A model generated the notes under the pieces. The model was not told where the DNA came from, did not search any database, and saw nothing but the letters and a program-made list of their open reading frames with translations. This document shows, one piece after another, positions 1 through 64,000 of a stretch of 64,000 nucleotides of DNA. The stretch lies in NCBI GenBank assembly GCA_903813345.2, contig CAIIXF020000001.1, positions 20,088,001 to 20,152,000 on the forward strand. Direction: 5' to 3'. The number at the start of each line of letters is the position of its first letter. The stretch's first letter is position 1. The position numbers and the translations under genes are program-made. This DNA is from Owenia fusiformis. Its lineage: Eukaryota.

Positions 1-1224
1 ATTTATGAAATTTCAGTGCATATGAAATAAAAATCAATATTATTTAACATTTTCACAATAAAAACCCCTTTTAAATGTATTTAATGCAGGTGAGATCAAA
101 AGAAAATACATCTGCATTTACAATACAGTAGGATGTGATAATGAGACATATTAGACAATATGATAAATGGAGTTTAGTGTTAATGATTTGAATCCTATAA
201 ATATCTATGGTTAATGATGCAACATAAATGTACAATAAAGTGTAATATACCTCTGCAATCTCAATACTAGTTGTTAACCTACATTTGTAATTGAGTTGTT
301 TTAAAAGCTGATACTCTCATATAAAAATGCATGTGCCTTAATGACAGTCACATGTACAGACTTTGTTTTTAAGGACACTTTGATAAGAGAAGGTGGTTAA
401 AATAAGAATATGCTAAAAAAACAACCTGCCCAATAAAACTGAACAACAGCACAGATTATGCATAATTACATACAAAGAAAGCTGAGGACCATTTTTAGGG
501 CTCTCTCATATTCATTTTGAATTGAGAAACTGCAGTATCAATATTTGAAGTCTTTTCAAGAACCAAAAGATCAAAAACTGACCAGTGAACAGCTTATTTG
601 CAAGTGGTGCTGTAGAAATCCATTGTTATTTTGAAATTCTGCAAGCAAGATAGATAAAATTCTAGAAAAAATTGCAAAAAATACGGTGTGTCATTTCAAT
701 AAACAAAAATAATTACCTCTCTATTATACAGCTTAGACAGCATGCTTCTAGAGCTGCATTGAGGAGGAGCTTTGGTACTACAAAACCTTCCCATTCCTTT
801 AGGACTTCTAGATCTAGTCCTAGAGGCTGCTGGGAGAAGTTTACCTCCTCTGTTTGAGCTTAGACTACATGTACCAGATGAGTCCATCATCACAATTCAC
901 TGTTACAGTAACAATCCTGCCATTCTAAAATCATATCATTATTATATTGCATTTTAATTTAGTTTTTTTAGTAAATACCATAACAAATGAATGTCAAGAA
1001 TACGCTACGGGGGAGGGGGGGTGTGCACCTGAAACATATTGAAACTATAGTGCAATTAGGGGCAATCTGAGCATTTTCCCACAATCAAAATTAAAATATA
1101 TTATGACTTCATGGAAAAGGCTTCTTTTTGAAACAAGTTTGAATTCTAACACTATAACAGGTATTTTATTGGATTTTTGAAAAAGATTATTTTTTGAAAT
1201 AAATTATTATTGTAGGCTATTGCT

Positions 1225-1520
1225 CATTTCTGAGTATTCTGTCAAACTGGTTTTTGAAGCTGTTAACATCTTTGGCACTAATAGCAGATTCAGGTAGGTT
1301 GTTCCAGTTGATTGCAACATATTGGGTAAAGGGCATTCTTCAAGTTCTGTTCTATTGTATCTTATCTGCACTTTTTGACTATGGCCTCTGGTGTTCTTGA
1401 GTTTGGGTTTAGTAAATAGTTTGTCAGAGTTTAACCTGTCTTTACCTTCTCCTTCCAGTATTTTTAGGCCTGAATTAGATCACCTCATTTTTGTTTGTTT
1501 TTTTGTATTTTCGAGAGGGT
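1225..1520 (-). mobile_element. Degenerate CR1-type LINE 3' fragment
   Basis: Minus strand reads TRGHSQK...WNNLPESAISAKDVNSFKNQFD, typical of a CR1-clade ORF2 C-terminus; disrupted. Confidence 0.7.
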
Positions 1521-1899
1521 AGTTACTCCACTTGATCATATTTGTTCTGTGTTAATCAGGTTTTCCTGTCTTGTGTTGTTACTTCCTTGATGCATTAAAC
1601 TGCATTTATATCCAAGAATATGAAAAAGAACCAAAAAGGTTTTTGGAGCAACAGCAACAGAAAAAGTAAAAAGGCTTGATACTGCAGCACTAGGCCTTTA
1701 ATATTTTGATCGCAATTTTTAAGGTTTTATTGGCGCACAACCCAATAATAATTGAAATGGATGTCTAGGACTAATCATCATCATCATCATTAGGACGTAG
1801 TGGGCTAAGCCAGTGATGTCGTCATCTCATTAACTTATGCCACCTGGCTTCTCAATTCATTGATTATTGATTATGCAAGACCAAAAAAAGAAACCTATT

Positions 1900-2750
1900 A
1901 GCATATAGTGCTCCCTCTTCCAGGGATTGTCCATCCTCTTCTTAAAGGTTTCTAGGGTTGGTGCACATACTGCTTTCTCTGGCAGGCTATTCCAGTCTGC
2001 TACTCTTTGGGAGAAGAAGTGCTTTCTGAGCTTAAGCCTGGATCTTTCCTGATATAAAATAAAGTCATACCCTCTTGTAGATCTCACTGTTGACTGATTA
2101 AAGAATGTCTCTGCATTTCGTACTCTGTCAATACCATGAACAATTTTGAAAACATGAATCATGTCTGCTCTTTTCCGTCTATATGTCATAGCTTTAACTG
2201 TTTAAGTCTTTCTGGGTAAGATTTTTCGTTCGATCCAGTGACAAGTTTTGTGACTCTGCGCTGGACTCTCTCAATTTTGTCAATATCTCCTTTACATCTG
2301 GGGTTCCAGACTGTGTTGTTGTATTCTAGATGGGGTCTTACTAAGGTCTTGTACAGCTTTATGAATATGTCACTATCCCTGTATGTATCTGTAAGATCTG
2401 ATTGGCTAAAATATTAACATACGTGGTGGATACCTGTTTATAGAAGCTCAGTTCGTTGTCTATTATGACTCCAAGGTATTTTTCCTCTTTAACATTCTCA
2501 ATTTTAGTGGCATTCATGTAAGCTTAGTAGTCTTTGTTTATATTCTTGTTTCCCAGATGCATGGCTTTGCATTTATTTTCGTTGAATTTGAGCAGCCACC
2601 TGGCCGACCATTCCATGAGATTGTCAACATCTTTCTGTAACTTTCTTGGCATCTTCATTGCAGTAACGAAGGTATACACTTTGGTATCATCTGCAAACAT
2701 CTTGATTGTCTGTGTTGTAACTTGTATACTGTCTCTGATATCATTTCTAA
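1900..2750 (-). mobile_element. CR1-type LINE reverse transcriptase fragment (frameshifted)
   Basis: MFADDTKVY near 2675-2700; YKTLVRPHLEY near 2325-2355; ORF 1857-2189 has RRKRADMIHVFKI..FFSQRV..WNSLP..TFKKRMD. Confidence 0.85.
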
Positions 2751-3647
2751 GAGAGCGTAATAAGTGTCAAGAACAATTTCGACCTTTCTTATATACCTAT
2801 ACAGGTTGATTCCGATTTGAGTCCTTTGAATTCAACTGATCAGAATCCAGGATCTCTCTAGGACAATCAGTCAGTCTGACTCTGAGTCTTTGAATTTCAA
2901 TGGCTTTGATTTTGAGCTAACTTTTACTGATAATTATAAGTGTTCAAAGTGAAAGCAATTACATAAAATATCAAAAATATCCGAGAAAGTAACTTTAAAA
3001 TAATAAAAATCAAACCAACTCATCATAAAATAGATTTATCGTGGATGAAATTGGAGTTTAGTAAAGAGTGTCAAATATTATTTCTTACCAATTCTTTTGC
3101 TCTCGCCGTTAGATGGCGGTTCTGCGAGAATTCAGATTGTCCAACGAGAGTTCTAACTTTTTCGTAACTCGTGAATATTTCTTCATATTTTTAGTGATTT
3201 ATGAATATAACGGCAGAGATAGTAATTAAAAGAGATGTTTAGTGTAGGCAGTGTACCCCCACAGGTAGGTAGAATGATATAGACAATATTACATGAGCTA
3301 AAATCCATGAAACAGTTGCTTTCTTTTTATAAAATAATATTTCAGTCATTTTTTCACTGTTCAAACTGAAACTTCGATTTCGTCATGATAGATCATCCTA
3401 AAGCCTATACATCACACTAGAGGACGTGAGCGGAAGTCAACCTTATGTCACGGTACACTGAAGTTCGCAATAATGAGGTCATATATGTACATATGTAGGC
3501 CATGTATAGTCTAGTGGGAAGTTATACAATTATAAGCTGATTTAGGCTTTATATAACAGGTTATGAAACTAAAATTCTCATTCCAATTCTTCATGGCTAT
3601 TGTGCATGGGTCTTGCAATCTGCTTGGTTAAATCACTTGAATGACGC

Positions 3648-4486
3648 CTACAATCAAATTTTTTATTCTGTCAATCAGTTCATATGGTTAGAATAAGGAA
3701 AGAATGTGATGTAACCACGTGTCTACTTACTAGCTTGTTCTATGTCATCCATCGGACTAGGTTACATCGTGGAACGCAGCCAAACACGAGAATGAAGCCA
3801 GTATTCTGAGGTTATAAAATCTAAATCTAAATAATTTCCCATTTGCAGCCCCTTGGAGATTTCCGGAATTGAACCAAGTATCGAACGTTGCGATCTTTCA
3901 ACTTTAGTTCGTTGTTTTTTCACCACCTTATGTGTACTGTTTTCATTTAGGAGGCGGTCTTATTTGAATGCATCATTACAGGTCTTTATGAATCAATAGA
4001 TCAATAAACAGCTCTAAAAATACAATTTAGCAGTTTCTTTCATTGCGTACTGCGCATGTTAGGCACGAAAACAATTTAGCAGTTTCGTTCGTTGCGTAAT
4101 TGGGCCTTCTATAATCAAAAGCAAATACTCGGAAAACATTTTCCAAAATATTTACTTCCGATTTCCTTGAAGACATGATTGGGTGACACGTCATTGACAC
4201 GTGATTAAGTCACATGATCGATACAGTAACTAGTCACGTGATCAGACATGTGTCACGTGTCAGTCACGTGAGCTTGCAAAATGGACGATCTAAATTTCCA
4301 AAAATTCGGCTAAGATCAAGATAGATATGCTGTTGCCTTCAGCGTCCTGTTCGACTGCGTTCCACGATGTAACCTAGTCCGATGGATGACATAGAACAAG
4401 CCGGTAAGTAGACACGTGGTTACATCACATTCTTTCCTTATTCTAACCATATGAACTGATTGACAGAATAAAAAATTTGATTGTAG
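3648..4486. repeat. About 132-bp inverted duplication bracketing the promoter
   Basis: 3648-3779 is the near-exact reverse complement of 4355-4486. Confidence 0.9.
4045..4290. promoter_or_regulatory. Probable YME1L1 (possibly bidirectional) promoter with an E-box cluster
   Basis: CACGTG four times in 4198-4272 (three as GTCACGTG), GTCACATG near 4209, ETS-like ACTTCCG near 4154, NRF1-like TGCGCATG at 4051, YY1-like CAAAATGG near 4277; locally CpG-rich. Confidence 0.6.
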
Positions 4487-4921
4487 CGTATTCATGTAAA
4501 AAGTTTACTCCCATCCCTCAAAGAACCTTCTTACTCACGTGGTACTAACTCTCCGGGGCATATCGAAACCAAAATGCCCCGCAAAACCGTTAATTTGAAT
4601 TTCAAGTCTACCCTGTCTTGGAAAATCAATGATTGTGAGGCTCACACTATACCGTTTTTCTTCAAACTTGTTCTATTAAAACCTTCACAGAAATACCTTT
4701 CAGTCGAGACATTGCCTTTGTTTACAAAGTCCCTCGTTTTAGCGGCGTTTTGGTCCCCAGATGTGAGAAGATGCAAATCTTCAGAGATTTCAACTAAACG
4801 CCTCGATATATCGCCAGTTCTTTTATTATTCTCCCCTATATTTTGCTCAAGGACTCCCATTACAACCCTCCATCGCTGCATCAACATATTTATAACATTA
4901 TACGCAGCAATATAAAAAAGT

Positions 4922-5080
4922 CCTACGCAACTGTTCGATATTGACCAAAACGCCCCATTGTCTTCCAAAACGCCCCGCAGAGTCTATGACTACAGACGTG
5001 TATAGAGAAGGTATATAGATCCAACGGGGCGTTTTGGAAGAGAACGGGGCATTTTGATCAATTTCGAATAGATCCGTAGG
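4922..5080. repeat. Imperfect inverted repeat / small MITE-like hairpin
   Basis: Arms at about 4922-4977 and 5024-5080 (TTCCAAAACGCCCCG / CGGGGCGTTTTGGAA). Confidence 0.65.
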
Positions 5081-5094
5081 AAATTGAGTGAGTT

Positions 5095-5540
5095 AGTACC
5101 GCGTGTTACTCAGACCGTCTCAAAGTCCTAGACATGACAACACTGGCCTTCGGAAGACTCAGAGGTGACATGATAGAGACTTACCAATACATAAACAACC
5201 TTTATAATATAGACTCCAATTCACTTTTCCCTGGTTTACAACCACAGGACATACACCATACAAGAAGGTGCAATACACAATATCTCCGAAAGTCACATTG
5301 CAGTACAACCTTAAGACAGCAAACGTTTAGTCAGAGAGTTATAAAACAGTGGAACTAATACCAGAATGGGTAGTAAATGCACCAAGTGTAAATCAGTTCA
5401 AAAACAGATTAGACTCTCACTGGTACAATAACCCAATGAAATATGACCATACAGTGGACTACCACTTTATACACTGTTACTAACTAAATATGAACAAATT
5501 CAAAAGTATTGATCGGTTAAACAGGCAATTTATGCCTACT
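5095..5540 (+). mobile_element. CR1-type LINE 3' fragment
   Basis: ORF 5134-5358 reads RLRGDMIETY..FSQRVIKQWN, followed by PEWVVNAPSVNQFKNRLD. Confidence 0.8.
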
Positions 5541-5542
5541 TA

Positions 5543-6022
5543 GGGGCGGGGTCAAAATATCAATGTTCATATGGAGACGAAAGTAATTTCGTTTGGACAA
5601 CAACCCCCCCACCCCCCCTCTAGACGAAAGCTTAGGTCACTTCAAAAAAACATTGATTTATGAGAGGCATAATCGTATCCTATTTGCCGGGTTATTATTA
5701 GGGTGAATTAACACACGTTCGCAATTTAATTGCATTGAACTCTTCAAAAGGAGGAGGTAAAAGTACGGAATTTATTTGAAAAATGATCGAATTATCGTCT
5801 TTATCTACCGATATTTTGGACCTATCACACAAAAAAGCTCACAAACTATTGAAAACAAGCCTTTTTATCAGAACATAGCGCCAGAAAAAGTCCAAGTATT
5901 TTTTGTATATCAGATCCGAATTATCGATGTTTTTTTGGTCAACGAAAGTGCCCAAAAACCCCCTCCCCCCTCGCGAAAGTACTTTCGTCTCCATATGAAC
6001 ATCGATATTTTGACCCCGCCCC
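5543..6022. mobile_element. PIF/Harbinger-type MITE
   Basis: About 48-bp TIRs (GGGGCGGGGTCAAAATATC..ATGTTCATATGGAGACGAAAGTA) flanked by TTA at 5540-5542 and 6023-6025. Confidence 0.8.
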
Positions 6023-6324
6023 TTACCGTACTAACTTATAACTTATATAAAGATGGAATGATTGAAAGCAGTTTTCCTCTGTAGGGGGAAATGGTCATGA
6101 TTATCGCACGGTCCTAATTATCGCACAATTTTCCCAAATAGCCAAATCATGCACCCACCTCTTATAAACCAGTGTGTTTTAGGAGTAATTTATCTAAATC
6201 AGGTAATAATAAAAGGTGCATCAAGATCTATATGCAGCAGTGGTGAAATATGGTTGGAAGGATCAATACATGAAATATCAATGGGAGAAACTTCCGTATT
6301 TAAATTTTTCATCTTTGATTTCAG

Positions 6325-9300
6325 CAACTTTTGCTGCCTGCTTCACAACTTGTCTCAATCCTAAACACTGTGAGGAACTTGTCAGTACCAAAGAAACAAC
6401 ACAAGAAAGATACAACCAGAACACTAGAAAATGAGGAGATAAGCAATGAGGTATGACATCTTCCTTTCATTTTAAAGGTCACCTTTTAAAATGCAAAGGG
6501 AGTGTACTTTTTCTTTCAACTTTAGTTTTTTCAATATTCATTTTGCGAAAGTTATAGTTCGAAACATTGATCAATATTTTCAAGAAGGTACAGTGTAGTT
6601 TTATATGCCATGAATGCAAGTTAGAATCAATATACGTTCATGTAATCACACATTTTTTTATTCTTGTTTTAGAGAATTCACAAAGCTCTTGGACTGGAGG
6701 GACTGCCACGAGACCTAAAGCTTGAAGACTACTGTCCCATCAGAGCCATCATACACAGTGTTGCACCAAACACCTCACCAAATAGGAGCCATTCTCATGT
6801 CTCTGCTAATACTTTCTTTGAAAACACAAATGGTAAGATGTGGAACAATTTATGAATAAATAAAACAGATGTACATGTACATTGATTCAGAATCTAAGAT
6901 TTATAGACCCAAGAAAACACAACTTGTCTCTGTTATGAGCTTTCCTTAGTGTTTTATATTAGGCAGTATTAAATTCCATTTGATTGAACCTATCTTATAC
7001 ATGTATATTGTATATGGTATATGATTGTGTATTTGTGCTATGCATATCCCTAACAACTATTGAGCAAAAGTTTAATGCATGAAATGATCATTGCATTGAA
7101 GCCTTTGAGACTATAGATAAAACATCCAAAGTTTTCTTGTGCCAGTGATATATATCTGCCTATTTGATATTTTGTGCAATGTATGTTATGCCTATTCTTT
7201 GTTGTACCATATTTTAGGTTTCCCTGTAGAAGATCTGTATGTTAATCCAGTAGCTCCGTCTTGGCTGACATCTCAACTTCTTCAAAGGCATACACCACCT
7301 GCTGGTAGGCTTCTAGAACTTATATTTATCACAAAATCTTTAATGATATTCAAAACTTGTGAGATTTCATTGAAACGAAATGTGTTAACCATCAGGGTTT
7401 TTTATTGTCCTTTCAGATTAGGAATCTAACATTAATCATTTATAGTACTGTGCAACATCATAACTAGTTGGTTAAAAGTATAGAATATCTGTATCCATGA
7501 TGATTAAATCGCCATGTTAACTTTTAATTCCAGTTCTAGTCCAGAAACGTCATTTCCAGCAGAGAAAAAAGCGTGGAATGGGTCAAGAAGAAGAAGACAA
7601 CTCATTCTCATTCAAACTCGGATCTGTAAGTTGATGATTTGAAAATTGAAAAATTGTGTGCACCATTAACGTGCAATGTATGCACAATGTTTTTTTTAAA
7701 TTTTATTATTTATATGTCAAACCATCAGTTTTTGTTAAAAACATGGTGAACTGGGATTTTAAATCACAAACCCAGCATTCCTGCGTCAATTCTTGCATGT
7801 ACTCAATTTAAATAAACATTCAATGTAATGAATCTGTCACCAACAGGTATTTGACAAATTGAATGACAATAGAAACAAAAAACAAAACTTCAAGACGATG
7901 TTGTCTCAGTATCAAGACAAGCCAGACATCCAAGGGAAGCTAGAACAGGCATTTGGTAAAGGTTACGCTGCAGCTGAGAGTGAGCTAGGGGGCAAGGGTG
8001 TCACTACTGCCAAACAAGGGTCAGCATTTGCAGGTACAGTGAGAAAGTTCCTCTGGTATGCTTTGGCCCTATGGCTCATCTACAATGCCCTGCAGTTGTT
8101 CAGCATGGCAGGAACAAGTAAGTAGGATTTGAAAAATACTCATTTACTTTAAAGCATGTTCATTTCAGTCAAACTGTACACACAATGTTAAATTGCTACT
8201 GGTTTGTGATTTACATGATTGATCAGCATTTTATTGTTTGAATTAATGATGAATGAAAATTTGTTAATATAATATATAGTTTTACATGATAAATGCAATA
8301 TTTTCTCATTAGTATGGTCTTGTTGAACTTTGCAAGCATTGCTTGAATGAATTTTTTAACTATATATAGTGAGCTAATTCCAGTCCATTTGACTCCAGTA
8401 ATTGAAATGATCTGATTTTCTTCTTTCAGATATGAGGGGACTGAACATCCTACAACAGGAGAAGTATGAGATCAACCCTGAAGAAATCAATGTCTCCTTC
8501 AATGATGTGAAAGGGGTAAGTCATAAACATTGATGTCAAAGGGAAGATAAACTATGATATTGAACTGAATCACTTGAATTAAAGGAACATTGAACCATAT
8601 AGATGTTAAAATGGATAAAAATCTTTTTCTCGCATGATTTAAAACCTTCTATGATGATTCTGTTTTGGAAATATGTATCAAGTTGCATTTAAAGTCGGTT
8701 GTTGCCATGTTTAGACCAAGGATTGAAAGTGTCCACAAGAAACCACATAAGATCTGGAGGCCCTGTTGCATATTTTTTCCTTTAATTTACAGGTAGATGA
8801 AGCCAAATCAGAGCTACAAGACATAGTTGAATATCTGAAAGACCCAGAGAGATTTAAAACATTAGGAGCTAAACTACCCAAAGGTAAACATTTCATAACA
8901 TCTATTCTTATACTTATAGACAGGTTATTTTTTATTTTTGGTATTTTTGAAGTAATGGAACAAAGGACAAGAGCCCTTCCCCTCTTCACTTGAGCTGATG
9001 AACATTAAAATGTCATGTGACTCACATTAATATCAATTTTTACATGAAGTATGGATTTCCTTCTGACATTTAATTTGCAATAAGTATGTTGATGTCTTGA
9101 TTCATAATTTAACATTTTACTGAAAAATAACAGAACACAGTTTAAATCAAGTAAAGTAAAGTTAAATTGTCAAGTTTTGTTGTATTTGTAGGTGTTTTGT
9201 TGGTAGGGCAGCCAGGTATTGGAAAAACTCTCCTTGCAAGAGCTGTAGCAGGTAAAAAATTAGTTTTAATGGCCCTTCAATCGTTTTTTTTTAATATGTG

Positions 9301-12300
9301 AAAACACGAAGGTATCAGGATAAACCATGATAAAAATGTATACTGCCTGTCACAATGACATCTATTCAAATTATGCAAATAAAACCTCCAGCAGTTTAGT
9401 TGTCCCAAGCTATGTCACTATATTCAACAAGTTTAATTAATTGACAGAATATAGGGCAAACACTTGTTACTATTCCTTTTTTATATTTTATGGTGTAACT
9501 ATTATACACTCCCTTGGGTGTCCAGATCTTATATAGATATTATATGGTTTTAATTAAAAAATAAATAAATAATAACAAAACCAAATATTATTAAAAATAT
9601 AATAATGACTATAAGTAAAAAAAATTATTTTGCTATGATCACCCATATTTTGCAATTGGCAGTGGTTTAAATGGTCAAAATTCCTTCCGTAGGTGTCATT
9701 GGGAATTTTTCTACAGCAAATGTCAGTGATATTCCAAATCAAAATTTTATTATTGTATCATACAGTTTATTCTGTAAAATTCAAGATTTTTCTCCTATAG
9801 GTCAAGCAGGGGTGCCCTATTTCCAGGTGTCAGGGTCTCAGTTTGACGAGATGTATGTAGGCGTTGGTGCCAAAAGGATTCGAGAATTGTTTGGTATGTC
9901 CTAATTTAAGCCACTGCCCTATTTGCCTGCCATACATTTGGATGACACTTTTCAAATATTGCCATGAGAAATATGGCATGATTTGAAAAATGGCATACCA
10001 ACTACCTGTTTGAAACCATGCCTAATGGGTACGTTTTTGAAATCTGGCATGGTTTCATTCAAGTGAAGTTTAATTTAGTAAAGCACCTAAAATGCTATAA
10101 AAATACCTGACTTTAAACAGGGGAAGCTGGGGTTCCATTTTTCCAATGCTCTGGCTCAGAGTTTGATGAAATGTTTGTCGGCACTGGAGCAAAAAGAGTC
10201 AGACAACTGTTTGGTGAGTATTCTATGTAATTTGAGTCCAGTAATCTGGGCAAATAAAATGTGTGAACAAAAATTTTAACAATAGCATCATGTCTAGCGA
10301 GCAACCTTAACAGAAAATTGTCACAATTTTAAAATACTTTTGGGTCATATCATTCTTTCAACAATCATCTCTATTTTTCTAAAAAATTCCCATATAATGC
10401 ATACTATTATGTGTTCATTTCTCTATAAATGTGTTCACCACATTTATCAATTAACTTAATAGACATTTGTGGCAAATTGAGCACTTTGAATCTTGAATAA
10501 CTTTACCTATTTATAACATACCACAGATCTTTTGGGATTTGAGATGATAAAGAATACATTGGTAGGTCAATTGAACATGTTGGTTGCACTTTTGTCACTC
10601 CCCTCTGATTCTGCCTTTAAACAGTTACTTCCTAACTAAAGTAGATACAGTAATCATTATGAAATTGCCTAGTTTAATCAGCATAATCAGCTTTTTCCAA
10701 GTTACCCCATTTCTTGTAAAATGTATCTTTTGCATATGACAGTGATATTCCATACTTGAAGTTATTGCAGCGAGTCAAGAATTTACCTTGCACTCAGCTG
10801 AAAATGTTTTAACCTTTTTCTCGCTTGATAAATGCATTATTCAAAATCAATACTATGCATGATGTAATCATGAAAATGTTAATATATATATAACATGTGT
10901 ATGAATGTTATAGGTTCAGCTAAATTGCGAGCTCCTTGTGTGATATTCATAGATGAGATCGACACTCTGGGTGCTAAACGTACAAGCTCACAGATCCATC
11001 CCTATGCAAATCAAACCATTAACCAGCTGCTTGCAGAGATGGATGGGTAAGCTACTCTCTCTCATTCCAGTCTACACTTAATGCCCTCTTGGCTTACAGC
11101 AAGGGTTACACCAAGTGCTTTTTAGGCTTACGGCAAATGTGCTTGAGGCTTATACTAAAAGCTTGCCAAGGTTGCACCAAATCCTCTAGGGCTACACCAA
11201 ATCCTTTCTAGGGTTGCACCAAATGCTCTCAAGGGTTACACCAAATGCTTTCTAGGCTTACAGCAAATGCACTTGAGGGTTACACCAAATGCTTTCCAAG
11301 GATATATCAAATCCTCTCTCGGGTTACATCAAATGCTCTTCAAGGTTATAGAGAGAATCTTCATCCAAAACATTAAAATGGACTGGTCCAAGTTATCACT
11401 CACCTCAAAAAGAATGAATGTACTTGCATGTATACTGATCTCTTATTATAAGACTTATATAACCTAGTGTAATATTGTGACATCTTTTTGTGCCTATTTT
11501 CATAAATCATAATAAAGTTATTGATATTGATAGACACTATTTTTATCCATGAATATATACAATGTTAAATACATTTACACACTCCCCTCCAGGTTCCAGC
11601 AGAATGAAGGTGTCATAGTGCTGGGTGCTACAAATAGAAGGGACAATCTAGACAAGTAAGGCTATAAATATTAGGGCTTTGACAATGCATTGAAATTGCA
11701 GTGTTAGTTCTTAGACCGCGGTCAGTTCAGTTCGAAATCTATTCGATTCAGTCTTTTACAGAACATTAATTCACATTAATTAATATCTATTCAGGAATGT
11801 TTAGTGAGCAAAAAGACCATTCACTGTCACATAAAATGATAATACCGTTGTAGCAAGTGAAGATTTTGGCCTTATTGATGCTCTTTTAAAAGTCTTAAAG
11901 CCCATTTTGGGGCTATTTTACTACCCCAATGATATTCTTCATTGCCTGATACTAAAATTGATATTCATTTTTATTGAGACTAGATCCAAGAAATTTTTGA
12001 ATCTGGAAATAGTATTATTCCTTACAAATAATTCACATGTCCATGTATTTTAGAGCTCTTTTGAGACCAGGAAGGTTTGATGTAGAGGTGAGGATATTCT
12101 CCCCTGACTTGAAGGGCAGAAAAGACATAATAGAACTCTATCTCAAGAAGGTCACGGCAGATTCAAGTAAGTATGCACATCTCAGATTGACTCAAAGTGA
12201 TATGTAGTGGCTGACACAAGTAACTGATGTTCCCATACATCACTTATTACAAGCCAGATAAACCATAAGGATTTTTTCAAGCTTGTTACTGAACTGCCTT

Positions 12301-14743
12301 GTAAATCAGGTACCTTGAGCACTCTTATAAAGCACTACATAGTCTGACTTACTGTATAACTGAAGCTTGTCATAGGCTGACAACTTTATTTATAAAATTA
12401 TATTTGCTCTTGTCTGACAATGTAAGATTACATCTTCTAATTGGCATGGCTTTAATTATTTATACACACCAGTGATGGTTGATATTGGATAAAGTAGATA
12501 AAAATGGAGGCAAGTAGACATTGAGATGCGATCACTGAAATTGTATTCTTTATTTTCGCCAGCTTGCGATTGTGAGAGGTTGGCACGGGGCACTACTGGC
12601 TTCACAGGGGCAGACATAGAGAACATGGTGAATCAGGCAGCCCTGAAGGCAGCTAAAGATGGCAGTCTGGCTGTGTCTATGGCAGACTTGGAGTGGGCAA
12701 GGGACAAGGTACTAATGGGTAAGTAAATTCAAGGAGAGTTCAGTAAAATATGTATTAAGTAAACAGTTAAAAGTTTAAGTATAAGGGATTAATAGAGATT
12801 CTGTATAACATAATTATAATTGATGAGAATGCACAAAAGGCAGTAAGAGAGGCAACACATAGTTTTAGTTTTATTTCACTGTCATTGTTGTAGGGCCTGC
12901 AAAGAAGAACAGAATTCCTGATGAGGAGACTAACTGGATGACAGCATACCATGAAGCTGGTCATGTCCTTGTAGCCCACTACACCAAGAATTCAACACCC
13001 CTACATAAAGTCACCATCATACCCAGAGGAATGTCACTCGGCCATGTGAGTATATCATTATTTCATAGATCTAGATTTAGTATAGTTTATATGTTGAATT
13101 GGGTGCTTCAAATATTACCTCTTGCACTGACACCCCCTTCCTATTTTGGCTGAACTCCAATATTGCATCCAAGGATGTACGTTGACACATGATTAACAAG
13201 CTTGAGATACTGTAAATGTAGAGAGAATATATGAGCTATGCTATGTAGTAATACTTATTGATTTTTGGGTTCATGTTTTATGTTGTTTCAGACTGCCTAC
13301 ATCCCTGAAAAAGAACAATACAACCATAGCAGGACACAGCTGATGGCCCAGATGGACACTGCTATGGGAGGTAGAGTGGCTGAAGAACTCATATATGGAG
13401 CTGATAAAGTCACAACAGGTATTGCTTTGAGAGTAAATCCATATTTTTAGTTCTGTAAGGCTATGTGTGGTTCTATTTTCCTCAGACTGCTTTGAAATGA
13501 TGTAATCCATGTTCTGTATAATACTCATTTTGTTCAACTTTTGTTAACTTAAGCTTTTATAAATGGAAATTTGTTAGGGAAGGGACGATGCTTTGCATGT
13601 ATTAAATAATACTAATCCCTTCATATTTTGTATTGTCACTCATTTTTCTGTACATGTACATGCATAATGTATTCATATATGTAATGTTCTGCAGGAGCAT
13701 CCAGTGATTTCCAGAGTGCCACGGGTATAGCCACCGCCATGGTGAGACGGTTTGGCATGTCAGATAAGGTACTTCATTCCTTTGCTCAAAATAAAATGCT
13801 CAAAGGCAATTCCTTTGCTCAAAAATAAACTGCTCAATTAAGGAATAAAACTGGTCAAATTTGATTTGATGATAAATATTTTGTCATTACATATCATTGT
13901 TTTTGTTTCATCTCTGTACAATTTAAACAGACTATGCTATGCTATGTAGAATGTCAATACTGTCAATTAACGTTTGAAGTAAATACTGTAGAATAAAATA
14001 CTTAAGTAAAGGGATATGAAAAATATTATTAAACAATATTGTGATGAGAAAACAAATGCATGTACTTAGAAAATATTTCTTTTTAGGTTGGTGTTCGGGT
14101 GTTCAGTGATGATGATGGTGCAGATGGGGGATTGACCATGGTGAAAGTGAATGATGTCAGCCCTGCAACTCAAGAACTTATAGATAGTGAAATAAAAAGA
14201 CTGCTTCAGGTAAGGGACAATTTAGAGTCAAATTCAAATATGGGATACAATAAACTGGTAAAATCCAAAAGCCACTGGGATCAGCCTCGTGTTTGGAATA
14301 GCATTTAAAGGTTCATTAATAAGAAAGTCAGTGGAAGATTTGAGAGGTTTTCAGATTACAGAGGCATTGAGATATACAGGTTTTACATTTAGGTCATGTT
14401 AACATAAAATAGATTAAATTAATATGAAATTAACATTACAACTGGTTCATTACACAAATCGAACTGTATGATGCACTTTGCATGCTTGTTTGATGTAAAA
14501 AATGTAAGGATCTTGCTTAGATCTTTTCATTTAATTTAAGACATTTAGAAATAAACAGCATACTGTATTTTAACATTATTGTGTGTTTTTCAGGAGTCAT
14601 ACGAGAGGGCAAAAGCAATATTAAAAGCACACTCTGTGGAACATAAACTCTTAGCTCAAGCTCTAATGAAATATGAGACACTAGATGTTGATGAAGTTAA
14701 AACTATAGTAGAGGGAAGAAAATTGATCAAGCAACCCTTGTGA
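6325..14743 (+). CDS. YME1L1: ATP-dependent zinc metalloprotease YME1L1 (i-AAA protease, FtsH family), multi-exon; first coding exon unresolved
   Basis: Phase-consistent GT-AG exons: 6325-6450, 6673-6832 ([11 protein letters not shown]), 7218-7304, 7534-7625, 7847-8117 (TM segment [16 protein letters not shown]), 8430-8515 (VSFNDVKG), 8793-8883 ([29 protein letters not shown]), 9192-9251 (Walker A GQPGIGKT), [9801-9893 or 10121-10213], 10914-11046 (Walker B IFIDEID), 11593-11655 (GATNR), 12054-12166 ([12 protein letters not shown]), 12563-12718, 12894-13045 (HEAGH zinc motif), 13292-13418 (GGRVAEEL), 13695-13768 (GASSDF), 14087-14209, 14594-14743 (TGA stop). Confidence 0.95.
9801..9893 (+). 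CDS. YME1L1: YME1L1 alternative exon A (pore loop 1): (G)[30 protein letters not shown](G)
   Basis: ctatag|GT...TTG|gtatgt; 93 nt, phase 1-1; open frame; paralogous to 10121-10213. Confidence 0.85.
10121..10213 (+). CDS. YME1L1: YME1L1 alternative exon B (pore loop 1): (G)[30 protein letters not shown](G)
   Basis: aaacag|GG...TTG|gtgagt; 93 nt, phase 1-1; closer to the usual YME1/FtsH consensus GEA.VPF...[18 protein letters not shown]. Confidence 0.9.
11085..11350. repeat. Degenerate ~21-bp minisatellite in a YME1L1 intron
   Basis: Repeated GGGTTACACCAAATGCTTTCTA-like units. Confidence 0.75.
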
Positions 14744-17700
14744 GGATCACCTGGGTCTAACTAATTCAACAAATTGAGAATATATCTTGCAGTGGAGAGA
14801 CAATGTTAAGACCATGGGGGAACTGAGATGTCTCGGGGTCTCGGGGACAAAAACTCAAATCAGGACTTTTGCTTTAAGTCAAATTAATCAAAAGTAGTAT
14901 AAAGAGTGAAATGAAAAATATCATGTTATTCTGATGTGATTTAATTGAAAACTCATGTACATAACTTTAGATTTAGCATCTAAATTATTTATTTTAAGTT
15001 GCAGAAAACAGCAAGAGTTCTGTTGATTTTAGTGCTATAGGTCATCATGAATGGTGTTCTGTTTTTCACATCATCTGCTTCTATAAAGAGGACTACTCAA
15101 ATTGGAATCATTGTAAATTTACATACTGACAAGAATGCAAGATTTTTAAGTGTTACTGCATTTTAATTTTTGCATATTAAATATTCAAGGTAGAGTTATG
15201 TTGATTGTGATATAAGGGAGAGGGGAAAGGAAATTGGTTTATGACCAGTAGATCTGAAATGCTTTAAAGGAGACACCCCGTGAAGAATGATTAATGTTAT
15301 AGAAAAAATTCAAAAGAGAACAGTGATAATGATAAATATATATTCTGCATGAGTCTCAGTGGAACATATTCAAAATATAGTGAATAAAAAAGAATGTTTA
15401 TTTTATACATCGTTATATCAACTGGGAAATGACTGCCATATTAGAAAAGGTAATATGTTTTCTCTTAGCAATTTGGAAATAATAAAATTAAATATCATAC
15501 GAGAGAATGTTTATGTTCATTTATTTTTTATTATATACAATGCTATGAGCTGGTTGATGTATAAAGAAATATGTGGAGGATGGACTTGCGTGATTTATAT
15601 GGGGAATGCCAATGTCTCGCTAAATAAACTTACAAACAGCAAAATGGTTTCCACTCTTAGACAAGTTGGTGAAAATTGCAGGCCGTATTATTCTTTTTAT
15701 AGAAAATTTGGTTTATTTTACAGATGGCAATTTTAATCTATCCTTTCTAAAAGTTTCTGGGAGTTCCCTTTGTAAATGACAAATAGTAACAACTTTCATT
15801 CATTAAAAAAATTAGGATAATATTCCCCATTGAATTACAATATAATATGATGATCTTTAATCCAGCCAACTAACAACTGCGGAATTGTACTGGCTTTGCA
15901 GGGTATGTAATCGTTGACCCGACATAACAAACAACATTGGTTCATTTCTTTCAAAGAAATTTATTCACTTCACCATAAGTATGAGAAACAAGAAATGTGT
16001 TGCAGTGAAATATACCTCATTGAATTTCACTGTCCCTACAAACCCTAATTTACCAGCAGAAACAACATATTATATCCCATAATAGTCAAGTTTCTACTAG
16101 CAACAAGGTTAAAGCAGGCCATGTTTTTTACAACTCAATAAATGACAAGTTGTCCAAGAAGATGATACATTACAAACAGTACATACCATTCAACTAGATT
16201 CAAATTAATTGTAATATTATGTCTGTTGTTACTTCATATTATACTTAACATATGGGCCAATCTTGATTATAATTTTCAAACTAATAAACAAAATAGACTT
16301 TTCTTGAGAAAATATAATGAGACAAGAGTGTGTAATAATCTGTCTGAATTGGATATAACAAGACAAACAAAGTGTCCAAAAAGTAATGAGATCATATGTT
16401 TCTCAATACTTTTAGAACACCCTGTAAATAGAACAGAGATGTGCAATTCTGGCTAAAATATATTATCTACCATACCATTTTATAAATTTACATATGAATT
16501 GAATTGTACATTCATGAATCTGAACTGTTTTCAAATATTCTAATATTTCAACATGACTGCAATTCATCTTTCAATAATGCTTTGTTCAAATGTTTCTGGG
16601 TCACCCTGTGATCCAGGTGTACGCAGGTTAACATGCAACCTGTCCTAATACATACGACCTATCTGGGCATATCATGACATCAATATGCAGAGTGAATTAA
16701 CCACCTGGCTATTTCACTCAGCCTACCAAATGACTCGGCAATGCACATAGGTGATGTTATGTTCTAACCATTATACAATATTTCATTAGATGCTGTAGAA
16801 TAAATATTGGAATAAATTCACAACCATTTATTGTGTCATCTGAATAGGTTAACAATACATTTTTCTGAGTAAACTTTAGATAATGCTATTCTAATATAAG
16901 AAGAAGTTTCCACTATGTCTGAAGAAAATTTTCAACTCACTTTATGTACACAAGCATAAATAAGATAATGGTATAAAAACGGACGGTTATAAAGTACTAC
17001 TCTATACAAGTATGGCTGCATATACCATATATATATATAAAATACATTATAATGTACCATGTAAGATATTGGTTTTTTCATTTACATTTTATGGATACAT
17101 TATATAATGCAAGTAAAACATCCTATATTACCCTTACTGGAATCCGTTGTTAAAACTGATAAACATAAAAATTAATTTATTGTCTATACATATTAACAAT
17201 TTTCTAGCTTATGGATTTCAACTGATGTACATAATAATGTTGATTTAAAAATTATTAAATAACTGTGTAGAAAATACCAAAACCCAAAAGTAATTAAAAT
17301 GTAATTATGTGAAAATGCTAACAGGTGCTATGAATGGATTAAAATAATAATATTAATTATTATTCTATACTCAAAACTCATGACTTAAATTCACACATGT
17401 AACAAGAAATCACAATTGATAACGTCCTTATATAAACTTCTTGCGGCGTTTTACTTACTTTTATTATGTATACTGTACATTGTTTGGTAAGGTTTAACTC
17501 AGGTAAATTAAGGGCACTGATTATGATCAACAATCTAGATTTACAAATGTCCTTTTATTAAGAGGATCACATCACTACAATCGATCTAGCATCGTTCCAA
17601 ACATATACAGAATATATTCGATTAAATAGAAGTGAAAACATCTTACACAAGATAAGCTGGTCATTCGTCCAACCTTTTTTATTTTTCATTTATACTAAGG

Positions 17701-17959
17701 AACCTATTCGCCAATACTAGATAATAATAATAATATACACAATTTCTTTGAGATCTCTATTGTACGAGTCCAGCATACAATAGCATAAGATTTACATTAC
17801 ATTCATTGATCTTAAACCTCTACCTACATGCACATAGAGTTAGGTTTAAACAGGGGTTCCCAGCCTGTTTACAGTCGTATTACATGTATAGCTCTTTACA
17901 TGTAAGGTAGTTTTTTTCTTGATCTGTAATAAAAGATTCCTTCAGTATATGAGTCCGGC

Positions 17960-18305
17960 GAATGTTGAAATGTACTATAGGAGACATGTTTAAATGTATT
18001 GTAGGAAACATGTAGTAATGTAGTGTAGGAGACCTGTTGAAGTGTTTTGTAGGAGACGTTTCATGTTGAAATGTATTCTTGGAGACATGCTTATGTTGAA
18101 ATGTATTGTAGGAGACATGTGTCATATTGAAATGTACTGTAGGAGACATGTTTATATCGAAATGTACTGTAGGAGACATGCTTCATGTTGAAATGTTCTG
18201 TAGGAGACATGTTTATATCAAAATGTACTGTAGGAGACATGTTTATATCAAAATGTACTATAGGAGACATGTTTCATGCTGAAATGTATTGTTGGAGACA
18301 TGTTC
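17960..18305. repeat. ~31-bp minisatellite between the convergent genes
   Basis: About 11 units resembling ATGTTGAAATGTACTGTAGGAGACATGTTTC. Confidence 0.9.
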
Positions 18306-19608
18306 ACAGTAAAATTTACACTACAAAACATAACATGTTTCAAGCTGATGCTTACATATTGAGGCGTTTTTATCTTTAAAATGCAATGTTAACTGTTAAG
18401 CGAGGAGTCCTTAAATGTGCTTTATGAACATACATGTTTACTTATTAATTTTAAGAGACACACTTTAGATGAACTATGACAGATATAATCATGTACTTGT
18501 GTAATTTTGCAATACATTTCTTGGATATTAAGTTGAAGACATAATGGAGGCCGTCAATTATAAGTTTAATGTTAAAATCGATTAAATCGAATGGAATTGA
18601 AGTTACAAAAGAAAGACATGTAACTACAAACTAGTAACTTCACTCAGTATAAGATATGCAGTTGAATATTTTAAAAACAGGAATTTGGAGGAAATCTCTT
18701 TCTTCAGTGATACATTGTACATCTGCAAAAAATTTTAAAAGTATAAAGGTATAATGATATTTACATTACATTATAACATTATAAAAGCCATGTTGTTCTT
18801 CCACCATTATGAAATTCATTATTCTACTGATAACCAAAACTTTCTAACTGAAACATATTTTAAACATTTTTGGAAAATTATCCCATATTGTGATTTGTCT
18901 AAAGGTTATGATCTTAAGTATAAGGCAGTACAGTGCACTGTAGCTTATGAATCTCTTTAACTGGCATTATGCTGTTGAGCCTACAAGCTGGGACCATATT
19001 TTAGTCTACATCCTTTTCTTTGTTTCTAGCTATGTTCATGATGAGTTGTTCACCTTGAAAGGTTCCATTGATTCTAAGATGGAATTCCTTTAATCATGGG
19101 TTCCACTTTGAAAAGCTCCATTAATCATGAGATGGATTTCCTTCAACTGTGGGTTCCAGAGTAAAAAGACCAATTAAGGGAATTCCTTAAATCTCAGGCT
19201 CCGTTATTTAGATTGGATCGGTGAATGTTGAATATTGTATTATGCTTCAGGCCCCTTTTAACTGGTACTGTACATTAACAAGTGACTAGTATATGTAGTG
19301 TTTCTCATATGTAGATGGAAATAATGAGACTATATTACAATGCGCCATGTCTATCTGAAACCAAAGTACACATTCCATTAATCACTTTAATGAAAAAAAT
19401 GTATTAATACACACATCTCAGAAGGCAATTGCAAATCTATGTACAGATTATGTACATTTTTTAACCTGTGATACCAGACATATATGCAGTGATAGCTATA
19501 CATTTATGAAAATATTAAGTTGTTTTTTCTTTGAAATTAATCATACATACATTTATAGATCTACTTTTTCATGAATGGAAAAACAATGTTTGTTACCTTC
19601 TACCTCTG

Positions 19609-22600
19609 TCAATGTCTGAAGAAGTTGAATAATGAGTTCTTTTTGTTTGATGGCAGGGCCATTACCATTGGTACCTTGTTTTTATGTGTGATGGAAATCT
19701 AAAAACACAAAAATCGTAACTTATACAATACATGGGATTAACATATTTAAAGTTAGTATCAGATCTAGCGAACAACCTTAGAACTGTTTCATTTCTATGT
19801 TTGGCTCATATCATGCCTTGTCATGTCTATTTTCTAAAAATTCCAAAAGTGTGAACTTTATTTATATGTATGGGGAAATTTTAAACATTAATCCCCCCAT
19901 TTTTGCACTTTGAATCTCTCTCTCTCTCTCTTTGCACCAATCTATAAAATATTGTGGATCTTTTGGGAGATATTATATTTGAGATCATAGGGAATACATT
20001 AAGATCAATTGAATATGTTGATTGCAATTTAGCGTGGGATTCAGAGTGAAAATTACGACACTGTTAGGATACTAATGTTATTCAATGATTCAAGTGAAAT
20101 ACAGACTTTCTCAGGCAGAATATTTTCTATATTTCACTTGAATCAGGACTTTTGCTAGATATCTCACGGTTGTCTTATCTGATTAGCATTGCCATTGAAT
20201 ATCGCCAGATATCCCACGACATGTGACCCGGTTTTGACCAATCATACTGTCGCTAGCTAGATAGTGATATAATAATGAACAAATATTTCACTCTATTGAG
20301 GTGAATACCTGTACATCTTTCACAAGTGATATTCCACGAAGCCCGAAGGGCAAGTGGAATATCACCTTGTGAAAGTGCTACAGGTATTCACCGAAAATAG
20401 AGTGAAATATTTGTTTTATTATATCACCGTCTAGCTAAACATCCCTAATATTATTAAGTCATAGGTTAACATTGAAATACATTGAATCTACTCGGTTCGT
20501 CTGCCATTTTGACTTACACTGAACGAAAACAAATTCTTTGAAAATTCCCGGGAGCGTGGGATATCGCTAGATATCTCACGGTTGTCTTATCTGATTAGCA
20601 TTGCCATTGAATATCGCCAGATATCCCACGACATGTGACCCGGTTTTGACCAATCATACTGTCGCTAGCTAGATAGTGATATAATAACTTAAATTATTCT
20701 AAGTTCAATATAAATATCACACCAACACTTCATGTCACACCCTGTATACTTACAGTACATGGAGGCTGCATCCATGGTTCCCCATCTATTTGCATGGGCA
20801 ATCTTTTTCTGGTCCTGAAATGTTACAAAGTACTCCATGTATATGATTCAGAAAATCCTTTTTTGTTTCACTATAAGACACAATATGAATCGTGATTCAT
20901 GAAAATGAATTTATTTCAAGGTTAGAATATTCATATTAACCGCATTGTAAAACTATGCAATGACATGATTTATCAAAAGACTTCTTAAAAAACTACCACC
21001 AAACAAGATTGCTGAATGAATGAACTGCACAACATCTTTATCCTCATGTGTAGCACATGTGTGAATTAAAGAAAATAGATAAATGGTTTTTCGAGAATCG
21101 TGACGACAAAAAATTAGGATTTCAATAAAAATAAAGCCACCTATTTTCAAAGATAAACCTTTTTAGAAAGGCCCTGCCCACTTATATTGAGAATGATGTT
21201 TGTTTACCTGATTACAACTTGTGAACATTGTGCAAGCCTCTTCCCTGAGCTTCTCATTCCTGTCTTCACTTGGGCTGCATGCATTGCACTCTCCAGCCCC
21301 ACAACCTCTATCAACTGGTCACCAATATCTAAAAGAAAACAATCAATTGATCATCAATATCTAAAACAAGCCAATCAACTGGTCACCAATATCTAAAAGA
21401 AAACAAAGCAATCAATTGATCATCGGTATCTAAAACAAGCCAATCAACTGGTCACCAATATCTAAAAGAAAACAAAGCAATCAAGTGATCATCAGTATCT
21501 AAAACAAGCCAATCAACTCGTCATCAATAGCTAAAACAAATCTATCAACTGGTCATCAATATCTAAAACAAACAAATCAACAGGTCATCAACATCTTAAA
21601 CAAATCAATCAACTGGTTAATATATAAAACAAACATATCAACTGGCCATCAATATCTAAAACAAACCAATCAACTGGTCAATGCATAAAACAAACCAACA
21701 TGTATCAGATCTTTGTTTTATTTAGTGCAATAACTCAGATGCGAGTGGGTGGTTACCAGTTTCACCACCAGATGGCTCGTTGGGTCACATTCATTGTTGG
21801 TGTAGTAGTAAGTTCCCCCTAACTTAAATATTCATCTGTTAGTGGTTCAATTTTCAAATCACCCTTATGTATCTAATAGTTATGCAAATCAAAATATGTC
21901 CAGTAATAGAAAATGTTATCTGTCCAATTCAAGAAAATATATTTCACCTTTAGTGATTTTATAACATGGGGTCTATGAGGAATCTCCCCAAACTAGAAGT
22001 CAGATTTTCAAATAAATTAAATTTTCAAAGTTGATAAACAATTTTCGAAACCATATTTCAAGATGTATATTACTTTTACATGTACTCAAATATGTCATCA
22101 CTGTGACTGGATTTTGAATATTTAATGACATAAATCAAAATTATTGCTACTCGCAGTTAGTCTATTATCAATCATAAAATAAATAACAAAAAATATTTTC
22201 AAACTTGGAAAAATACATAATGTAATGAGGCCACTTTATTATATCAATCTGTAAGTAAAAACCTTTTTGTCCCTCTCAGTAAATAACCTACTTATTTCAA
22301 ATACATACCTTGTACTGCCATACTGAGATCAACTGATGACATGCTACTTGTGGAATATTCACGATCCTTGTCCTTTTTGGGTGATTTCTTATTCCTTTTT
22401 TTCTGGCTTGGGTTATCTCCCCAGAGATCTGTCCCACCATATATGCTAGGTATGTTTAGCAAGGCTATACCCTCTAATGTTGGACCATTGGCTAGATCTA
22501 GTGAATAGCCATCACACTGAAAAACAGAACACATAAAGAGTTTCCAAGTACTGAATGTGTATGATACTCTAATGACTGGATATGTACTTGATCTTGGGGT

Positions 22601-25600
22601 ATTAAGGTAGGAGTAGCATGTCTAGCATCCTTGAACATCTTACACATAGCAGGGCCTGGGGGGGGGGCAAAATCTCTGCAAAATCTCTCAAAATCATGCA
22701 GTTTTTCACCATTCTGAGCACTTTTCAAGTGGTTTTGGGCCAAAGTTGTCAAATAGTAAACCCCCCTGGAATTCTTTGAAAAGTGAACCCCTTGGTAAAA
22801 AGCTAGCTGCAGGCCTGCATACCAGCTTCCATACTTATGCTGACAAAATGGTTCAAAATCATCTCACTAGACCCACCTTAAGAATGTTAAGGAAGCAAGC
22901 CGTAGATTTAGTATTGTTCCTCTAATAATCTGTCAGGTCATTACGGTAATGCACCCCACATCAATTATTTCATTGTTTTAATTAAAAGGGTAACAAATTT
23001 AAGAAAGGAAATAAGAGTAACTTTCTAAAAATAAATTACAAAATCAAGTTTAATTTCTAGAAAGTCCAGATTTTTTTAATTTCAATGATAATCCTTTGAT
23101 CTGGCAATACTTTTGATTCCCATTATTTTCCATTTTTTCATTTTGAATTACTGTACAATGAACTACTTCCTTATATGCATATGCTAAATACGTTTGGGAA
23201 TATGCACTTACCATGATATCAATAGACTCGTGGATCTTTTTACAGGTTGCAGAAAATGTCTCTGAAGTTCCAAACTCAAAGTACCATAACTTATTCTTCA
23301 TTCTGGAAGTATATAGGATCATACATTCTACAATGTATGTAACATTGTACAATTATGCACTCAGCCATTCTTCATTATGCACTCATACATTCTTTAATAT
23401 GCACTCGGACATTCTTCATTATGCACTCATACATTCTTTAACATGCACTCGTACATTCTGAAATGTATCATCATACATTCTACAATATGTTGCCATATTT
23501 TTACAGTATGCACTCATAGTTATCAGCTATTTGAAGCGCATTTCCTCCCACTGAAAGACAGCATATGCTATGATGGGAAAATATGATGGTTTACACACTT
23601 CAGTTCATCTTACAAAGACATATTAATATAAAATCACTTTTTGGATAATATTAATATCTATTGTTCAACTAATTTTCATCATCTTCACATAGCAAGTGAC
23701 ACATAACATACCAAATAACTATTTTTCAAATTGCTGATAAACTATGTCTCCTTATTCAGTTAAAAGAATGCAGGAAAATAAAATAGAGCCTGAACAACAA
23801 AGAAAATCCAGTTGTTTCTAAATTGCAGATTTTCTTGTCATTATTGTTTTAAAAATAATTTTATGTGATGATATTCCCCCATGGCATCATTCATTGGTGA
23901 TTCCCCTTTCTGTTCATTGCTAAAAATACTACATTTTTCTGTATAGTGTTATATTTAACTCATTTATCATTGATGCATGTAGAAATATCATTGAGGACCA
24001 CAGTAATAGTAGTACAATATTATATATGGGAGATTTAGTAGGCAATTAATTCTTAGTGACACATGACATGTAATACCATTGTCAACAAGTAGTATTCATG
24101 ACAATTTGATGTGTTGTTCAGACTCTATATATTAAAATATACGCCAACGCACTTACACATAAAGATTTCACTGGATATTATAGACGAATAGTACAGGAGA
24201 TCAACTTGATTCCCTCCATTATTACAGAATGAGGTTCACCGTAAATATATTCATTTTTTTAGTAAAGACTGTTATATTTATAGCAGTTATTCTTCAGGTG
24301 ATGCCACTTAGACCTTTATCACTCCACAGGTATATAGTAATCCTGAGATCTTTATGTGAGTGTTGGTATAAACAATTTATTTTAATCCACAAGTAAATAG
24401 ATAGAATGCGCAGAAAGAGACTTCGCTGTCACAAACATGGCACGTCGCAGCGCCAGCAGGCTAGTTGGTTAATGAAATGTTTGGAGGTTAATGATGCTTT
24501 TCAGTTTTGAGATATCATTACAAGAGCAATGTTGGGCCCAAAACAACAACTCAATTTATTATGCACAATGGGATCATAATACCTTGTCATGGAAAGCTTT
24601 GGGTGGACAGGATGTTTATACATATAATAATAGGGTAGGGATCATGCTAGTGCTACATGCTATTTCCATCACCAAAATATATAGGTGCAATAAAATTGTG
24701 CATGTAGAAATAACTAAATACTAGGTGGAATTAATAAATATTGTGCATTGTACAATGTCAGTGTGGGACAAATAATCTAGTGCCATATCAGTAAGAAAAA
24801 TTAGTATTAAGGAAAACCATAAAATCTGGCACAGTCATGTGAGTAAAATTCAAATATCTAAACCTAATATCTAACTGGTGACTTGTGTGCAGTTATAACA
24901 CCTACAGTATGCTGTGTAGGATTTATGTTTTTGTAGTTTTAGTAATATCCAGTACCAAAATAAAGAGAATACATAAGTACATTTGGGGGAAATAAGTAAC
25001 AGGTACAAAATCAGAAGCTATGGTTGGTTGACTATAACAACAAGCAGAAGATACCAATCATGCAATCACATAACATGTCAACAAATATTGGCACAATTAC
25101 AAAATTTCACAAAAAAAACGTCACATCAATGAACATCTTTAAAACAATAAAAGCAAACACAGAGGATTAATCCCATTTGACATGTGATTAAAGTAGCGTG
25201 AAACTGGGGTACATCCTCTATGTACAATTTACAACTTGAAACATAGCTTTAAGGAAGGCAGGGCAGAATGACCAATTTACCTAATGAGATGTACTAATGT
25301 CATATGTGCAGGTCAAAATCATTTCACACTGCCCACCTTAATCTTCCCAAAATTAACCCAAAACACAACACAGTCAACCAACCATCGTGTCCATTGTCCT
25401 CCCAAGCTTTTACAATGACAAGGTTTTACAAGAACCCCCTACTCTACCTGCTATTGAATTTCTCGGGATGTTTTTCCCGCATCATATGAAACCTATGTGC
25501 GATGGACGCGTCCTGCAGAATAGAACACAATATCATAAATACAAAGAAATAAAAAACCCAGGGTGGACAGGCATTTTGTAAACATTTACATTGTAACACT

Positions 25601-28600
25601 GGATGGGAATAAGCATAGGTTTGCCACCTTAGAGAGGAATTTACAAAAGCAATTCTGTAACAGTTCTGCAAAGGTAGGATTTGAATGCACCGTGGAGCTG
25701 TTATTGCAAGGATAGCCTACAAAAAGAGCATGCACACAATTTTAAAGCTTTTTACAGGGCAAAATACAGGGTGTTTTAAAAATATAATATGCATGTTTGA
25801 TCTCATATTTTTAGAACGCTGCAAATTGGTAAAGGGTACGCATGCAAAGAGAAATTCTCCAATCTTAGTTGGAGAAATTCACATGTAAAAGAAGAAACAC
25901 AAATATTCCATCACCGACCATGATTGTAAAACATGTTGTCATCATAGCTTTGCTTTTAAGCCAAGTAATGATTATGTCTGCTATTTAAGACATTTACCAA
26001 AACAAGTATATTTTGATTTCAGTTACAATTTTCCAAACACAATTTTTACCCTTCCAAATGTAATTCTTAAAAAACATATTGATGTCAAACTGAAAGGTTA
26101 TTGAACATTTAAAATGGAGAAATCTGTGAATTACTAATCACCATCATGATGATTATCTGGAGAAGATTGTTTATTCTCATGGGGTTCCTGAAGCCCACAT
26201 TTATTCTTAGCAGTTAGGCCAATATACAGAGTGGGCCAATAAAAATTGGAATGTGGATCCAATGAGGATAAAAAAGTTATGACCTGTGATTTTATTGTAT
26301 ATGTAATTTCTCAATACATGTTTATTTACGAATGAAATTCATTCTCCAAAGTCTTTGTAATGTTCTCTGCTCCATATAATGTACAAGTAACACTCTCCTG
26401 GGGTGGAGATAAGAAAGCTGCACATGCATACAAGACACCAGCAACATAACGTCTCAGCATTCGAGAGCAACTAAGACAAAACATAGAATAAGGGGTGGAA
26501 TGAAAGCTTGACATAAATACTGGAGACCAAAATGCCTGTTCCTGGGTAAACACAAACCTGCTGTCAAATTTATGTGGATATTTTTCTCGCATCAAATGAA
26601 ATTTGTGGGCTATTGACGCATCCTGGAATAGACTTTGTATATTAGTAGAAATTAAGGTTAAAAACATGATGAATTTCTAATCCAACAAACTTTAACAATG
26701 ATTATATAACTGTTAATGATTTGGACTACATACTGTATTGTGAACATCCTCTCCATGTATCTTGACCCAACCCAAAAATAAACATATTGTGAAAAAATGA
26801 ACACCCTTTTCAAAAACATTTGGGAAATATTCACATTCAACTGAACTAAAATGAAAGTAACAGCTTACCACCCCAATAGAGAAATAATTATTGATAATGT
26901 TACAAGGAACTGGATCCCCTTGTTCTACAGTATCTGGCGTACTAAACTCTATCTGCCAGCGATCCAGCTGGACTTGGTTACCACTCTTTATTCTGTGTAA
27001 ATATTTGTTCAGATTTTCTCCCTCATAACCTGGAAAAACACAATTGTTTTCAAAAAAGACATTTACATACTTAATTTTTCTTTTTTACTCACATTTTACT
27101 TGATTACATATAGTGCATGTGGTATATCGCATATTAAATATTTTCAAAGGATGCAATGTTTGAAGGATACTTGAACAACATTTTTTAAATTGCCCTCTAT
27201 TATGTAAATGTACAAATTGCATGCTGGCTTTGACTGTTAACAGTATATCAATAACTATTGTTTAAAATGACACATGCTATACATCAAAGAAAAGTGAGCA
27301 CTGTTTAAAATCTAGATGCACATGTGGCAAATGTTTGAGCCGGATAAAATCCCCATGTTCAATAAAATGTCACACTTACAATACAATACAATAAATGGTG
27401 AAATGAATGTTATGTGGCTGTAAATATTTACCTCCTCCCCAGTTGAGACATCGTGCCAGGTCATTACCCGTCCCAAGAGGTAGAACTGCCACTGGCGGAC
27501 GATTTACAAAGGTCACCTTATCTACAACATAATATAAATACTATTTATTCATGTTCATTGAAGAGCATGAAAATGAATCCCTCCATTCTTGACAGAAACA
27601 GAATAGGTAATAATGATATAGAGCTGATAATAGAAATGTATACTATTATTACTTATGCACTGCATTGTTCTTTATACTATTGATTCCTTTCAAAGCATGT
27701 TTCACTGGCTTTTGGTTTGATCATATTCAACTGCGTAGTTTCTTGTGTTAAACAATATCAAGAAGCAGCAGGGGATATCTAACTGCATGCCTATTAATCC
27801 CCCGCCTACTTAAATTACCCCCTTTCTACTCACCCATGGCTTCAAGTAACCACCCGACTGTTCCATCTCCTCCGCAAACAAGAATTCGGAAATTTGGCAC
27901 GTCTTTGAAAAACTGCAACCTAAAAATGTTACACTGTGGATGCAGTTTGTGTTATATTTTCATATTTTCAATGTAATATAAAGCATGAGTCTGCATAGCT
28001 TATAACTTCATACAATAAGTTATACAATGTAGTAATACTTGTAAATTCAGTAATGACTGTCTATAAAGTGCACACCTCCCTATAAAGTGCAAACCTCCAG
28101 ACAGACCTGCTCATGTTAAAAACTGACCCCTATAACATTAGTGCCAATAAATTCTGAACAAAGTGTTCTCACTTCAAGAAATTCAATTTAAAAGAACCAG
28201 GATATTGTGATTTTTGAGATATGCTTTTGTCCATGTGTGAGTATCAATATCTATGCATACACAGTTGAGTTCATAAATTTACAGTGTACATACACTTGGA
28301 ACAATGTTTTTAATGTTGGCAGTCAATGTACTGTATATTTAAATGTGTTAATTCGGAATAAAGAAAGGAGAAAATGAAGGTTAAACATACGCTGGTTGAG
28401 GTCCTCCATTTTTGATCAGATCATAAACCTGCCTTGGGTTGAGTAAATACTGAAACTTTCTTAATATCCTGAAATAAAATGCAATCAAACTTGAACACAA
28501 TACGAATGTGTATTTTGTAACATAGTTGCTGCATAAAAAGTGGGCAAAAAGGTAGGTAGATGATCATTTGACATTTTCAAGACATACAAGTTAACCATTT

Positions 28601-31600
28601 ACATACAGCAAAAACTAACCATTATTAGCATATAATTTATTCACAATTGACTATTTTAATTGTGGGAAACTCGAAAGTGAGGGATAACGTACCTGGCACC
28701 TTGTTTCCCTCCACTCTTTGGGTTGATAAAGACGAGAAGAGGTGAGGTATCATTCATCGGGGTGATCTGAAATGAACTCTGGCCCTGTCAGGTGACGCAG
28801 AGGGAAGAAAGACAAAGAATAGCGGGTTAGTTACAAAGCAGTAAAGCACAGTCAGGTCAAAGGGCAAATCAAGGGTAAGAGGGGGGATACCCCAGAATCC
28901 ATAGATGACCCTCTTTCCATATAAAGATGAACTTTTAGGGGTTCATATACTAATTCTGAGGTATTCCCACCTCTTAATAAGGGTAATCTTATGTATGTCA
29001 TTTTCAAATATTAGAAAATCAACACAATCATTCAATGTACTTTTGTTATAAATAACAAAAAAAGTTGACTTTTAATATAAAAAATTTCATCCATTAAGAT
29101 ATGGTTACTTTTTACAAAAGGCAGAATTTCATGACAGAGATTCGTCACTTAATTATGATGTCAAAGACAGACCACTATTGTAACAGATTATATTATATTC
29201 TGATACTACTCTAGCATTGGTTAAATATTTGAGATCAAATTGTCATGTAGACCAATCATTGGATGTTAGAAGTGCTTTGATTAACCTGTCACGTGAAACA
29301 AACATGAAGATTCACGATAGAAACACTAAAAACCATACTCCGAGGAGTGCATTAAAACATTAGACAAAATTGATCAGAAAACATTTTAATAGGGAGAACA
29401 TGTATATGTTGGTCTCCATGACAATTATGCTTCTACATACTGGTCTTATAATAGTTATATATTAATATGTCTATCCCAACAACTTTACATTAGCACAGAT
29501 AAGCTTATTAATCTGACTGTATGAAATCCTGAAATTCAGTGCTTTGGAAAAACACTATCACAAATCGTATTTAAATGCGCATCTAAACTTATCTGTATTA
29601 ACCATTGTCTCCACCAAACTTATAACTATGAAAGCTAAAGTATCTATTTGTATTCCCATGTATTTCTTGTTATAATGTGAAATAGGCAGAATTGTGTATT
29701 AATTTTTTATTATTTCAAATAGGCATTGAGAAATTTATTTGGTGTTAGAAATCGAAAAGACAGAAAATGTGTATAGCTTCTTATTATCTCAATTTGACAC
29801 TGACAAATTTCAAGGAAAGAATTTGAAATCTCAGTGTAAAAAACTAAACAGTTAATCAAAAGTGCTTGAAATATTATCATCCCATAACCTAGGAAAAGCT
29901 CTTTAATAACACAGAATCAAAGGATTGTCTCTCACAAGCTTCTGTTAAATATAAGAACAAGAAACATTTAAATTTGAGTTAACAAATTCTTGAAAAGTTG
30001 AAAATGCCAAGAATACATTTTAACATGAAAAGCATATAGGTAAAGGTAAAATTGCTAGAACTTGCAAATATGCATCCTTATGGGAAACTGTAACTTTTGA
30101 AACCTTATATAAGTAAGAAAAATAGCCTGCACCTCATGCCCAAAGAAAGCACTAGATGCATATGCAATATTTAAAAATCTTATGTAATGTATGTGTCATG
30201 TAACTGATAGCTTTGTTTTTTTACAAATTTTAGAAAACCATTCATATGTAGAGCTGTAAAATTAATAACTAAAAATAAATAAATGTGACACAAAATCCCA
30301 AGATTTAATTACCTGCAGGCCGCCACTTCCAGAATTTTCACCCTCGTTACTTTTTTTACTAGAATTCATTGTGCTCTTACGTTCCTAAAAATAAAAATGA
30401 GGAATGATTTAAAAAATAGTCTGCACAACAATTGTATGAATATTAAAATTGTAAATGTAATATTTCTTGCGGTGAAACTTCTATTTGAACATGACTGTAT
30501 TCACGCCTTCTATAAACTGTAAACAAAGTCAACATTTCACCCAGGGTATATTCGGGAACAAAACCCCTGGTAATACTTGTAATGAGTGACGTTATAATGG
30601 AGGGCCATAGTAATGGCGGACCATAATGAATATCCGAAAAATGTTGGTGAGTTGTCATGTTCGAATCATAATATAGACCTCAGAGCAGGTGTAATATCGT
30701 CGAATACACCCCTTGGGCTAGGCACAAAAGTTTTTGAACCCCTCACTCCCTTCGGTCGTTTGGGGTACAGAAAACGTTTGTGCCTAGCTGCGGGGTGTAT
30801 TCGACAATATTACCCCTGCTCTTTGGTCTATATTTCTTAATTCATCTACTTGGTGCTTATGATCCATATGAGCTTATGTTTGTGTCTTTCCTGAAGTTGA
30901 CTATACCTGAGAGTGAAAAGACACTTGTTGATACAAATAACTATTATGTATTATTGTGGTACAGATTTCCGATATTTCCCCAACTATTGGTAAGAGTATT
31001 TTATAGATCCTACTGCCACCAGTAGAATCAGTTGACCTTATTGTGAAAAACTAGGGGGAGGGAGTATACTTACTAGGACAGCTGGACATATCGCATTGGG
31101 GGGAAGGATGTGATCTCTAAATTCACCAAAGTCACATTCAGGTTTTACTTGTGATGCACATTTATTGTGGAGCTGAAAAAAAGAAGTCAATAGAACACAA
31201 TTATATACATGTACATTGTCATTGTATACAAATCTGACTAGTATATGCCTTTTATTATCCCATGACATCAGTATTACAGAAAATAGAAATAGAAGCAGTG
31301 TTTTCAATTTTACTGGTTTTAAGGCGCTCACATAAATAATACCAGACTTCTCCTGTGTAGTACACAAACTTACATTTAGATGGCACCAGCGGCAATGAAG
31401 ACCAGTCACGCCATTGTAGGTTTTTATTGATTTTCTACATTTGTCACACTTGCCAGGGCTGTTCCCCTCAACCCAGTGATGCTGCATGTTCTGTAAGAAA
31501 ACATTATGTATAAATTCATGAATTTAAGAAATGTTAAAACATGCCAAATGGAAACCTTTTCACTTTTTAATATTCTTTATTTATGACTTCTTCAATATCT

Positions 31601-34600
31601 TTACAATAAAGCAGACATAATCATGGTCTCATGGTTATGCTTTAAATTCTGTTTGAGGACATTTTACATTTTTTCTTGTTGATCAGATGTATCATTACAT
31701 AGACATAGTATTCAATGGTAAGATTTGGAGTGTTTTTCTAACTATATGGTATAACACTATATAGTATAATAAAATATATAACATTATAATAATATAATAT
31801 AGTATAGTATAGTACAAGAAATAATGTTCCTTAATAAAGGACTTACATTTAAACCTTTCTTTGACTTTACATATGTGGTTATACAACAAGCAGGGGCTCT
31901 GTGGACACACCTCTCGTGTACTGTATATTTGCAAACTGAAAATAACACAATTTAGTAAACATACATACAGACGGATGGATGGATGCGCCTATGCCGACAA
32001 TAAGGCCCCACACTATGTGGTGGGGACATAACAAAAGGAGTAAGGCGTCTCTGATAAATCAGCATGATCTTCTCATCTATATGAATATTTTCAAGATCGA
32101 CAAAACCTCAGAAGAACTTATTTGTTTGACTTACATATGCAACTAAGGCCTTGTTTTCCTAGTCCCACTAGCATGTTAAGGCAGAGATTGCAGTAGGCAG
32201 GTTTGTTATAGTGTTTGAGACGCCAAGAGTGGGTCCCGTCATCTTTCACATTCTGAAGTATAGTGATTACTTAATAGTCTGGTTTATTATACTTATAGGT
32301 TAGAAGTTTAAGATATTGAAGTGTTTTACTTTAATTACAAAGAATATATATATAAGAAATGCTTCAAATAAAACAAATGAGTAAAATACACAATCTATCT
32401 TAATTTTATCAAATTTAACTTCATCACCTGGTAAGTTATTGTGAATGGTTACAAAAGTGTAACAATGTATTACAAACACCAAAAGCCAAATGTTATTTAC
32501 TGCCATTCATTATGAGACTGGTGGCTAAAACAAGGTCATTTCTTGGGTAAGGACAAATAGCTGCCCATGCCTATTGATAGTACATGTATAAGTTACATAT
32601 TAAAATATTTTAGAATTATTCAGGATGGGAATTACAGATGTTAAAGTTGTACATACTGTGTCTAGACCCAGTAGAACCAGGAGAGGTATTGTTGTAAGAC
32701 CTCCACGCTTCCATTCCTCCAGGGAAACAGTTCCATCTTCATCATAATCTATCTCACGCATCATGTCTTGTAATATCTGTAATAAGCTTATATGTTTCAA
32801 TAATGCCTTACACAATATTAGACAGCATTACATTCTTAGCAAAGCAATTATACTGGAGTCAGTCAAATTGATTCACATAATCCAACTAATAAACCGACAC
32901 TAGGCCAAACTTAAGGTTTGTTTACTCACAGGTTTAAGCTCGGAGACATCCCAACCAAGGTACTCTGCGACAGTCATCATTTGCTGCACAATACAATCCA
33001 GCTCCTAAACCATAATGCAACGCTCCTAATTAATATGGCATGACAAATAACATGCTATGACAATGATTATTACAGAGATAATCAATTAAAATCCAAGACT
33101 GAAGTGGTATAAACCTCTTCATTATTATATAAAGAATCGAGAGGATGTTTATCTAAGAAACACCTATTTTACGCATTTGAAACCTCTGAAATGTCCAAAT
33201 TGATGACAGGCATCAAAAACTGCATTATACAAGTATAAACTGGTTCTTAACATTAAAATTACAGTAGACTACAAATCAGGGAAGGCATCAAAAGACCAAT
33301 GTCTGATAGGAAAATAAATAAATCTAGTTTTGAGTTGGACCCCCCTCCCCAGCAAAACTAAATACAATGAAAGTTGATCGCGGACTTTTCACATGTTAAA
33401 CGACTCAATTTGGACTTTAATTGGGGCAGTACTATAACTTATTTATAATTCTTAAAACATGTGCCAACAACAACAGGCACAATATTCCATTGTTGCATGC
33501 ATCTTGGTGAAGAAGGCATCTGGTAAAGTCTTTATTTTTAAACCATTCCAAGGAATTTCCAGTCGAAATTGCAAAAAATTTAAATGTTGAAATTTGTCGG
33601 ATAGCAAACTGAAATAGCTTTGAACCCCTCCCCTCAAACTAGATTTATTTAGTTTTCTATCAGACATTGATCTTTTGATGCCTCCCCTTATAAAGGTACT
33701 TCTAATGGTACTTCTAGAAATATACAGAAATTATTCAAAAATAGAAATTCAACAAAAATAAAAACATTTTTCTTCACAACTATTCAAGTATATTGAGCCC
33801 ATATACCTTTCAAAGAGAACTATACCAATTCCAGAATGCTTTATCTACATCAATAATCTGCAAAAGGCTAATAAGCCCATTTAAAGCAGATATATTACAT
33901 TTGAGAATCAGATATTAAGCATGATGGGATTGGTTTGGGACCATTGCTACTTACACTACCCTCAAGTAGTAGATTGTCATCTGTATCATACAATCTAAAC
34001 ATGACTGAAAAACACATCAAAGAGAGGACAGTAAAATAAAGAGACAACCCAAAGGACAACATAAAATGAAAAATAAAATGAAGAAGAAACAAGTTGAATA
34101 CAAGAAAACAATACTTTGCAGCCCTCTCCACCCCACCAACTGAGTGACCAATCCAATACAGTGCATGTGCTGGACATGTACAGTAGAACCTGTATATCCG
34201 AACACCTTTCTAATCCAAACATCTCTCAACGTGAACACTTTATCTCATCTCCCATTGACTTACATATTGAGACACTTTGATATGTGAACACCTGCAAATG
34301 TGAACTTTTTTGGCCAGTCACAATGGTGTTCGGATTAGACAGGTTTTACTGTAATCACTGTAATAATTGGTGATTTAAACAGGTGTCATCAGTGGATGTA
34401 CATGTATTAGATACTTGTGCTGTTGAATTTAAAGGACTGCATTGCATCATGGGTACTACTGCACTATGGGATGGTTCTATCCTCCATTGAAAGGTGTGTT
34501 GCCTACTCTACAGAGAAAATAGTACGTAGGTTATAGTCATAAGCAAGTATCCATAACACAATACAAAGCCCCTTAGCAATTTCCTCGAATCAAGAAATAA

Positions 34601-37600
34601 CTAAAACAAGATCTAGCAAGACTCATTGTGACAGGAAATACGAATCATCAAAAGTAAAATTGAACATTTCGGACAAAATTGATTTTGGAAAGATTTATGG
34701 AGTCAAAGTGTGTGCTATGAATCACTAAAAATGGCTATAACCTTACATCTTCAGTCTCTTATTATACATCTATTGTCAGTTTTATCACAATTTCTGAGGT
34801 TGTTTAATCATACAAATGACACACCATCAGAAACACATAAAATGTTTCAATAAGAAAACTAAGATAAGTGACTAAATGCATGCAATATATAGAGTTCTGG
34901 ATCTCACATAACTACATACTATGGAGAAGTACTACAAAATAAAATGTATCTACCCACGCCATGCAATACTGAAAATGCTAGATACAAGTTATCTCAATTA
35001 ACAATAAGGTTGTTCCATTCATTTTGCTGTATTTAAAATGCATGGCTAGAGTATTTTAGTGAAAGGGGCAATATAATCATTGCCCTACCCTAACAAATAC
35101 ATGGAGATGGTACAAGGTCAGAGCAAGGAAAACGTTCCTGATATATCGAAATTAACCACTATTATTCAGAAAGACAGTGTTTCACTCAGTGTTTTTACTT
35201 GGGTAAAATTTTAGAGCTGTGGTTGTGAAAATGGATATGTTTATATACAAAATAGAATCTGTATTTAAACTTTATTTATGAGGGTAGTAACAAAAGCAAC
35301 ACCTACAAAAGACAACATCTAGGTATCTTTATTTGCATATTCATTGTTTATTTGGTTATCGATGCATTGCATTTAATGACTAATATACAAATAGAGAACA
35401 GTCAGAATGAAACTAGTTGTCACAATGTTACCATAGTGATAGCATTTGTCACCATGGTTACTTACATCTGTATCTAGAATACCGTTGCCATCGGCATCAT
35501 ATAATCTGAACATGACTACAATAGAAATGGAATACACAAAAGTTTTAACTCTCTTCAAATGCGTAAATAGTAAATCAAATGTTATATTGACTAAAATCTT
35601 ATGACTTTAATTGGTCAGTAATTCACACACACTTGTAAGCTGCACCTAGACTAAAATACATATACTCGTACATCCCAAACAATAATGATTTGGGGTCCCG
35701 GCATGTTGTAACGCTATAATTGATGATTCGAGTCCTTTCAATAATCTTCTATTGCATCCATGTTATCCTGGAATTGATAAGTTTGGGTCCAAAATGACCT
35801 GAAGTTGAAGACCTGCATATTGGTAATGAAAGCCCTTTCAGGAAAATGAGGAATGCATACATGTAAAGCATACAAAGTAATATAAATATGGTAACGAGAG
35901 TATAAAAAATCTTATCAAAACTATTCCAAATCTATGCACAAACATTGAATCAGTGATCTCCCCAACATTAACTTGAGAATTTTGAAAATAGGCTTGCACC
36001 CACTTGAAAACAAAAACATTTTCCCTTTTGCAAATGAGAAAATCATAAAAAATCTGTATACTTTGACCAATTTAGTATTAAACTGTATGAGAATTTTACA
36101 CTGATAAAACCCGTTGAGCACACTCCATCTAGGTTTTATATCAATTCAGACTTAATTCACATTTGACCACAAAAGATTAAATGTACTTTTACTTCTTAAT
36201 ATTCCTATATACAACATCCATTACTACTTACATTCTAATTTATCCTCTGGTCTCCCAGCCTCCAATAACGAGAGGTAACATACTAAATCCTTTAGATAGA
36301 TACTGCCATTTTTTATGTCTAAGCTATTCCGACGTTTTATATCATTGGTATTCAGTAGAGAAGACTTGGACTGGCGGATCCACGGATCACTGCTATCTAT
36401 AACACAGAAAATAAAATGAGTAAAAAACAAATCGATTTTACATGAGATGAAATTTTATTATCGATCAGTCAATATCAATGAAACATATACATGAGTTAGC
36501 AATAACAACATGACATATGAATAAAGTTATATATTTGATAAATGTTTATTTAAAAAATAACAATTTTTCACAATTATTTCTGCCAAAACATATAATTTAC
36601 AAATGTCCAACACAGACAATACAAAAACAGAAGCATATAATACATCATATCATACCAGCATACAACACGCTACACTTGCACCATACAGAACAAATTTGAT
36701 TCCAAATTGGAAATATTACGCATGTACCAGTACTGATAAATATATGTGCAGTAAAACGTGGATTAGTTAAAGGGCTTATAGCTGTTATTTTAATCCTAAA
36801 TAACCCAAAAATATTTTTAATTCATAATGATGTGTAACTTACACAATCGATAGACTTGGGATTAAACTAATTCTTCTTTGTAATTACTGAAGCTTGAAAA
36901 AAATCATTCATGTAGAAAGTGAATTAATTGTTCTTAATAACTTTAAAGGTGCAAGCAGTCCAATGTAGAAAGTGAATTAATTGTTCTTAATAACTTAAAA
37001 GGTGCGAGCAGTCCAATGTAGGAAGTGGATTAATTGTTCTTAACTTAAGGTGCAAGCAGTCCAATCTTGATCTAGTCATACTGGTGACTTGGTGAGGATT
37101 TTTCTCAAGCCTTGATATTTTCAAAAACTTTATGTTCAAGTCTATTGATTCTACAAGTATAAGTTACATATAATTCTGAATTCGAAATATTTCACAGTTA
37201 TACCATGGTCACATTTGCTCTGGTACTGGCACCCGACCGATGAGTATTTTGTTCAAAATTACATTCAGTTTTGAACAAAATACTCATCGACCTGGCTCCA
37301 GTGTTGAAGATAGGGGCAAATGTGACCACAGCATTATTTAGGCTGAAAGTTACATCTCTTATAGCCATTTAATAGCTGTTTGCAATTGCAGTTTCTATGA
37401 GATTGTTTCCCTGGGTATGAACCAGTCAATCTCACGGTCCTACCTACAATTTTCACTTGGATCATATGTGTATGTGTTGAATACACGTTTTACTGCAATA
37501 TATGACAGCCCCATGTGGCAGTACATTATATGTATTCTGAAATTCCTCATTTATAAGTATAAGCAATATGCAACTACAGTACATTAGTCATATACTACTC

Positions 37601-40600
37601 ACAAAACAACATTTCCATAGAATACATGTATAACAAAAAATATAAAAAAATATGTAGATATGTTTTATTTCCAATAGTTTTGTAATAGGTTAAATTTATT
37701 TCTTGACAAGAAACATGATATTTGATAAATAAATTACCTAAAAATTGAAAAGATATTTAAACAGATTCATAAGAAAGACCCTTCTAAAAGCAAGTGCATT
37801 GTTCTTATAGCTCAATTAAAAACTCCCCAGAATAGCATTTAAGAAATCTATAACTCTTGTTATACAGAGTGAGCTTCAGAGGTGATTTCTTGATATCATA
37901 GTCCAAAATGCCAAAAATGAAAGATACCATATGGCCTTTTTTTAAGTACTCAAAAAACAACCTGAAGTGATGACACTGAAGAAATACACAATAAGGGTTA
38001 TCTACATGGTACAATTATAGCATCAACAGCCACACATTCGGCACATACATCTGCACATCATAAAGTAAAGCATCTTGGATCTAAAATGCCTCCTCTGGTG
38101 CCACCTTTCAATACAGAGGAGGTTCTATCCTACAAATCTCTGATAGACCAACTGATCATATCAACCAATCATAATAGAGGCTAAATGTCTTTAACTGATG
38201 CACAAATATTTGATCTCTATATATCATGACCAAATCTAATAGAAAGCAACAAAACATTAAATTGTCATACAAAAAAATAGAAGTACGATTTCAATTTTTG
38301 GGTTACATGCCCAGACTGAAAAGTTTGAATAGACATTTAGCCTCTGTATGATATAAATGTTAGACATTGCATGGACAACAATGTTGGACAAGATGTCCAC
38401 TTACTAAGCTTAGTCTTTGTTAGCCCTAACTCTGACACATCCACTAAAATATGAATAATATGTACACACTATAAAACCCATACAATTAGAATATAACAAT
38501 AAAAATAGCACAAAAATGAAAATTAATTAAGAACATGTATTTAATGTTGCTTATAGAGGCATCAAGTCAAATATATCATAAAAGTAAAAACCAGGAATTA
38601 TTTTTCACAATTTTCTTCATGTACAGCTATTAACTCCTTTTCATAGAAATAAATCCAAAAATTTTGCTGCTGTAGTTGCCTTCAAGCTGCATTCCTTTAT
38701 GACAATAATCAATTTTTATTAAAATATATAACAAGCAATATTGTGTTGTTGATTACCATAACATACTCTAAGTTAATCTTTACATGGAGACTTCTTATCA
38801 TATCAAAAGATGTTCCACAGAGTAAAATAAAATATCAAAATATCAATTAATGTTATACATTTACCTCTGTTCCTACTACACAGGCGCCATCTTTCAATTC
38901 TTTTTATTATTTTTCCTGACTCAATCATTTACGATAAGGCTATTTCATTGAACATAATTTTTTTTATCTAAAGAAGCCAATGAGAAGAAACAAGGCACCT
39001 TTGGTGGTGACATAATGAGTAAAAAATGAAAAGGGAGTAGATAGATTTCAACTTGCATTGAAACTCAGGGTTAAGTGAAATAGCCCTTTTAAAGTAAAAC
39101 CTGTATATATTGAAAAAAATTCCCAAGAAAAAAATGTTCAGTGTTGGTAGGTGTACAGTACAGAGAGATATATACAGAAGTCAGTTGAGTATGTGTGGAG
39201 GAAGGGTCTCCACTAGAACCAGGTGTTCACTAAGACAGGTTTTACTGTAATAGAAATTTAAAGCAGGTAGAATAAGCAAAATCTGAGAAAGCAATGAATA
39301 AGATATGGACATGTAGTTGAAAAACTGTAATCTAACAAGTAAAAATAAAATAGAAAAACTTAAAATGATCAAGAAGTATAATATTCAAATAGTTCACTAT
39401 GCAACAGTCTTACCTCAAGACTGCCATCAAAAATGCATACATCTCCGTGCACTGTATTAAAAACATTAAGAACATTACCAATGTTCAGAGTTGCCGCCAA
39501 AGCATTATAGAATTAGTCAATATTTGAAAGATCAAATTTATAAAGTACTAACCTGGTCAACTGCTTGTGGAAATAGAAGAGATGAATGTGAACAAAGTAG
39601 ACAAGATATAACATAAAAATGATGCAGTGATCTCCCCAGCATTAAAGCAAGTGGGTGCAGCACCCATCTGAAATTTGAAAACAGGCTTGCACCCACCTGA
39701 AAATCCATTTGCACCCACTTGAAAATGAGAAAAATCCTTAAAATTGGCATATTTTGACCAATTTTGATCTGAGTCGTGAAAATGAGAATTTTGCACCCAC
39801 TTGAGAAAAAATTCTGTGAAGAACACTGAGATGATATCGCAAACACCACAAGTATCTGATTGGTGAAAAATATGCCTTAAAACATATTTCAATTTGAAAA
39901 ATGTGCCACATACTGACAATTCATGAAAATTGTGTCATGACACTTTCTCAATTTGAAATATGGTGTCGAGTCAAATACTGTCCATAAAATTGGAATTTTG
40001 ATATCATGTATACATGTACAATATATAAGGAGTGTACTTTAGAGGCAGAATTATGCAAAGCCAGCAAACCACTGAATATGGGAGAACAAATACAGATCCA
40101 AAACAGAGATATCATACTTCTTCCTTATATGGATGGAAATGAGACTATATTCAATGCACTTAATTGACCATGATCAAGTCCTATGTATTTGTATCCCAAA
40201 TTGAGTCAATTGAATGATTGGAAATATTAAAACCATTTGATAGCCAATACTCAATTGAGTCATTGAACTAAAGTATTAAGAATATCAAAGATCTGAAGAA
40301 GTATATCAAAAAAGACAATTTCAGTTTCAAATGAAAGGTATGAGGAGAAAATGGAGAAAAAACATGCCATGATTGGTTTGATGAAAAAATGCTTTAACCT
40401 GCAAGATAACAAGAATGAAACCCATATGTTCAATATCAATGAGGAGCAAGGTTTGAAAGCAGCAGACAAGGCACAAAAGCTTCAAACAACCAATCTTGGA
40501 AAATAATCAAAAGAAAGAACAGCATATAGTTATTGATCATCACCTATTACATGTAGTTATAAAACCTGAAATATTTACAATTTTAACTGCACATAAAAGT

Positions 40601-43600
40601 CAATCATGCATGTGTTTTATAACAATAAAAACCAAACCATGCATGTGCCCCGTAACAAAGACCCAACCATGCAGGTGTCCTGTAATAAAAAAAATGCATG
40701 CAAAACCATGCACATGTAGGACAATGAGCTGCACCAAGAGGAAGAGACAGTACAATGAGCAGTACAATGAGCGATACCAACGTGTGACAAGGAAACATAT
40801 ATAGCACACAAGCATGTGACTGACTGGGGTGTATGAAGAAGAAGCTTACCATTGTGAATGCTATGGACCGAGTGTTGGGATTTTTTAGATGATGAACGGC
40901 TGTGGTTGGAGGGATCCACAATGGGGGTACCATCAGGCAAGGTGCCCCCTGTTGAAGCCACTGCAACTGAAGGTGGAAGTGTGTAAAGCAGAAGTAGAGC
41001 TTTGTAGCTTGTATAGAGGAAAGCAGGTGCTGTTAGAAAATGTCACACGCCAGATTATACATATAATACAGGGCAACTCTCATCTCAATAAACCAATCGA
41101 GACGTTTATACACAAGGCATGAACATGCAAAATGTCACCACCTACCATTTGTTACAATCACCGAACTTTGAACACCGACCACTAATTGCTAAACACCAAC
41201 TGCTGAACACCGCTCACAAAAAAGGTGGAGACCATAACAATATGTCAACACTTGTGGTGGTGACATAATAATGTGTATCATCCCCAATTTGCATATCTTA
41301 ACAGTAAGCGATATAATAGTCTATGATGATTTCTCCCTACGTCCCTAAGTTAATGTAATAAATCTAATTCAATTTCATCATTTTGATTAATAGTAGGTGT
41401 AAAGTGAGGATGGTATATGAGATGAGAATATTCCTCAATAGAGCGCAACAATACAATCTACATCATGTCCTGCATAAGATAGTTCAAGTCCAACACAGCC
41501 CTCAGTATAAACCTCAAGATTCTCAAAATAACCCAGGTGTATATATATTGTTCCAACACATTCTGGGGGATCCTAAAGAGTCGTGCATTCCTTCCATTAA
41601 CTTCTTTCTGCTTTCAAACCGCAGGAATATAATAGAACTACAAAAATGTCTAAATAACATAGATCTGTCCAAAAATACTGCTTTTCACCAAAATGCTTTT
41701 GGATAAATTTCAGGATTTGGAGACAAAGGATTAGGACATTATAATTTCTTCAAATATAAAAGTACATCCTTATGTTAAATAAAAAAGCTCTAACAAAGAT
41801 TGATAATGTATAATGTACAAGTAGGAATCAACGAACTTGCACATGATTTTATTTTGTGCATTACTCAATCAAAAATAGAATCAATGTCACAAACCATATT
41901 ATCAAAATGAAACTTTCTCTTAAAATATAAAATCAAACAAATTGAATCTGGACTTTTTCTTAGATTTTATTTTAAATATGAGAATCTTGAGTTACATACT
42001 GTAAACAGGCAGCTATGAAAGGATCGTCTACACATTGAGAAGTGCTGAGTAAAGATTTGAGGCCTATTACATTACAAAATGCTGGTCTCAATCAAAGTAA
42101 CTAAAATGCATCCTGCTAAATCATGCATATATAGCTTTCTTTCAATTTTGAATGAACTGCATAATTTCTTATGTGATGATGCTTATTAAAAATTGTATTT
42201 TAGTGATAAAATCTAAAGTATAGGTCTCGGGATATATGTCATAAATATTCAGTTTTTACCTAAAAACTGCTCGTACTTATCTGTCACCAGGCCAACATTT
42301 CCCGGAAAGGGTTAAGTCATTTTCATCAGCAGATTGCTTTATGTTGTGTTTAACATGGTTTAAAATAATGTAATTTAGCATTGATTGAGTCCAGCATCAA
42401 GTGTTACTTAATAAAATGAGCAAAGATATGTCTACATTTGTATAGATTGTTCCAGTCTTGCATCACCCCCTTACCCCTCTCAATTCACAAATAGGAGCAG
42501 CCAATTTTGAAAGCATATTTTTCATTCTGTGGTTGAACAGTACTTTGATCCTCATAGATGTCATTTTTATTTGATGATTAAAGTTTTTATTTGATGATTA
42601 AAGGTTTTGTTGAAATAGAGTTTTGGAATTTTATGTCAATATCTAATAAAAGAAATCTGTGTTCAAATCTTTAATTCAAGTTTTCAAATATGCATTTTAT
42701 TGTCTGGAACATAAACACAGATGTGACCTCTAGCCCTTTTATGAATCTAAATTCATGAAATATTTACATGTTTTCTACATGATTTCCTCAAATAGATACC
42801 CTCTATTATGAGTCTTCATGAATTGAATTTTAAAAAATGTAAGAGAGAGCTTAAAAGAAGACTAAATCTAAAACTAACTATTTTAAGTTCTTACTGAAGT
42901 GAACATGTAGGACTCTCATGAAACTTAATTTTTGATCATCTACTCAACTGCAGAACCTCAAAACTCAAGTTCTTTCCTTCTTCTTAAGGAAAGCAAACCA
43001 AGGAGCACTGCATTTGGTTGATGTATTTAAATTCATATTCAGTGTAACAACTGTATTAAAGGTAAACTGGTCATTGCACCCTTAACTTGCAATTCAATCC
43101 ACAATAATTGATTGTTTTAGCTGTGTTGCAATTTTAGGATGCAATGATCCGTTTAACAGGCATATCTATTATAGATTAGTTAAGGTTATTAGTGTTAATT
43201 TAAATGCCTTATATGGTCTTATTATCAGGTTCACCTCAGTGGTTTTAAGTCCCTTACCTGCACGGCCGCGTTTAGCAGCCTCTCCACCACTACTATCATG
43301 GCGAGCATGACCGGCACGGCCAAGCTTCTCTGTCAATCCTTGAATTTTTTCTACAAGGCGTGGTTTACTTTCCTGCTTGTCAGAGATCTCCTGTAGCTGA
43401 GCCTGTATAATAGGAGCACTAACAGTTTGTGAGGCCATAGCGGCCACATCACGCACATTATAACTGCCTTCCTTACCCAGAGTCAAAGATTTCTGAGGGG
43501 GGCCAGATGGTCGTTTCAGGAAAGATAAAAATAGATGTTCGCAGAGTTCTTTTGGGATGTCATCCACCTCAAGGTATGTTTCCATGAACTGTTTGAAGCC

Positions 43601-46600
43601 TTCATAGTCAATAGGCTGCAATAGAGAGAGTATTGGTTAGCTCATTGCAAGGGTAGTCTATTATATAACTGTTGTCTCATCATATACAAGTGCATAGAAA
43701 TCATATTGTCCTGTGATTCTTTAAAAGGGTGTATAACATTCATATTTGAGCACTTGTATTTAATACTGACATCAGACAGATACAAAGTTAGTGAAATCAT
43801 ATGAAAATGTCTACTATTTTCGCTTTAACTCAGACATGAGGTTTAGTATAATTTGCATGCAAGAAGGTCAAAGAAACAATAAAATACTAAGTTGGATTAC
43901 ATCAATGAGTTCAATTGAATTGAATATTTAAATAATGAACTGTCTAGTAACAAATAAGAATGAAATTAAAAATACTAATGATTCTATGCAAGCATATTAT
44001 GGATATTAGCCAAGCATGGACAAATTCAAGTTATTACACTTCATAAAATAAAATAATGCACTACTTCAAAGAAAAATAATTTTTGCAATTATATGTAACA
44101 CAACTTAATAACCAAATGTTGCATCTACAAAGTTCAATCTATGCAAAATATGTATCTTTATTTGTCATGGTGTAATGCAGATGGGGAGCCAAATGACAAA
44201 TGTTTTTCGTAATTGCAATCGAAAAAAGTGTAAAAATGTGTCGAAACAGTTGTTGGAAAACCAAGTGAGACAAATGTTATATGAAAACAATGTATAAATT
44301 TTTTTTTTATTAAATTATATGAAAGCTTCTTCCTTGTATGGGTCAATTGTGGCTATAGTACTACGGCCAAGGCGATTTGTGTCCAAAACACCTAGATTCA
44401 ATTTGACTTTAGATTCTTGTAGGGGACCCCAAGGCATGTAAAAAAATGTTTGTGAACCCTTGCAAAGCAGGCTCAAAAGTGCTGAGTCAGCAAATTTTAT
44501 CATTTTCGAGTCAGAATTTGACCATATGCTTGAAACTATTTAATATCTCATTTGAGGATGATGCAATTGTAATGAAACATTGTTAATATATCAATAAGGC
44601 ATGTATGAAGAATTCCTGAAAGTTTGGGTCTTATTCAACAAAATTTGGTAGAGATATGGGATAATTTGTCCCTAAAAGTACATAATTTCTCCTCAAAATG
44701 TCTTAATCAGTCGATAGTTAATCAGTCATTTAAAAAACAGTAAGGGCCTATGGTGTATAAAACCTGATTAAAAACTTCACTGATGATGTGAGCAAATATT
44801 TCTTGAATAAGTTTCAATAAAAAGTGCATGCATCTATTTTTTCTGATTTTTCTCTTTACCTTCCCCTAAAAATTCAAGAAAGGGGGCGTGGCACCTTACA
44901 CTTCAGTTGTTGAACTTTTTGCTAGGGTCAAATAGAAAATATGTATCATTATAGCAAAAAGTGTTATTCTAAATAAATCTTAACACTATATGTGACATCA
45001 TAATATGCTAAACATATTCATTATCTATCATTTTATTGAAACTTATTCAAGAAATATTTGCTAACATCATCAGTGAAGTTTTAAATCAGGTTTTATACAC
45101 CATATGCCCTTACTGTTTTTTAAACGACCGATTAACTATCGACTGATTAAGAAATTTTGAAGAGAAATTATGTACTTTTAGGGACAAATTATCCCATATC
45201 TCGACCATATTTTGTTGGTTAAGACCCAAACTTTCAGGAATTCTTCACACATGCCTTATTGATATAGTGACAATGTTTCATTATAATTGCAACATCCTGA
45301 AATGAGGTATTAAATAGTTTCAAGCATATAGTCAAATTCCGACTCAAAAATAATAAAATTTGCTGACTCAGCACTTTTGAGCCTGCTTTGCAAGGGTTCA
45401 CAAACTTTTTTTACATGCCTTGGGGTCCCCTACAAGAATCTAAAGTCAAATTGAATCTAGGTGTTTTGGACACAAATCGCCTTGGCCGTAGTACTACTAT
45501 GCATCAAACTGATATTGAAATTCAAAGATGAGGAATGAAGGATTCTAGAAAAAATAAGTCTCATATTGACATGTTTCAACCCATAAGAATCAAAATGAAA
45601 CCGTGCAACCATCTCTTTTAATTTTCATTTGATGGTATATAAAGATTTTAATAAGCAAAACAATATAAGTTGTGAGTCTTGTGAGAATGCCATCTCTGTG
45701 TTAAGTATTTATAATAGTGATATCCATGTGGTGTTTTGTTAAGTGACCATGTGGTGCGAGTGGTGCAATTCTAAAAGCAACACACAGGGTGAGGGTGGGC
45801 CAGAAAAAATAGAGTAAAAATAAACCCTATCACATTCAAATATTATACGAAAAATATATGTTTATTTTCTCATAGATTTTTAGTAATCATGATATTTATA
45901 AAACAGAAAGGAATTAAAATGAGATTGGATGGAGATAAGTACTGCAATTAGGGATGCCTATTATAGTGCTATCTGAACTGATTAAAGCATGTTTAAGTTC
46001 TCAAAACCTCAATACTCTACAAGCAGAGTGCCAGAATATTAAAAAAAGTTGATAGCTTTCCGCCAACCTGTCTTAAGGTAGGCCAAGGAGGATGCATTTT
46101 GAACTGATTGTGAATAAAGTCAGTATATAAGCCTATGAGGCCAAACATACCAAGCATTCTACTTGGTCTACCTTACATAAATGTGGTTATGTATAAGCCA
46201 GCTAGGATTGTGATGATGAGCTATATTTACGCCTTAACCAGTTCAGATAATCTGCACTAAATGACATTTGTTAAATGTTGACAATTACATTTTTGAAGTA
46301 AGTTCAAGTAAATTACACAGGAATTTATATTTGAATGTGGCAGGTATGTTATATTGTGAGAATTGCCACCACAGTGGGTCTTACTCTCTCCAAGACCTCC
46401 AAATCCTGAGACTGGAAAGGGAATAGGCCTCAGGATTAATTCATGCAAGACATAGGGATGTATAATGCACAATACATACAGACAATGGTTGGTTACTCAT
46501 TTCATGAGATCATTGTTACCATAGAAACAGCAACAAGATGTCATGACTTTACAAGCTTCAATAAAATTAACATGGTTTCATTAGAAAGTATGACATTGTA

Positions 46601-48922
46601 AAGATATAGCATAATGATTCCCCAGTATTGTGTCTCACATGAGTGTAAAACTTTAATTTTACCAATTTTAATCAACAAATACATGAAGTTTCAGGTACAG
46701 AGGTCAGAGGTACAGGTTGATTTAATATTGTAGAAATCCCTCTATTGGTTACAGTATTGGTAAATTCCCAATTGCCCAATGCGAATGGTCGATAGTCATG
46801 AAAATGGTAGATAGTGATATAAATGGTAGAAAGTCATATAAATAGTAGAGTCATACAAATGGTAGATAGTCATATAAATGGTAGATATAAATAATGGTAG
46901 AGAGTCATGTAAATGGTTAATAGTTATGTGAATGGTAGATGGTCAATTGGTCATGTAAATGGTGAATAATCATATAAATGTAGATGCATGTAGTCATGTT
47001 ATTGGTAGATCACAGTCATGTAAATGGAAGATAGTCATGTAAAAAGTAGATAGTCATGTTAATGATAGATTAAGTCATGTTAATGGTAGATAGTCATGTA
47101 AATGGAAGATAGTCATGTAAATGGTGGATGATAATTTGAAAATACAAATTTACTCAATTTAATCAATTTCCTGAGAATGTGGCAGTTCAGAATTGAGAAT
47201 GAAAATAAGTGAAGATACATGTATACTCAAATTAATACTGATATGACAGATTCATTCACAAATAAAGAATTCTATAATAAAATTTTGATGTTTTCAATGT
47301 TACTTCACATAATCATTTAATCTTTCATAATTTGAACTTTCCATTTGAACATGAATATTAATTAATATTAATTATTAATTGACTACATGGATTTTTCATA
47401 CATGTAGTTAAGGCTAAGCCCAAAACATCATCATGTCCCCCTCAGGCCCCTTAAATAAGGGGAAAACCTAAACTACTCAAAGTAAAAACAAAGCCAAAAA
47501 GAAATGAAAAGAAACCAAACAGAAGTAATAAAGCAAAATCTCAAAGTTCAGAACATAATTTAAAACAATTGAATGTCTCTAAAATGTAGCACTGAGGAAG
47601 AATTTGATTCAAGCAGAAAATTAATTTTGTAATAATACTCCTAACATTGTCACTGCGTAATACTTATAGGAATATCTTTTATTCATTGACTAATTTCTAC
47701 CATCTTGATCCATCTTGGTATTTCATATAAACTGAGAACCAATGAGGGTGATGACGATTAAAAAGACCCATTCAGTAAACAGACAGTTGCCCAAGTTCAG
47801 ATATTTCAAGAGAGTTAGTGTCAAGACTGCATTGATGATAATAATATTCACTGTATAGTGGCATATTGCATACATTTCCATGCATTGACTATTGTCATGT
47901 TAATCAAACCCAATAATTACATAAAATATGGTTTTATCGATTTCATTAATTTAACAATTAGCTAACAATGAAAGTACATGTATAGTATACTGATGAAATT
48001 AAAAACGGACCTTACTAATACATGATTTAACATACTGCATATGCACGATATGTATTTAACGATAAGCTAAGATGCTTTTAGAATTTAGACCTAAAGAAAA
48101 TATCCTGTTATAATGTTAACAGAGCCATGCCCAATTTCATAAACAACAGGTATGATAGATATACAGTAAAACCTGTGTACACCTATGAAGCTAAAAAAAT
48201 GTGTTCACTGTAGGTAGGTGTTCACTACAGAGATTGTAATTTATACAGAAGTCAGTTGAGTATATGGTCAGGAAGGGTGTCTTTTAGAGACAGGTGTTCA
48301 CTTAAGACAGGTTCTACTGTAGTACTATAATCCTGCACCGAGAAAAACAAGCAACTTGCAAATTAATTGTTCTATTAGCCTATATAACATGTTGACCTTG
48401 GACATAAATTGACCTATCATACTGAACTTAAATCAGCCTATCACAAGCTAACCTTACATATGAACTGACCTATTACATGTTGACAATATACAATATAATT
48501 TGATCTATCGCAAGCTGACCTTAAACATAAAAAACATAAAATCTCAAGCTGACCTCGCATATAAATTGACCTACCAAATGTTAACATTGCAAATAAATTA
48601 ACCAATAATATGTTGACCTTGAACATAAATTAACCTATCATATGTTGACCTTGAACATAAATGAACCTATCATATGTTGACCTTGAACATGAATTAACTC
48701 ATAATATGTTGACCTTGAATATGAATTAACCCATCATATGTTGACCTTGAACATAAATTGGCCTATGGCATGTTGACAATGTACATAAACTTATCTATCA
48801 CAAGTTAAAATTTCACATAAATTTAAAAAATGTCTAGTTTAAATGTTGACCAGTTAACATGTCAGCACTCACCTCCTCTGGATTGTATTTGGACAACACA
48901 TCTTTCAACTTCTTATTGGAAT
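19609..48922 (-). CDS. DGKB: Type I diacylglycerol kinase (DGK beta/alpha/gamma-like; EF-hands, 2 C1 domains, catalytic domain), multi-exon; first coding exon lies upstream of 48922
   Basis: Phase-consistent exons, in transcript order: 48873-48922 (SNKKLKDVL), 43258-43615 ([17 protein letters not shown]), 40850-40966, 36232-36396 ([21 protein letters not shown]), [35466-35515 or 33955-34004], 32930-33004, 32657-32776 (EF-hand [13 protein letters not shown]), 32135-32252 and 31847-31935 (C1a), 31374-31490 and 31074-31172 (C1b), 30313-30384, 28693-28784 ([15 protein letters not shown]), 28391-28468, 27834-27919 (CGGDGTVGW), 27432-27521 ([11 protein letters not shown]), 26869-27029 (NNYFSIGV), [26558-26622 or 25448-25512], 23212-23302, 22309-22516 (LNIPSIYGG), 21208-21328, 20754-20814 (PMQIDGEPW), 19609-19698 (TGA stop). 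The symbol names the closest vertebrate type, not proven orthology. Confidence 0.93.
20085..20687. mobile_element. Non-autonomous element with 122-bp identical direct repeats and a long internal hairpin
   Basis: 20154-20275 equals 20566-20687; inverted repeat at about 20255-20440 centred on CGAAGCCCGAAGGGC. Confidence 0.65.
21310..21700. repeat. ~32-bp minisatellite overlapping a DGK 3' splice site
   Basis: Units resembling ATCAACTGGTCATCAATATCTAAAACAAGCCA; the first unit overlaps exon 21208-21328. Confidence 0.85.
25448..25512 (-). CDS. DGKB: DGK alternative catalytic-accessory exon [23 protein letters not shown]
   Basis: ctgcag|GAC...AG|gtagag; 65 nt, phase 0 to 2; matches the type I DGK consensus [20 protein letters not shown]. 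Confidence 0.88.
26558..26622 (-). CDS. DGKB: DGK alternative catalytic-accessory exon [23 protein letters not shown]
   Basis: ttccag|GAT...AG|gtttgt; 65 nt, phase 0 to 2. Confidence 0.82.
30671..30835. repeat. Long imperfect hairpin (transposon-derived, part of a GC-richer insert at about 30465-30835)
   Basis: AATATAGACC..AGAGCAGG..GTCGAATACACCCC..GCTAGGCACAAA is mirrored by TTTGTGCCTAGC..GGGGTGTATTCGAC..CCTGCTCT..GGTCTATATT. Confidence 0.75.
33279..33687. mobile_element. PIF/Harbinger-like MITE
   Basis: About 55-bp TIRs (GGGAAGGCATCAAAAGA.CAATGTCTGATAG); flanks TCA / TTA. Confidence 0.7.
33955..34004 (-). CDS. DGKB: DGK alternative EF-hand exon B: (F)[16 protein letters not shown]
   Basis: tttcag|TC ATG...AGT|gtaagt; 50 nt, same phases as exon A; long pyrimidine tract upstream. 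Confidence 0.8.
34181..34351. mobile_element. Tc1/mariner (pogo/Tigger-like) MITE
   Basis: TIRs CAGTAGAACCTGT..TCCGAACACC / GGTGTTCGGA..ACAGGTTTTACTG with TA on both sides; related copies at about 39093-39247, 48164-48319 and 58085-58171. Confidence 0.75.
35466..35515 (-). CDS. DGKB: DGK alternative EF-hand exon A: (F)[16 protein letters not shown]
   Basis: ttgtag|TC ATG...GAT|gtaagt; 50 nt, phase 1 to 0; canonical EF loop [11 protein letters not shown] plus E from the next exon. Confidence 0.9.
36910..37065. repeat. Three tandem ~53-bp units
   Basis: ATGTAGAAAGTGAATTAATTGTTCTTAATAACTT.AAAGGTGCAAGCAGTCCA repeated three times. Confidence 0.85.
44361..45491. mobile_element. 1.13-kb foldback/MITE with ~460-bp inverted arms and TA target-site duplication
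   Basis: Begins CTACGGCCAAGGCGATTTGTGTCC and ends GGACACAAATCGCCTTGGCCGTAG; arms at about 44361-44823 and 45030-45491; TA at 44359-44360 and 45492-45493. Confidence 0.9.
46790..47130. repeat. ~19-bp minisatellite
   Basis: AATGGTAGATAGTCATGTA-like units. Confidence 0.85.
48385..48800. repeat. ~32-bp minisatellite
   Basis: TATGTTGACCTTGAACATAAATTAACCTATCA-like units. Confidence 0.85.
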
Positions 48923-51900
48923 CTGAAAATATAAAACATTTCTCTATAAAACGGAATAAACATTGGCAGAAGGGGCGAACTGAACGGTCAATACTCAGGA
49001 GGAAGTGGGCTTGATATGCAGTAATACTTGCATGTAAAAAATGATATTTTTGAATAACTGACCACTGACTGAGTATGCACACTGATTCAAATATTGTTCT
49101 CCACTTTCATGAAATGACAGCTTCTTCACTTTCCTATAGGTCTTTGGATTTCAATAATATTTAATTGCTAAAGATGCAGCCTTCAGTATTTTGATACTAT
49201 TAATTGTGCACTTTTTACTTTTATTACAAATTATTGTAAGCACCCTACACTGCCTATTTGTCTCTTTAACAAGCTTTATAAGACATCGATCTGGTATTTA
49301 TATTAGAGGCATCATTTAATTAAATCAGTGAAAAATTTCTATCAAATATCATTTGTGTTATTGCATTCATACCCAAACTGTCATGAAACCATTTTCATCA
49401 AAATATGCCTGAAGATGTATTCTGCAATTCTGGAAACAATTGTATAACTGAAGGCTGTATCTCTAGCAAACATATTATTGAATGATTGAAATGATGTGGC
49501 AAAATGAACTAAACAAGGCATGAACATGACAAAAAACACCATCAGTTATTGGAAGTTATAAGAATGCTGAACCCCAAACACTGACTGCCGAACACCATCC
49601 ACAAAAAGTTGAACCTATATGGGGACATATTGAGCCTTCCCTCTCGATATTGCCAACTCAAAGGTCATTGACTTTGAGGCTATTGAGATGTACCAGACTC
49701 TCTTAGTTGGAAAGAGCATCTTCTTCTAGAAATATGAATACCACAATGCCACAGGACAAGAGGTGATATAACCTTTTAATATATTAGGTAGATCATATAA
49801 AATAACATTGGAGGTATTATGATATAAGTGGCACAAAAATTAACCCTAAAACTCTCATTTCCTCGTCAATTAGGAGGAACAGGCATATCACAAAGGAGCA
49901 TTTAGAACTAACAACGGACAACCACTTTAACAGGCAATAAGCAAAAAAAGGCGTTTAAAGTGTGGGTGGAGATATTGATCATTTCAATATTCTTCAGTGG
50001 CCTTGTTCAGCCGCGATCAATACATCAATAGTAGTTAATTGCATCAATGCGCTGTGTTCCTCCCACCCTCCTCTGACCCACTCAAATGCAAGATAAGCAA
50101 AATATCTAATAGGACGTGAGTAGAGATCTGATGTAAGATAATATCAATAGGAGCTAGAGCAAGGAAAGGAAGGGGGAGTGGCAGTGATGTCAGATGACCT
50201 TTCCAATATAAAGGATGACTGATTGCAACCAAAACTAATCACCCTCTGGTATACAGAAAGTGATGGATCACTAAATATTCAATTTCATGCCCATTATTAG
50301 AGATCTTATATCTTCACACTAACATACAATTTCCCAATTTTCGACAGATGACTATTTGTTTCACTGTCAAAATTGTATCAATCGTTGTAATGAAAAATCC
50401 ACACATGCAAAACAAAGCATTTCATGGAAAATATTAATTTGAGATGCAAACAATTATGGTTTAGATTTCACAGAAATGATGGATGTTTAAGTTCAAGCTG
50501 CTCGTATCTCAAACAAATTTTTCTCTTTTTATTAATATTTTACTGCAAAGGCCTATCCCTGTATGATCTCATATTTTAAGAATGTGAATATGACAAATAT
50601 TAATGATGATGGTATTTGCCTATTGATAAAACACCAGAAGAGCGATAATATACAAAAAAATTTCAGGAATCAAGGGAATCTAAATTCTTCCTAGATTGAA
50701 TTGAGTAGAATCACCGTGGCTCAATAAAGCTGTCCATAGTCACATCCGAGGAAATCATTGCAGCCTAAGCAACCAAACAATATTCATTGACCTTCAGTTA
50801 ATTCTGGTTGGATCAAATATTCTGAAATACATCATGCTTTTAGAGCTGTATTGATTTATAAACCAATTCAGCAAATATTATATTTTGTTTTTTAGAATTT
50901 CCCTGGGAATATATTTGATTTTTCCTAAGGATGTTGAAACAAGGTATGTGCAATTCAGGAAATGCATCTTTTTGAGGCTATCTTTCTTTTCAAGATATAT
51001 AGGCTATCACAAGGTTATTTCGCATTTGCTTTTACTAAAATAACTATGTAAGTAATCCATGGGATGGACTGTGATGCAATTTTGTCAAAATCTTCATACA
51101 AACCAATTTCTGTATATTTTGGATATGTGCAATAAAGCTGGGACATTTTGTACCTTGGAGCTTCAGCCTCTTTGAGAAGTTGTGCTTCAAAATCAAAATG
51201 GCATTGGAGCATCAACATATATGATGCCATATATACCTTAGCTAAACTATACAAAATTCAAGAAATATACAATTTGCTCTCTGAATGGTTGGTGTTTGTA
51301 TTTTTCTATTCAGTATACCACTATAGCCATTGGACAATTGATCACATATTTTACAAAAAACAAATCCAAAATAATGTGATTTCACTTGCCATTTAATTCT
51401 AATTAACAATCTCCCAATTTTTTCTTTGGAATATGAACTACTTACAAATTCTAAATTTCTCAACAAATAAACACAGCTGGTAGTTTCAATACATTGATTT
51501 TCTAATTTTTGCATATAAGTATTAAGAACACATCTGGTTTCAAAATTTGATGGCCTACTGTGGTCTATGTCCTTGAATCCAGGTCTACTATGCAGTCGAA
51601 ATGTTGAGGCATGCGCAGACCTCTATTTAGTGATATTTTCATTTCAAATATGGCGGCCAATCCGATGTCTGACGACCCTTACAAAGAATCTAGGCAGTTT
51701 GCATTTTTACCTCCTGTGAAATAACAAGTGGAATTTAGTAGTTGTTTTGTGTTTTATTATCATTCTGCATCGTAATTCTATGTGATGTGGTGTTGAAATG
51801 TCAGCAGAAATACATATCCATACGATAATCGAGTGAATCAGATAACAGATTTTTCGAAAACCCGTCTCGTGCTAAGAGTGTAAAAACTTGTATTAACATG

Positions 51901-54900
51901 CTCAAAAGTGCCAATGTGCACATCAATGTCAAGCTAAATCAATGTTGTGTCTAAAACAGGTACCCGATCTACTCAAAACAGCTTGTCATTCACGTATACA
52001 CGCTTAGCAAACACGGCGAAATGACCCGAATCTTGGAATTTCGTTCAAGAGCTAGTAATGTTTGCTCCGGTCTTCGTCATAAGTGTTCATCAGACTTCAC
52101 GCATGCGCAGGGGAAAAACCATCAACCAATAAGGTTTATAAATCAATTTTGCGCATGCGCCTTACAACGGTAAACAAATTCGTATTTATAAACGAACCAG
52201 TTTGAGATAACCCGATATCAGTCGGAGAAATCTGACGATCTACGAAACTCACTTCAAAAAATCAAATGCGGACTGACGGCGTATTCTACTATGTTTGGAT
52301 CTAAGATTTTCAGTTTAGATAAAGTCTTTTATGATCTTTCGAATGAGGTAATTCTCTAGTTCGAAAGACAATCGTATCAACTTGAACAAAAGTTGAGTTT
52401 TGACGAAAAATTTTAACATGCGCAGAAGTCCCATTTTCGTTGTACCATATTGACTGTATGGTCCATATTCTTGAATCCAGGTCTACTCTGGTGTATGTCC
52501 TTGAATTCTGGTATACAATGGCCATGTCTTTAGGTCCCTGGTCCATATGCAGGTCTATCCTTGTCTGTCCTTTAGTCAAGGTCTACCCTGGTTCATATCA
52601 CTGAGGTCAACTCTGAGTCCAGGTTTATCCTTACATATGTCCTTCACCTTAGGTCTGCCCTGGTCCATATCAATAATCAGAAGAATCTCTATGGAAAAAT
52701 CTAATGCAAGAATTGTTGTGACAATGACATTGTTCAGCCAGCTGTAACTTTGCAACTAATGGCAGGATTCTTAATAATAGAAATCAAGGTCATGCTTGGA
52801 GTAAGAAATATAATTCAGAAATGTTGAAATTCCTTTCAAATGGACAAGACTCCATTCATAAAGCCTCAGGGATTACTTGCAATAACCACAGCATGTCAGA
52901 TAATAAACCTAGTTTCCATCATAAAGTACCCCTGGGACTACCCGAGAAAATATGATGGAATGAAGGAATGAAGGAATTGAGAGCAAAATAGTGGAATCCT
53001 CAAAGAACAAAGTAAACAGACATGTTATGAAGACCCTGGATGTATAAAAATACCAGAATACAAGGCAATTCATTGAATTTTAAAGATAAATGATACAGAT
53101 ATTGCAGGACTCAACAATTTTTTAGTCGTGGATCTATAATGTCAAATAAATGTTTTGGGGAGATACGGGATAAAATCGAACAATATATGACTTTTACGAG
53201 TATTAATCATATCAAATGACAATCTCATTTTTTGGAAAAGTTTTTTTTATTTTTAAATCAATGCAAGTTGGTATGAAAAAGAAACATATCTGATGAATGA
53301 TTGCAGAAATAATATAATAAAATGTTTCCTCGTTAACTCAACCATGAAGTTAGTCATCATATTAGAGTTTCACTTTTGCTTCCAAGCAGTGATAAAAATC
53401 CTCTGGGGAATTGCCATCCAGGAAAAAGAAGAAAAATGAAAAGACGCGAAATCAAAATTGCAAATTCATTCCTAAGCACATTGAACTGTCATTTGACACA
53501 CCAAACAAAGGATCGTGCGTGTATTATTGAAGCTATTATAAGCTCCCGGAAGATCTCCATGACAGCGAAGTCTCATAAGTCGCCCCTAGATTCCAATACA
53601 TTTATGACGCATGTTACATGGTCAACCTTTTAAAATGAAACATAAACCATAGACAATGATGGTTATCAGTCTTATTATAGTACCAGAGACAGAAATAAAA
53701 ATACATAGGCTATTTATACACTATTTCCAAGTGGATGGTAGTTTATTTAGCATTATAATGATAAGGCTGGAGTATGTGGCTTGTAATACTGCACTACAAT
53801 GCATCATATATCAACTCCCATTGAGATTAATACAGCTTGAGATTGTAGCTATGCTTGACACAAAGTAATAATTAACAATACAACTGCTTGCACATTTCTC
53901 TAAAAGACGTATCTTCTCTTTTTATAGCTCTCCAATGAAATGTCAACTGGTCAAGAAACTCATCCCTTGTGTGTTTTCTCGGAACAACTTGACAAAAATG
54001 GAAACACCAAAGAGTAGCATATCCGGCTATTCCGAATAATAAAAACATTTTAAATATTTCATGCTAAAAATAGCATGACTGCAGAATACCATCAATTGGA
54101 ATGTGTTTGTCTAATTTCTTGCCCTCATTAGACATTTTGAATTTCACTAAAGAATGAGTGTGAAAGGTGAAATAATATTTCTTATAAACAATGTACTCTG
54201 ATAGACCTTAAATGATCGAGGTGAATCCAGAGAGATGGCACTAAATTCAGTAGATTGGATATGGTTGGACAGATTCAACAATTGGGCACAATAGGTAGAC
54301 CAGTCAATATAAACAAGCTAGTTGCAAATGTCCCCCATCTTTCGAATGTTCCTACCTCACGACCTTGATAAATCTGCCCGATTTAACCGACCACTGTGTA
54401 AATAAACCCCAGCTGAGTTCACTCTCAATATTGCTCCTCCTGGCAGTTGCAACTGAGTTTTGTGAGACGCCACAAAACCAATTGGCCAATAAACGATGTT
54501 ACATTTATTCAGACGTTTTCAATATTTTGTCACGTGACGAAGCAGGGCGTTCTGATTGGGTCCGTGGACTTAAAACCGGGCCATGAACCGCCACATATGA
54601 ATGGGACAAACAAATTGACCTTTTATGCCACAGGGTCTCTAGACCCAGTGGAAAGCGACGATGAATGTCCTTATGTCATTAAAATGAAACAAACAGGTTG
54701 GTAATAATAGAGGTATAGGCCTTAGAACATGTGCAAATATGAAACTGAAAGTAATCAATAGCTATACTTGTATATATATACCTCTCACATTAACCAATCT
54801 GCATATACAAGGCACAGCATGGACTTAAAACTCTCTGAGATCACTTATGAATATATAAATTAGGAATAAAATGGAAAAAGTAATTAGTGCATACTATACT

Positions 54901-55700
54901 AGGAATAAATTATTGCCGAGAAAAGTTTCTTCTTATTCTCTCCTTTATTTTTTTCTTGATTGCTCTTGTTTCTAATTTGTGATGGCTATATTATTGTTTA
55001 ATGTTTTCATTTTTTATTTCATTTTTATACAAAAATCATCATACAAAATTCTACATTTGAATTATCAAGGAGGATAGCTGTTTGCTCTTCATTATAGTCA
55101 CACTCATTAGGCTTTGTCTACTTATATAACCATAAAACTGCAGATTATGCTTTCCCATCACACTCATGATCAATTGATCTCTTTTAATTGCTTTAACTGG
55201 TCCTTCAATGTTGAGTGAGTAAGAGACATATTTTCTAGAGTGGTTATCCCATAGTGGAATACTCCAAGAGGTGGTACAGCCTGTGGATCCCATAATGCTA
55301 AAAATAAATTCTGAAATGGATGAATGAAGCCAATTGCATGGCCCATTATACTGCTCACAAGTACTAAAAGTAGAATTTACTAATTGGAGTTAGATGTTTC
55401 CATTAAGCCCAATATAGAAATGAATAATAACCTACCCCTAGCCTAATAATTCTTAGCATGGCATTTAAAGTGACTGTATCCAAAGTATTTAATAGTTCTT
55501 GAAAAAATGTGCTTGGCTAGTTTGATCTACTTTGTTTTAATTAAGATTGATGCAATATAAATGATACATTTATTTATGTAATATACACAATGTTTTGGTC
55601 AATTTTATCATTCATTAAGGGGTGGTCATACTATATGTGTTGTTGAATTTGGAACTACAGCCTTTCAAGGGCATATTTTAAAAACAATTTCAATGTTCAC

Positions 55701-55851
55701 CCTTCGACACTAACTTTAGGACTTCAAGATCTTCTACATCTATGATTCCCTTGAGACCAGGTGCTCCCATTCTGATACTCATAGCATCTTTCTCTTTCAC
55801 AGGGCTTATATGAACTGAGATGTCATGGTTTATTGATGAGGTGCTCCGCAT
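55701..55851 (-). CDS. Candidate alternative first coding exon of DGK (MRSTSS...GIIDVEDLEVLKLVSK)
   Basis: Open frame from an ATG to a phase-1 but weak donor AGG|gtgaac; hydrophobic spacing resembles the first helix of type I DGK N-termini. Confidence 0.3.
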
Positions 55852-56769
55852 TGGGACTACTATTATCAACCTTTCTGCCTCTGTTAGGGGAACACTTTTC
55901 AGTCCGAACACCAACTGGCTTAATGTTAAATGAATCTCTTTAAATAGAAGACCTCCAAAATGGAACACACACTGCCAAAGGTGTTCTTCTTAAACAGGTT
56001 TTCCTGTTTTGGATTGTGATATTGATTACTGAATGATGGGGAAGAGTGCAAGACATTGCTTCTTTATATGTTAAATCATACTTTTTCCATTTCCAAATTT
56101 TGTAATGCTCTTTTTTCTTTTCACTTTTGGCATCATGTTTGCATATATTCAATGAATGTTACTCTGAATAAATCCTGGAAAACATATTCGAGACCAATAT
56201 GCTTTGGAATTCTCAAATGCAGGAATGTTTCTAGAAATGCATCTCTGGCTAAATACTCATCATTCAAACAGAATTAGTAAAGTGTTTTAAAAGGTCACCT
56301 TATTTTGTAAACAAGCATATAGATATAAAAATAACAAATCCCTGTGTAATTTATACTCATCCAAGCTCTACTCAGTGAACATATCATAACTAATCAACAT
56401 TTTTCCACATAAAGTTTCAGAAGAAAATTGAATATGCCAGCAAATGGCGAAGTCATTTATAATCCACCCACATGGTTCACCTAGAACCCCTACACCTGTA
56501 AACAGTATATTCTCAAGCAGTCTATCACATGTTATAAATGAGGAAATAACGCTATATGTGAACTACACAAGCAGTTGCCAATTAAGTTTTTGAGTGATTC
56601 ATTTTTTATGAGAACCGATAGTTGTTTGATATAACATGATATCTGATAAGACAAAATGCGTTTTTAATTCACTGCGATTAGAGACTAAGAAATAGCATCC
56701 AAGTTTGGCCAGCCGATATGGCGAATTTTCACTTTAAATAATGTCTGGGTCTATATACTGTACATACGT

Positions 56770-57475
56770 TCATGGAAAATAATAGACTCACCAAAAAATA
56801 ATATTGACTATAATCAACCTAATGGATGGTGTTCAGATATAAAATCAATTTTCAATAAGTTAGGGATGAATGATTATTATAACCAGAAACAATATGTTAA
56901 TACCAGCATTGTTAAGAGAAAACTAAAGTTAAAATTACAAGAAAAATTACGTATAGACATTGAATCATAACCCAAATTGAGGACTTACCTGACTTTTAAA
57001 CATGACTGTCCAATAGAACAATATTTACTTACATCATCATTGACAAGGGGTGAATGCTCTTTAATAGCTCAGTTAAGAACTAACGTGAATTGAAAAGACA
57101 GTGCCAAATTTGTAACTCAAATGATATTGAAAATGAATCACATTTTGTATTTAAATGTTCAAGGTATTCAGAAGCTAGAAAGTCTTTTCTTCAGGAAATC
57201 AAATGTACTTCCTTTAATGACATCTTTGAAAATAAAAAAATATATTAAATGTTTTGGAAAGTATTTGCAAAAAATAGTCTATATAAGGAAAAGCGTTTTA
57301 TTTAAAAATCAAAATCAATAATGATGTTGAACTTAATTGCACTAATTTAATATTTGTATTTGTAATTTTGTATTTGTATAAAATGTAACTTATTTTTATT
57401 AATGTAAAATGTGTCTCATAAGCCCAAGTAGGGCTGGCTATTAAATAAATGAATGAATAAATGAATATAAATAAA
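56770..57475 (+). mobile_element. Degenerate LINE (L2/CR1-group) ORF2 C-terminus and 3' tail
   Basis: Reads PKLRTYLTFK..EQYL..SLIAQLR, then a CCHC-like knuckle CQICNSNDIENESHFVFKCSRY, ending in an (AATG/AATA)n tail. Confidence 0.7.
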
Positions 57476-59495
57476 TATACATGGTTGATTTGATTTGATT
57501 TAAATATTATATCTATTCTGGGTAGCTCTATCAGTACAAAACTGGTCTTCTGAGAGGCCCAGTGATTCCAAAAGTAATCTTCCTTACTAGTATCAACTTG
57601 CTGAAACCTTATACCTGGTACAATAATGATCACAATAATAAACAATCATTTTATTATAATAGTTTTCTGAGTAAAGTAATGTTCTGAATTTTGAGTGGCG
57701 CATGGCTCAACCTCTTGTAACTCCCTCCCTTGTGAACACCTTCCCATCCAGACACATTTTTCCGATCCTATTTATACCTCCCATTGACTCCCAATTGTGA
57801 AAAACCTGAAATTCAAACACCTCCTAATTCGAACAATTAACACTTTTCACAAAATATCACATATTTCTTACAAAATTGCTCAAATATACTTAAACACTGA
57901 TTTGTTATGATTTCAAACTTTTGAAAAAACATCAAATTATCTCAATCATAATAGGTCTTTCTACAAGACTAAATTCATTTGAATTGGCTTTTAGAATGCC
58001 TTAATAAGCTATGTGGTCAAAAGAAATATTAATATTCATTGAGAATGCACTTACATTTCTTCAAAATAAAGAAACTGAAGGATACAAGAACCTGTGAAAT
58101 TCGAACATATCCTAATCCAAACGCTTTTAGCCAGTCTCAATGGCGCTTGACTTAATAGACAGGTTTTACTGTACATAAGCCATGTTACAATCTTTTGTTG
58201 CGAATGATTATAAAATCTAAATAAACTGTAATAGCAGAATGAGTTCTAAAATCTATGAAGTGAGGCATCTCATAGAATTTTGTAAAGGACGATAAATTCT
58301 CTGGAAATTCACGGAAACAGGAAATAAATTGCGGCACATCATGTAGGCTACTGGCAACTCCTAAAGTAACATGTCGGTGGTTTATTGAGGCAATTATATG
58401 AGTATTGAGTCCAGCCGGGAGAGCATAAGGCATATATTCCTATGTAAATCATTTATTTATGGGGCTCTGAACCATTAATTGCACTCCGAGGATCTGAACT
58501 AATATAATGTCTAATCAGTCAAAGAAAGTTAAAAGGAGCACATGAAATATGTCCATATCATTACTGGCTTCATTGCATTCAGTCTCTTTTTGTACTAACA
58601 ATGTTTTGCATTCCTTTACTTACAGAATGTGAAGTTTGGCTGTGATATTACCTATTTATATATTATATAACCATGCCTTTAGTATACAGGGTGACCCCAG
58701 AAATGCAACCTTTTAATTTTGAAATAAACAATCTGTCTGTTGTTTTCAACAATAAATAAGAGTTATTCAATTGAGAGTTGTGCATTTTATAGTGTCACCC
58801 TGTACAAAACTCAAACATCGCTTCCTCACTTGCAAATAAAGGTGAAACTCAATACTTTCTATTCTAGCGTCCTTCTCCTAATTACAAGGAAGATTTAGGG
58901 CAACATTAGAGAGATTTCACAACTCACTTATAGCATGTTTATTATTCCTGTATAACGTATAACTTATAAAATGTTTGATTACGTCATAATTTAGTGTGTG
59001 ATATTCTTACGCAGAGACGGCGATTTATATGAATATCACACTTATGGACGTATAGAGCTACGTAATAAATGATGAAGAAAATGTCTTTTTTGAGCGATCT
59101 CTATGAATATCACACTTTTGGACGTATAGAGCTACGCAATAAATGATTAAGAAAATATATTTTTTGACAACTACTGTATGTGACCTTGTTTCACTATCAT
59201 TTTATCCAGTATATATTCATATCCCCAGGTATTAAATATGCCCTTAGTCAGAACAGATATTGATATGTATATCAAGACACAACAGATCAAAGAAAGCATT
59301 AGACCCATTCATACAACTATGTATTAAGAATGCTGAATGCTGATATTGACAATGTATATATTCAGACTATATGTGAAAACCCAATAAATGCATTATACTT
59401 CTATTATACAGTCAATACATGTACTTAGATAAATAATTCTATTAAATTTAAATCAGGTGATCTAATATCACAGAAAATGATAGAAAATATCTCAC

Positions 59496-59550
59496 CTGTT
59501 TTCTCAGCAATGTAAGGAGCAAGTTTGCTCAGTGCAACAAAAATTGACAT
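59496..59550 (-). CDS. Candidate alternative first coding exon of DGK (MSIFVALSKLAPYIAEKT)
   Basis: ATG, 18 codons plus G, then a strong donor CAG|gtgaga; phase 1 fits the acceptor of exon 48873-48922. Confidence 0.4.
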
Positions 59551-62500
59551 TCTTTATGCTTCAATATTTACTTTTGTTTTTCATTGATTTCTTGTCCGAA
59601 TTAATAGCAAGCAACAGTGTAACATGTGTTCTCATCTAATTGTACCAGGAATTTTACGATAATATCTCTCCATATTTGGTCATTCTGTGTATGAGTGGCA
59701 GCGAAGGATCAGCTCCTTGTTCCTAAACCGATGATCTGTGGTGACTAATATGCGATCAACCGATTTACAATTTCTTGTTCCCAAGAATGTGTTCAATCAA
59801 TAGCCAAACAGGCATTACTAATTTAGAGGATCTTATTCAATGAGTTGATAAGAAATTAAATGTCATTGTTTATAATGTCCATGGATGTGATATTCTCTTC
59901 ACAATTCTTTTAACAAGCCAGCATCAATTGCACTGAACTAAATGTCAAATTGAATTGCTAGTACAATATTGTCCCATATTGCTATAAATATATCAGCTAT
60001 TGATAAAGGTTTTAGTAAATTGTTACAGCTGTCCACACATAATGTTCATTTCTGGTATCCATATACTATAGTAGGTGTGTCTGTGTCTTATCTCTTGTTT
60101 GATGTGTCCATGAACTATTGATGTGTCTTCACGAATCTGATCATTAAGTACACTAGGTACCAGCTTACTGAACAAATGCAGACCCTAGTATGAATTTTAA
60201 AATGCCCTAGCATGCCATATATAATTTATTACCGAGATGGATGAATTTATGCTAACTCCTACATGGCAAAAATCAATAGCTATAAAATAGAAAAAACTGT
60301 TCTAATTAACACAAGTTGATCTTGCAGACACGCTTCAAATAAAAACAGAAAACCTTCAGACAGTTGCATCTGGATTCAAACATGTTAGATCCCCAGTAAT
60401 TATGCTTTAAACATTGTAGGTCCATATGTTTTAGTTGGTATTTCATAAGTGAATCGGCCGTATTTGCATGGTGAGCCTTCAATTAATGGTCTTCAATAAC
60501 ATCTCATCCAACCACGATCTGCAGTCAATCAATGTGCCACAATCCCTGGTTCGTAAAACTCTACCAGGGCTCGAGATAATCTATAGATCTCGAGAACTCA
60601 ATGTGGCATGATCAAATTGGCACTTACTAAATTAGTAAATTAGTAAGCGAGACGCATCAGTATTCAATTCTAAAAGATGTCATAGATCACCAACCATTTC
60701 AACAATATCCTATTACAGAAAACCAAATCAACCGTAATAATTATTATCTAATAAAACACATGGAGGCAATAACTGCTATGGATTAAACAGCCAGGCACAG
60801 GCAGCACTTTAATATGCGTTACTTGGCCTCTTATGAGCAATGTTTCTTGGAGTAATGCACATGGGGTGCTGGGTCAGAAAGCAGCAATTACCACCTACTT
60901 CATCCATCATCCTCCATCAGATCCCATCTTTTCTGACAAGCAATTCGCAGATTGATGCTAATATTGATTTCTAAGATTGACCAAAGCTTGAAAATAAACA
61001 TAGCCAATAATAATAAGTCGCCTATCGCTTAGGAAAAGAATATGCTTTGGAAAACATTAAATTAAAGGCAGAATCAGATATATAGGGGGTGACAAAATTA
61101 CAAGCAACTTGTCTTATTGACCTACAATCTATTCCTTACAATATCAAATACAATATCTCCAAAAAGATTCACAATATGTAAAAAATGGTGAAGTTATTAA
61201 TGATTCAAAGTGCAAAAATGTTTAAATTCTCCCAAATAGAAAATTAATATATAATTGTAAAAATCTTTAGTTTTCCAGGAGTAAAGTATGTACTTTTGTG
61301 ATTTTTAGAAAATAAACATGACAAGGAATGACATGAGCCAAAAATATTCTAAAATTGGAACAATTTTTTTTGTTTAGCCTGCTGACGCTATCTCTGATTC
61401 TCTCTTAATGCAAGCTGTATTCATCATTTTGGACATCAAGACCAACATTAGATTCTTCTGAAGAAATGGCTTTTCACTTCAAAAGCTTGAACATACATGT
61501 ATTTTATACATTTAGATAAGTTGCACAAATAGCCTTTAAATGTTTGTAGCACTCTTTGACTGGTAAATCTAGCGACTTCAATATATATTATTAAATAAAT
61601 TTTATTGAGTATACTTTTCTACTTACTTGTTACATGTCAGATATATGTAGTATATGTTTCAAAATTTGAGGAAGATTTGACAATTTGAATATTAATTGTA
61701 AAATTATGATTATATCGCCTGGCTATACATGAACTCTTAAGCAAACTCTCAATCTGAAGTATTTTCTTCTTTCTAATGGTATATGTCGGTGTAGCATGCT
61801 TTAATTGATCAAATTTTGGAAAAATTGTTAATTGCATATGTTTCGAGTAAGAAAATATTTCTTCATCTTGGATTTCTTGTAATGAAATAGAGGTGTCATG
61901 AAAGACAGTATGATGAAAATAAACAAGGCATTAATGTCACAACTTATCATTTGTTACAGATATCAACCACCAAACGCTATTACAGATACTGATACCGAAC
62001 AATGTCCAAAAAGTCTATAACACTACAGGACATAACTCATAAAATGGTTATATAGGTTCACAGTAAAAATTTGAAGTCAGTCTAAACTAACTTGTTAAAT
62101 CATTGGAAGTTATAGTAAGAATTTGTTACAGATGCCAAATACCAAAATCCTACTGCTGAATGCCAACCACCGACAAAAAAATTGGAGACTATAACAATAC
62201 GTCACCACTGGGGTGACATTATAAAAAATGATATTTTCAATGAGGATAATGAGGCATATGGGAATGTAGGATTAGACATATTCATTTTTTGTAACAATCA
62301 GTTACATTCTGGGGAATTCAAGCAAAGACAGATTAATCAAATATGACCAGAGATAGTTGGGGAAATCATGTTACATCAGCCAGTACCCGAAATATCAATT
62401 GATTTTTCAACAGAAATAGTTTTTCATATCTTAAAATAATTATCTTGTAAATTAGGATTTATGAGGCTTGCATATGGCATTTATTTCCCTTTAAAGAGAT

Positions 62501-63023
62501 TGCCATATACAGTATTAGGGATATCATTTAGAATAAAGCTTTTAATGAGAAATCTATATTCAAGATCAATTTATTGTAGACAATGTTAAACATATATACC
62601 TTATACTATAGATCAAGGGTTCCAATAAAGAGGAACTTGGGTATGTTAAAATGTATATTTACTTTAATATATGAATCTTGTGGGCTCAATTTGTCATGGG
62701 TCTCTTACTGTGCTGTACATATCAATGAAGCCTTTTGATCTCCCCAAGCAAGGACGTGTGCTTTATAGTATAATATGGCTGCCATTTCATATGACAAAAT
62801 ATCAGTATGGGAACAAGAAGAAGACAACACTATGTGATGCTCATAGACAAACATTATTCAGTAGTTATTTGTGATATCATATTTCATTGTCAACATATAC
62901 AGTAGTGAGCCCTGATAATATATATTAACAAAATTAGCCATGCATAAGTTGGTCATGATAACATATTAACATATAGTTGGTCATGATAATATGTATGAAC
63001 TAATCGTTATATATGTCAACACA

Positions 63024-63348
63024 TACCCTGCATGCAGAGTCTAGTTAAAACTACCCTCTGCCTAGTTAAGACTATATTACAGTTAAGTAGCCCGCCTCTA
63101 CAAGCTATGACATTCCTGGTCATACAGCCCTTTGAACCTCCCATGCTGATCTTTTCTCAACCAGTCAGTGAGCTGGAGGGAACACATACTAAATGCGTGT
63201 GTCAGAGGATATGACCATATATAGAAAGTCGTCCCTATTACGACAACAAACTCTGAATGGCTCGGTGAGTTCAGAGATTTATCGTAAACCGAAAGAGTGA
63301 AGACGAAGCTCTCTTTTAAGGAGCGACGTCGAATGAATGCAAAGGGTA
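63024..63348. mobile_element. Small DNA-transposon-like insert within a tandem repeat
   Basis: Ends TACCCT / AGGGTA; GTCAACACA on both sides (63015-63023, 63349-63357); GC-richer than the flanks. Confidence 0.5.
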
Positions 63349-64000
63349 GTCAACACATAGTTGGTCATGATAATATATGTCATCATATAGTTAACCATGA
63401 TAATATATGTCAACAAAACTAGCAAAGATGATATAGATCAACTTATAATAAGCTATGATAACACATCAGGATCTCAACATAAAATTAGCCATAACATATC
63501 AATGTAAAGCTGACCATGCCAACATATTTAGAGGTTATTTGACCATGATGTAAAATATGACAAAATTCTATCGATATAGGCAGACCTTGGAAGGCCTATG
63601 TCTTAACAAGATTAAGGGCATATTTCACATCATAGTGACATAACTGATGCATTACATCTCTAATATTACTATAGTTTTATCAAACTGTCAAATATGAGCA
63701 TCTAAAATGTCAAAAGGATACTCAAAATTCAAACGAATTCAAAATGTATTTACCTAATCACATACATCTGTACGGATAAATGCACATATAAGGAATCCAC
63801 CATGCCCTGTTCAGGACACGTAATTTTCAACACTGAACGCTCAATATCTTCGTTATATCAGTAATTTATATGATGTGGAACAGCTTCATCATTGTAATGG
63901 TTTTAAATCACATTGAAATGAATTCGTAAAACTTTAGGTCTAACGGGGATCCCAGTTGGGAATCCCAAAATTCAAAATGAGGTAAGAGAGCTTATCAATA

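Follow-up and report, generated by a model that had tools for sequence, protein, structure and literature searches.

Pore loop 1 of the i-AAA protease YME1L probably exists in two versions in the annelid Owenia fusiformis. The two are encoded by neighbouring exons, here called A and B. The explanation that best covers the data, and that we consider likely to be correct, is that the 93-nt exon for pore loop 1 was duplicated in tandem long ago, whereby a mutually exclusive pair and two subunits of the protease arose. Each mRNA would receive either A or B between the exons for Walker A and Walker B. The resulting subunit forms would differ in 8 of 30 residues of the substrate-contacting strand and loop, including the residue that matches Tyr354 of yeast YME1. 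All coordinates refer to a window of 64,000 nt, which is the whole stretch of genomic DNA that was analysed. The pertinent features are these:

3235 to 14743, plus strand: the whole YME1L-like (i-AAA protease) gene with about 20 coding exons, from tblastn with the deposited protein P0001, Pfam and GT..AG joints in RNA contigs
9192 to 9251, plus strand: Walker A exon, constitutive, with GQPGIGKT, ending in phase 1 with ...GCAG, from reading of the window and tblastn; joints 8883>9192 and 9251>9801
9801 to 9893, plus strand: exon A, the tyrosine version of the pore loop, with the donor gtatgt; joints 9251>9801 and 9893>10914
9894 to 10120, plus strand: the A-B intron of 227 nt, holding a pair of local hairpins (about 9938-10001 and about 10006-10062), from inverted repeats and folding
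10121 to 10213, plus strand: exon B, the phenylalanine version of the pore loop, with the donor gtgagt; residues 336-365 of P0001 and contig record 25 of run X9
10914 to 11046, plus strand: Walker B exon, constitutive, with IFIDEID, from reading of the window and tblastn; joints 9893>10914 and 11046>11593

P0001 is the deposited protein model of O. fusiformis; it comprises 728 residues and served as tblastn query on the window. Among 156 candidates there was a single match, an Owenia fusiformis protein with 99% identity. Pfam recognises in P0001 an AAA domain (E 8e-43, residues 316-445), AAA_lid_3 and then Peptidase_M41 (E 5e-67, residues 529-717), and HEAGH and both Walker motifs are directly visible in P0001 as well as in the exons of the window. 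The nearest solved structure is that of yeast YME1 (6az0, E 9e-140); AFG3L2 (6nyy) trails with an E of 5e-115. The best named database relatives of P0001 carry the annotation YME1L. Judged by these matches, the gene is an orthologue of YME1L, not one for the m-AAA subunits AFG3L2 or SPG7, and a preliminary description of this DNA had assigned it correctly. YME1L1, the name used there, is the symbol of the vertebrate gene; the present gene is the single annelid orthologue. A hydrophobic stretch of 18 residues is visible in P0001. The i-AAA proteases YME1 and YME1L possess one N-terminal membrane span and have their catalytic domains in the intermembrane space.

Exons A and B, each 93 nt long, are of phase 1-1, have intact AG/GT sites and carry on the reading frame of the Walker A exon without a stop. 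With the slash marking the border, exon A runs from tatag/GTCAAG to TGTTTG/gtatgt and exon B from aacag/GGGAAG to TGTTTG/gtgagt. They are identical at 65 of 93 nucleotides and at 22 of 30 residues. Codon by codon, 7 of 30 are the same in both exons, 15 show a synonymous difference and 8 a different residue. In a repeat search the A/B pair is the top direct repeat of the window (97 nt, 71% identity). No third copy, even a decayed one, was found in the window by tblastn with both peptides, the next match having an E of 0.24. Coordinates, exon length, spacing of 227 nt, phases and splice sites could all be reproduced from the sequence, and the two peptides are exactly those first described. The many synonymous differences between the exons (15 of 30 codons) and the nature of the flanking exons, Walker A with GQPGIGKT and Walker B with IFIDEID, had been seen correctly as well.

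Pore loop 1 is the substrate-pulling part of every AAA+ unfoldase. The A and B peptides align without a gap, from position 1 to 30, to residues 59-88 of 6az0 and also to FtsH chains. At segment position 18, A has Y, B has F and yeast YME1 has Y; V-G comes next in all of them. The loop reads M-Y-V-G-V-G in A and M-F-V-G-T-G in B, and the motif residues are intact in A (G-S-x-F, aromatic-V-G-x-G-A-K-R-x-R-x-L-F). By alignment with Y354-V355 of yeast YME1, both exons encode pore loop 1, and the earlier reading of the segment as the aromatic-Val-Gly loop is supported by this gap-free match. According to excerpts of bioRxiv 10.1101/189316, Tyr354 and Val355 in pore loop 1 of yeast YME1 touch the substrate, and the exchange Y354A abolishes degradation.

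Of 12 runs, all of which are contigs guessed to be RNA and whose shares of 0.13-0.21 fit the exon fraction, four were examined for the use of the two exons. Three runs from three studies, X1, X5 and X9, contain spliced sequence, as their GT..AG joints show. Run X4 is uninformative on splicing: it yielded no joints, and of its 59 aligned contigs 45 are only 90-95% like the window. The depth of a contig is a single figure that does not yield isoform ratios, and rare forms are dropped by contigs. What is said here on joints rests on those that were listed, 15 of 21, together with 24 of 107 loose ends and 32 of 362 pieces.

Exon A is joined to both of its constitutive neighbours. The joint 9251>9801, from the Walker A exon to A, occurs in X1 (depth 625) and X9 (depth 13.9). 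The joint 9893>10914, from A to the Walker B exon with B skipped, occurs in three of the four runs examined, X1 (1391), X5 (1119) and X9 (13.9). The two junctions that the preliminary description had named for A are found in two and three runs, respectively. The adjoining constitutive contigs have depths of 1744, 1796 and 48; by this coarse measure, the A-junction contigs amount to 29-80% of the adjoining constitutive depth in the three runs. The deposited gene model evidently misses an abundant isoform.

It is exon B that the deposited protein P0001 contains; A is left out. A contig of X9, record 25 (194 nt, depth 47.2), matches the window at 10118-10212 only, and a further 74 and 25 of its letters lie elsewhere. 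Positions 10118-10120 read CAG, which is also how the Walker A exon ends, while exon A ends in TTG. Since the contig starts with CAG and not with TTG, it probably connects B with the Walker A exon rather than with A. The geometry of this one contig, cover in depth bins and the deposited model make up the evidence for the splicing of B. Among the 15 of 21 joints listed, those from B to its flanks (9251>10121 and 10213>10914) do not appear, nor do those that would combine both exons (9893>10121) or omit both (9251>10914). The data support the use of both exons in spliced products, and the forms seen are exclusive. To this extent the mutual exclusion first proposed stands: A joins 10914 without B, P0001 has B without A, and the B contig fits the Walker A exon.

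Of course, both exons could be routinely co-included, and the product would then be a tandem internal repeat with doubled strand and pore loop. An exon of 93 nt keeps the reading frame, the same runs cover both exons, and an A>B joint may be hidden beyond the 15 of 21 joints listed. Yet the joint that skips B is present in three runs, P0001 contains B alone, the beginning of the B contig fits the Walker A exon instead of A, and 0 of 110 relatives have two adjacent segments. A duplicated core beta-strand and pore loop should, moreover, block the folding of the AAA domain. We consider routine co-inclusion very improbable. Even less credence is due to an artefact of assembly or haplotypes, by which alleles or paralogues would have been misplaced in tandem. 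The species is polymorphic, and for many contigs the similarity to the window is only 90-99%. An identity of 70% at the nucleotide level is, however, too low for alleles, the flanks are unrelated, and protein searches found only one YME1L protein of Owenia. Also, unspliced contigs of independent runs span A, the intron and B: record 3 of X1 crosses the A-B intron at low depth (9866-10147, depth 27), and records 11 and 12 of X4 cover 9737-9979 and 9982-10230.

The favoured explanation, an old duplication with both copies retained, agrees with the pattern of substitution. Between A and B, pS is 0.82, i.e., saturated, and pN is 0.15; the differences by codon position are 8/4/15. When the same 27 differences were placed at random 100000 times, no placement free of stops had as few as 8 residue changes; the average was 16.8, and the lowest number was 10. 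The two exons are thus alike to a degree far above chance. This test compares the pair A/B, not each copy against an outgroup. Because pS is saturated while pN is low, the two copies are both old and both under constraint, and by this reckoning they have been kept by long-term purifying selection. Neither copy is the dead duplicate that, by the preliminary description, would have refuted its proposal.

The relatives compared have only one such segment. Each of 110 single-AAA relatives has one segment, which is nearer to B than to A, and none has a second version of the pore loop. Another 53 cluster members holding the segment (20 clusters) all match their representative and have no second version either. 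The queries were, for A, the 77-aa stop-to-stop frame round the exon and, for B, the deposited protein; a sequence identical to A is absent from both protein libraries searched. The pair was not found among the related species compared, which were represented by protein models. The best of them is only about 60% identical, Owenia has no close relative in these protein sets, and gene models commonly leave out one exon of a mutually exclusive pair, so that they are a weak test of conservation. At 27 of 30 residues B matches other lophotrochozoans; B would therefore be the ancestral type of exon and A the diverged copy.

These comparisons could be taken to mean that only B, the ancestral type, matters and that A is a tolerated by-product, either splicing noise or an exon drifting to loss. 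A is indeed missing from the deposited gene model, it has Q at segment position 1 where all 110 single-AAA relatives have E, and no A-type exon is seen as a second version in the relatives examined. However, the A-junction contigs, coarse as the measure is, reach the depth stated above in three runs; synonymous sites are saturated, yet only 8 of 30 residues differ; frame, splice sites and motif residues of A are intact, and 0 of 100000 neutral simulations match this. We hold a by-product to be unlikely.

How the choice between A and B is made can be approached from the splice signals. The acceptor of exon A is strong, with 19 of 30 pyrimidines and a run of 10. That of exon B is weak, with 13 of 30 pyrimidines and, 10 nt ahead of the AG, a CTGAC; the donor of B, gtgagt, is strong. 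Folded locally, the A-B intron does somewhat better than chance (z -2.43; 3 of 200 shuffles did as well). Short pairing arms emerged from the repeat search at 9658-9672/9904-9918 around A, between 9981-10006 and the start of B, and between the donor of A and 9983-10001. As a conjecture, the combination of strong acceptor and weaker donor in A versus weak acceptor and strong donor in B, together with the structured intron, may point to a regulated choice by trans-acting factors.

The devices that usually enforce mutual exclusion were considered in turn. Steric exclusion is ruled out by the A-B intron, which with 227 nt is too long. An incompatibility of U2 and U12 introns is likewise ruled out, both introns being GT-AG; the donor of A, gtatgtcc, presumably does not fit the U12 consensus. 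NMD is ruled out as a filter, because both exons, with 93 nt each, are multiples of three and it cannot remove the products of double inclusion or double skipping. Competing RNA pairing between the flanking introns was rejected: the duplex energies have z values of 0.28, -0.04 and -0.47 for the introns flanking A, B and both, and are no better than those of shuffles, of which 59, 42 and 31 of 100, respectively, were as good. A distant branch point for B is not indicated; the AG-free zone measures 35 nt, and the distance from CTGAC to the AG is 10 nt. With none of the customary devices in evidence, the pair may serve splicing research as a case on which to test other mechanisms.

The Owenia pair would belong to a known kind, mutually exclusive exons born of tandem duplication, at a new site, pore loop 1 of YME1L. 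The class is said to have been treated by Kondrashov and Koonin in 2001 and by Letunic et al. in 2002, and the Drosophila and human catalogues of Hatje and Kollmar reportedly contain it. Exons 4a/4b of OGDH (PMC7969005) are an example. As in the class at large, the Owenia exons are adjacent, homologous and equal in length and phase, both copies are under purifying selection, and a compact element would be swapped without change in length, each exon probably being spliced to the same flanking exons. Unlike the class, they have no evident steric block, U2/U12 clash, NMD filter or excess intron complementarity, and the element concerned is the pore loop with which an AAA+ protease translocates its substrate. 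In the literature we found no description of mutually exclusive exons for the pore loop of YME1L or AAA+ proteases, although supplementary tables of the exon catalogues could hold one. Among the matches listed for alternative splicing in Owenia, none deals with YME1L by its title. In the excerpts of a 2026 review, the passages on isoforms and splicing concern OPA1 only (PMC12994072).

With yeast YME1 and human YME1L, as far as 6az0 and excerpts of bioRxiv 10.1101/189316 and PMC12994072 describe them, the Owenia protein shares the set and order of domains, Walker A and B, HEAGH and the aromatic-Val-Gly site. In the enzymes described in these excerpts, each gene encodes a single pore loop 1, whereas the Owenia gene has two spliced versions. 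The best 120 relatives (133 segments) show F 80 times, L 42 times, Y 10 times and W once at the aromatic position. Exon B has the F common to most of these segments, and exon A has the yeast-like Y-V-G-V-G. An exchange of Y and F is tolerated across species; elsewhere, however, the variants are fixed between species, while in Owenia a single gene contains both and splicing selects between them.

Since Y and F are both natural at this position in the family, the difference between A and B would tune grip or substrate handling rather than switch the enzyme on or off. The change from Y to F is conservative, and its functional effect may be small. Mixed hexamers of the A and B forms may occur, because both isoforms probably occur in the same samples. 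A more daring extension has regulated splicing swap pore loop 1 (Y-V-G-V-G versus F-V-G-T-G and six more changes) by stage or tissue, tuning grip, unfolding power or substrate range, with mixed hexamers of set staircase composition, and the arrangement being kept for a very long time. It is conceivable, but we would rather doubt it. If true, nature itself would have run, and long maintained, an experiment in pore-loop engineering. A gene that keeps two versions of the loop and picks them by splicing would mean that two grips in a single enzyme have proved useful in evolution. To our knowledge, the aromatic residue of the pore loop has so far been studied by mutagenesis. The Owenia gene offers a ready-made natural pair of variants, 8 residues apart, for the comparison of ATPase activity, unfolding, degradation and mixed hexamers.

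The frame around a 5′ coding exon, used as a query, gave one match among 156 candidates, with 99% identity: an unnamed protein of 728 residues from Owenia fusiformis, which is an annelid (family Oweniidae). It comprises AAA, AAA_lid_3 and Peptidase_M41 domains. Among proteins of solved structure, yeast YME1 ranks first (6az0, E 9e-140), followed by FtsH and AFG3L2; the best relatives that have names carry the annotation YME1L. The features around the exon pair are the following.

3235-14743, + strand: YME1L gene, about 20 coding exons, from the 728-residue protein mapped back onto the window
9192-9251, + strand: Walker A exon (GQPGIGKT), preceding the pair
9801-9893, + strand: exon A, 93 nt, AG before and GT after
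10121-10213, + strand: exon B, 93 nt, AG before and GT after
10914-11046, + strand: Walker B exon (IFIDEID), following the pair

Exons A and B thus lie where the preliminary description had placed them. Both are open in frame from the Walker A exon, which ends in ...GCAG at 9251 (phase 1). They agree in 65 of 93 nucleotides and 22 of 30 residues; seven codons are identical, eight change the residue and the other 15 carry synonymous differences only. A repeat search placed the pair first among the direct repeats of the region, and tblastn detected no third copy of the pore-loop exon in the 64 kb, the next match having an E value of 0.24. Near the pair, a 33-nt direct repeat (9704-9736 and 10720-10752, 79% identity, ..CAGTGATATTCCA) is found 65 nt upstream of exon A and 162 nt upstream of the Walker B exon; no copy precedes exon B.

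Both peptides give gapless, full-length alignments with residues 59-88 of the 6az0 chain and with the same stretch of many FtsH chains. Position 18 of the segment, Y in A and F in B, falls on a yeast tyrosine followed by V-G. According to the structure preprint (bioRxiv 10.1101/189316), this tyrosine and the next valine are Tyr354-Val355 of pore loop 1, residues that, arranged as a spiral staircase, intercalate into the substrate; the mutation Y354A abolished degradation and lowered ATP hydrolysis. Because of this alignment and the role there described for Tyr354-Val355, the assignment of the segment to pore loop 1 was right.

The deposited protein contains B without A. Twelve coded sequencing runs from three studies, none of them recorded as RNA, contain 13-21% of the sampled words of 7800-14800, about the exon share of this stretch. 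Contigs of four runs, X1, X4, X5 and X9, were compared with the window. Since GT..AG joints occur at the gene's introns in X1, X5 and X9, these three contain spliced sequence; X4 has no such joint and is uninformative on splicing. Exon A is joined to the Walker A exon (9251>9801) in X1 (contig depth 625) and X9 (13.9), and to the Walker B exon with B skipped (9893>10914) in X1 (1391), X5 (1119) and X9 (13.9). The contig over the next three constitutive joints has a depth of 1744 in X1, 1796 in X5 and 38-48 in X9. By this comparison, A is not a trace form, contig depth being a coarse measure that gives no ratios. The public gene model omits exon A, while spliced contigs with A are abundant in three runs; the deposited annotation misses an isoform.

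For the use of B speak the deposited model, the depth bin 10140-10373, where cover is far above that of intron contigs in X1, X5 and X9, and one contig, X9 record 25 (194 nt, depth 47.2). The latter matches 10118-10212 only; the 74 letters before and 25 after match elsewhere. The three letters that precede B in it are CAG, as at the end of the Walker A exon, whereas the last letters of A are TTG; it therefore represents Walker A exon, B and something else, not A followed by B. The tail, at 25 letters, has the same length as the sides of the A>10914 joints and would fit two alternative paths that meet again in the same exon downstream.

The preliminary description had proposed mutual exclusivity and named junctions for counting. 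For A, 9251>9801 is present and 9893>10914 skips B in three runs; the deposited protein carries B only. The 15 of 21 joints listed include neither an A>B joint (9893>10121) nor one skipping both exons, nor B's own two joints. Mis-assembly of two alleles as the source of the pair is ruled out, because unspliced contigs of low depth run from A through the intron into B (X1 record 3, depth 27; X4 records 11 and 12). In the intron after B, 10374-10607 shows very high contig depth (4091 in X1, 2243 in X5, 302 in X4), odd joints and a large number of loose ends, probably because it belongs to a transcribed repeat that also occurs elsewhere.

Two versions of the subunit thus exist, which differ at eight positions of the pore-loop-1 segment: Q/E, Y/F, V/C, Q/E, Y/F (the aromatic residue), V/T, I/V and E/Q. 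The A and B forms occur in the same samples, in X9 at least, and hexamers may therefore be mixed.

The preliminary description had named a dead duplicate as the finding that would speak against it. The outcome was the opposite. The proportion of synonymous differences between A and B is 0.82, over the saturation limit, against 0.15 for non-synonymous ones, and the 27 differences are distributed 8/4/15 over codon positions 1/2/3. When these were placed at random, none of 100,000 trials yielded eight or fewer residue changes and no stop (mean 16.8 changes, minimum 10). By the saturated synonymous sites and the random placements, the duplication is old and selection has maintained both copies as coding; the test applies to the pair jointly and does not divide the constraint between the copies.

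As to the original copy, the relatives comprised the best 120 of 7993 scored candidates, in 118 of which the segment was found by pattern: once in 110, and two or three times in eight long multi-AAA proteins. It is nearer to B than to A in all 110 single-segment relatives, and the common lophotrochozoan form matches B in 27 of 30 residues, A in 20 of 30. Position 1 is Q in A and E in all 110. A's 13-residue tail is shared with fungal and protist YME1 (5ubv, 6az0, P0121-P0134). On the basis of these 30 residues, we take B to be the exon of ancestral type and A the copy that diverged. The aromatic position of the 133 segments holds F in 80, L in 42, Y in 10 and W in one; the leucines (42/133) belong to arthropod-type YME1L relatives of ticks, spiders, insects and Daphnia (P0068-P0120; EFDEILVGQGARRVRDLF). 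With Y, F and, in arthropods, L all natural here, the A/B change should tune the motor rather than disable it.

The usual devices for enforcing exclusivity are inapplicable: the A-B intron has 227 nt, both introns start with GT and end with AG, and the exon lengths are multiples of three, so that double inclusion or skipping stays in frame and escapes NMD. The acceptor of exon A is good (19/30 pyrimidines, ten of them in a row) and its donor is gtatgt; exon B has a poor acceptor (13/30 pyrimidines, longest run 4, CTGAC 10 nt upstream of AG) and a consensus-like donor, gtgagt. Two local hairpins make up the fold of the A-B intron, the energy of which is somewhat better than that of shuffles (z -2.43, 3/200 as good). 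Short complementary arms lie around A and between the A-B intron and the start of B; duplex energies between the flanking introns were no better than shuffles (z 0.28, -0.04, -0.47). Our guess is a regulated choice by splicing factors acting on the unequal splice sites. At the acceptor of the Walker B exon (10797-10913), the pyrimidine tract is poor (14/30) and no AG occurs over 114 nt; the intron across which A and B both have to splice may therefore have a distant branch point.

Twenty relative clusters, covering Octopus, Haliotis, Mytilus, Aplysia, Patella, a cuttlefish and unnamed transcript-derived proteins, revealed no second version of the segment: all 53 further segment-bearing members carry that of their representative, 12 more being fragments without it. 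The Owenia A form is not among the 14 matches (44 candidates) to the frame around A, the best having 82-84% identity. A 30-mer run against 1.84 billion representatives gave 2078 matches at E <= 0.001, the best with 25/30 residues. The protein relatives thus show no sign of the pair outside Owenia, by tests that are weak because even the nearest relative shares only about 60% identity and gene models often retain one exon of a mutually exclusive pair. Five short unnamed predicted proteins (P0206, P0210, P0225, P0226, P0339) contain two tandem pore-loop segments, in most cases with repeated flanks, the second segment being diverged in P0206; either they are artefacts of assembly or prediction, or they may point to exon duplications of this sort in other organisms.

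The pair is probably one of mutually exclusive exons that arose by tandem exon duplication, and such pairs are well known. It is new in its location, the loop with which a mitochondrial AAA+ protease translocates its substrate. No description was found in literature searches on YME1L, pore-loop or tandem-duplication mutually exclusive exons; in a 2026 review of mitochondrial AAA+ proteases (PMC12994072), the passages with "isoform" or "splic" concern OPA1 only. For the AAA+ field, a natural pair of pore-loop variants is of moderate to good interest; for splicing evolution, the case is ordinary, apart from the missing enforcement mechanism.

Elsewhere in the window, a tandem array (11023-11467) lies in the intron that follows the Walker B exon, with an 11-residue motif repeated in three frames. 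Long open frames on both strands of 17880-18390 consist of a repeated unit (..MSPTVHFN.. / ..CRRHVYIEMY..), hence a tandem repeat. Upstream of the YME1L gene, 1857-2766 on the minus strand has reverse-transcriptase-like frames (RVT_1, E 2.7e-5, below the Pfam cut-off) and is probably a decayed retroelement. A frame at 27376-27540 on the minus strand gives an above-cut-off match to the catalytic domain of diacylglycerol kinase (DAGK_cat, E 8e-8) and represents one exon of a neighbouring, oppositely oriented gene.

What the first reader, a model, noticed from the sequence alone, without database searches (positions are those of the whole stretch)
9658..10256. Competing RNA pairings around the YME1L1 exon pair (loop-out duplex, donor-masking strand, intronic hairpins)
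Seen: GGCAGTGGTTTAAAT (9658-9672) pairs over 15 bp with one G-U to ATTTAAGCCACTGCC (9904-9918), looping out exon A. The adjacent TATTTGCCTG (9920-9929) can pair with TGGGCAAATA (10247-10256; two G-U) downstream of exon B, looping out B. GGCATACCAA (9992-10001) is complementary to the exon A donor TTGGTATGTC (9891-9900; one G-U). Two hairpins lie in the 227-nt intron: 9949-9965/9973-9989, and a perfect 12-bp stem TGAAACCATGCC (10011-10022) / GGCATGGTTTCA (10046-10057). Established: competing docking/selector pairings control MXE choice in arthropod Dscam1, 14-3-3zeta and Mhc. Inference: a similar structural switch operates here.
Basis: partly seen in the sequence, partly recalled or inferred. 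Interest (0 to 1): 0.78.

Follow-up and report, generated by a model that had tools for sequence, protein, structure and literature searches.

The report
Loop-out RNA stem at swappable exon pair
A marine worm's mitochondrial protease gene carries two interchangeable copies of one exon, and a strong RNA stem that could loop out the first copy sits beside them, but the proposed system of competing pairings is only partly borne out and remains untested.

Summary
All five pairings exist at the stated coordinates. Three exceed chance. The 15-bp duplex around exon A extends to -29.5 kcal/mol, reached by 0 of 200 shuffles, with predicted occupancy 0.77-0.97. The two hairpins in the 227-nt intron make it fold at z -3.9, reached by 0 of 500 shuffles and matched by only 4 of 281 window tiles. 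The two pairings that would create competition are chance-level: 9920-9929/10247-10256 and the donor-masking strand. Their predicted occupancy is about 0, and stems of that strength occur 5-9 times per kb. No second selector lies downstream of exon B.

RNA contigs from three runs join the upstream exon to A or to B, and A or B to the downstream exon. None joins A to B, so mutually exclusive use is supported. Steric hindrance, frame-shift decay and U12 incompatibility are excluded by the sequence.

The gene is a YME1L homologue. One exon matches a protein named for the annelid Owenia fusiformis at 100%, and that protein contains only exon B. Conservation in relatives could not be tested.

Verdict: a real swappable exon pair with one plausible loop-out stem. 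A docking/selector switch is not shown.

The parts
9192..9251 (+). Constitutive exon upstream of the pair (Walker A region, [14 protein letters not shown])
   Evidence: tblastn with E. coli FtsH. Joints 8881>9190 (cut +2), 9249>9799 (cut +2) and 9248>10118 (cut +3).
9651..9678 (+). Upstream arm 'U' of the loop-out duplex. Core 9658-9672, about 130 nt upstream of the exon A acceptor.
   Evidence: Base-pair probability is 0.97, 0.97 and 0.77 in three contexts. No variant in the core in 3 covering contigs. 9653 C>T keeps its pair as G-U.
9801..9893 (+). Exon A, 93 nt. Encodes [30 protein letters not shown], the divergent copy, with Tyr in the pore-loop motif.
   Evidence: Joints 9249>9799 and 9892>10913. 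None of the 95 homologues checked has an A-like segment.
9896..9927 (+). Downstream arm 'D1' of the loop-out duplex. Core 9904-9918, at +11 to +25 of the exon A donor.
   Evidence: -29.5 kcal/mol, 0 of 200 shuffles.: + strand -29.7 against - strand -25.1. The 9903 deletion variant lies in the 2-nt bulge.
9937..10001 (+). Hairpin 1, core 9949-9965/9973-9989.
   Evidence: -24.0 kcal/mol, z -6.65. Base-pair probability 0.91-0.99. The minus strand folds at -25.9.
10004..10064 (+). Hairpin 2: perfect 12-bp stem 10011-10022/10046-10057 with a 23-nt loop.
   Evidence: -21.4 kcal/mol, z -4.0. Base-pair probability 0.99-1.0. Variants 10029 and 10033 lie in the loop. Cross-complementary to U (-16.2) and D1 (-12.2).
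10121..10213 (+). Exon B, 93 nt. Encodes [30 protein letters not shown], the canonical copy, with Phe in the pore-loop motif.
   Evidence: Joints 9248>10118 and 10212>10913. Identical to the segment in P0152 and close to all other spiralian homologues.
10247..10256 (+).
   Evidence: -10.8 kcal/mol. Base-pair probability 0.00-0.01. 10247 T>A in all covering contigs of 3 runs. 580 equal or better stems in the window.
10914..11046 (+). Constitutive exon downstream of the pair (Walker B region)
   Evidence: tblastn. Joints 9892>10913, 10212>10913 and 11045>11592.

Best explanation
The locus is a tandem-duplicated, mutually exclusively spliced exon pair in a YME1L (i-AAA protease) gene. The copies encode alternative versions of the segment that carries the pore-loop motif: MYVG in A and MFVG in B.

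One strong intronic duplex (core 9658-9672 x 9904-9918, extended 9651-9678 x 9896-9927) encloses exon A in a loop of about 230 nt. It starts 11 nt after the exon A donor. Two stable hairpins (9937-10001 and 10004-10064) fold up most of the remaining A-B intron.

Inferred mechanism:
- When the duplex forms, exon A and its moderate donor (GTATGT) are sequestered.
- The upstream intron is also drawn towards exon B, whose acceptor has a poor pyrimidine tract but whose donor is strong (GTGAGT). B is therefore chosen.
- When the duplex is prevented, for example by U1 snRNP or a protein at the donor, the good acceptor of exon A wins and the weak acceptor of B is bypassed.

Shown: the mutually exclusive joints, and the existence, stability and non-randomness of the three helices.
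Inferred: any effect of the helices on splice choice.
For: - Exclusive use: three runs with spliced contigs show up>A, up>B, A>down and B>down joints and no A>B joint. In X19, one 194-nt contig carries up-A-down and another up-B-down.
- Other exclusivity mechanisms are excluded by direct reading of the sequence. Both exons are 93 nt, so frame-shift decay cannot remove double inclusion or double skipping. Both donors are U2-type. The last AG before the exon B acceptor is at 10082-10083, which puts the branch point at least 190 nt from the exon A donor, so there is no steric hindrance.
- Duplex strength: -22.1 kcal/mol core and -29.5 extended, reached by 0 of 200 shuffles.
- Predicted occupancy of the duplex: 0.97, 0.97 and 0.77 in contexts of 0.7, 1.7 and 2.2 kb. 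It is predicted to form as soon as the transcript reaches 9930, before exon B is made.
- Within the 6.2-kb gene, the duplex and hairpin 2 are the two strongest ungapped stems. Exon A is the only one of 12 exons enclosed by a stem of -18 kcal/mol or better.
- Intron structure: z -3.88, reached by 0 of 500 shuffles and matched by 4 of 281 window tiles.
- Strand asymmetry: the duplex favours the transcribed strand, -29.7 against -25.1.
- Variants in the RNA-run contigs: none falls in the duplex core or the hairpin stems. 9653 C>T turns a C-G pair of the helix extension into U-G. The 9903 deletion lies in a bulge. 10029 and 10033 lie in the hairpin 2 loop.
- The arms are not a repeat family within the window. 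Intron depth in the RNA runs comes from single contigs.
- Precedent: in ATE1, an element upstream of the first exon copy pairs with an element in the intron between the copies (PMC7797038, abstract and section 14 read).
Against: - No orthologous intron could be examined, so there is no conservation or covariation evidence.
- The equilibrium model gives the duplex about 0.97 occupancy with no competitor. Yet A-containing and B-containing junction contigs have similar depth: X4 1390.9 against 881.8, X8 1119.1 against 1304.5, X19 13.9 against 47.2 (the tool warns that contig depth is a poor measure). A simple 'duplex means A is skipped' rule does not fit this without added kinetics or factors.
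- Blocking U in silico raises the unpaired probability of the exon A donor only from 0.23 to 0.39. It leaves the exon B acceptor unchanged, at 0.51 against 0.53.
- The two hairpins fold as well or better on the minus strand (-25.9 against -24.0, and -22.3 against -21.4). This is expected of DNA-level palindromes and not of RNA-level selection.
- Against the real window, which is rich in inverted repeats, a stem this strong encloses about 7% of all bases. The duplex alone is therefore only modestly unusual.
- The variant argument rests on about 20 listed variants, with 11 more not shown, and coverage is uneven.
Confidence: 0.4

Rival explanations
1. The helices have no splicing function. The hairpins are leftovers of a small palindromic insertion or of template-switch mutation. 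The 15-bp duplex is a lucky or recent complement. Exon choice is set by splice-site strengths and RNA-binding proteins.
For: - The hairpins fold equally well or better on the minus strand.
- The window holds 11 other loci with stems of -22.1 kcal/mol or better. The 4 tiles with z of -3.88 or lower lie at three of those loci. Reading these loci as foldback elements is inference.
- No competitor pairing is significant.
- A is used about as much as B despite a predicted duplex occupancy of 0.97.
- Protein-regulated exclusive exon pairs exist in C. elegans unc-32 (PMC3585155, search listing abstract only).
Against: - The two strongest stems of the whole gene both sit at its only alternative exon pair.
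- The duplex encloses a conserved coding exon, so it cannot be the terminal repeats of one inserted element.
- There are no other copies in the window, and intron coverage in the RNA runs is a single contig.
- No variant lies in any stem, although flanking intron differs at about 3-10% of sites.
- The exon copies are old: only 9 of 22 third positions are identical in codons whose residue is conserved. Near-perfect intronic complements would have had time to decay.
Confidence: 0.4
2. One reading: a docking/selector-type switch. The adjacent blocks 9904-9918 and 9920-9929 pair alternately upstream (looping out A) or downstream (looping out B), helped by a strand that masks the exon A donor.
For: - All the blocks exist.
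- The architecture would resemble the bidirectional model described for srp (PMC6071210, discussion read).
- Arms of the GGCA..TTT type are enriched in the A-B intron: 2 of 23 window loci that resemble U lie in its 227 nt.
- U and D1 cross-pair with the hairpin 2 arms at -16.2 kcal/mol (1 of 200 shuffles) and -12.2 (0 of 200).
Against: - Base-pair probability is 0.00-0.01 for both supposed competitors in three contexts, and also when U or D1 is blocked.
- Their energies of -10.8 and -12.5 kcal/mol are matched by 580 and 313 stems in the window.
- 10247 T>A in all covering contigs weakens the B-side pair.
- Part of 9920-9929 instead extends the U:D1 helix.
- The donor-masking block forms the base of hairpin 1.
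- There is no significant partner downstream of B (60 of 200 and 83 of 200 shuffles).
- The cross-pairings with hairpin 2 would form a pseudoknot and cost about 20 kcal/mol compared with the cognate pairs.
Confidence: 0.07
3. The intronic hairpins are precursors of small RNAs (an intronic microRNA-like pair) or another structured non-coding RNA, unrelated to exon choice.
For: There are two adjacent hairpins of about 60 nt. Hairpin 1 has arms of about 27 bp and -24 kcal/mol.
Against: - No Rfam family comes near its gathering score. The best local hit is MIR7504 at 18 bits against 83, E = 8.
- From recalled knowledge of Drosha substrates: hairpin 2 has only a 12-16 bp stem, and hairpin 1 has a 5-7 nt loop and a stem shorter than typical.
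- No small-RNA data were available.
Confidence: 0.05

Closest known systems
Human/mammalian ATE1 exons 7a/7b (Kalinina et al. 2020, PMC7797038; abstract and section 14 read)
   Same: There are two tandem homologous exons used exclusively. An element upstream of the first copy pairs with an element in the intron between the copies, looping out the first copy. A sequence similar to the upstream element lies upstream of the second copy: here U at 9658 and the similar 3' arm of hairpin 1 at 9973, about 320 nt apart like the exons.
   Different: In ATE1 the two similar elements (R1, R4) compete for one shared partner (R3), the elements are conserved across vertebrates, and the model was tested by compensatory mutants. 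Here each element has its own cognate partner, no shared docking site is evident, conservation is untested, and no experiment exists.
Arthropod docking-site/selector systems (Dscam exon 6, 14-3-3 zeta, Mhc, MRP1), as summarised in Ivanov & Pervouchine 2018 (PMC6071210; abstract and discussion read)
   Same: Exclusive choice within a cluster of duplicated exons, with intronic complementary blocks next to the variable exons.
   Different: Those systems have one docking site complementary to a selector at every variant. Here only one strong pair was found, and no second selector.
Bidirectional pairing model (srp exon 4, RIC-3; described in the discussion of PMC6071210) and the duplication model for its origin
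   Same: The layout upstream element - exon A - downstream element - upstream-like element - exon B is what a duplication of an exon with flanking stem arms would give. The intron upstream of A hybridises to the A-B intron better than to shuffles (-81.5 kcal/mol, reached by 2 of 60).
   Different: Homology between the flanks of A and B is not significant (43 of 500 and 113 of 500 shuffles reach the alignment scores). The element expected downstream of B is degenerate.
Tandem-duplication-derived mutually exclusive exons in general
   Same: Equal length (93 nt), same phase, 71% DNA identity, and exclusive joints.
   Different: The gene and the protein part are new as far as the searches reach. 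No paper in the held library links YME1/YME1L with mutually exclusive exons apart from two unrelated human or mouse studies. The annotated protein of this species has exon B only.

Membership tests
Docking-site/selector competing RNA structures for mutually exclusive exons | A cluster of tandem homologous exons of which exactly one is included | tested here: met
   Joints up>A, up>B, A>down and B>down are present. No A>B joint appears in 4 runs laid, 3 of which have spliced contigs. Contigs can miss rare forms.
Docking-site/selector competing RNA structures for mutually exclusive exons | One docking site complementary to a selector sequence beside each variant exon | tested here: not met
Only U:D1 is significant (0 of 200 shuffles). 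The best partners downstream of exon B are matched by 60 of 200 and 83 of 200 shuffles.
Docking-site/selector competing RNA structures for mutually exclusive exons | The alternative pairings exclude each other (shared nucleotides or a pseudoknot) | tested here: not met
   Blocks 9904-9918 and 9920-9929 do not overlap. Predicted occupancy of the alternatives is 0.00-0.01, even with U or D1 blocked. Cross-pairings with hairpin 2 exist but are about 20 kcal/mol worse than the cognate pairs.
Docking-site/selector competing RNA structures for mutually exclusive exons | Conservation and compensatory change of the paired blocks in related species | not testable with these tools
   No genome is held for this window. 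The metagenome scan returned only FtsH-like matches of 49-61% identity, read as bacterial FtsH and with no close animal relative among the 80 loci kept. The run search gave a single coded organism. Within-species variants are compatible with the stems but few.
Exon loop-out stem (intronic complementary arms flanking an alternative exon) | Complementary intronic arms on both sides of the alternative exon, stable enough to form in the pre-mRNA context | tested here: met
   Core of 15 bp, extended duplex -29.5 kcal/mol. Base-pair probability 0.77-0.97 in contexts up to 2.2 kb. Predicted to form once the transcript reaches 9930.
Exon loop-out stem (intronic complementary arms flanking an alternative exon) | Disrupting the stem changes exon inclusion and restoring complementarity rescues it | not testable with these tools
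   This needs minigenes or antisense oligonucleotides.
Mutual exclusion by steric hindrance, U2/U12 incompatibility or frame-shift decay | A branch point within about 50-60 nt of the upstream donor, or one U12-type site, or an exon length not divisible by 3 | tested here: not met
   Read directly from the sequence. The AG-free zone before the exon B acceptor begins at 10084, at least 190 nt from the exon A donor. The donors are GTATGT and GTGAGT. Both exons are 93 nt.
FtsH/YME1 family AAA+ metalloprotease (the host gene) | AAA+ domain plus M41 peptidase domain along the gene | tested here: met
   tblastn with E. coli FtsH maps 12 exon matches from 8793 to 14851. The 100%-identical protein P0152 carries PF00004 and PF01434.

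The most novel reading that the evidence does not exclude
A minimal, single-stem RNA device controls exon choice in a spiralian. The 15-25 bp helix abutting the exon A donor, together with two hairpins that compact the intervening intron, decides between two versions of the substrate-gripping pore loop (Tyr or Phe) of the mitochondrial i-AAA protease. As far as the papers read here go (arthropod and vertebrate examples only), this would be an RNA-structure-guided exclusive exon choice in a further animal group, and I know of no AAA+ protease whose pore loop is swapped by splicing.
Probability: 0.3. Interest if true: 0.6.

Novelty: new member of a known kind. Interest (0 to 1): 0.4.

Why it matters
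If the stem works as proposed, RNA-structure control of exclusive exon choice would extend to annelids. In the papers read here it is documented only in arthropods and vertebrates. It would also show a simpler layout than the classic docking/selector scheme, with one loop-out helix. Independently of the RNA question, the exon pair gives this animal two forms of a mitochondrial quality-control protease that differ in the pore loop that grips substrates. The annotated protein P0152 contains only form B. This offers a natural experiment on pore-loop function. At present the splicing role of the RNA structure is a plausible hypothesis and not a result.

Tried and rejected
- Whole-genome search of the window's own assembly: none is held.
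I read them as bacterial FtsH. No close animal relative was among them and the loci were not used further.
- The look-up of sequencing runs listed 20 runs of one coded organism, and no listed holder is on record as RNA. The runs laid were labelled 'RNA?'. Three of them contain spliced joints.
- Protein searches for relatives that have an A-like exon:
  - The profile-free search of 1.84 billion representatives with the 30-residue exon A peptide gave 2078 hits. The top ranks were taken by multi-AAA proteins (spacing about 265 residues). No hit shared the diagnostic PYFQVSGSQ stretch.
  - The word-index search with the exon B frame found nothing.
  - The word-index search with the exon A frame gave 43 hits of 68-84% identity. 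The named ones are fungal peptidase M41 or FtsH-family proteins. None was a 100% match.
  - So the age and spread of the duplication remain open. Because gene models usually pick one copy, absence from predicted proteins is weak evidence.
- Homology of the intron flanks of A and B is not significant (43, 56, 113 and 118 of 500 shuffles reach the scores).
- Rfam: 11 weak matches, all far below gathering scores.
- Repeat-family origin of the arms within the window: rejected.
- Earlier notes of this scan: nothing on this genome or sequence.
- Literature: no paper on YME1/YME1L exclusive exons, and none on RNA structure at exclusive exons in annelids. Supplements were not consulted.
- The overall fold of 9600-10300 had z -2.69 with only 20 shuffles. 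It was superseded by the larger controls.
Full report
WHAT IS THERE

The window is eukaryotic DNA of about 33% G+C, and no whole genome is held for it. A tblastn search with E. coli FtsH maps a multi-exon FtsH/YME1-type gene on the + strand from about 8793 to 14851.

Two adjacent matches cover the same FtsH residues, 207-237. They lie at 9800-9892 and 10120-10212. The repeat finder reports them as a 97-nt direct repeat of 71% identity, spaced 320 nt apart.

One exon, 12893-13042, is 100% identical to a 728-residue protein that NCBI names as from Owenia fusiformis, an annelid. The next hits are mollusc, annelid, nemertean and arthropod YME1L proteins at 72-86% identity.

ARE THE TWO EXONS MUTUALLY EXCLUSIVE?

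I laid the contigs of four public runs of one coded organism on 8700-11700.

- Three runs (X4, X8, X19) contain spliced joints with GT..AG ends.
- The joints are 9249>9799 (upstream exon to A), 9248>10118 (upstream exon to B), 9892>10913 (A to downstream exon) and 10212>10913 (B to downstream exon).
- In X19, one 194-nt contig carries upstream-A-downstream and another carries upstream-B-downstream.
- No run shows an A-to-B joint or a joint that skips both exons. Contigs drop rare forms, so low-level double inclusion is not excluded.

With the stated cut offsets, the exact parts are:

- the upstream exon ends at 9251;
- exon A is 9801-9893;
- exon B is 10121-10213;
- the downstream exon starts at 10914.

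Junction contig depths for A against B are 1390.9 against 881.8 (X4), 1119.1 against 1304.5 (X8) and 13.9 against 47.2 (X19). The tool warns that contig depth is a poor measure, so I conclude only that both forms are common.

The classical causes of exclusivity that can be read from sequence are absent.

- Both exons are 93 nt, so neither double inclusion nor double skipping shifts the frame.
- Both donors are U2-type, GTATGT and GTGAGT.
- The last AG before the exon B acceptor is at 10082-10083. The branch point therefore lies at least 190 nt from the exon A donor, which rules out steric hindrance.

This leaves RNA structure, protein factors, or both.

THE OBSERVATION

All five pairings are present as described. 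Their weight differs greatly.

(1) The loop-out duplex, 9658-9672 x 9904-9918.

- It has 15 bp with one G-U and an energy of -22.1 kcal/mol.
- With flanks it extends to 9651-9678 x 9896-9927 at -29.5 kcal/mol. No shuffle of 200 reaches this.
- The extension pairs intron positions +4 to +8 of the exon A donor.
- Its base-pair probability is 0.97, 0.97 and 0.77 in contexts of 0.7, 1.7 and 2.2 kb. It is already 0.97 once the transcript reaches 9930.
- Twelve dinucleotide shuffles of the whole window give a mean of 1.17 ungapped stems this strong with a span up to 1000 nt. The real window has 29, in 12 loci enclosing 7.3% of its bases. I read most of these as large foldback repeats, an inference from their long arms.
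- The duplex is therefore clearly unusual against shuffles and modestly unusual against this genome's own background.
- It is 4.6 kcal/mol better on the transcribed strand than on the other strand.
- Its arms have no further copies in the window.

(2) The two hairpins.

- Hairpin 1 (9937-10001) folds at -24.0 kcal/mol with z -6.65. Hairpin 2 (10004-10064) folds at -21.4 with z -4.0. Each is reached by 0 of 200 shuffles.
- Their base-pair probabilities are 0.91-1.0.
- The whole 227-nt intron folds at -56.1 kcal/mol against -41.0 +/- 3.9 for shuffles. That is z -3.88, reached by 0 of 500.
- Only 4 of 281 non-overlapping tiles of 227 nt across the window reach that z.
- Within the gene, the duplex and hairpin 2 are the two strongest ungapped stems. 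Exon A is the only one of 12 exons enclosed by a stem of -18 kcal/mol or better.
- A caution: both hairpins fold as well or slightly better on the minus strand, at -25.9 and -22.3. That is what DNA-level palindromes do, and it gives no sign of RNA-level selection.

(3) The two pairings that would supply the competition.

- 9920-9929 x 10247-10256 is -10.8 kcal/mol. The donor-masking pair 9891-9900 x 9992-10001 is -12.5 kcal/mol.
- The window holds 580 and 313 ungapped stems at least that strong, about 9 and 5 per kb. The three local introns alone hold 12 and 5.
- Their base-pair probabilities are 0.00-0.01 in every context, and also when U or D1 is forced single-stranded.
- The donor-masking block instead forms the base of hairpin 1.
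- Position 10247 reads A instead of T in every contig that covers it in three runs, which removes one of the two G-U pairs.
- A direct search found no significant partner downstream of exon B. For 9896-9935 the best is -18.9 kcal/mol, reached by 60 of 200 shuffles. For 9650-9680 the best is -18.0, reached by 83 of 200.

VARIATION WITHIN THE SPECIES

Intron-containing contigs of three runs differ from the window at many sites.

- None of the listed differences lies in the duplex core or in the stems of either hairpin.
- 9653 C>T changes a C-G pair of the helix extension to U-G.
- The deletion at 9903 lies in the 2-nt bulge.
- 10029 and 10033 lie in the hairpin 2 loop.

This fits constraint on the stems. 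However, it rests on about 20 listed variants with 11 more not shown, and coverage is uneven. I count it as weak support.

RELATEDNESS OF THE ELEMENTS

- The upstream arm U resembles the 3' arms of both hairpins (GGCA..TG.TTT). Of 23 window loci that match U as well as the in-register site at 9961-9971 does (U's own site among them), two lie in the 227-nt intron.
- The hairpin 1 arm lies about 320 nt from U, the same spacing as the exons.
- U can pair with the 5' arm of hairpin 2 at -16.2 kcal/mol (1 of 200 shuffles). D1 can pair with the 3' arm of hairpin 2 at -12.2 (0 of 200).
- These alternatives would cross each other and are about 20 kcal/mol worse than the cognate pairs.
- This hints at a common origin by duplication, as proposed in general by Ivanov and Pervouchine (PMC6071210, abstract and discussion read).
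- Overall flank homology is not significant.
- The exon copies are old: 7 identical codons, 15 synonymous differences and 8 residue differences.

HOW IT MOST LIKELY WORKS (INFERENCE)

Exon A has a good pyrimidine tract and a moderate donor. Exon B has an A-rich, poor acceptor region and a consensus donor.

- If the duplex forms right after the exon A donor emerges, exon A sits in a loop of about 230 nt with its donor at the helix base. The duplex and the two hairpins then bring the upstream intron to within about 75 unpaired nucleotides of exon B, which favours B.
- If the duplex is prevented, the acceptor of A wins and the weak acceptor of B is passed over.

The difficulty is that thermodynamics predicts the duplex almost always, yet A is common. 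The model therefore needs kinetic competition, for example with U1 snRNP at the adjacent donor, or a regulator. In-silico blocking changes splice-site accessibility only slightly. I put the probability that the duplex affects exon choice at about 0.4. The probability that the helices are functionless by-products is also about 0.4. No Rfam family comes near threshold.

COMPARISON WITH WHAT IS KNOWN

- The closest tested case is ATE1 (PMC7797038, abstract and section 14 read). There, an element upstream of exon 7a and a similar one upstream of 7b compete for one element in the intervening intron. Here the layout is similar, but each element has its own partner and no shared docking site is seen.
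- The arthropod docking/selector systems require a selector at each variant. That feature was tested here and not met.
- I therefore do not file this as a docking/selector system. It may still work like a loop-out stem.

NOVELTY

- The annotated protein of this species contains exon B only. All 95 homologues examined carry B-like segments.
- No search found a protein with an A-like exon. This is weak evidence, because gene models pick one copy.
- No paper in the held library links YME1/YME1L to exclusive exons.
- The exon pair is thus a new member of a well-known kind. The RNA switch is an untested hypothesis of a known kind.

Noticed in passing
window 9801-9893 and 10121-10213: The two exon copies encode the segment aligned to E. 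coli FtsH residues 207-237. It contains the aromatic-hydrophobic-Gly pore-loop motif: MYVG in A and MFVG in B. That this is the substrate-gripping pore loop (FtsH Phe228 in the older numbering, Tyr354 in yeast Yme1) is recalled, not tested. Arthropod homologues have Leu at this position (ILVG).
   Followed up: partly
P0152, compared: The database protein that matches this gene at 100% contains only exon B, so the exon A isoform appears unannotated. Exon A's closest database segments are fungal and other YME1-like proteins at 68-84% identity.
   Followed up: partly
window about 10481-10600 (intron downstream of exon B): This short stretch has very high contig depth in the RNA runs (bin 10518-10618: 9436, 2749, 5156 and 49) and loose ends on both sides. 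It is probably a member of an expressed repeat family. The weak alternative partners of U and D1 fall here.
   Followed up: no
window 3648-4486; 44426-45426; 5542-6023; 4536-5105: There are large, nearly perfect inverted repeats: arms of 84 plus 47 nt about 600-670 nt apart, a roughly 1-kb palindrome made of many perfect arm segments, and arms of 20 plus 23 nt. They are likely foldback or terminal-inverted-repeat elements.
   Followed up: no
window tiles starting 20204, 30646, 37229, 38137: These four 227-nt tiles have fold z-scores of -15.8, -15.3, -7.2 and -4.9, far beyond the rest of the window. They coincide with three of the stem loci (20277-20416, 30699-30805 and 37206-37328, the last continuing to 38174-38347).
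   Followed up: no
P0269 (Adineta steineri protein): This rotifer YME1L-like protein model contains the same 30-residue segment twice, 34 residues apart (positions 215 and 249). It could be an independent duplicated exon read through by the gene model, or an annotation artefact.
   Followed up: no
window 10188, 10191, 10194 (exon B): All RNA-run contigs differ from the window at three consecutive third codon positions (GGA GCA AAA against GGG GCC AAG). All three changes are synonymous, which points to a divergent haplotype.
   Followed up: partly

What the first reader, a model, noticed from the sequence alone, without database searches (positions are those of the whole stretch)
25556..26547. 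Long-range intronic duplex clamps the ~1-kb intron between the DGK catalytic MXEs
Seen (transcript sense): ACCCAGG-A-ACAGGCATTTTG begins 11 nt after exon A's donor (26547-26528). It pairs as 7 + 12 bp, with a small internal loop, to CAAAATGCCTGT-CCAC-CCTGGGT (25578-25556), which ends about 43 nt before exon B's acceptor. The downstream arm could instead pair through CTGTCCACC with GGTGGGCAG beyond exon B (25337-25329; 9 bp, one G-U). Several TGCATG motifs also occur in this intron (near 26423, 25841 and 25729). Inference: the duplex shrinks the effective intron to about 55 nt or masks the branch region, blocking A-to-B splicing.
Basis: partly seen in the sequence, partly recalled or inferred. 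Interest (0 to 1): 0.72.

Follow-up and report, generated by a model that had tools for sequence, protein, structure and literature searches.

The report
Intron clamp between twin kinase exons
A marine worm's lipid-kinase gene has two copies of a 65-base exon that transcripts use one at a time, and the two ends of the 1-kb intron between them are complementary, so the RNA is predicted to fold into a stem that likely keeps the copies from being joined; this resembles known splicing stems and is untested.

Summary
The gene is the type I diacylglycerol kinase of Owenia fusiformis. Exons A and B (65 nt each) are an old tandem pair. One run's contigs show all four single-exon junctions and none joining A to B; two raw RNA runs show B only.

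The 19-bp duplex is the intron's best helix. None of 2000 shuffles matches it at the intron ends, and none of 25 other intron spans of the gene comes close (z -8.6; next -3.4).

The proposed alternative pairing with GGTGGGCAG never forms in the folds, and the likely branch point lies outside the stem. A steric clamp (about 32 unpaired nt from donor to branch point) is plausible but unproven. A+B is frameshifted, so NMD alone could enforce exclusivity.

Covariation could not be tested: no second exon copy in 79 related loci.

New here: a hairpin on A's donor, a stronger stem set downstream of B sharing an 11-mer with the clamp's 3' arm, and a weaker crossing helix on B's donor. The scan noted similar intron duplexes at exon pairs in other genomes. 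Verdict: new member of a known kind (FGFR2, ATE1).

The parts
26869..27029 (-). Upstream exon U of type I DGK
   Evidence: 100% identical to Owenia fusiformis protein P0003; junctions to A and to B
26558..26622 (-). Exon A, 65 nt, not in the annotated protein; 5 of 21 full codons change the residue relative to B
   Evidence: Sequence and translation; U-A and A-D joints in run X6
26550..26575 (-). Predicted 11-bp hairpin covering exon A's donor; the donor has T at +3
   Evidence: p 0.95-1.00; -8.9 kcal/mol, strongest of 23 donors of the gene, next -8.1; only donor of 23 with a pyrimidine at +3
26528..26547 (-). 5' arm of the clamp (L1), intron bases +11 to +30
26483..26496 (-). Element complementary to the first 14 nt of the intron after B (helix H8, 14 bp, crosses the clamp); tentative
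   Evidence: 24 of 1000 shuffles; 2 of 61 real tiles including itself; p 0.85-0.89 only when L1 is blocked and the far arm is not yet made
26423..26428 (-). UGCAUG (Rbfox-type motif), about 130 nt after A
   Evidence: binding not tested
25841..25846 (-). UGCAUG, inside the clamp loop
   Evidence: binding not tested
25729..25734 (-). UGCAUG, inside the clamp loop
   Evidence: binding not tested
25556..25578 (-). 3' arm of the clamp (R1), intron bases -66 to -44
25532..25535 (-). Only TRAY motif before B's acceptor; candidate branch A at 25533 (-21), outside the stem
   Evidence: inferred, not mapped
25448..25512 (-). Exon B, 65 nt, the annotated and ancestral-like copy
   Evidence: In P0003; U-B and B-D joints in X6, X21, X23
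25390..25438 (-). 5' arm (L2) of the long stem H3 downstream of B
   Evidence: core -37.1 kcal/mol; p 0.80-0.96; 1 of 200 shuffles, whose stacking table had three wrong G-U values (score unchanged after the fix)
25369..25385 (-). 5' arm of 17-bp stem H4, nested in H3
25329..25337 (-). GGTGGGCAG; predicted to pair locally with 25261-25249, not with R1
25020..25036 (-). 3' arm of H4
24570..24612 (-). 3' arm (R2) of H3; shares the 11-mer CCTGTCCACCC with R1
   Evidence: The 11-mer occurs twice on the minus strand of the window; 24 of 5000 shuffles
23212..23302 (-). Downstream exon D

Best explanation
Two tandem 65-nt copies of a DGK exon are used one at a time, and the complementary ends of the intron between them are predicted to form a stable 19-bp RNA stem that likely acts as a standing clamp against joining A to B.

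Shown: the exon pair, the four single-exon junctions, the complementarity and its position.

Inferred: the 3' arm is transcribed 43 nt before B's acceptor, so the stem can close before that acceptor exists. It then holds A's donor about 32 unpaired nt from B's likely branch point, with a helix between them, too cramped for a spliceosome across A-B. A's donor can still reach D, and B's acceptor can still be reached from U. The stem need not switch: no alternative partner for its 3' arm forms in any fold. Together with the hairpin on A's weak donor it would tilt the default to B. Proteins, possibly Rbfox at the three UGCAUG in the loop, would promote A in some tissues. NMD would remove any A+B leak.
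For: Junctions U-A 913, U-B 1031.5, A-D 636, B-D 1097.9 (contig depth) in X6; no A-B or U-D joint listed in any of 4 runs.

The helix scores -22.2 (z -8.6, 0 of 200 shuffles) against -5.0 to -12.2 (z no lower than -3.4) for 25 other intron spans of the gene, including the intron between its EF-hand exon pair. The 40 distinct orthologous downstream introns score -6.7 to -14.9. Pair probability is 0.96-1.00 at every transcript length folded.

A donor-to-branch distance under 50 nt is the published steric criterion (PMC5740500, passages).

The duplication is old (8 synonymous, 5 non-synonymous codon differences) and the introns align no better than shuffles, yet the arms are perfectly Watson-Crick.
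Against: No conservation or covariation could be tested: 0 of 79 related loci have a second exon copy and no relative's genome is held.

Polymorphism is uninformative: 0 of 27 listed intron substitutions fall in the arms (P about 0.32 by chance), and 45 substitutions and 23 indels were not shown.

The missing A-B joint is expected from NMD alone (stop inside B), and contigs drop rare forms. In C. elegans 14 of 19 non-3n clusters rely at least partly on NMD and the minimum intron is about 40 nt (PMC4165533, passages). Rotifer-like loci here have 50-61-nt introns, so 53 nt is not clearly too short.

Stems that approximate sites often promote splicing (Nmnat, PMC2724269, passages). The branch point is unmapped. 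Exon A use rests on one run's contigs, with joint sides of 25-28 letters at 88% likeness.
Confidence: 0.45

Rival explanations
1. The stem is functional but sets the A:B ratio rather than exclusivity, as in FGFR2 IAS2/ISAR, SCN9A ISRE1/2 or ATE1 R2R5. It would weaken A's donor or bring elements next to a splice site, while NMD removes A+B.
For: 65-nt exons make A+B and double skipping frameshifted. In FGFR2 a stem collaborates to activate IIIb and repress IIIc, with GCAUG/Fox sites (PMC2471395, passages). In SCN9A blocking the stem changes the ratio without loss of exclusivity (PMC12772994, passages). A:B varies between runs: about 37-47% A in X6; no A joint listed against 24 and 16 B-junction reads in X21 and X23. 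The stem starts 3 nt after the donor hairpin.
Against: The three UGCAUG lie inside the loop, so the stem does not bring them nearer a splice site. The arms sit at both extreme ends, which fits a clamp better than a bridge. In SCN genes NMD inhibition barely broke exclusivity, so NMD is not always sufficient.
Confidence: 0.25
2. The complementarity is a neutral relic, either the decayed ends of an old inverted-repeat element or chance, and exclusivity comes from splice-site competition plus NMD.
For: All 19 pairs are Watson-Crick, so it is equally a DNA inverted repeat. 10 of 61 real tiles hold a helix as strong, mostly transposon-like. The finding was selected from a large scan. No conservation evidence exists.
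Against: The end-to-end geometry is met by only one other of 1698 sliding pairs and by none of 25 other intron spans. No other 11-mer of the 3' arm occurs in 64 kb except its partner and R2. DNA contig depth over both arms is near single-copy level (74-79), unlike the 1087 spike at 26186-26317, and no loose ends are listed there, with 4 rows not shown.
Confidence: 0.2
3. The stem is one state of a structural switch. In the B state the clamp and H3 form. In the A state a crossing helix (26496-26483 with the first 14 nt after B) hides B's donor, or the 3' arm pairs beyond B and loops it out, as in a docking/selector system.
For: With L1 blocked and the transcript ending before R2, the crossing helix forms at 0.85-0.89; 24 of 1000 shuffles. 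R1 and R2 share an 11-mer that includes the CCAC bulged out of the clamp but paired in H3.
Against: R1 pairing with either element beyond B has p 0.00 in every fold that includes it, is 11-12 kcal/mol weaker than the clamp, and is matched by 205 of 2000 shuffles. The crossing helix falls to 0.02 once R2 is made, was found post hoc, and is unremarkable region-wide (21 of 60 shuffles). The folding model cannot represent pseudoknots.
Confidence: 0.1

Closest known systems
FGFR2 exons IIIb/IIIc, IAS2-ISAR stem with Fox/GCAUG elements (PMC2471395, PMC2777236, PMC12772994: passages; primary papers seen only as titles in reference lists, one requested and not held)
   Same: A duplicated exon pair whose double inclusion can trigger NMD, one non-competing long-range intronic stem, and (U)GCAUG motifs nearby. 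That both FGFR2 arms lie in the intron between the exons is recalled, not read.
   Different: The FGFR2 stem is reported to activate the upstream exon and is conserved from sea urchin to human. Here the arms abut both intron ends, the folds suggest repression of the upstream donor, the UGCAUG are inside the loop, and no conservation is shown.
Human ATE1 exons 7a/7b, R1R3/R3R4 and R2R5 (PMC7797038: parts 1-4 of 7 read)
   Same: A pairing between an inter-exon element (R3) and one just upstream of the second exon (R4), and a separate long-range stem reaching into the downstream intron.
   Different: In ATE1 two similar selectors compete for R3 and overlap splice sites/polypyrimidine tracts, and this was proven by mutation. 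Here the 3' arm stops short of the pyrimidine tract, no competing partner forms in the folds, and the exons are not 3n.
Steric-interference MXEs, donor to branch point under 50 nt (PMC5740500 and PMC4165533: passages)
   Same: The proposed block is the same: too little room between donor and branch point.
   Different: There the distance is short in the primary sequence. Here it is about 1025 nt and would be made short only by folding.
Drosophila srp exons 4.1/4.2, bidirectional pairing (PMC4691838: outline and first quarter of Results); duplication model of Ivanov and Pervouchine (PMC6071210: parts 1 and 3 of 5)
   Same: An exon pair born by tandem duplication with long-range intronic stems; two crossing stems are possible here too (clamp and H8).
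   Different: The srp stems each loop out one exon; the clamp loops out none. The parts of the model read duplicate one arm of a stem, whereas here both arms may have been copied with the exon (inferred from one 11-mer).

Membership tests
Tandem-duplicated mutually exclusive exon pair | Homologous exons of equal length and phase with intact splice sites | tested here: met
   65 nt each, 77% identical over 70 nt, AG/GT borders
Tandem-duplicated mutually exclusive exon pair | Each exon spliced to both flanks; no double inclusion or skipping in mRNA | tested here: met
   All four joints in X6 contigs; B only in X21 and X23; no A-B or U-D joint listed in 4 of 4 runs. A rests on one run and rare forms can be missed.
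NMD-enforced MXE | Double inclusion or skipping creates a premature stop | tested here: met
NMD-enforced MXE | A+B accumulates when NMD is blocked | not testable with these tools
   needs an experiment
RNA-structure-controlled MXE (FGFR2/ATE1 type) | Long-range intronic complementarity beyond chance | tested here: met
RNA-structure-controlled MXE (FGFR2/ATE1 type) | Arms conserved with compensatory changes | not testable with these tools
   No relative with both exons found: 0 of 79 loci; no genome held; polymorphism inconclusive
RNA-structure-controlled MXE (FGFR2/ATE1 type) | Disruptive and compensatory mutations change and restore splicing | not testable with these tools
   needs a minigene
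Docking-site/selector competing pairing (Dscam1, ATE1 R1R3/R3R4) | One docking site with two or more partners of comparable strength | tested here: not met
   R1's alternatives are -18.3 and -19.1 against -30.4 kcal/mol, p 0.00, 205 of 2000 shuffles; L1 with R2 only -10.6
Bidirectional pairing (srp) | Two stems that each loop out one exon | tested here: inconclusive
   Best helix looping out A 2 of 60 shuffles, long and interrupted; best looping out B 21 of 60 region-wide, 24 of 1000 when anchored on B's donor
Steric-interference MXE | Donor to branch point under 50 nt in primary sequence | tested here: not met
   Intron is 1045 nt; candidate branch A at -21. About 32 unpaired nt only if the stem forms.
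U2/U12 incompatibility | A U12-type donor on one of the introns | tested here: not met
   Donors read GTAAGC, GTTTGT, GTAGAG; none fits the U12 consensus as recalled

The most novel reading that the evidence does not exclude
Steric mutual exclusion made by folding. An ancestral intronic hairpin just after the exon was duplicated whole with the exon. The first copy now clamps a 1-kb intron to a sub-spliceable size, with no competing structure needed, and the second copy became the stem set downstream of B. This would be a route by which exon duplication yields exclusivity at once, different from the one-arm docking/selector model. I found no such case in two literature searches aimed at it and one broader one.
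Probability: 0.2. Interest if true: 0.68.

Novelty: new member of a known kind. Interest (0 to 1): 0.42.

Why it matters
Known structure-controlled exon pairs come mostly from arthropods and vertebrates in the papers seen. This would be an annelid case with a simple, testable design: one stem, two exons.

If the stem works by shortening the donor-to-branch distance, it joins two mechanisms usually listed apart, steric interference and RNA structure. It also suggests a search rule: helices linking the extreme ends of inter-exon introns.

Separately, it adds an unannotated DGK isoform that changes five residues at the start of the accessory subdomain. Three of the five also occur in marsupial DGK gamma, so the A form is probably still an enzyme.

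Tried and rejected
Own-genome search: no genome held, so there was no genome-wide intron control and no repeat census.

Metagenome scan for an A-like exon: 0 matches. Relaxed scan: 79 loci, none with a second copy. 59 of 79 lack the upstream intron altogether, and some contigs end before a flanking exon.

Protein searches and isoform sets (read out in 23, 29) gave no A-like isoform in oysters, mussels, chiton, brachiopod, nemerteans, other annelids, echinoderms, hemichordate or amphioxus. This is weak evidence, since Owenia's own annotation lacks A.

No RNA holder was on record; raw RNA runs came as same-species additions.

My first idea, that R1 pairs with GGGAGGACA after B, was rejected: p 0.00.

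Pairing of the starts of exons A and B (p 1.0 in folds) was set aside: it comes from self-complementary Asp-Ala-Ser codons common in single-copy orthologues.

Intron-to-intron homology: the global alignment is no better than shuffles (68 of 100), and the best local match is the R1/R2 segment but 44 of 200 shuffles equal it on a flat score. Only the post hoc 11-mer test is significant.

Rfam gave one match far below its gathering score. No solved structure of a eukaryotic accessory domain was matched.

One search had three wrong G-U stacking values; it was fixed and the A-B tests rerun.

Literature: searches listed no paper on this exon pair (listings only). DGKA/B/G were not found in the 3 supplement files held for PMC5740500; files not held may list them.
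Full report
Gene and exons. The peptide of the exon at 27029-26869 is 100% identical to a type I diacylglycerol kinase of Owenia fusiformis (P0003), and that protein maps across 48926-19612 on the minus strand. Two 65-nt exons, A (26622-26558) and B (25512-25448), encode the same 22 residues at the start of the accessory subdomain. The annotation uses B. They differ at 13 of 21 full codons, 8 synonymous and 5 not, so the duplication is old and A has kept its frame.

Use in RNA. Four runs were laid on 23150-27100. X6, kept as contigs and only guessed to be RNA, shows U-A (depth 913), U-B (1031.5), A-D (636) and B-D (1097.9), all at GT-AG borders, against intron depths mostly of 25-75. Raw RNA runs X21 and X23 show only B (9 and 15 junction reads; 8 and 8). 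No A-B or U-D joint is listed in any run. So both exons are used, apparently in a sample-dependent ratio. A rests on one run, with joint sides of 25-28 letters. A+B and double skipping both hit early stops, so the missing A-B joint cannot separate a splicing block from NMD.

The duplex. There are 19 Watson-Crick pairs around a 1x4 loop, -30.4 kcal/mol. The helix is in the MFE and centroid folds and has probability 0.96-1.00 in folds of 1.2 to 2.2 kb.

Chance tests. I wrote a local helix scanner with ViennaRNA stacking energies, simplified loop terms and a length penalty (corrected). The duplex is the best helix of the intron; 2 of 300 shuffles reach it anywhere and 0 of 2000 in the end-to-end geometry. 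Strong helices are not rare in this DNA: 10 of 61 real tiles have one, mostly long inverted repeats. The geometry is rare: 2 of 1698 sliding pairs, one being the duplex itself. Of 26 intron spans of the gene scored the same way (a 153-nt intron was skipped), A-B has z -8.6 and the other 25 have z of -3.4 or higher. That includes the intron between the gene's EF-hand exon pair. Forty distinct orthologous downstream introns show nothing similar.

What the stem does and does not cover. It leaves 10 nt after the donor and 43 nt before the acceptor unpaired. The only TRAY motif in B's last 80 nt puts a candidate branch A at -21, outside the stem, so masking is unlikely and the folded donor-to-branch distance is about 32 nt plus a helix. 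The published steric criterion is under 50 nt (PMC5740500, passages). Against this, C. elegans splices introns down to about 40 nt (PMC4165533, passages), and rotifer-like loci here have 50-61-nt introns; the shortest intron of this gene is 153 nt. A's donor is the only one of 23 with a pyrimidine at +3 and lies in the strongest donor hairpin of the 23 (-8.9, next -8.1).

Competing pairings. They are matched by 205 of 2000 shuffles and have probability 0.00 even when the 5' arm is blocked. GGTGGGCAG folds locally instead. One alternative appears when the clamp is blocked: 26496-26483 pairs over 14 bp with the first 14 nt after B, covering B's donor (0.85-0.89), until the far arm R2 is made (0.02). 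Its support is modest and post hoc (24 of 1000).

A second stem set after B. The intron after B carries a longer stem H3 (25438-25390 with 24612-24570), a nested 17-bp stem H4, further hairpins, and a 17-bp stem at 24128-24112/23799-23783. R2 shares the 11-mer CCTGTCCACCC with R1. In 64 kb no other 11-mer of R1 occurs except its partner arm, and 24 of 5000 shuffles contain one. The introns are otherwise unalignable. The simplest history is that exon, 5' arm and 3' arm were duplicated as one block of about 1 kb, leaving the first 3' arm just before B's acceptor. This is inference from one short match.

This intron is also less variable: 6 substitutions in 2063 nt in X6, against 32 in 1143 nt for the contigs over the A-B intron; 10 in 1964 against 36 in 1337 in X2. 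Linked sites make formal P values meaningless, and shared haplotypes could explain it.

Conservation. No genome is held. A scan for A-like exons found nothing. A relaxed scan gave 79 loci, none with two copies, 59 lacking the upstream intron. Isoform sets from other spiralians and deuterostomes show one version of this exon per gene. The pair looks restricted to the Owenia lineage among what was sampled, so covariation is untested. Within the species, 0 of 27 listed intron substitutions hit the arms, which chance gives about a third of the time, and many rows were not shown.

UGCAUG. Three copies lie in the loop, a mild excess (98 of 5000 shuffles). By the Fox-family rule (downstream sites enhance, upstream sites repress; PMC2777236, passages) they would favour A over B, as in FGFR2. 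No binding evidence.

Mechanism. Best reading (0.45): a standing clamp that forms before B's acceptor emerges, blocks A-to-B joining and tilts the default to B, with NMD as backstop. Rivals: ratio control only (0.25), neutral relic (0.2), structural switch (0.1). Taken together the stem has about a four in five chance of doing something, on position and strength alone.

Comparison. It works like FGFR2 IAS2/ISAR (one stem, Fox motifs, non-3n exons) and like ATE1 R3R4 (a pairing before the second exon plus a downstream module). It fails the docking/selector test and does not meet the primary-sequence steric criterion. Searches found no paper on this exon pair (listings only) and none on a stem that enforces exclusivity by shortening the intervening intron (listings, plus passages of four listed papers). 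Most subscription papers and PDF supplements were not visible. Earlier AI notes of this scan report other exon pairs in this genome and intron duplexes at exon pairs in other genomes; they are leads, not support.

Verdict. A real feature and a new member of a known kind, interest 0.42. The folding-made steric block is the bold reading (0.2; 0.68 if true).

Noticed in passing
window 23303-25447 (-): The intron after exon B holds several strong stems (H3, H4, 25223-25205/25175-25157, 24128-24112/23799-23783) and shows 5-10 times fewer substitutions than the A-B intron in two runs; possibly a constrained structured intron, or shared haplotypes.
   Followed up: partly
window 35466-35515 and 33955-34004 (-): Second duplicated exon pair in the same gene (EF-hand). 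Its intervening 1461-nt intron has no end-to-end helix (z -0.3) and two TGCATG.
   Followed up: partly
window 21330-21690 (-): Tandem degenerate copies of the acceptor and first codons of the exon at 21328 (repeats of ttttag-atattggtgaccag type), giving many look-alike acceptors upstream of the real one.
   Followed up: no
window 26186-26317: DNA contig depth spike (1087 against 20-90) with loose ends at 26217-26300: probably a polymorphic repeat insertion inside the clamp loop.
   Followed up: no
window 26323-26557 (-): Exon A's reading frame stays open for roughly 75 codons into the intron (read by eye); single-base insertions at 26447 and 26458 in two runs suggest chance.
   Followed up: partly
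proteins P0242-P0261: Marsupial DGK gamma carries K, L and Y at three of the five positions where exon A differs from B, in all listed isoforms that have this segment; likely convergence.
   Followed up: partly
window 44415-45437, 3699-4435, 4921-6023, 30670-30834, 33278-33688, 20253-20438: Long inverted repeats, probably MITE or other transposon ends. Around 20160-20700 a stretch of about 130 nt is also repeated directly.
   Followed up: no
window 23342-23489: 22-bp minisatellite, about 5 copies, 40-190 nt upstream of exon D; contains one TGCATG.
   Followed up: no
protein P0066: The Lottia gigantea DGK model carries the upstream exon U peptide twice in tandem: a duplicated exon or an assembly artefact.
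   Followed up: no
L001-L079: 59 of 79 orthologous loci have lost the intron before this exon while keeping the one after it.
   Followed up: no

Follow-up and report, generated by a model that had tools for sequence, protein, structure and literature searches.

The gene for the type I diacylglycerol kinase (DGK) of Owenia fusiformis carries a real, old and selected duplication of a 65-nt exon, and the two copies, designated exon A and exon B, are probably in use as a mutually exclusive pair. The pair is a new example of an established type of exon splicing, that of tandem-duplicated mutually exclusive exons, and is likely restricted to one lineage. The coding span of the gene occupies positions 19609..48926 on the minus strand of the window (the whole stretch of 64,000 nucleotides that was analysed) and corresponds to residues 21-839 of the 839-residue protein P0001 (CAH1773550.1); residues 1-20 could not be assigned to an exon. 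The protein itself aligns over positions 48926-19612. P0001 shows the Pfam domain set of type I DGKs, consisting of an N-terminal DAG_kinase_N domain, EF-hands, two C1 domains, DAGK_cat and DAGK_acc, and its best match in the PDB is the EF-hand domain of DGKalpha (6IIE, E 1e-36). PDB sequence searches yielded no eukaryotic DGK catalytic domain, the matches covering the DAGKc half only, and a search of the Atlas gave family-level matches only. When the segments of P0001 were searched with lax settings for further duplicated exons, only A/B and a pair of EF-hand exons were obtained.

Exon A (26558..26622, minus strand) and exon B (25448..25512, minus strand) are located between two constitutive exons. 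The upstream one (26869..27029, minus strand; 161 nt) matches P0001 at 100%, ends with the residues NNYFSIGV and has the 3' border GGGGTG/gt at position 26869, and the downstream one (23212..23302, minus strand; 91 nt) completes R650 and continues with MKNKLWY. Three introns separate these exons: one of 246 nt upstream of A (26623..26868, minus strand), in which a CTAAT resembling a branch point lies 23 nt ahead of the A acceptor, one of 1045 nt between A and B (25513..26557, minus strand; GT-AG) and one of 2145 nt between B and the downstream exon. On the minus strand the borders read ttccag/GATGCG...AGCAG/gtttgt for A and ctgcag/GACGCG...AGCAG/gtagag for B. Both exons are 65 nt long, are flanked by AG and GT, start in phase 0 and end in phase 2. 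They encode residues 629-650, which lie within the Pfam domain DAGK_acc (620-803), and both begin with D629, a residue that is invariant in all 72 homologues of a 73-sequence alignment. The public gene model P0001 takes exon B and is devoid of exon A.

The two copies are identical at 49 of 65 nucleotides, a likeness well beyond chance (blastn E 5e-11; BLOSUM score 98, compared to 22 or less for introns of other loci), and residual similarity extends into their acceptor flanks, which marks the duplication. Sixteen of the 21 full codons specify the same residue in both; of the 13 codons that differ, eight do so synonymously and five nonsynonymously, the latter giving K635, L638, Y643, H645 and D648 in the derived copy A and R635, M638, H643, E645 and N648 in B, the ancestral-type copy. 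According to the method of Nei and Gojobori, pS is 0.92 and pN 0.12 (Fisher p 6e-7), and since synonymous change is close to saturation while nonsynonymous change is low, the duplication event dates far back and selection has maintained the encoded protein. That two alleles or paralogues were merged in tandem during assembly is hardly credible: nothing specific speaks for it, the likeness does not go beyond the exon and a short stretch at the acceptor, and the nucleotide divergence of 25% by far exceeds the 0.5-3% observed between the sequencing runs and the window. The reading frame is kept with either exon alone. Inclusion of both leads to a stop codon within B, 37 nt from its end, and skipping of both to one 9 nt into the next exon, with four more exons following. 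The sequence-only reading of this region had described paralogous 65-nt exons of equal phase and mostly synonymous divergence, opening with a conserved Asp, placed within the catalytic accessory domain and shifting the frame when included together, and it is borne out on all of these points.

For the RNA analysis, four of 16 listed runs were mapped on positions 22300-37132, and 15 of the 49 joints obtained were listed. X14 and X16 are raw RNA reads, of which about 6% and 12%, respectively, were read, and X9 and X13 are contigs that were taken as RNA by guess. Exon B is spliced in with A skipped in all four runs: B is joined to the upstream exon by nine reads in X14 and eight in X16 as well as by contigs of X9 and X13, and to the downstream exon by 15 and eight reads, respectively, and again by contigs of X9 and X13. 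In X9, a single contig of 2359 nt passes B unbranched, and the depth arithmetic reproduced four of five bins almost exactly, with 3.38 against 3.23 for the fifth. The junctions by which the pair was to be checked, from 26869 into each exon and from each exon to 23302, were thus present for B in all four runs; for A, none occurred among the 15 joints listed of 49, and the same holds for a joint between A and B.

The use of exon A is indicated by sequencing depth. In bins specific to A, depth was 0 in X14, 0.33 in X16, 0 in X9 and 2.67 in X13. In the last of these runs, the upstream contig (depth 30) terminates at the exon end and B forms a short branch with a depth of 12.5 (sides 29 and 25). 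After subtraction of the listed pieces, the unexplained depth amounts to 1322 letter-units on A, 500 on the upstream exon and 159 + 244 on the downstream exon, the residual depth on B being 2, i.e. no excess. A single A branch with a depth of about 20 and flanks in both neighbours accounts for this pattern with an SSE of 0.002, compared to 1.37 without flanks; the fit is inexact in that the flanks were fitted with 25 and 21 nt instead of the expected 28 and 25 and in that the flow implies a depth of 12-17.5 rather than 20. With a required likeness of 90%, B-type sequence cannot be placed on A, the highest agreement being 81% over 31 nt, and the neighbouring intron bin has a depth of 0. We infer that the bubble in X13 needs an A branch, and it is probable that exon A is spliced at all. 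Its share in X13 was calculated as roughly 49-62% by depth arithmetic, contig depth being a poor measure of expression. In X14, zero A as compared to about 18 exon-equivalents of B sets a rough upper bound of 15% for A, and in X16 the A bin contains only 163 letters, all of the sense strand, which could represent two or three exon reads or intronic signal. For mutually exclusive use, which the sequence-only reading had postulated, the part concerning B holds in every run, as B joins both flanks and skips A, and an A branch free of extra depth on B is suggested by X13 only.

Two other explanations of these data have to be considered. Exon A might be a silent or near-silent leftover, the X13 signal being due to unspliced transcripts, to DNA or to a peculiarity of the assembly. 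This would agree with the lack of an A joint among those listed, with the zero depth in two of four runs, with the absence of A from the public gene model and with its donor GTTTGT, which alone among the 21 donors of the gene has no purine at +3. However, a dead exon would not be expected to combine near-saturated synonymous change with an unbroken frame and preserved splice sites, the X13 excess is found on both flanking exon ends and not in the neighbouring intron, and a GTTT donor closes the same exon also in single-copy loci, e.g. L009 and L047. We therefore regard a silent exon A as unlikely. Alternatively, the choice could be a matter of population or species, with A dominant in organism B and B in organism A, rather than of regulation within the animal. 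X13, the only run with a strong A signal, is labelled organism B, and its exons are about 3% different from the window (31 of 994 listed letters, compared to five of 993 for X9). Yet X13 contains both branches, and the signal in the A bin of X16 comes from organism A, so that this explanation is given a very low probability, although differences in A/B choice between samples could be differences between populations and not between tissues. As judged from the 31 differing letters, X13 stems from a diverged relative in which A appears to be kept and expressed.

Regarding the protein, the five substitutions differ in how common they are among homologues. K635 and L638 are ordinary variants, present in 23 and 26 of the 72 homologues, respectively, Y643 is rare (one of 72), and neither H645 nor D648 occurs in any of them, E645 being found in all 72. 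In 98 loci retrieved from metagenome contigs, position 645 is E or Q and position 648 is N or S. Exchange of B for A involves E645 to H and N648 to D, so that a Glu is lost and an Asp is gained three residues apart. As the conserved Asp (D629), to which a catalytic role is ascribed, is identical in both exons, the A/B choice alters the neighbourhood of this residue and not the residue itself. The peptide of exon B equals that of bird DGKB (P0059-P0062). The matching peptide of human DGKalpha, EKYPEKFNSR, carries K543, Y544 and K547, Y544 being the counterpart of the Tyr of A (Y643). The region of K543, Y544 and K547 is described as a probe-labelled cluster in a predicted pocket that spans DAGKc and DAGKa and is near reported ATP-binding sites (PMC10246554). 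The changes in A would thus lie on and beside residues bordering this predicted pocket, and A may have an effect on substrate handling.

The replacement of E645 by H strikes an invariant column, and on this basis A could be impaired. In its strongest form, A would be used in a mutually exclusive manner and yield a DGK of low activity or a catalytically dead one, serving as an off-switch or as a DAG-binding scaffold. The invariance of E645 in the 72 homologues, the presence of E or Q at this position in all 98 loci and the absence of D648 from all of them are in line with such a function. Against it, A has retained the other invariant columns (D629, A630, I632, F636, H637, R640, E641, P644, F647, S649 and R650), its K635, L638 and Y643 are found in homologues, and purifying selection is strong. 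A dead or nearly dead A form is therefore improbable, and an active enzyme with a modified pocket rim is the preferred reading.

The second pair concerns the first EF-hand loop, which is encoded by either E1 (35466..35515, minus strand; 50 nt), with a canonical loop (G224, D227), or E2 (33955..34004, minus strand; 50 nt), with a degenerate loop (L224, E227). G224 and D227 are invariant in all 72 homologues, and L224 and E227 each occur in none. Junctions of E2 were listed in all four runs, and in X13 E2 is crossed by an unbranched contig of 1480 nt; no E1 junction was present among the 15 joints listed of 49, and depth in the E1 bin was 0, 0.31, 0 and 0. A and B both seem to occur together with E2, which argues against a fixed coupling of E1 with A and E2 with B, and at most the combinations E2 + A and E2 + B are supported. 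It had been proposed that the two pairs allow at least 2 x 2 isoforms in which regulation and catalysis vary independently. Both pairs are indeed present in the gene, but their free combination finds no support in the listed junctions, which include E2 and not E1, or in the E1 depths, and neither short reads nor contigs can link the two choices within one mRNA.

A survey of relatives was performed at two levels. Metagenome contigs were scanned with a degenerate motif, which yielded the 98 loci mentioned above, each with one copy of the exon. In 67 of them the sequence can be followed from one flanking exon to the other, and none of these contains a second copy (best intron score 22 vs 98 for A and B), but only 17 keep both introns and many are near-duplicates with small introns. 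The second level comprised 25 species-level isoform sets (149 proteins with the exon among the cluster members listed) of molluscs, a brachiopod, nemerteans, a hemichordate and echinoderms, none of which included a second peptide at the A/B exon or at the EF-hand exon. Isoforms of the same length in oyster (P0159/P0160 and others) were considered as candidates for exon swaps and were discarded, as they do not differ at either exon. Annelid coverage is thin, with single models of Capitella, Ridgeia and Lamellibrachia. A protein search with the frame of exon A plus its intron flank, which reaches longer proteins only and is weak evidence, revealed no candidate. Hence, the pair looks lineage-restricted, with the proviso that exons of this kind may escape annotation, P0001 being a case in point.

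The explanation that we consider best, and to which we assign a good though not a high probability, is that an old tandem duplication left the gene with two intact copies of the 65-nt exon for these 22 DAGK_acc residues, that B would be spliced by default and A upon activation in some tissues or stages, and that the five substitutions of A would give the substrate pocket a re-tuned rim while retaining the conserved Asp. Exclusivity would be achieved by competition between splice sites, with nonsense-mediated decay clearing the double and null products. We infer the regulation by sample type, the competition, the clearing by decay and the enzymatic effect from the data given above. The splice sites themselves differ: the pyrimidine content of the acceptor is 0.56 for A vs 0.72 for B, and the donors match the consensus at seven (A) and six (B) of nine positions by a simple count. 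A more far-reaching and rather doubtful proposal is that one gene supplies two biochemically different DGKs under a regulated switch, with A near 0% in some samples and about half in another, with a pocket rim in A (Y643, H645 and D648, the invariant Glu being replaced) that is unique among the DGKs examined, and with a backbone in which the EF-hand 1 ordinarily included is the degenerate one. If true, A with its five exchanged residues would be a natural test of how substrate or ATP is handled in an enzyme class whose eukaryotic catalytic domain is unsolved in the PDB as searched.

Docking-site and selector control of the Dscam1 type as well as steric or U2/U12 locks are known mechanisms for an either-or outcome. 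Steric hindrance is covered as such a mechanism in PMC9177970, which, like PMC5067486, served as background only. The Owenia pair is alike in its either-or outcome, but a steric lock was rejected, as the 1045-nt spacer between A and B is too long, and so was U2/U12 incompatibility, as all introns are GT-AG. Unlike in Dscam1-type systems, no intronic duplex was clearly above shuffled controls: the best ones have -23 to -28 kcal/mol, with one, three, one and none of 12 crude shuffles being as strong, and the pairing near 26739 with 25739 (-24.8 kcal/mol; one of 12 and none of 12 crude shuffles as strong) is marginal.

A DGK gene is absent from the human catalogue of tandem-duplicated exon substitutions (0 rows in the supplement of PMC8373072, in which a positive control was found) and had no match in the supplement of PMC9741552, which is small and was searched without a positive control. 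The literature on mutually exclusive exons and DGK, Drosophila Dgk, Owenia splicing and splice variants of type I DGKs (including PMC12673472), as far as its texts were accessible in part and with PDF supplements outside the scope, contained no duplicated exons in any DGK catalytic domain. The splicing device as such is well known, and this, together with the apparent restriction of the pair to one lineage, limits general importance. If A is used, it offers a five-residue variant, shaped by natural selection, of the segment bordering the probe-labelled pocket of human DGKalpha, itself a drug target, and the role of this segment would become directly testable.

Among known systems, the exon pairs of PKM, KHK, OGDH (4a/4b) and ACTN1 (PMC8373072) are similar in that adjacent paralogous exons of equal length are used one per mRNA, with variable residues near a functional site and the fold kept; the Owenia pair differs from them in that it appears lineage-restricted and that the use of A is deduced from depth only. 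In PMC7954323, variable residues of tandem-duplicated exons are described to cluster near functional sites, a pattern into which the changes of A fit. The vertebrate type I DGKs (DGKalpha, beta and gamma) have the same domain order as P0001 and share with the Owenia gene the B peptide (bird DGKB) or the Tyr of A (DGKalpha Y544). A is not a copy of DGKalpha, which keeps the E and the N, H645 and D648 being present in no homologue examined. Vertebrates vary this segment between paralogous genes, whereas Owenia varies it between the exons of one gene.

Of the two paired 50-nt EF-hand exons of the type I DGK gene, both on the - strand, the degenerate copy E2 (window 33955-34004) has listed junctions in all four runs, and the canonical copy E1 (35466-35515) has none among the junctions listed. 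The E2 substitutions G224L and D227E (numbered as in P0001) occur in 0 of the 72 aligned homologues. As the copy with listed junctions is the degenerate one, calcium sensing at EF-hand 1 may be altered in the common isoform.

The window holds a further pair of paralogous exons on the + strand, 93 nt each (9801-9893 and 10121-10213), which are bounded by AG and GT and separated by 227 nt. In pairwise comparison they share 22/30 residues and 65/93 bases; of the codons that differ, 15 are synonymous and 8 are non-synonymous. They lie in the AAA domain, immediately past Walker A, of what we take to be an FtsH/YME1L-like protease, its Pfam AAA matches being under the cut-off; since 93 is a multiple of three, inclusion of both exons would keep the frame. 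Six-frame self comparison also revealed long inverted-repeat pairs at about 3540-4520 and 44300-45530, which are probably transposon-derived.

The acceptor of the downstream DGK exon is preceded by a tandem repeat with a 22-nt unit (at least five copies, 23330-23483), which stops about 30 nt short of it.

Across the metagenome-contig loci L001-L098, the introns flanking the orthologue of the 65-nt DGK exon are frequently lost (e.g. L004, L008, L002, L012). Among the 67 loci with the full interval, the upstream intron is missing in 36, the downstream intron in 9 and both in 5, though some of these intron-lacking loci may be transcripts. A cassette of the A/B type could arise only in lineages that retained both flanking introns.

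Follow-up and report, generated by a model that had tools for sequence, protein, structure and literature searches.

Type I diacylglycerol kinases (DGKs) tie Ca2+ signals to the balance between diacylglycerol and phosphatidic acid, and work on the mammalian enzymes is still establishing how Ca2+ dependence is determined by their EF-hands. In a type I DGK gene of Owenia fusiformis, the exon for the entering helix and most of the Ca2+-binding loop of EF-hand 1 occurs twice, once with a canonical loop (exon A) and once with a non-canonical loop (exon B). Which copy enters the mRNA, and what would an exchange of one for the other do to Ca2+ sensing? An initial annotation of the locus proposed that the two exons are spliced in a mutually exclusive manner. 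We examined this proposal in the 64-kb stretch of genomic DNA that was analysed (the window), in RNA reads and in orthologous proteins.

Two copies of the EF-hand 1 exon

The gene lies on the minus strand and corresponds to P0003, a DGK of 839 residues that NCBI and UniRef label as Owenia fusiformis and that contains exon B. Exons from 48920 to 19612 match P0003 at 100%; its first coding exon (residues 1–22) was not found within the 64-kb window. Pfam detects DAG_kinase_N (131.6 bits), EF-hand_7 (32.8 bits), C1_1 in two stretches, DAGK_cat (103.7 bits) and DAGK_acc (181.7 bits) in P0003. The protein therefore has the recoverin-homology region, two EF-hands, two C1 domains, and catalytic and accessory domains of a type I DGK, which agrees with the identity first given to the gene. 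The best PDB matches to P0003, 6iie and 1tuz, are both DGKα, and the EF-hand pair aligns to the structure of the human DGKα EF-hand domain (6iie) with E = 1e-36.

Five exons, all on the minus strand, make up the region of interest. A constitutive upstream exon (36232..36397), located by tblastn of P0003 residues 158–212 (100%) and spanned from 36232 to 36397 by spliced contig X9, encodes the end of the recoverin-homology region plus one base of a split codon; its donor at 36232 reads T|GTAAGTAGTAATGG. Exon A (50 nt, 35466..35515) supplies the entering helix and loop positions 1–11 of a canonical EF-hand 1, and is absent from P0003. Beyond a GT..AG intron of 1461 nt (34005..35465), in which runs X15 and X16 have a few unspliced reads, lies its paralogue exon B (50 nt, 33955..34004), a 100% match to P0003 residues 214–229. 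The constitutive downstream exon (75 nt, 32930..33004), whose bounds are set by the RNA joints 33004/33955 and 32930/32776, opens with GAG and encodes the Glu at loop position 12, the exiting helix and the linker. The last exon (32657..32776), also a piece of contig X9, encodes EF-hand 2 with a canonical loop, which Pfam EF-hand_1 matches at P0003 residues 256–278. Exons A and B each have AG on their 5' side and GTAAGT on their 3' side, and their splice sites are all GT-AG. The sequence itself can be read directly as two paralogous 50-nt exons in the same phase, with the translations originally given for them. Elsewhere in the same gene there is a second duplicated exon pair, in the accessory domain (26622–26558 and 25512–25448, 65 nt each).

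An exon of 50 nt does not divide into whole codons, so that a productive mRNA needs exactly one copy. When the exons were joined by script, either A alone or B alone left the frame open through the next two exons, whereas A and B together produced a stop at codon 97 from the start of the upstream exon, and skipping both produced a stop right at the junction. The predicted frame shift thus holds for both combinations, and ends prematurely in each case. A and B are in tandem, of equal length and phase, and break the frame when both or neither is included, as expected of a mutually exclusive pair; from these properties, we infer that they are alternatives to one another.

The duplication is probably old. 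A and B are identical at 32/50 bases and 10/17 residues. Among codons for identical residues, 4 of the 9 degenerate third positions differ, and the upstream flanks have no leftover similarity (z = −0.3); both observations argue for an ancient event. A six-frame motif scan of the whole 64-kb window returned exactly A and B, with no third copy.

How would the choice between them be enforced? No known enforcing device was found at A/B, whether a short intron whose branch point lies far away, incompatible spliceosomes or RNA pairing. Given the 1461 nt between the exons, exclusivity would depend on mRNA surveillance acting together with the reading frame, or on other factors. We considered pairing between docking and selector sequences as a regulator, but the best duplexes of the splice-site windows ranked at 0.10–0.76 among 152 background windows and the local RNA fold (35790–35480) had a z of −0.84, so that such pairing is unsupported and remains no more than a lead. 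Two inverted repeats touch the exon boundaries, one at the exon B donor (33944–33964 with 35279–35299) and the other at the exon A acceptor (35509–35526 with 35747–35764).

Loops A and B among DGK EF-hands

Completed by the Glu of the next exon, loop A is canonical, with oxygen ligands at positions 1, 3, 5, 9 and 12, Gly6, and a hydrophobic residue at position 8. Of the 17 residues of exon A, 16 are seen in orthologues, and all 7 of the 7 invariant positions are kept. The read-through ORF of exon A matches Pfam EF-hand_1 (17 bits, E = 0.004); this score is below the cut-off of 25.4 because only half of the hand lies in the ORF.

Loop B has Leu instead of the bend-forming Gly at position 6 and Glu instead of Asp at position 9, the two changes that the initial annotation had pointed out, and positions 6–8 form a run of three leucines. 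It keeps Asp1, Asp3, Asn5 and the shared Glu12, which correspond to invariant columns (D219, D221, N223 and E230) in alignment A1 of 31 DGKs, and its Leu8 also falls in an invariant column. Thus, loop B has the canonical side-chain ligands at positions 1, 3, 5 and 12, but lacks the canonical Gly6. The loss is also visible to Pfam: the ORF of exon B has no match, and EF-hand_1, EF-hand_5 and EF-hand_6 match P0003 only at residues 256–278 (EF-hand 2), whereas single-hand models match EF-hand 1 in the Capitella and Lottia orthologues, as EF-hand_1 still matches loop A. An AlphaFold2 model of P0003 (31 aligned sequences) was uninterpretable here (mean pLDDT 51.8, with both EF loops below about 50).

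We compared loop B with other DGKs using a search with P0003 residues 196–262, taking the best 120 of 1274 matches; these are 90% clusters that do not resolve the isoforms inside them. Gly6 is present in 184 of the 185 EF-hand 1 loops matched among 213 sequences, the sole exception being the Leu of P0003. The other 184 loops come from molluscs, brachiopods, two other annelids, a nemertean, arthropods, echinoderms and hemichordates. Members of 10 clusters likewise have Gly6 throughout, Owenia excepted. Among 39 unique orthologue segments, all with Gly6, none has the Leu6, Glu9 or Gly10 of loop B. One match that outscored the rest (P0132) was considered as a possible B-like loop; it is instead a gene model from an oyster in which an upstream exon is duplicated. 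Since the 184 other loops all have Gly6, exon B looks lineage-specific. Conservation of exon B in related genomes had been suggested as a check, and a counterpart appears in none of these 184 loops. The broader idea that an invertebrate gene mimics the differences between vertebrate DGKα, β and γ is unsupported as a general rule for invertebrates.

Exon choice in RNA and its interpretation

RNA evidence came from three RNA-seq runs of one study with the same species label (X14, X15 and X16; about 11–12.7 million reads per run, or 6–12% of each run, with joints of fewer than 3 reads not listed), and from one contig set of a different study (X9). The joint 33955>33004, which leaves exon B, has 3, 2 and 4 reads in the three runs, and the joint 36232>34004, which enters it, has 0, 0 and 7, the 7 being in X16. 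Over the three runs together, 16/16 reads at exon-choice joints carry exon B. The constitutive joint 32930>32776 has 4, 2 and 3 reads. By computed depth per base, exon B (4.8, 1.0 and 8.5) equals the upstream exon (4.05, 1.33 and 8.07), and a 1327-nt contig of X9 joins 36397–36232, 34004–33954, 33003–32930 and 32776–32657.

Exon A appeared in no spliced read of the three subsampled runs, and the X9 contig carries B. Its bin depth is 0, 0.42 and 0 in X14, X15 and X16, and by our computation the 0.42 fits one unspliced 151-nt read that reaches into the intron. Only one side of the proposed mutually exclusive splicing is therefore seen: exon B is spliced in, according to reads, contig and P0003, with both of its predicted junctions seen, while the exon A junctions (36232>35515 and 35466>33004) have no reads in the three runs. 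It had also been implied that the canonical form is the default; in the RNA examined, the default isoform is the one with the degenerate loop.

We somewhat favour the following explanation. A tandem duplication of the 50-nt EF-hand 1 exon, in the ancestry of Owenia fusiformis, would have left A as the ancestral canonical copy and B as the derived one. The derived copy would now be the default choice and make the main protein. Leu6 and Glu9 most likely weaken or alter Ca2+ binding at EF-hand 1, and this in turn may change how Ca2+ frees the EF-hands from the C1 domains. Exon A would be kept intact by selection and probably takes the place of B only at certain stages or in certain cell types, giving an isoform with orthologue-like Ca2+ sensing. 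Its invariant residues and good splice sites, retained in so old a pair, suggest that A is still used somewhere.

Other explanations must be weighed against this one. That exon B is not real, being a chance similarity or an artefact of annotation, we regard as virtually inconceivable: nothing was found in its favour, independent data with reads spliced into and out of B, together with a spliced contig, rule it out, and the bases common to A and B (32/50) belong to the only two copies of the motif in 64 kb. It is less easy to dismiss, though rather unlikely in our judgement, that B has simply taken over and A is a silent, undecayed relic, with no alternative splicing at all. None of the 16 exon-choice reads contains exon A, the counts at B joints equal those at the constitutive joint, and the sole annotated protein and sole spliced contig both carry B. 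The acceptor of B is also somewhat stronger (a T-run and CAG, with a pyrimidine fraction of 0.8 in the last 20 bases) than that of A (TAG, 0.7). Exon A, however, has lost none of the 7 invariant residues, its frame is open and its splice signals match the consensus, despite strong divergence of the pair at synonymous sites and in the flanks; under neutrality such a state is expected only if the exon became silent a short time ago. The sampling is thin as well, since 16 junction reads from unspecified tissues still allow A an estimated share of up to about 17%.

The remaining alternative accepts the use of both exons but holds that loop B still binds Ca2+, so that the switch alters affinity, kinetics, Mg2+/Ca2+ selectivity or the contact between the EF-hands and C1. 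Loop B has retained Asp1, Asp3, Asn5, Leu8 and Glu12, its Glu9 is still acidic, and the survival of these ligands through a long divergence suggests constraint. A precedent is EF-hand 1 of NOX5, which lacks Gly6 and is reported, in the part of the source available, to bind Ca2+ (PMC7317449). Because hands without Gly6 can bind Ca2+ and B keeps the invariant ligands, the functional difference between A and B may be small, or of another kind. Against this, Gly6 is invariant in 39/39 unique orthologue segments and is called critical for high affinity (PMC5983762, in part), three leucines at positions 6–8 are unusual, and the Pfam single-hand models miss loop B. We hold this alternative to be improbable, to about the same degree as a silent exon A. 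In the explanation that we favour, B as default and A under selection, the effect of loop B on Ca2+ binding is likewise a prediction from its residues.

Comparison with known EF-hand exon switches

The EF-hand exon switches of alpha-actinin, CACNA1A and OGDH are the known cases that come closest to the Owenia pair. That of alpha-actinin was reportedly described by Waites et al. (1992). In ACTN1, exons 19a and 19b of EF-hand 1 give a Ca2+-binding and a Ca2+-insensitive isoform, chosen in a tissue-specific manner (PMC4435478, in part). The Owenia DGK would have a similar choice of paralogous exons in EF-hand 1, in a different protein family. The brain isoform of alpha-actinin includes both exons in frame, whereas both together break the frame in the Owenia DGK. 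Moreover, both ACTN1 isoforms and their Ca2+ difference are known, while in Owenia only B is seen in RNA and the Ca2+ difference is predicted. Splicing of the actinin EF-hand is described as restricted to chordates in the portion of PMC9177970 available. It is conceivable, though we propose it tentatively, that Owenia evolved an alpha-actinin-style switch independently and with reversed polarity, so that by default the gene would make a form that senses Ca2+ weakly or not at all, and the ancestral sensing form would appear only in particular cells or stages. If so, this would be another independent exon duplication toggling a Ca2+ site, and together with the 65-nt pair it could yield as many as four isoforms of the kinase, a substitute for the paralogue diversity of vertebrates.

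Duplication followed by subfunctionalisation also switches a Ca2+-sensing element in the EF-hand-like exon pair of CACNA1A and in exons 4a/4b of OGDH (PMC9177970, PMC7969005; both in part). There, short introns with distant branch points are said to enforce exclusivity, in contrast to the 1461-nt intron of the Owenia gene. The A/B pair would add a DGK case to these switches. No mutually exclusive EF-hand splicing in a DGK is described in the literature searched, which comprised parts of papers other than supplementary tables (those of PMC9177970 may list such exons), and no title listed on alternative splicing in Owenia fusiformis has a DGK as its subject. The putative switch is of moderate interest, as it is so far a feature of a single species, its A arm is unobserved in the RNA examined, and its Ca2+ effect is predicted from sequence. 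If both exons are used, the two natural forms of the kinase would be identical except at 7 residues of EF-hand 1, and would provide a clean test of what this hand contributes.

The vertebrate enzymes offer a further comparison. DGKα binds two Ca2+ with a Kd of about 300 nM, and Ca2+ breaks the contact between its EF-hands and C1 (PMC4050180, in part). Human DGKα keeps Gly6 in EF-hand 1, according to the 6iie alignment, unlike Owenia loop B. In the Owenia gene an intron interrupts the loop close to its C-terminal end, as is reported for human DGK genes (PMC9177970, in part). Vertebrate DGKα, β and γ share the domain architecture of the Owenia protein and differ from one another in their response to Ca2+ (PMC4050180, in part), a diversity that vertebrates reached by gene duplication.

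An EF-hand exon pair in a diacylglycerol kinase gene

The translated upstream exon matched P0003, an annotated 839-aa protein, at 100% identity in a protein search. P0003 is named diacylglycerol kinase (DGK) of Owenia fusiformis, an annelid, by NCBI and UniRef, and tblastn places its exons on the minus strand, between 48920 and 19612. Judged by its sequence, the gene is a type I DGK, because Pfam assigns P0003 a DAG_kinase_N domain, an EF-hand pair, two C1 domains, DAGK_cat and DAGK_acc, and its EF-hand region aligns with 6iie, the solved human DGKα EF-hand domain (E = 1e-36). Residues 1–22 of P0003 matched nowhere in the window in a motif search; the exon that opens the coding sequence may be split or fall outside it (beyond 48920).

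Four minus-strand exons define the region of interest. The upstream exon ends at 36232 (...GAT AAA TTA GAA T, then GTAAGT), and is followed by exon A (35515–35466, 50 nt, bordered by ...ATTGTAG and GTAAGT), exon B (34004–33955, 50 nt, bordered by ...TTTTTCAG and GTAAGT) and the downstream exon, which starts at 33004 with the codon GAG. Reading from 36400 to 32900, with the T carried over from the upstream exon, A and B each encode 17 residues and are identical at 32/50 bases and 10/17 residues (pairwise comparison). The gene interrupts the loop after position 11, consistent with the description of human DGK genes as splitting the EF loop close to its C-terminus (PMC9177970). A six-frame motif scan of the 64-kb window found A and B and no third copy.

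When exons were joined by script, A alone or B alone kept the frame open across the next two exons, A and B together gave a stop at codon 97 (counted from the upstream exon start), and omission of both created a stop at the junction itself. Sequence reading and scripted joining thus bear out the initial annotation, which described two paralogous 50-nt exons whose joint inclusion or omission breaks the frame; its loop translations of A and B match the window sequence exactly. The donors of the upstream exon, A and B (36218–36232, 35452–35466, 33941–33955) have a motif in common, T|GTAAGTAnnnATGG, that is longer than the usual consensus and may be residual homology or a common splicing element.

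RNA evidence for exon choice

RNA from two studies was aligned to 32500–36500: three raw RNA-seq runs from the first (X14, X15 and X16; about 11 to 12.7 million reads sampled from each, or 6–12% of the run) and, from the second, the contigs of a single run (X9), with joints listed at a threshold of 3 reads. The joint from B to the downstream exon (33955>33004) had 3, 2 and 4 reads in X14, X15 and X16, and that from the upstream exon to B (36232>34004) had 0, 0 and 7; a constitutive neighbour (32930>32776) had 4, 2 and 3. All three occur in an X9 contig of 1327 nt, which joins the upstream exon, B, the downstream exon and the EF-hand-2 exon. Depth per exon base for B (4.8, 1.0 and 8.5) equalled that of the upstream exon (4.05, 1.33 and 8.07).

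No joint with exon A was among those listed at at least 3 reads in the three subsampled runs and the X9 contigs. Depth in the bin containing A was 0, 0.42 and 0; in X15, this 0.42 and the 0.71 of the adjoining intronic bin correspond arithmetically to a single unspliced 151-nt read. Within the RNA sampled, practically every transcript carries B and none carries A, although 16 junction reads allow a minor share of A. Of the two exons proposed to be used alternatively, B is spliced at both predicted joints and is present in reads, contig and P0003, and A is a putative alternative.

Short intronic segments (33275–33691, 33843–33895, 34325–34358 and 35979–36010) had high RNA-seq depth on both strands, with many variant letters and loose ends, and have the look of dispersed repeats whose transcripts come from other loci. 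Inverted repeats of 56 nt (33275–33330 and 33636–33691, 91% complementary) bound one of them.

Origin and Ca2+ binding of the two copies

DGK sequences were taken from 56 protein-search matches, from members of ten 90% clusters with many annotated isoforms, and from a region search with P0003 residues 196–262 (best 120 of 1274 matches). They include molluscs, a brachiopod, the annelids Capitella and Paralvinella, a nemertean, arthropods, echinoderms and hemichordates; P0003 is the only oweniid, and among the 56 matches the closest relative reaches an identity of only about 70% over the upstream exon. Across the 213 sequences collected, the EF1 motif gave 185 matches, with Gly6 in 184 and Leu6 in P0003 alone. 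Against 39 unique orthologue segments, every residue of A except the last is seen elsewhere and 7/7 invariant positions are kept, whereas B keeps 5/7 and its Leu6, Glu9 and Gly10 are never seen, in line with the earlier observation that B lacks Gly6 and is changed at position 9. Because Gly6 is so prevalent and the residues of A are orthologue-like, A is the ancestral exon and B a derived copy, apparently lineage-specific among the sequences compared. Conservation of B in relatives found no support, its Leu6 loop occurring in none of the 184 other matched EF1 loops. P0132, a Magallana gigas DGK gene model from the region search, does not carry a B-type loop; it repeats the exon upstream of EF-hand 1 twice in the protein, apparently through local duplication or an artefact of the gene model.

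Where A and B encode the same residue (n = 10), 4/9 degenerate third positions differ, and their upstream flanks show no similarity above shuffles (z = −0.3 for 60 bases, 0.2 for 200). These divergences indicate, at the sequence level, that the duplication is old. Similarity after the donors is confined to the first ~25 intron bases (z = 3.4 for 60 bases). Exon A is nevertheless intact: its frame is open, it keeps every invariant EF-hand residue, its acceptor is usable and its donor is a perfect GTAAGT. Since long-neutral sequence is not expected to stay this intact, A is either used somewhere or was silenced recently; its preservation makes continued use somewhat probable, and a recent silencing possible but rather unlikely.

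In the default Owenia enzyme, Ca2+ binding by the first hand is most likely weakened or altered. High-affinity binding is reported to depend critically on Gly6 (PMC5983762). Pfam single-hand models recognised EF1 in the orthologues from Capitella and Lottia but EF2 alone in P0003, and in genomic read-through ORFs exon A matched EF-hand_1 (17 bits, E = 0.004) while B had no Pfam match. Alternatively, the B loop may keep Ca2+ binding, with no simple loss: it retains Asp1, Asp3, Asn5, Leu8 and the shared Glu12, invariant columns across 31 aligned DGKs, and EF1 of NOX5, an EF-hand without Gly6, is reported to bind Ca2+ (PMC7317449). The AlphaFold2 prediction for P0003 (mean pLDDT 51.8) was too poor to inform on the loop. 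DGKα is reported to bind two Ca2+ with a Kd of about 300 nM, breaking an autoinhibitory EF-hand/C1 contact (PMC4050180).

Possible exclusivity and known exon toggles

In actinin, OGDH and tropomyosin, exclusivity is attributed to a short intron with a distant branch point (PMC9177970); here that device is ruled out, because the intron between A and B is 1461 nt and all splice sites are GT-AG. Inverted repeats reach the A acceptor (35747–35764 with 35509–35526, part of the minimum-energy fold) and the B donor (35279–35299 with 33944–33964), but neither stretch was statistically distinguishable from background: a duplex scan ranked the splice sites at 0.10–0.76 of 152 windows, and the local fold had z = −0.84. 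The acceptor of B is somewhat better than that of A. Exclusivity could arise from the frame rule, with out-of-frame mRNAs lost, plus factors beyond the devices examined.

The same gene holds a second tandem paralogous exon pair (26558–26622 and 25448–25512, minus strand) in the accessory domain; each copy has AG|..|GT borders and a length of 65 nt, which is not divisible by 3. P0003 contains the downstream copy, which is canonical, and none of the proteins examined contains the upstream one.

In the literature searched, with Owenia fusiformis splicing papers judged by title, we found no report of an EF-hand exon pair of this sort in a DGK. Exon duplication with mutually exclusive use is described as toggling a Ca2+ site in several genes (PMC4435478; PMC9177970): exons 19a/19b in EF-hand 1 of α-actinin give Ca2+-sensitive and Ca2+-insensitive isoforms (PMC4435478), and P/Q-type Ca2+ channels and OGDH carry similar toggles (PMC9177970). 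The Owenia pair would add another gene family and another phylum to this known kind of exon duplication, and it is unusual in having the degenerate copy as its default.
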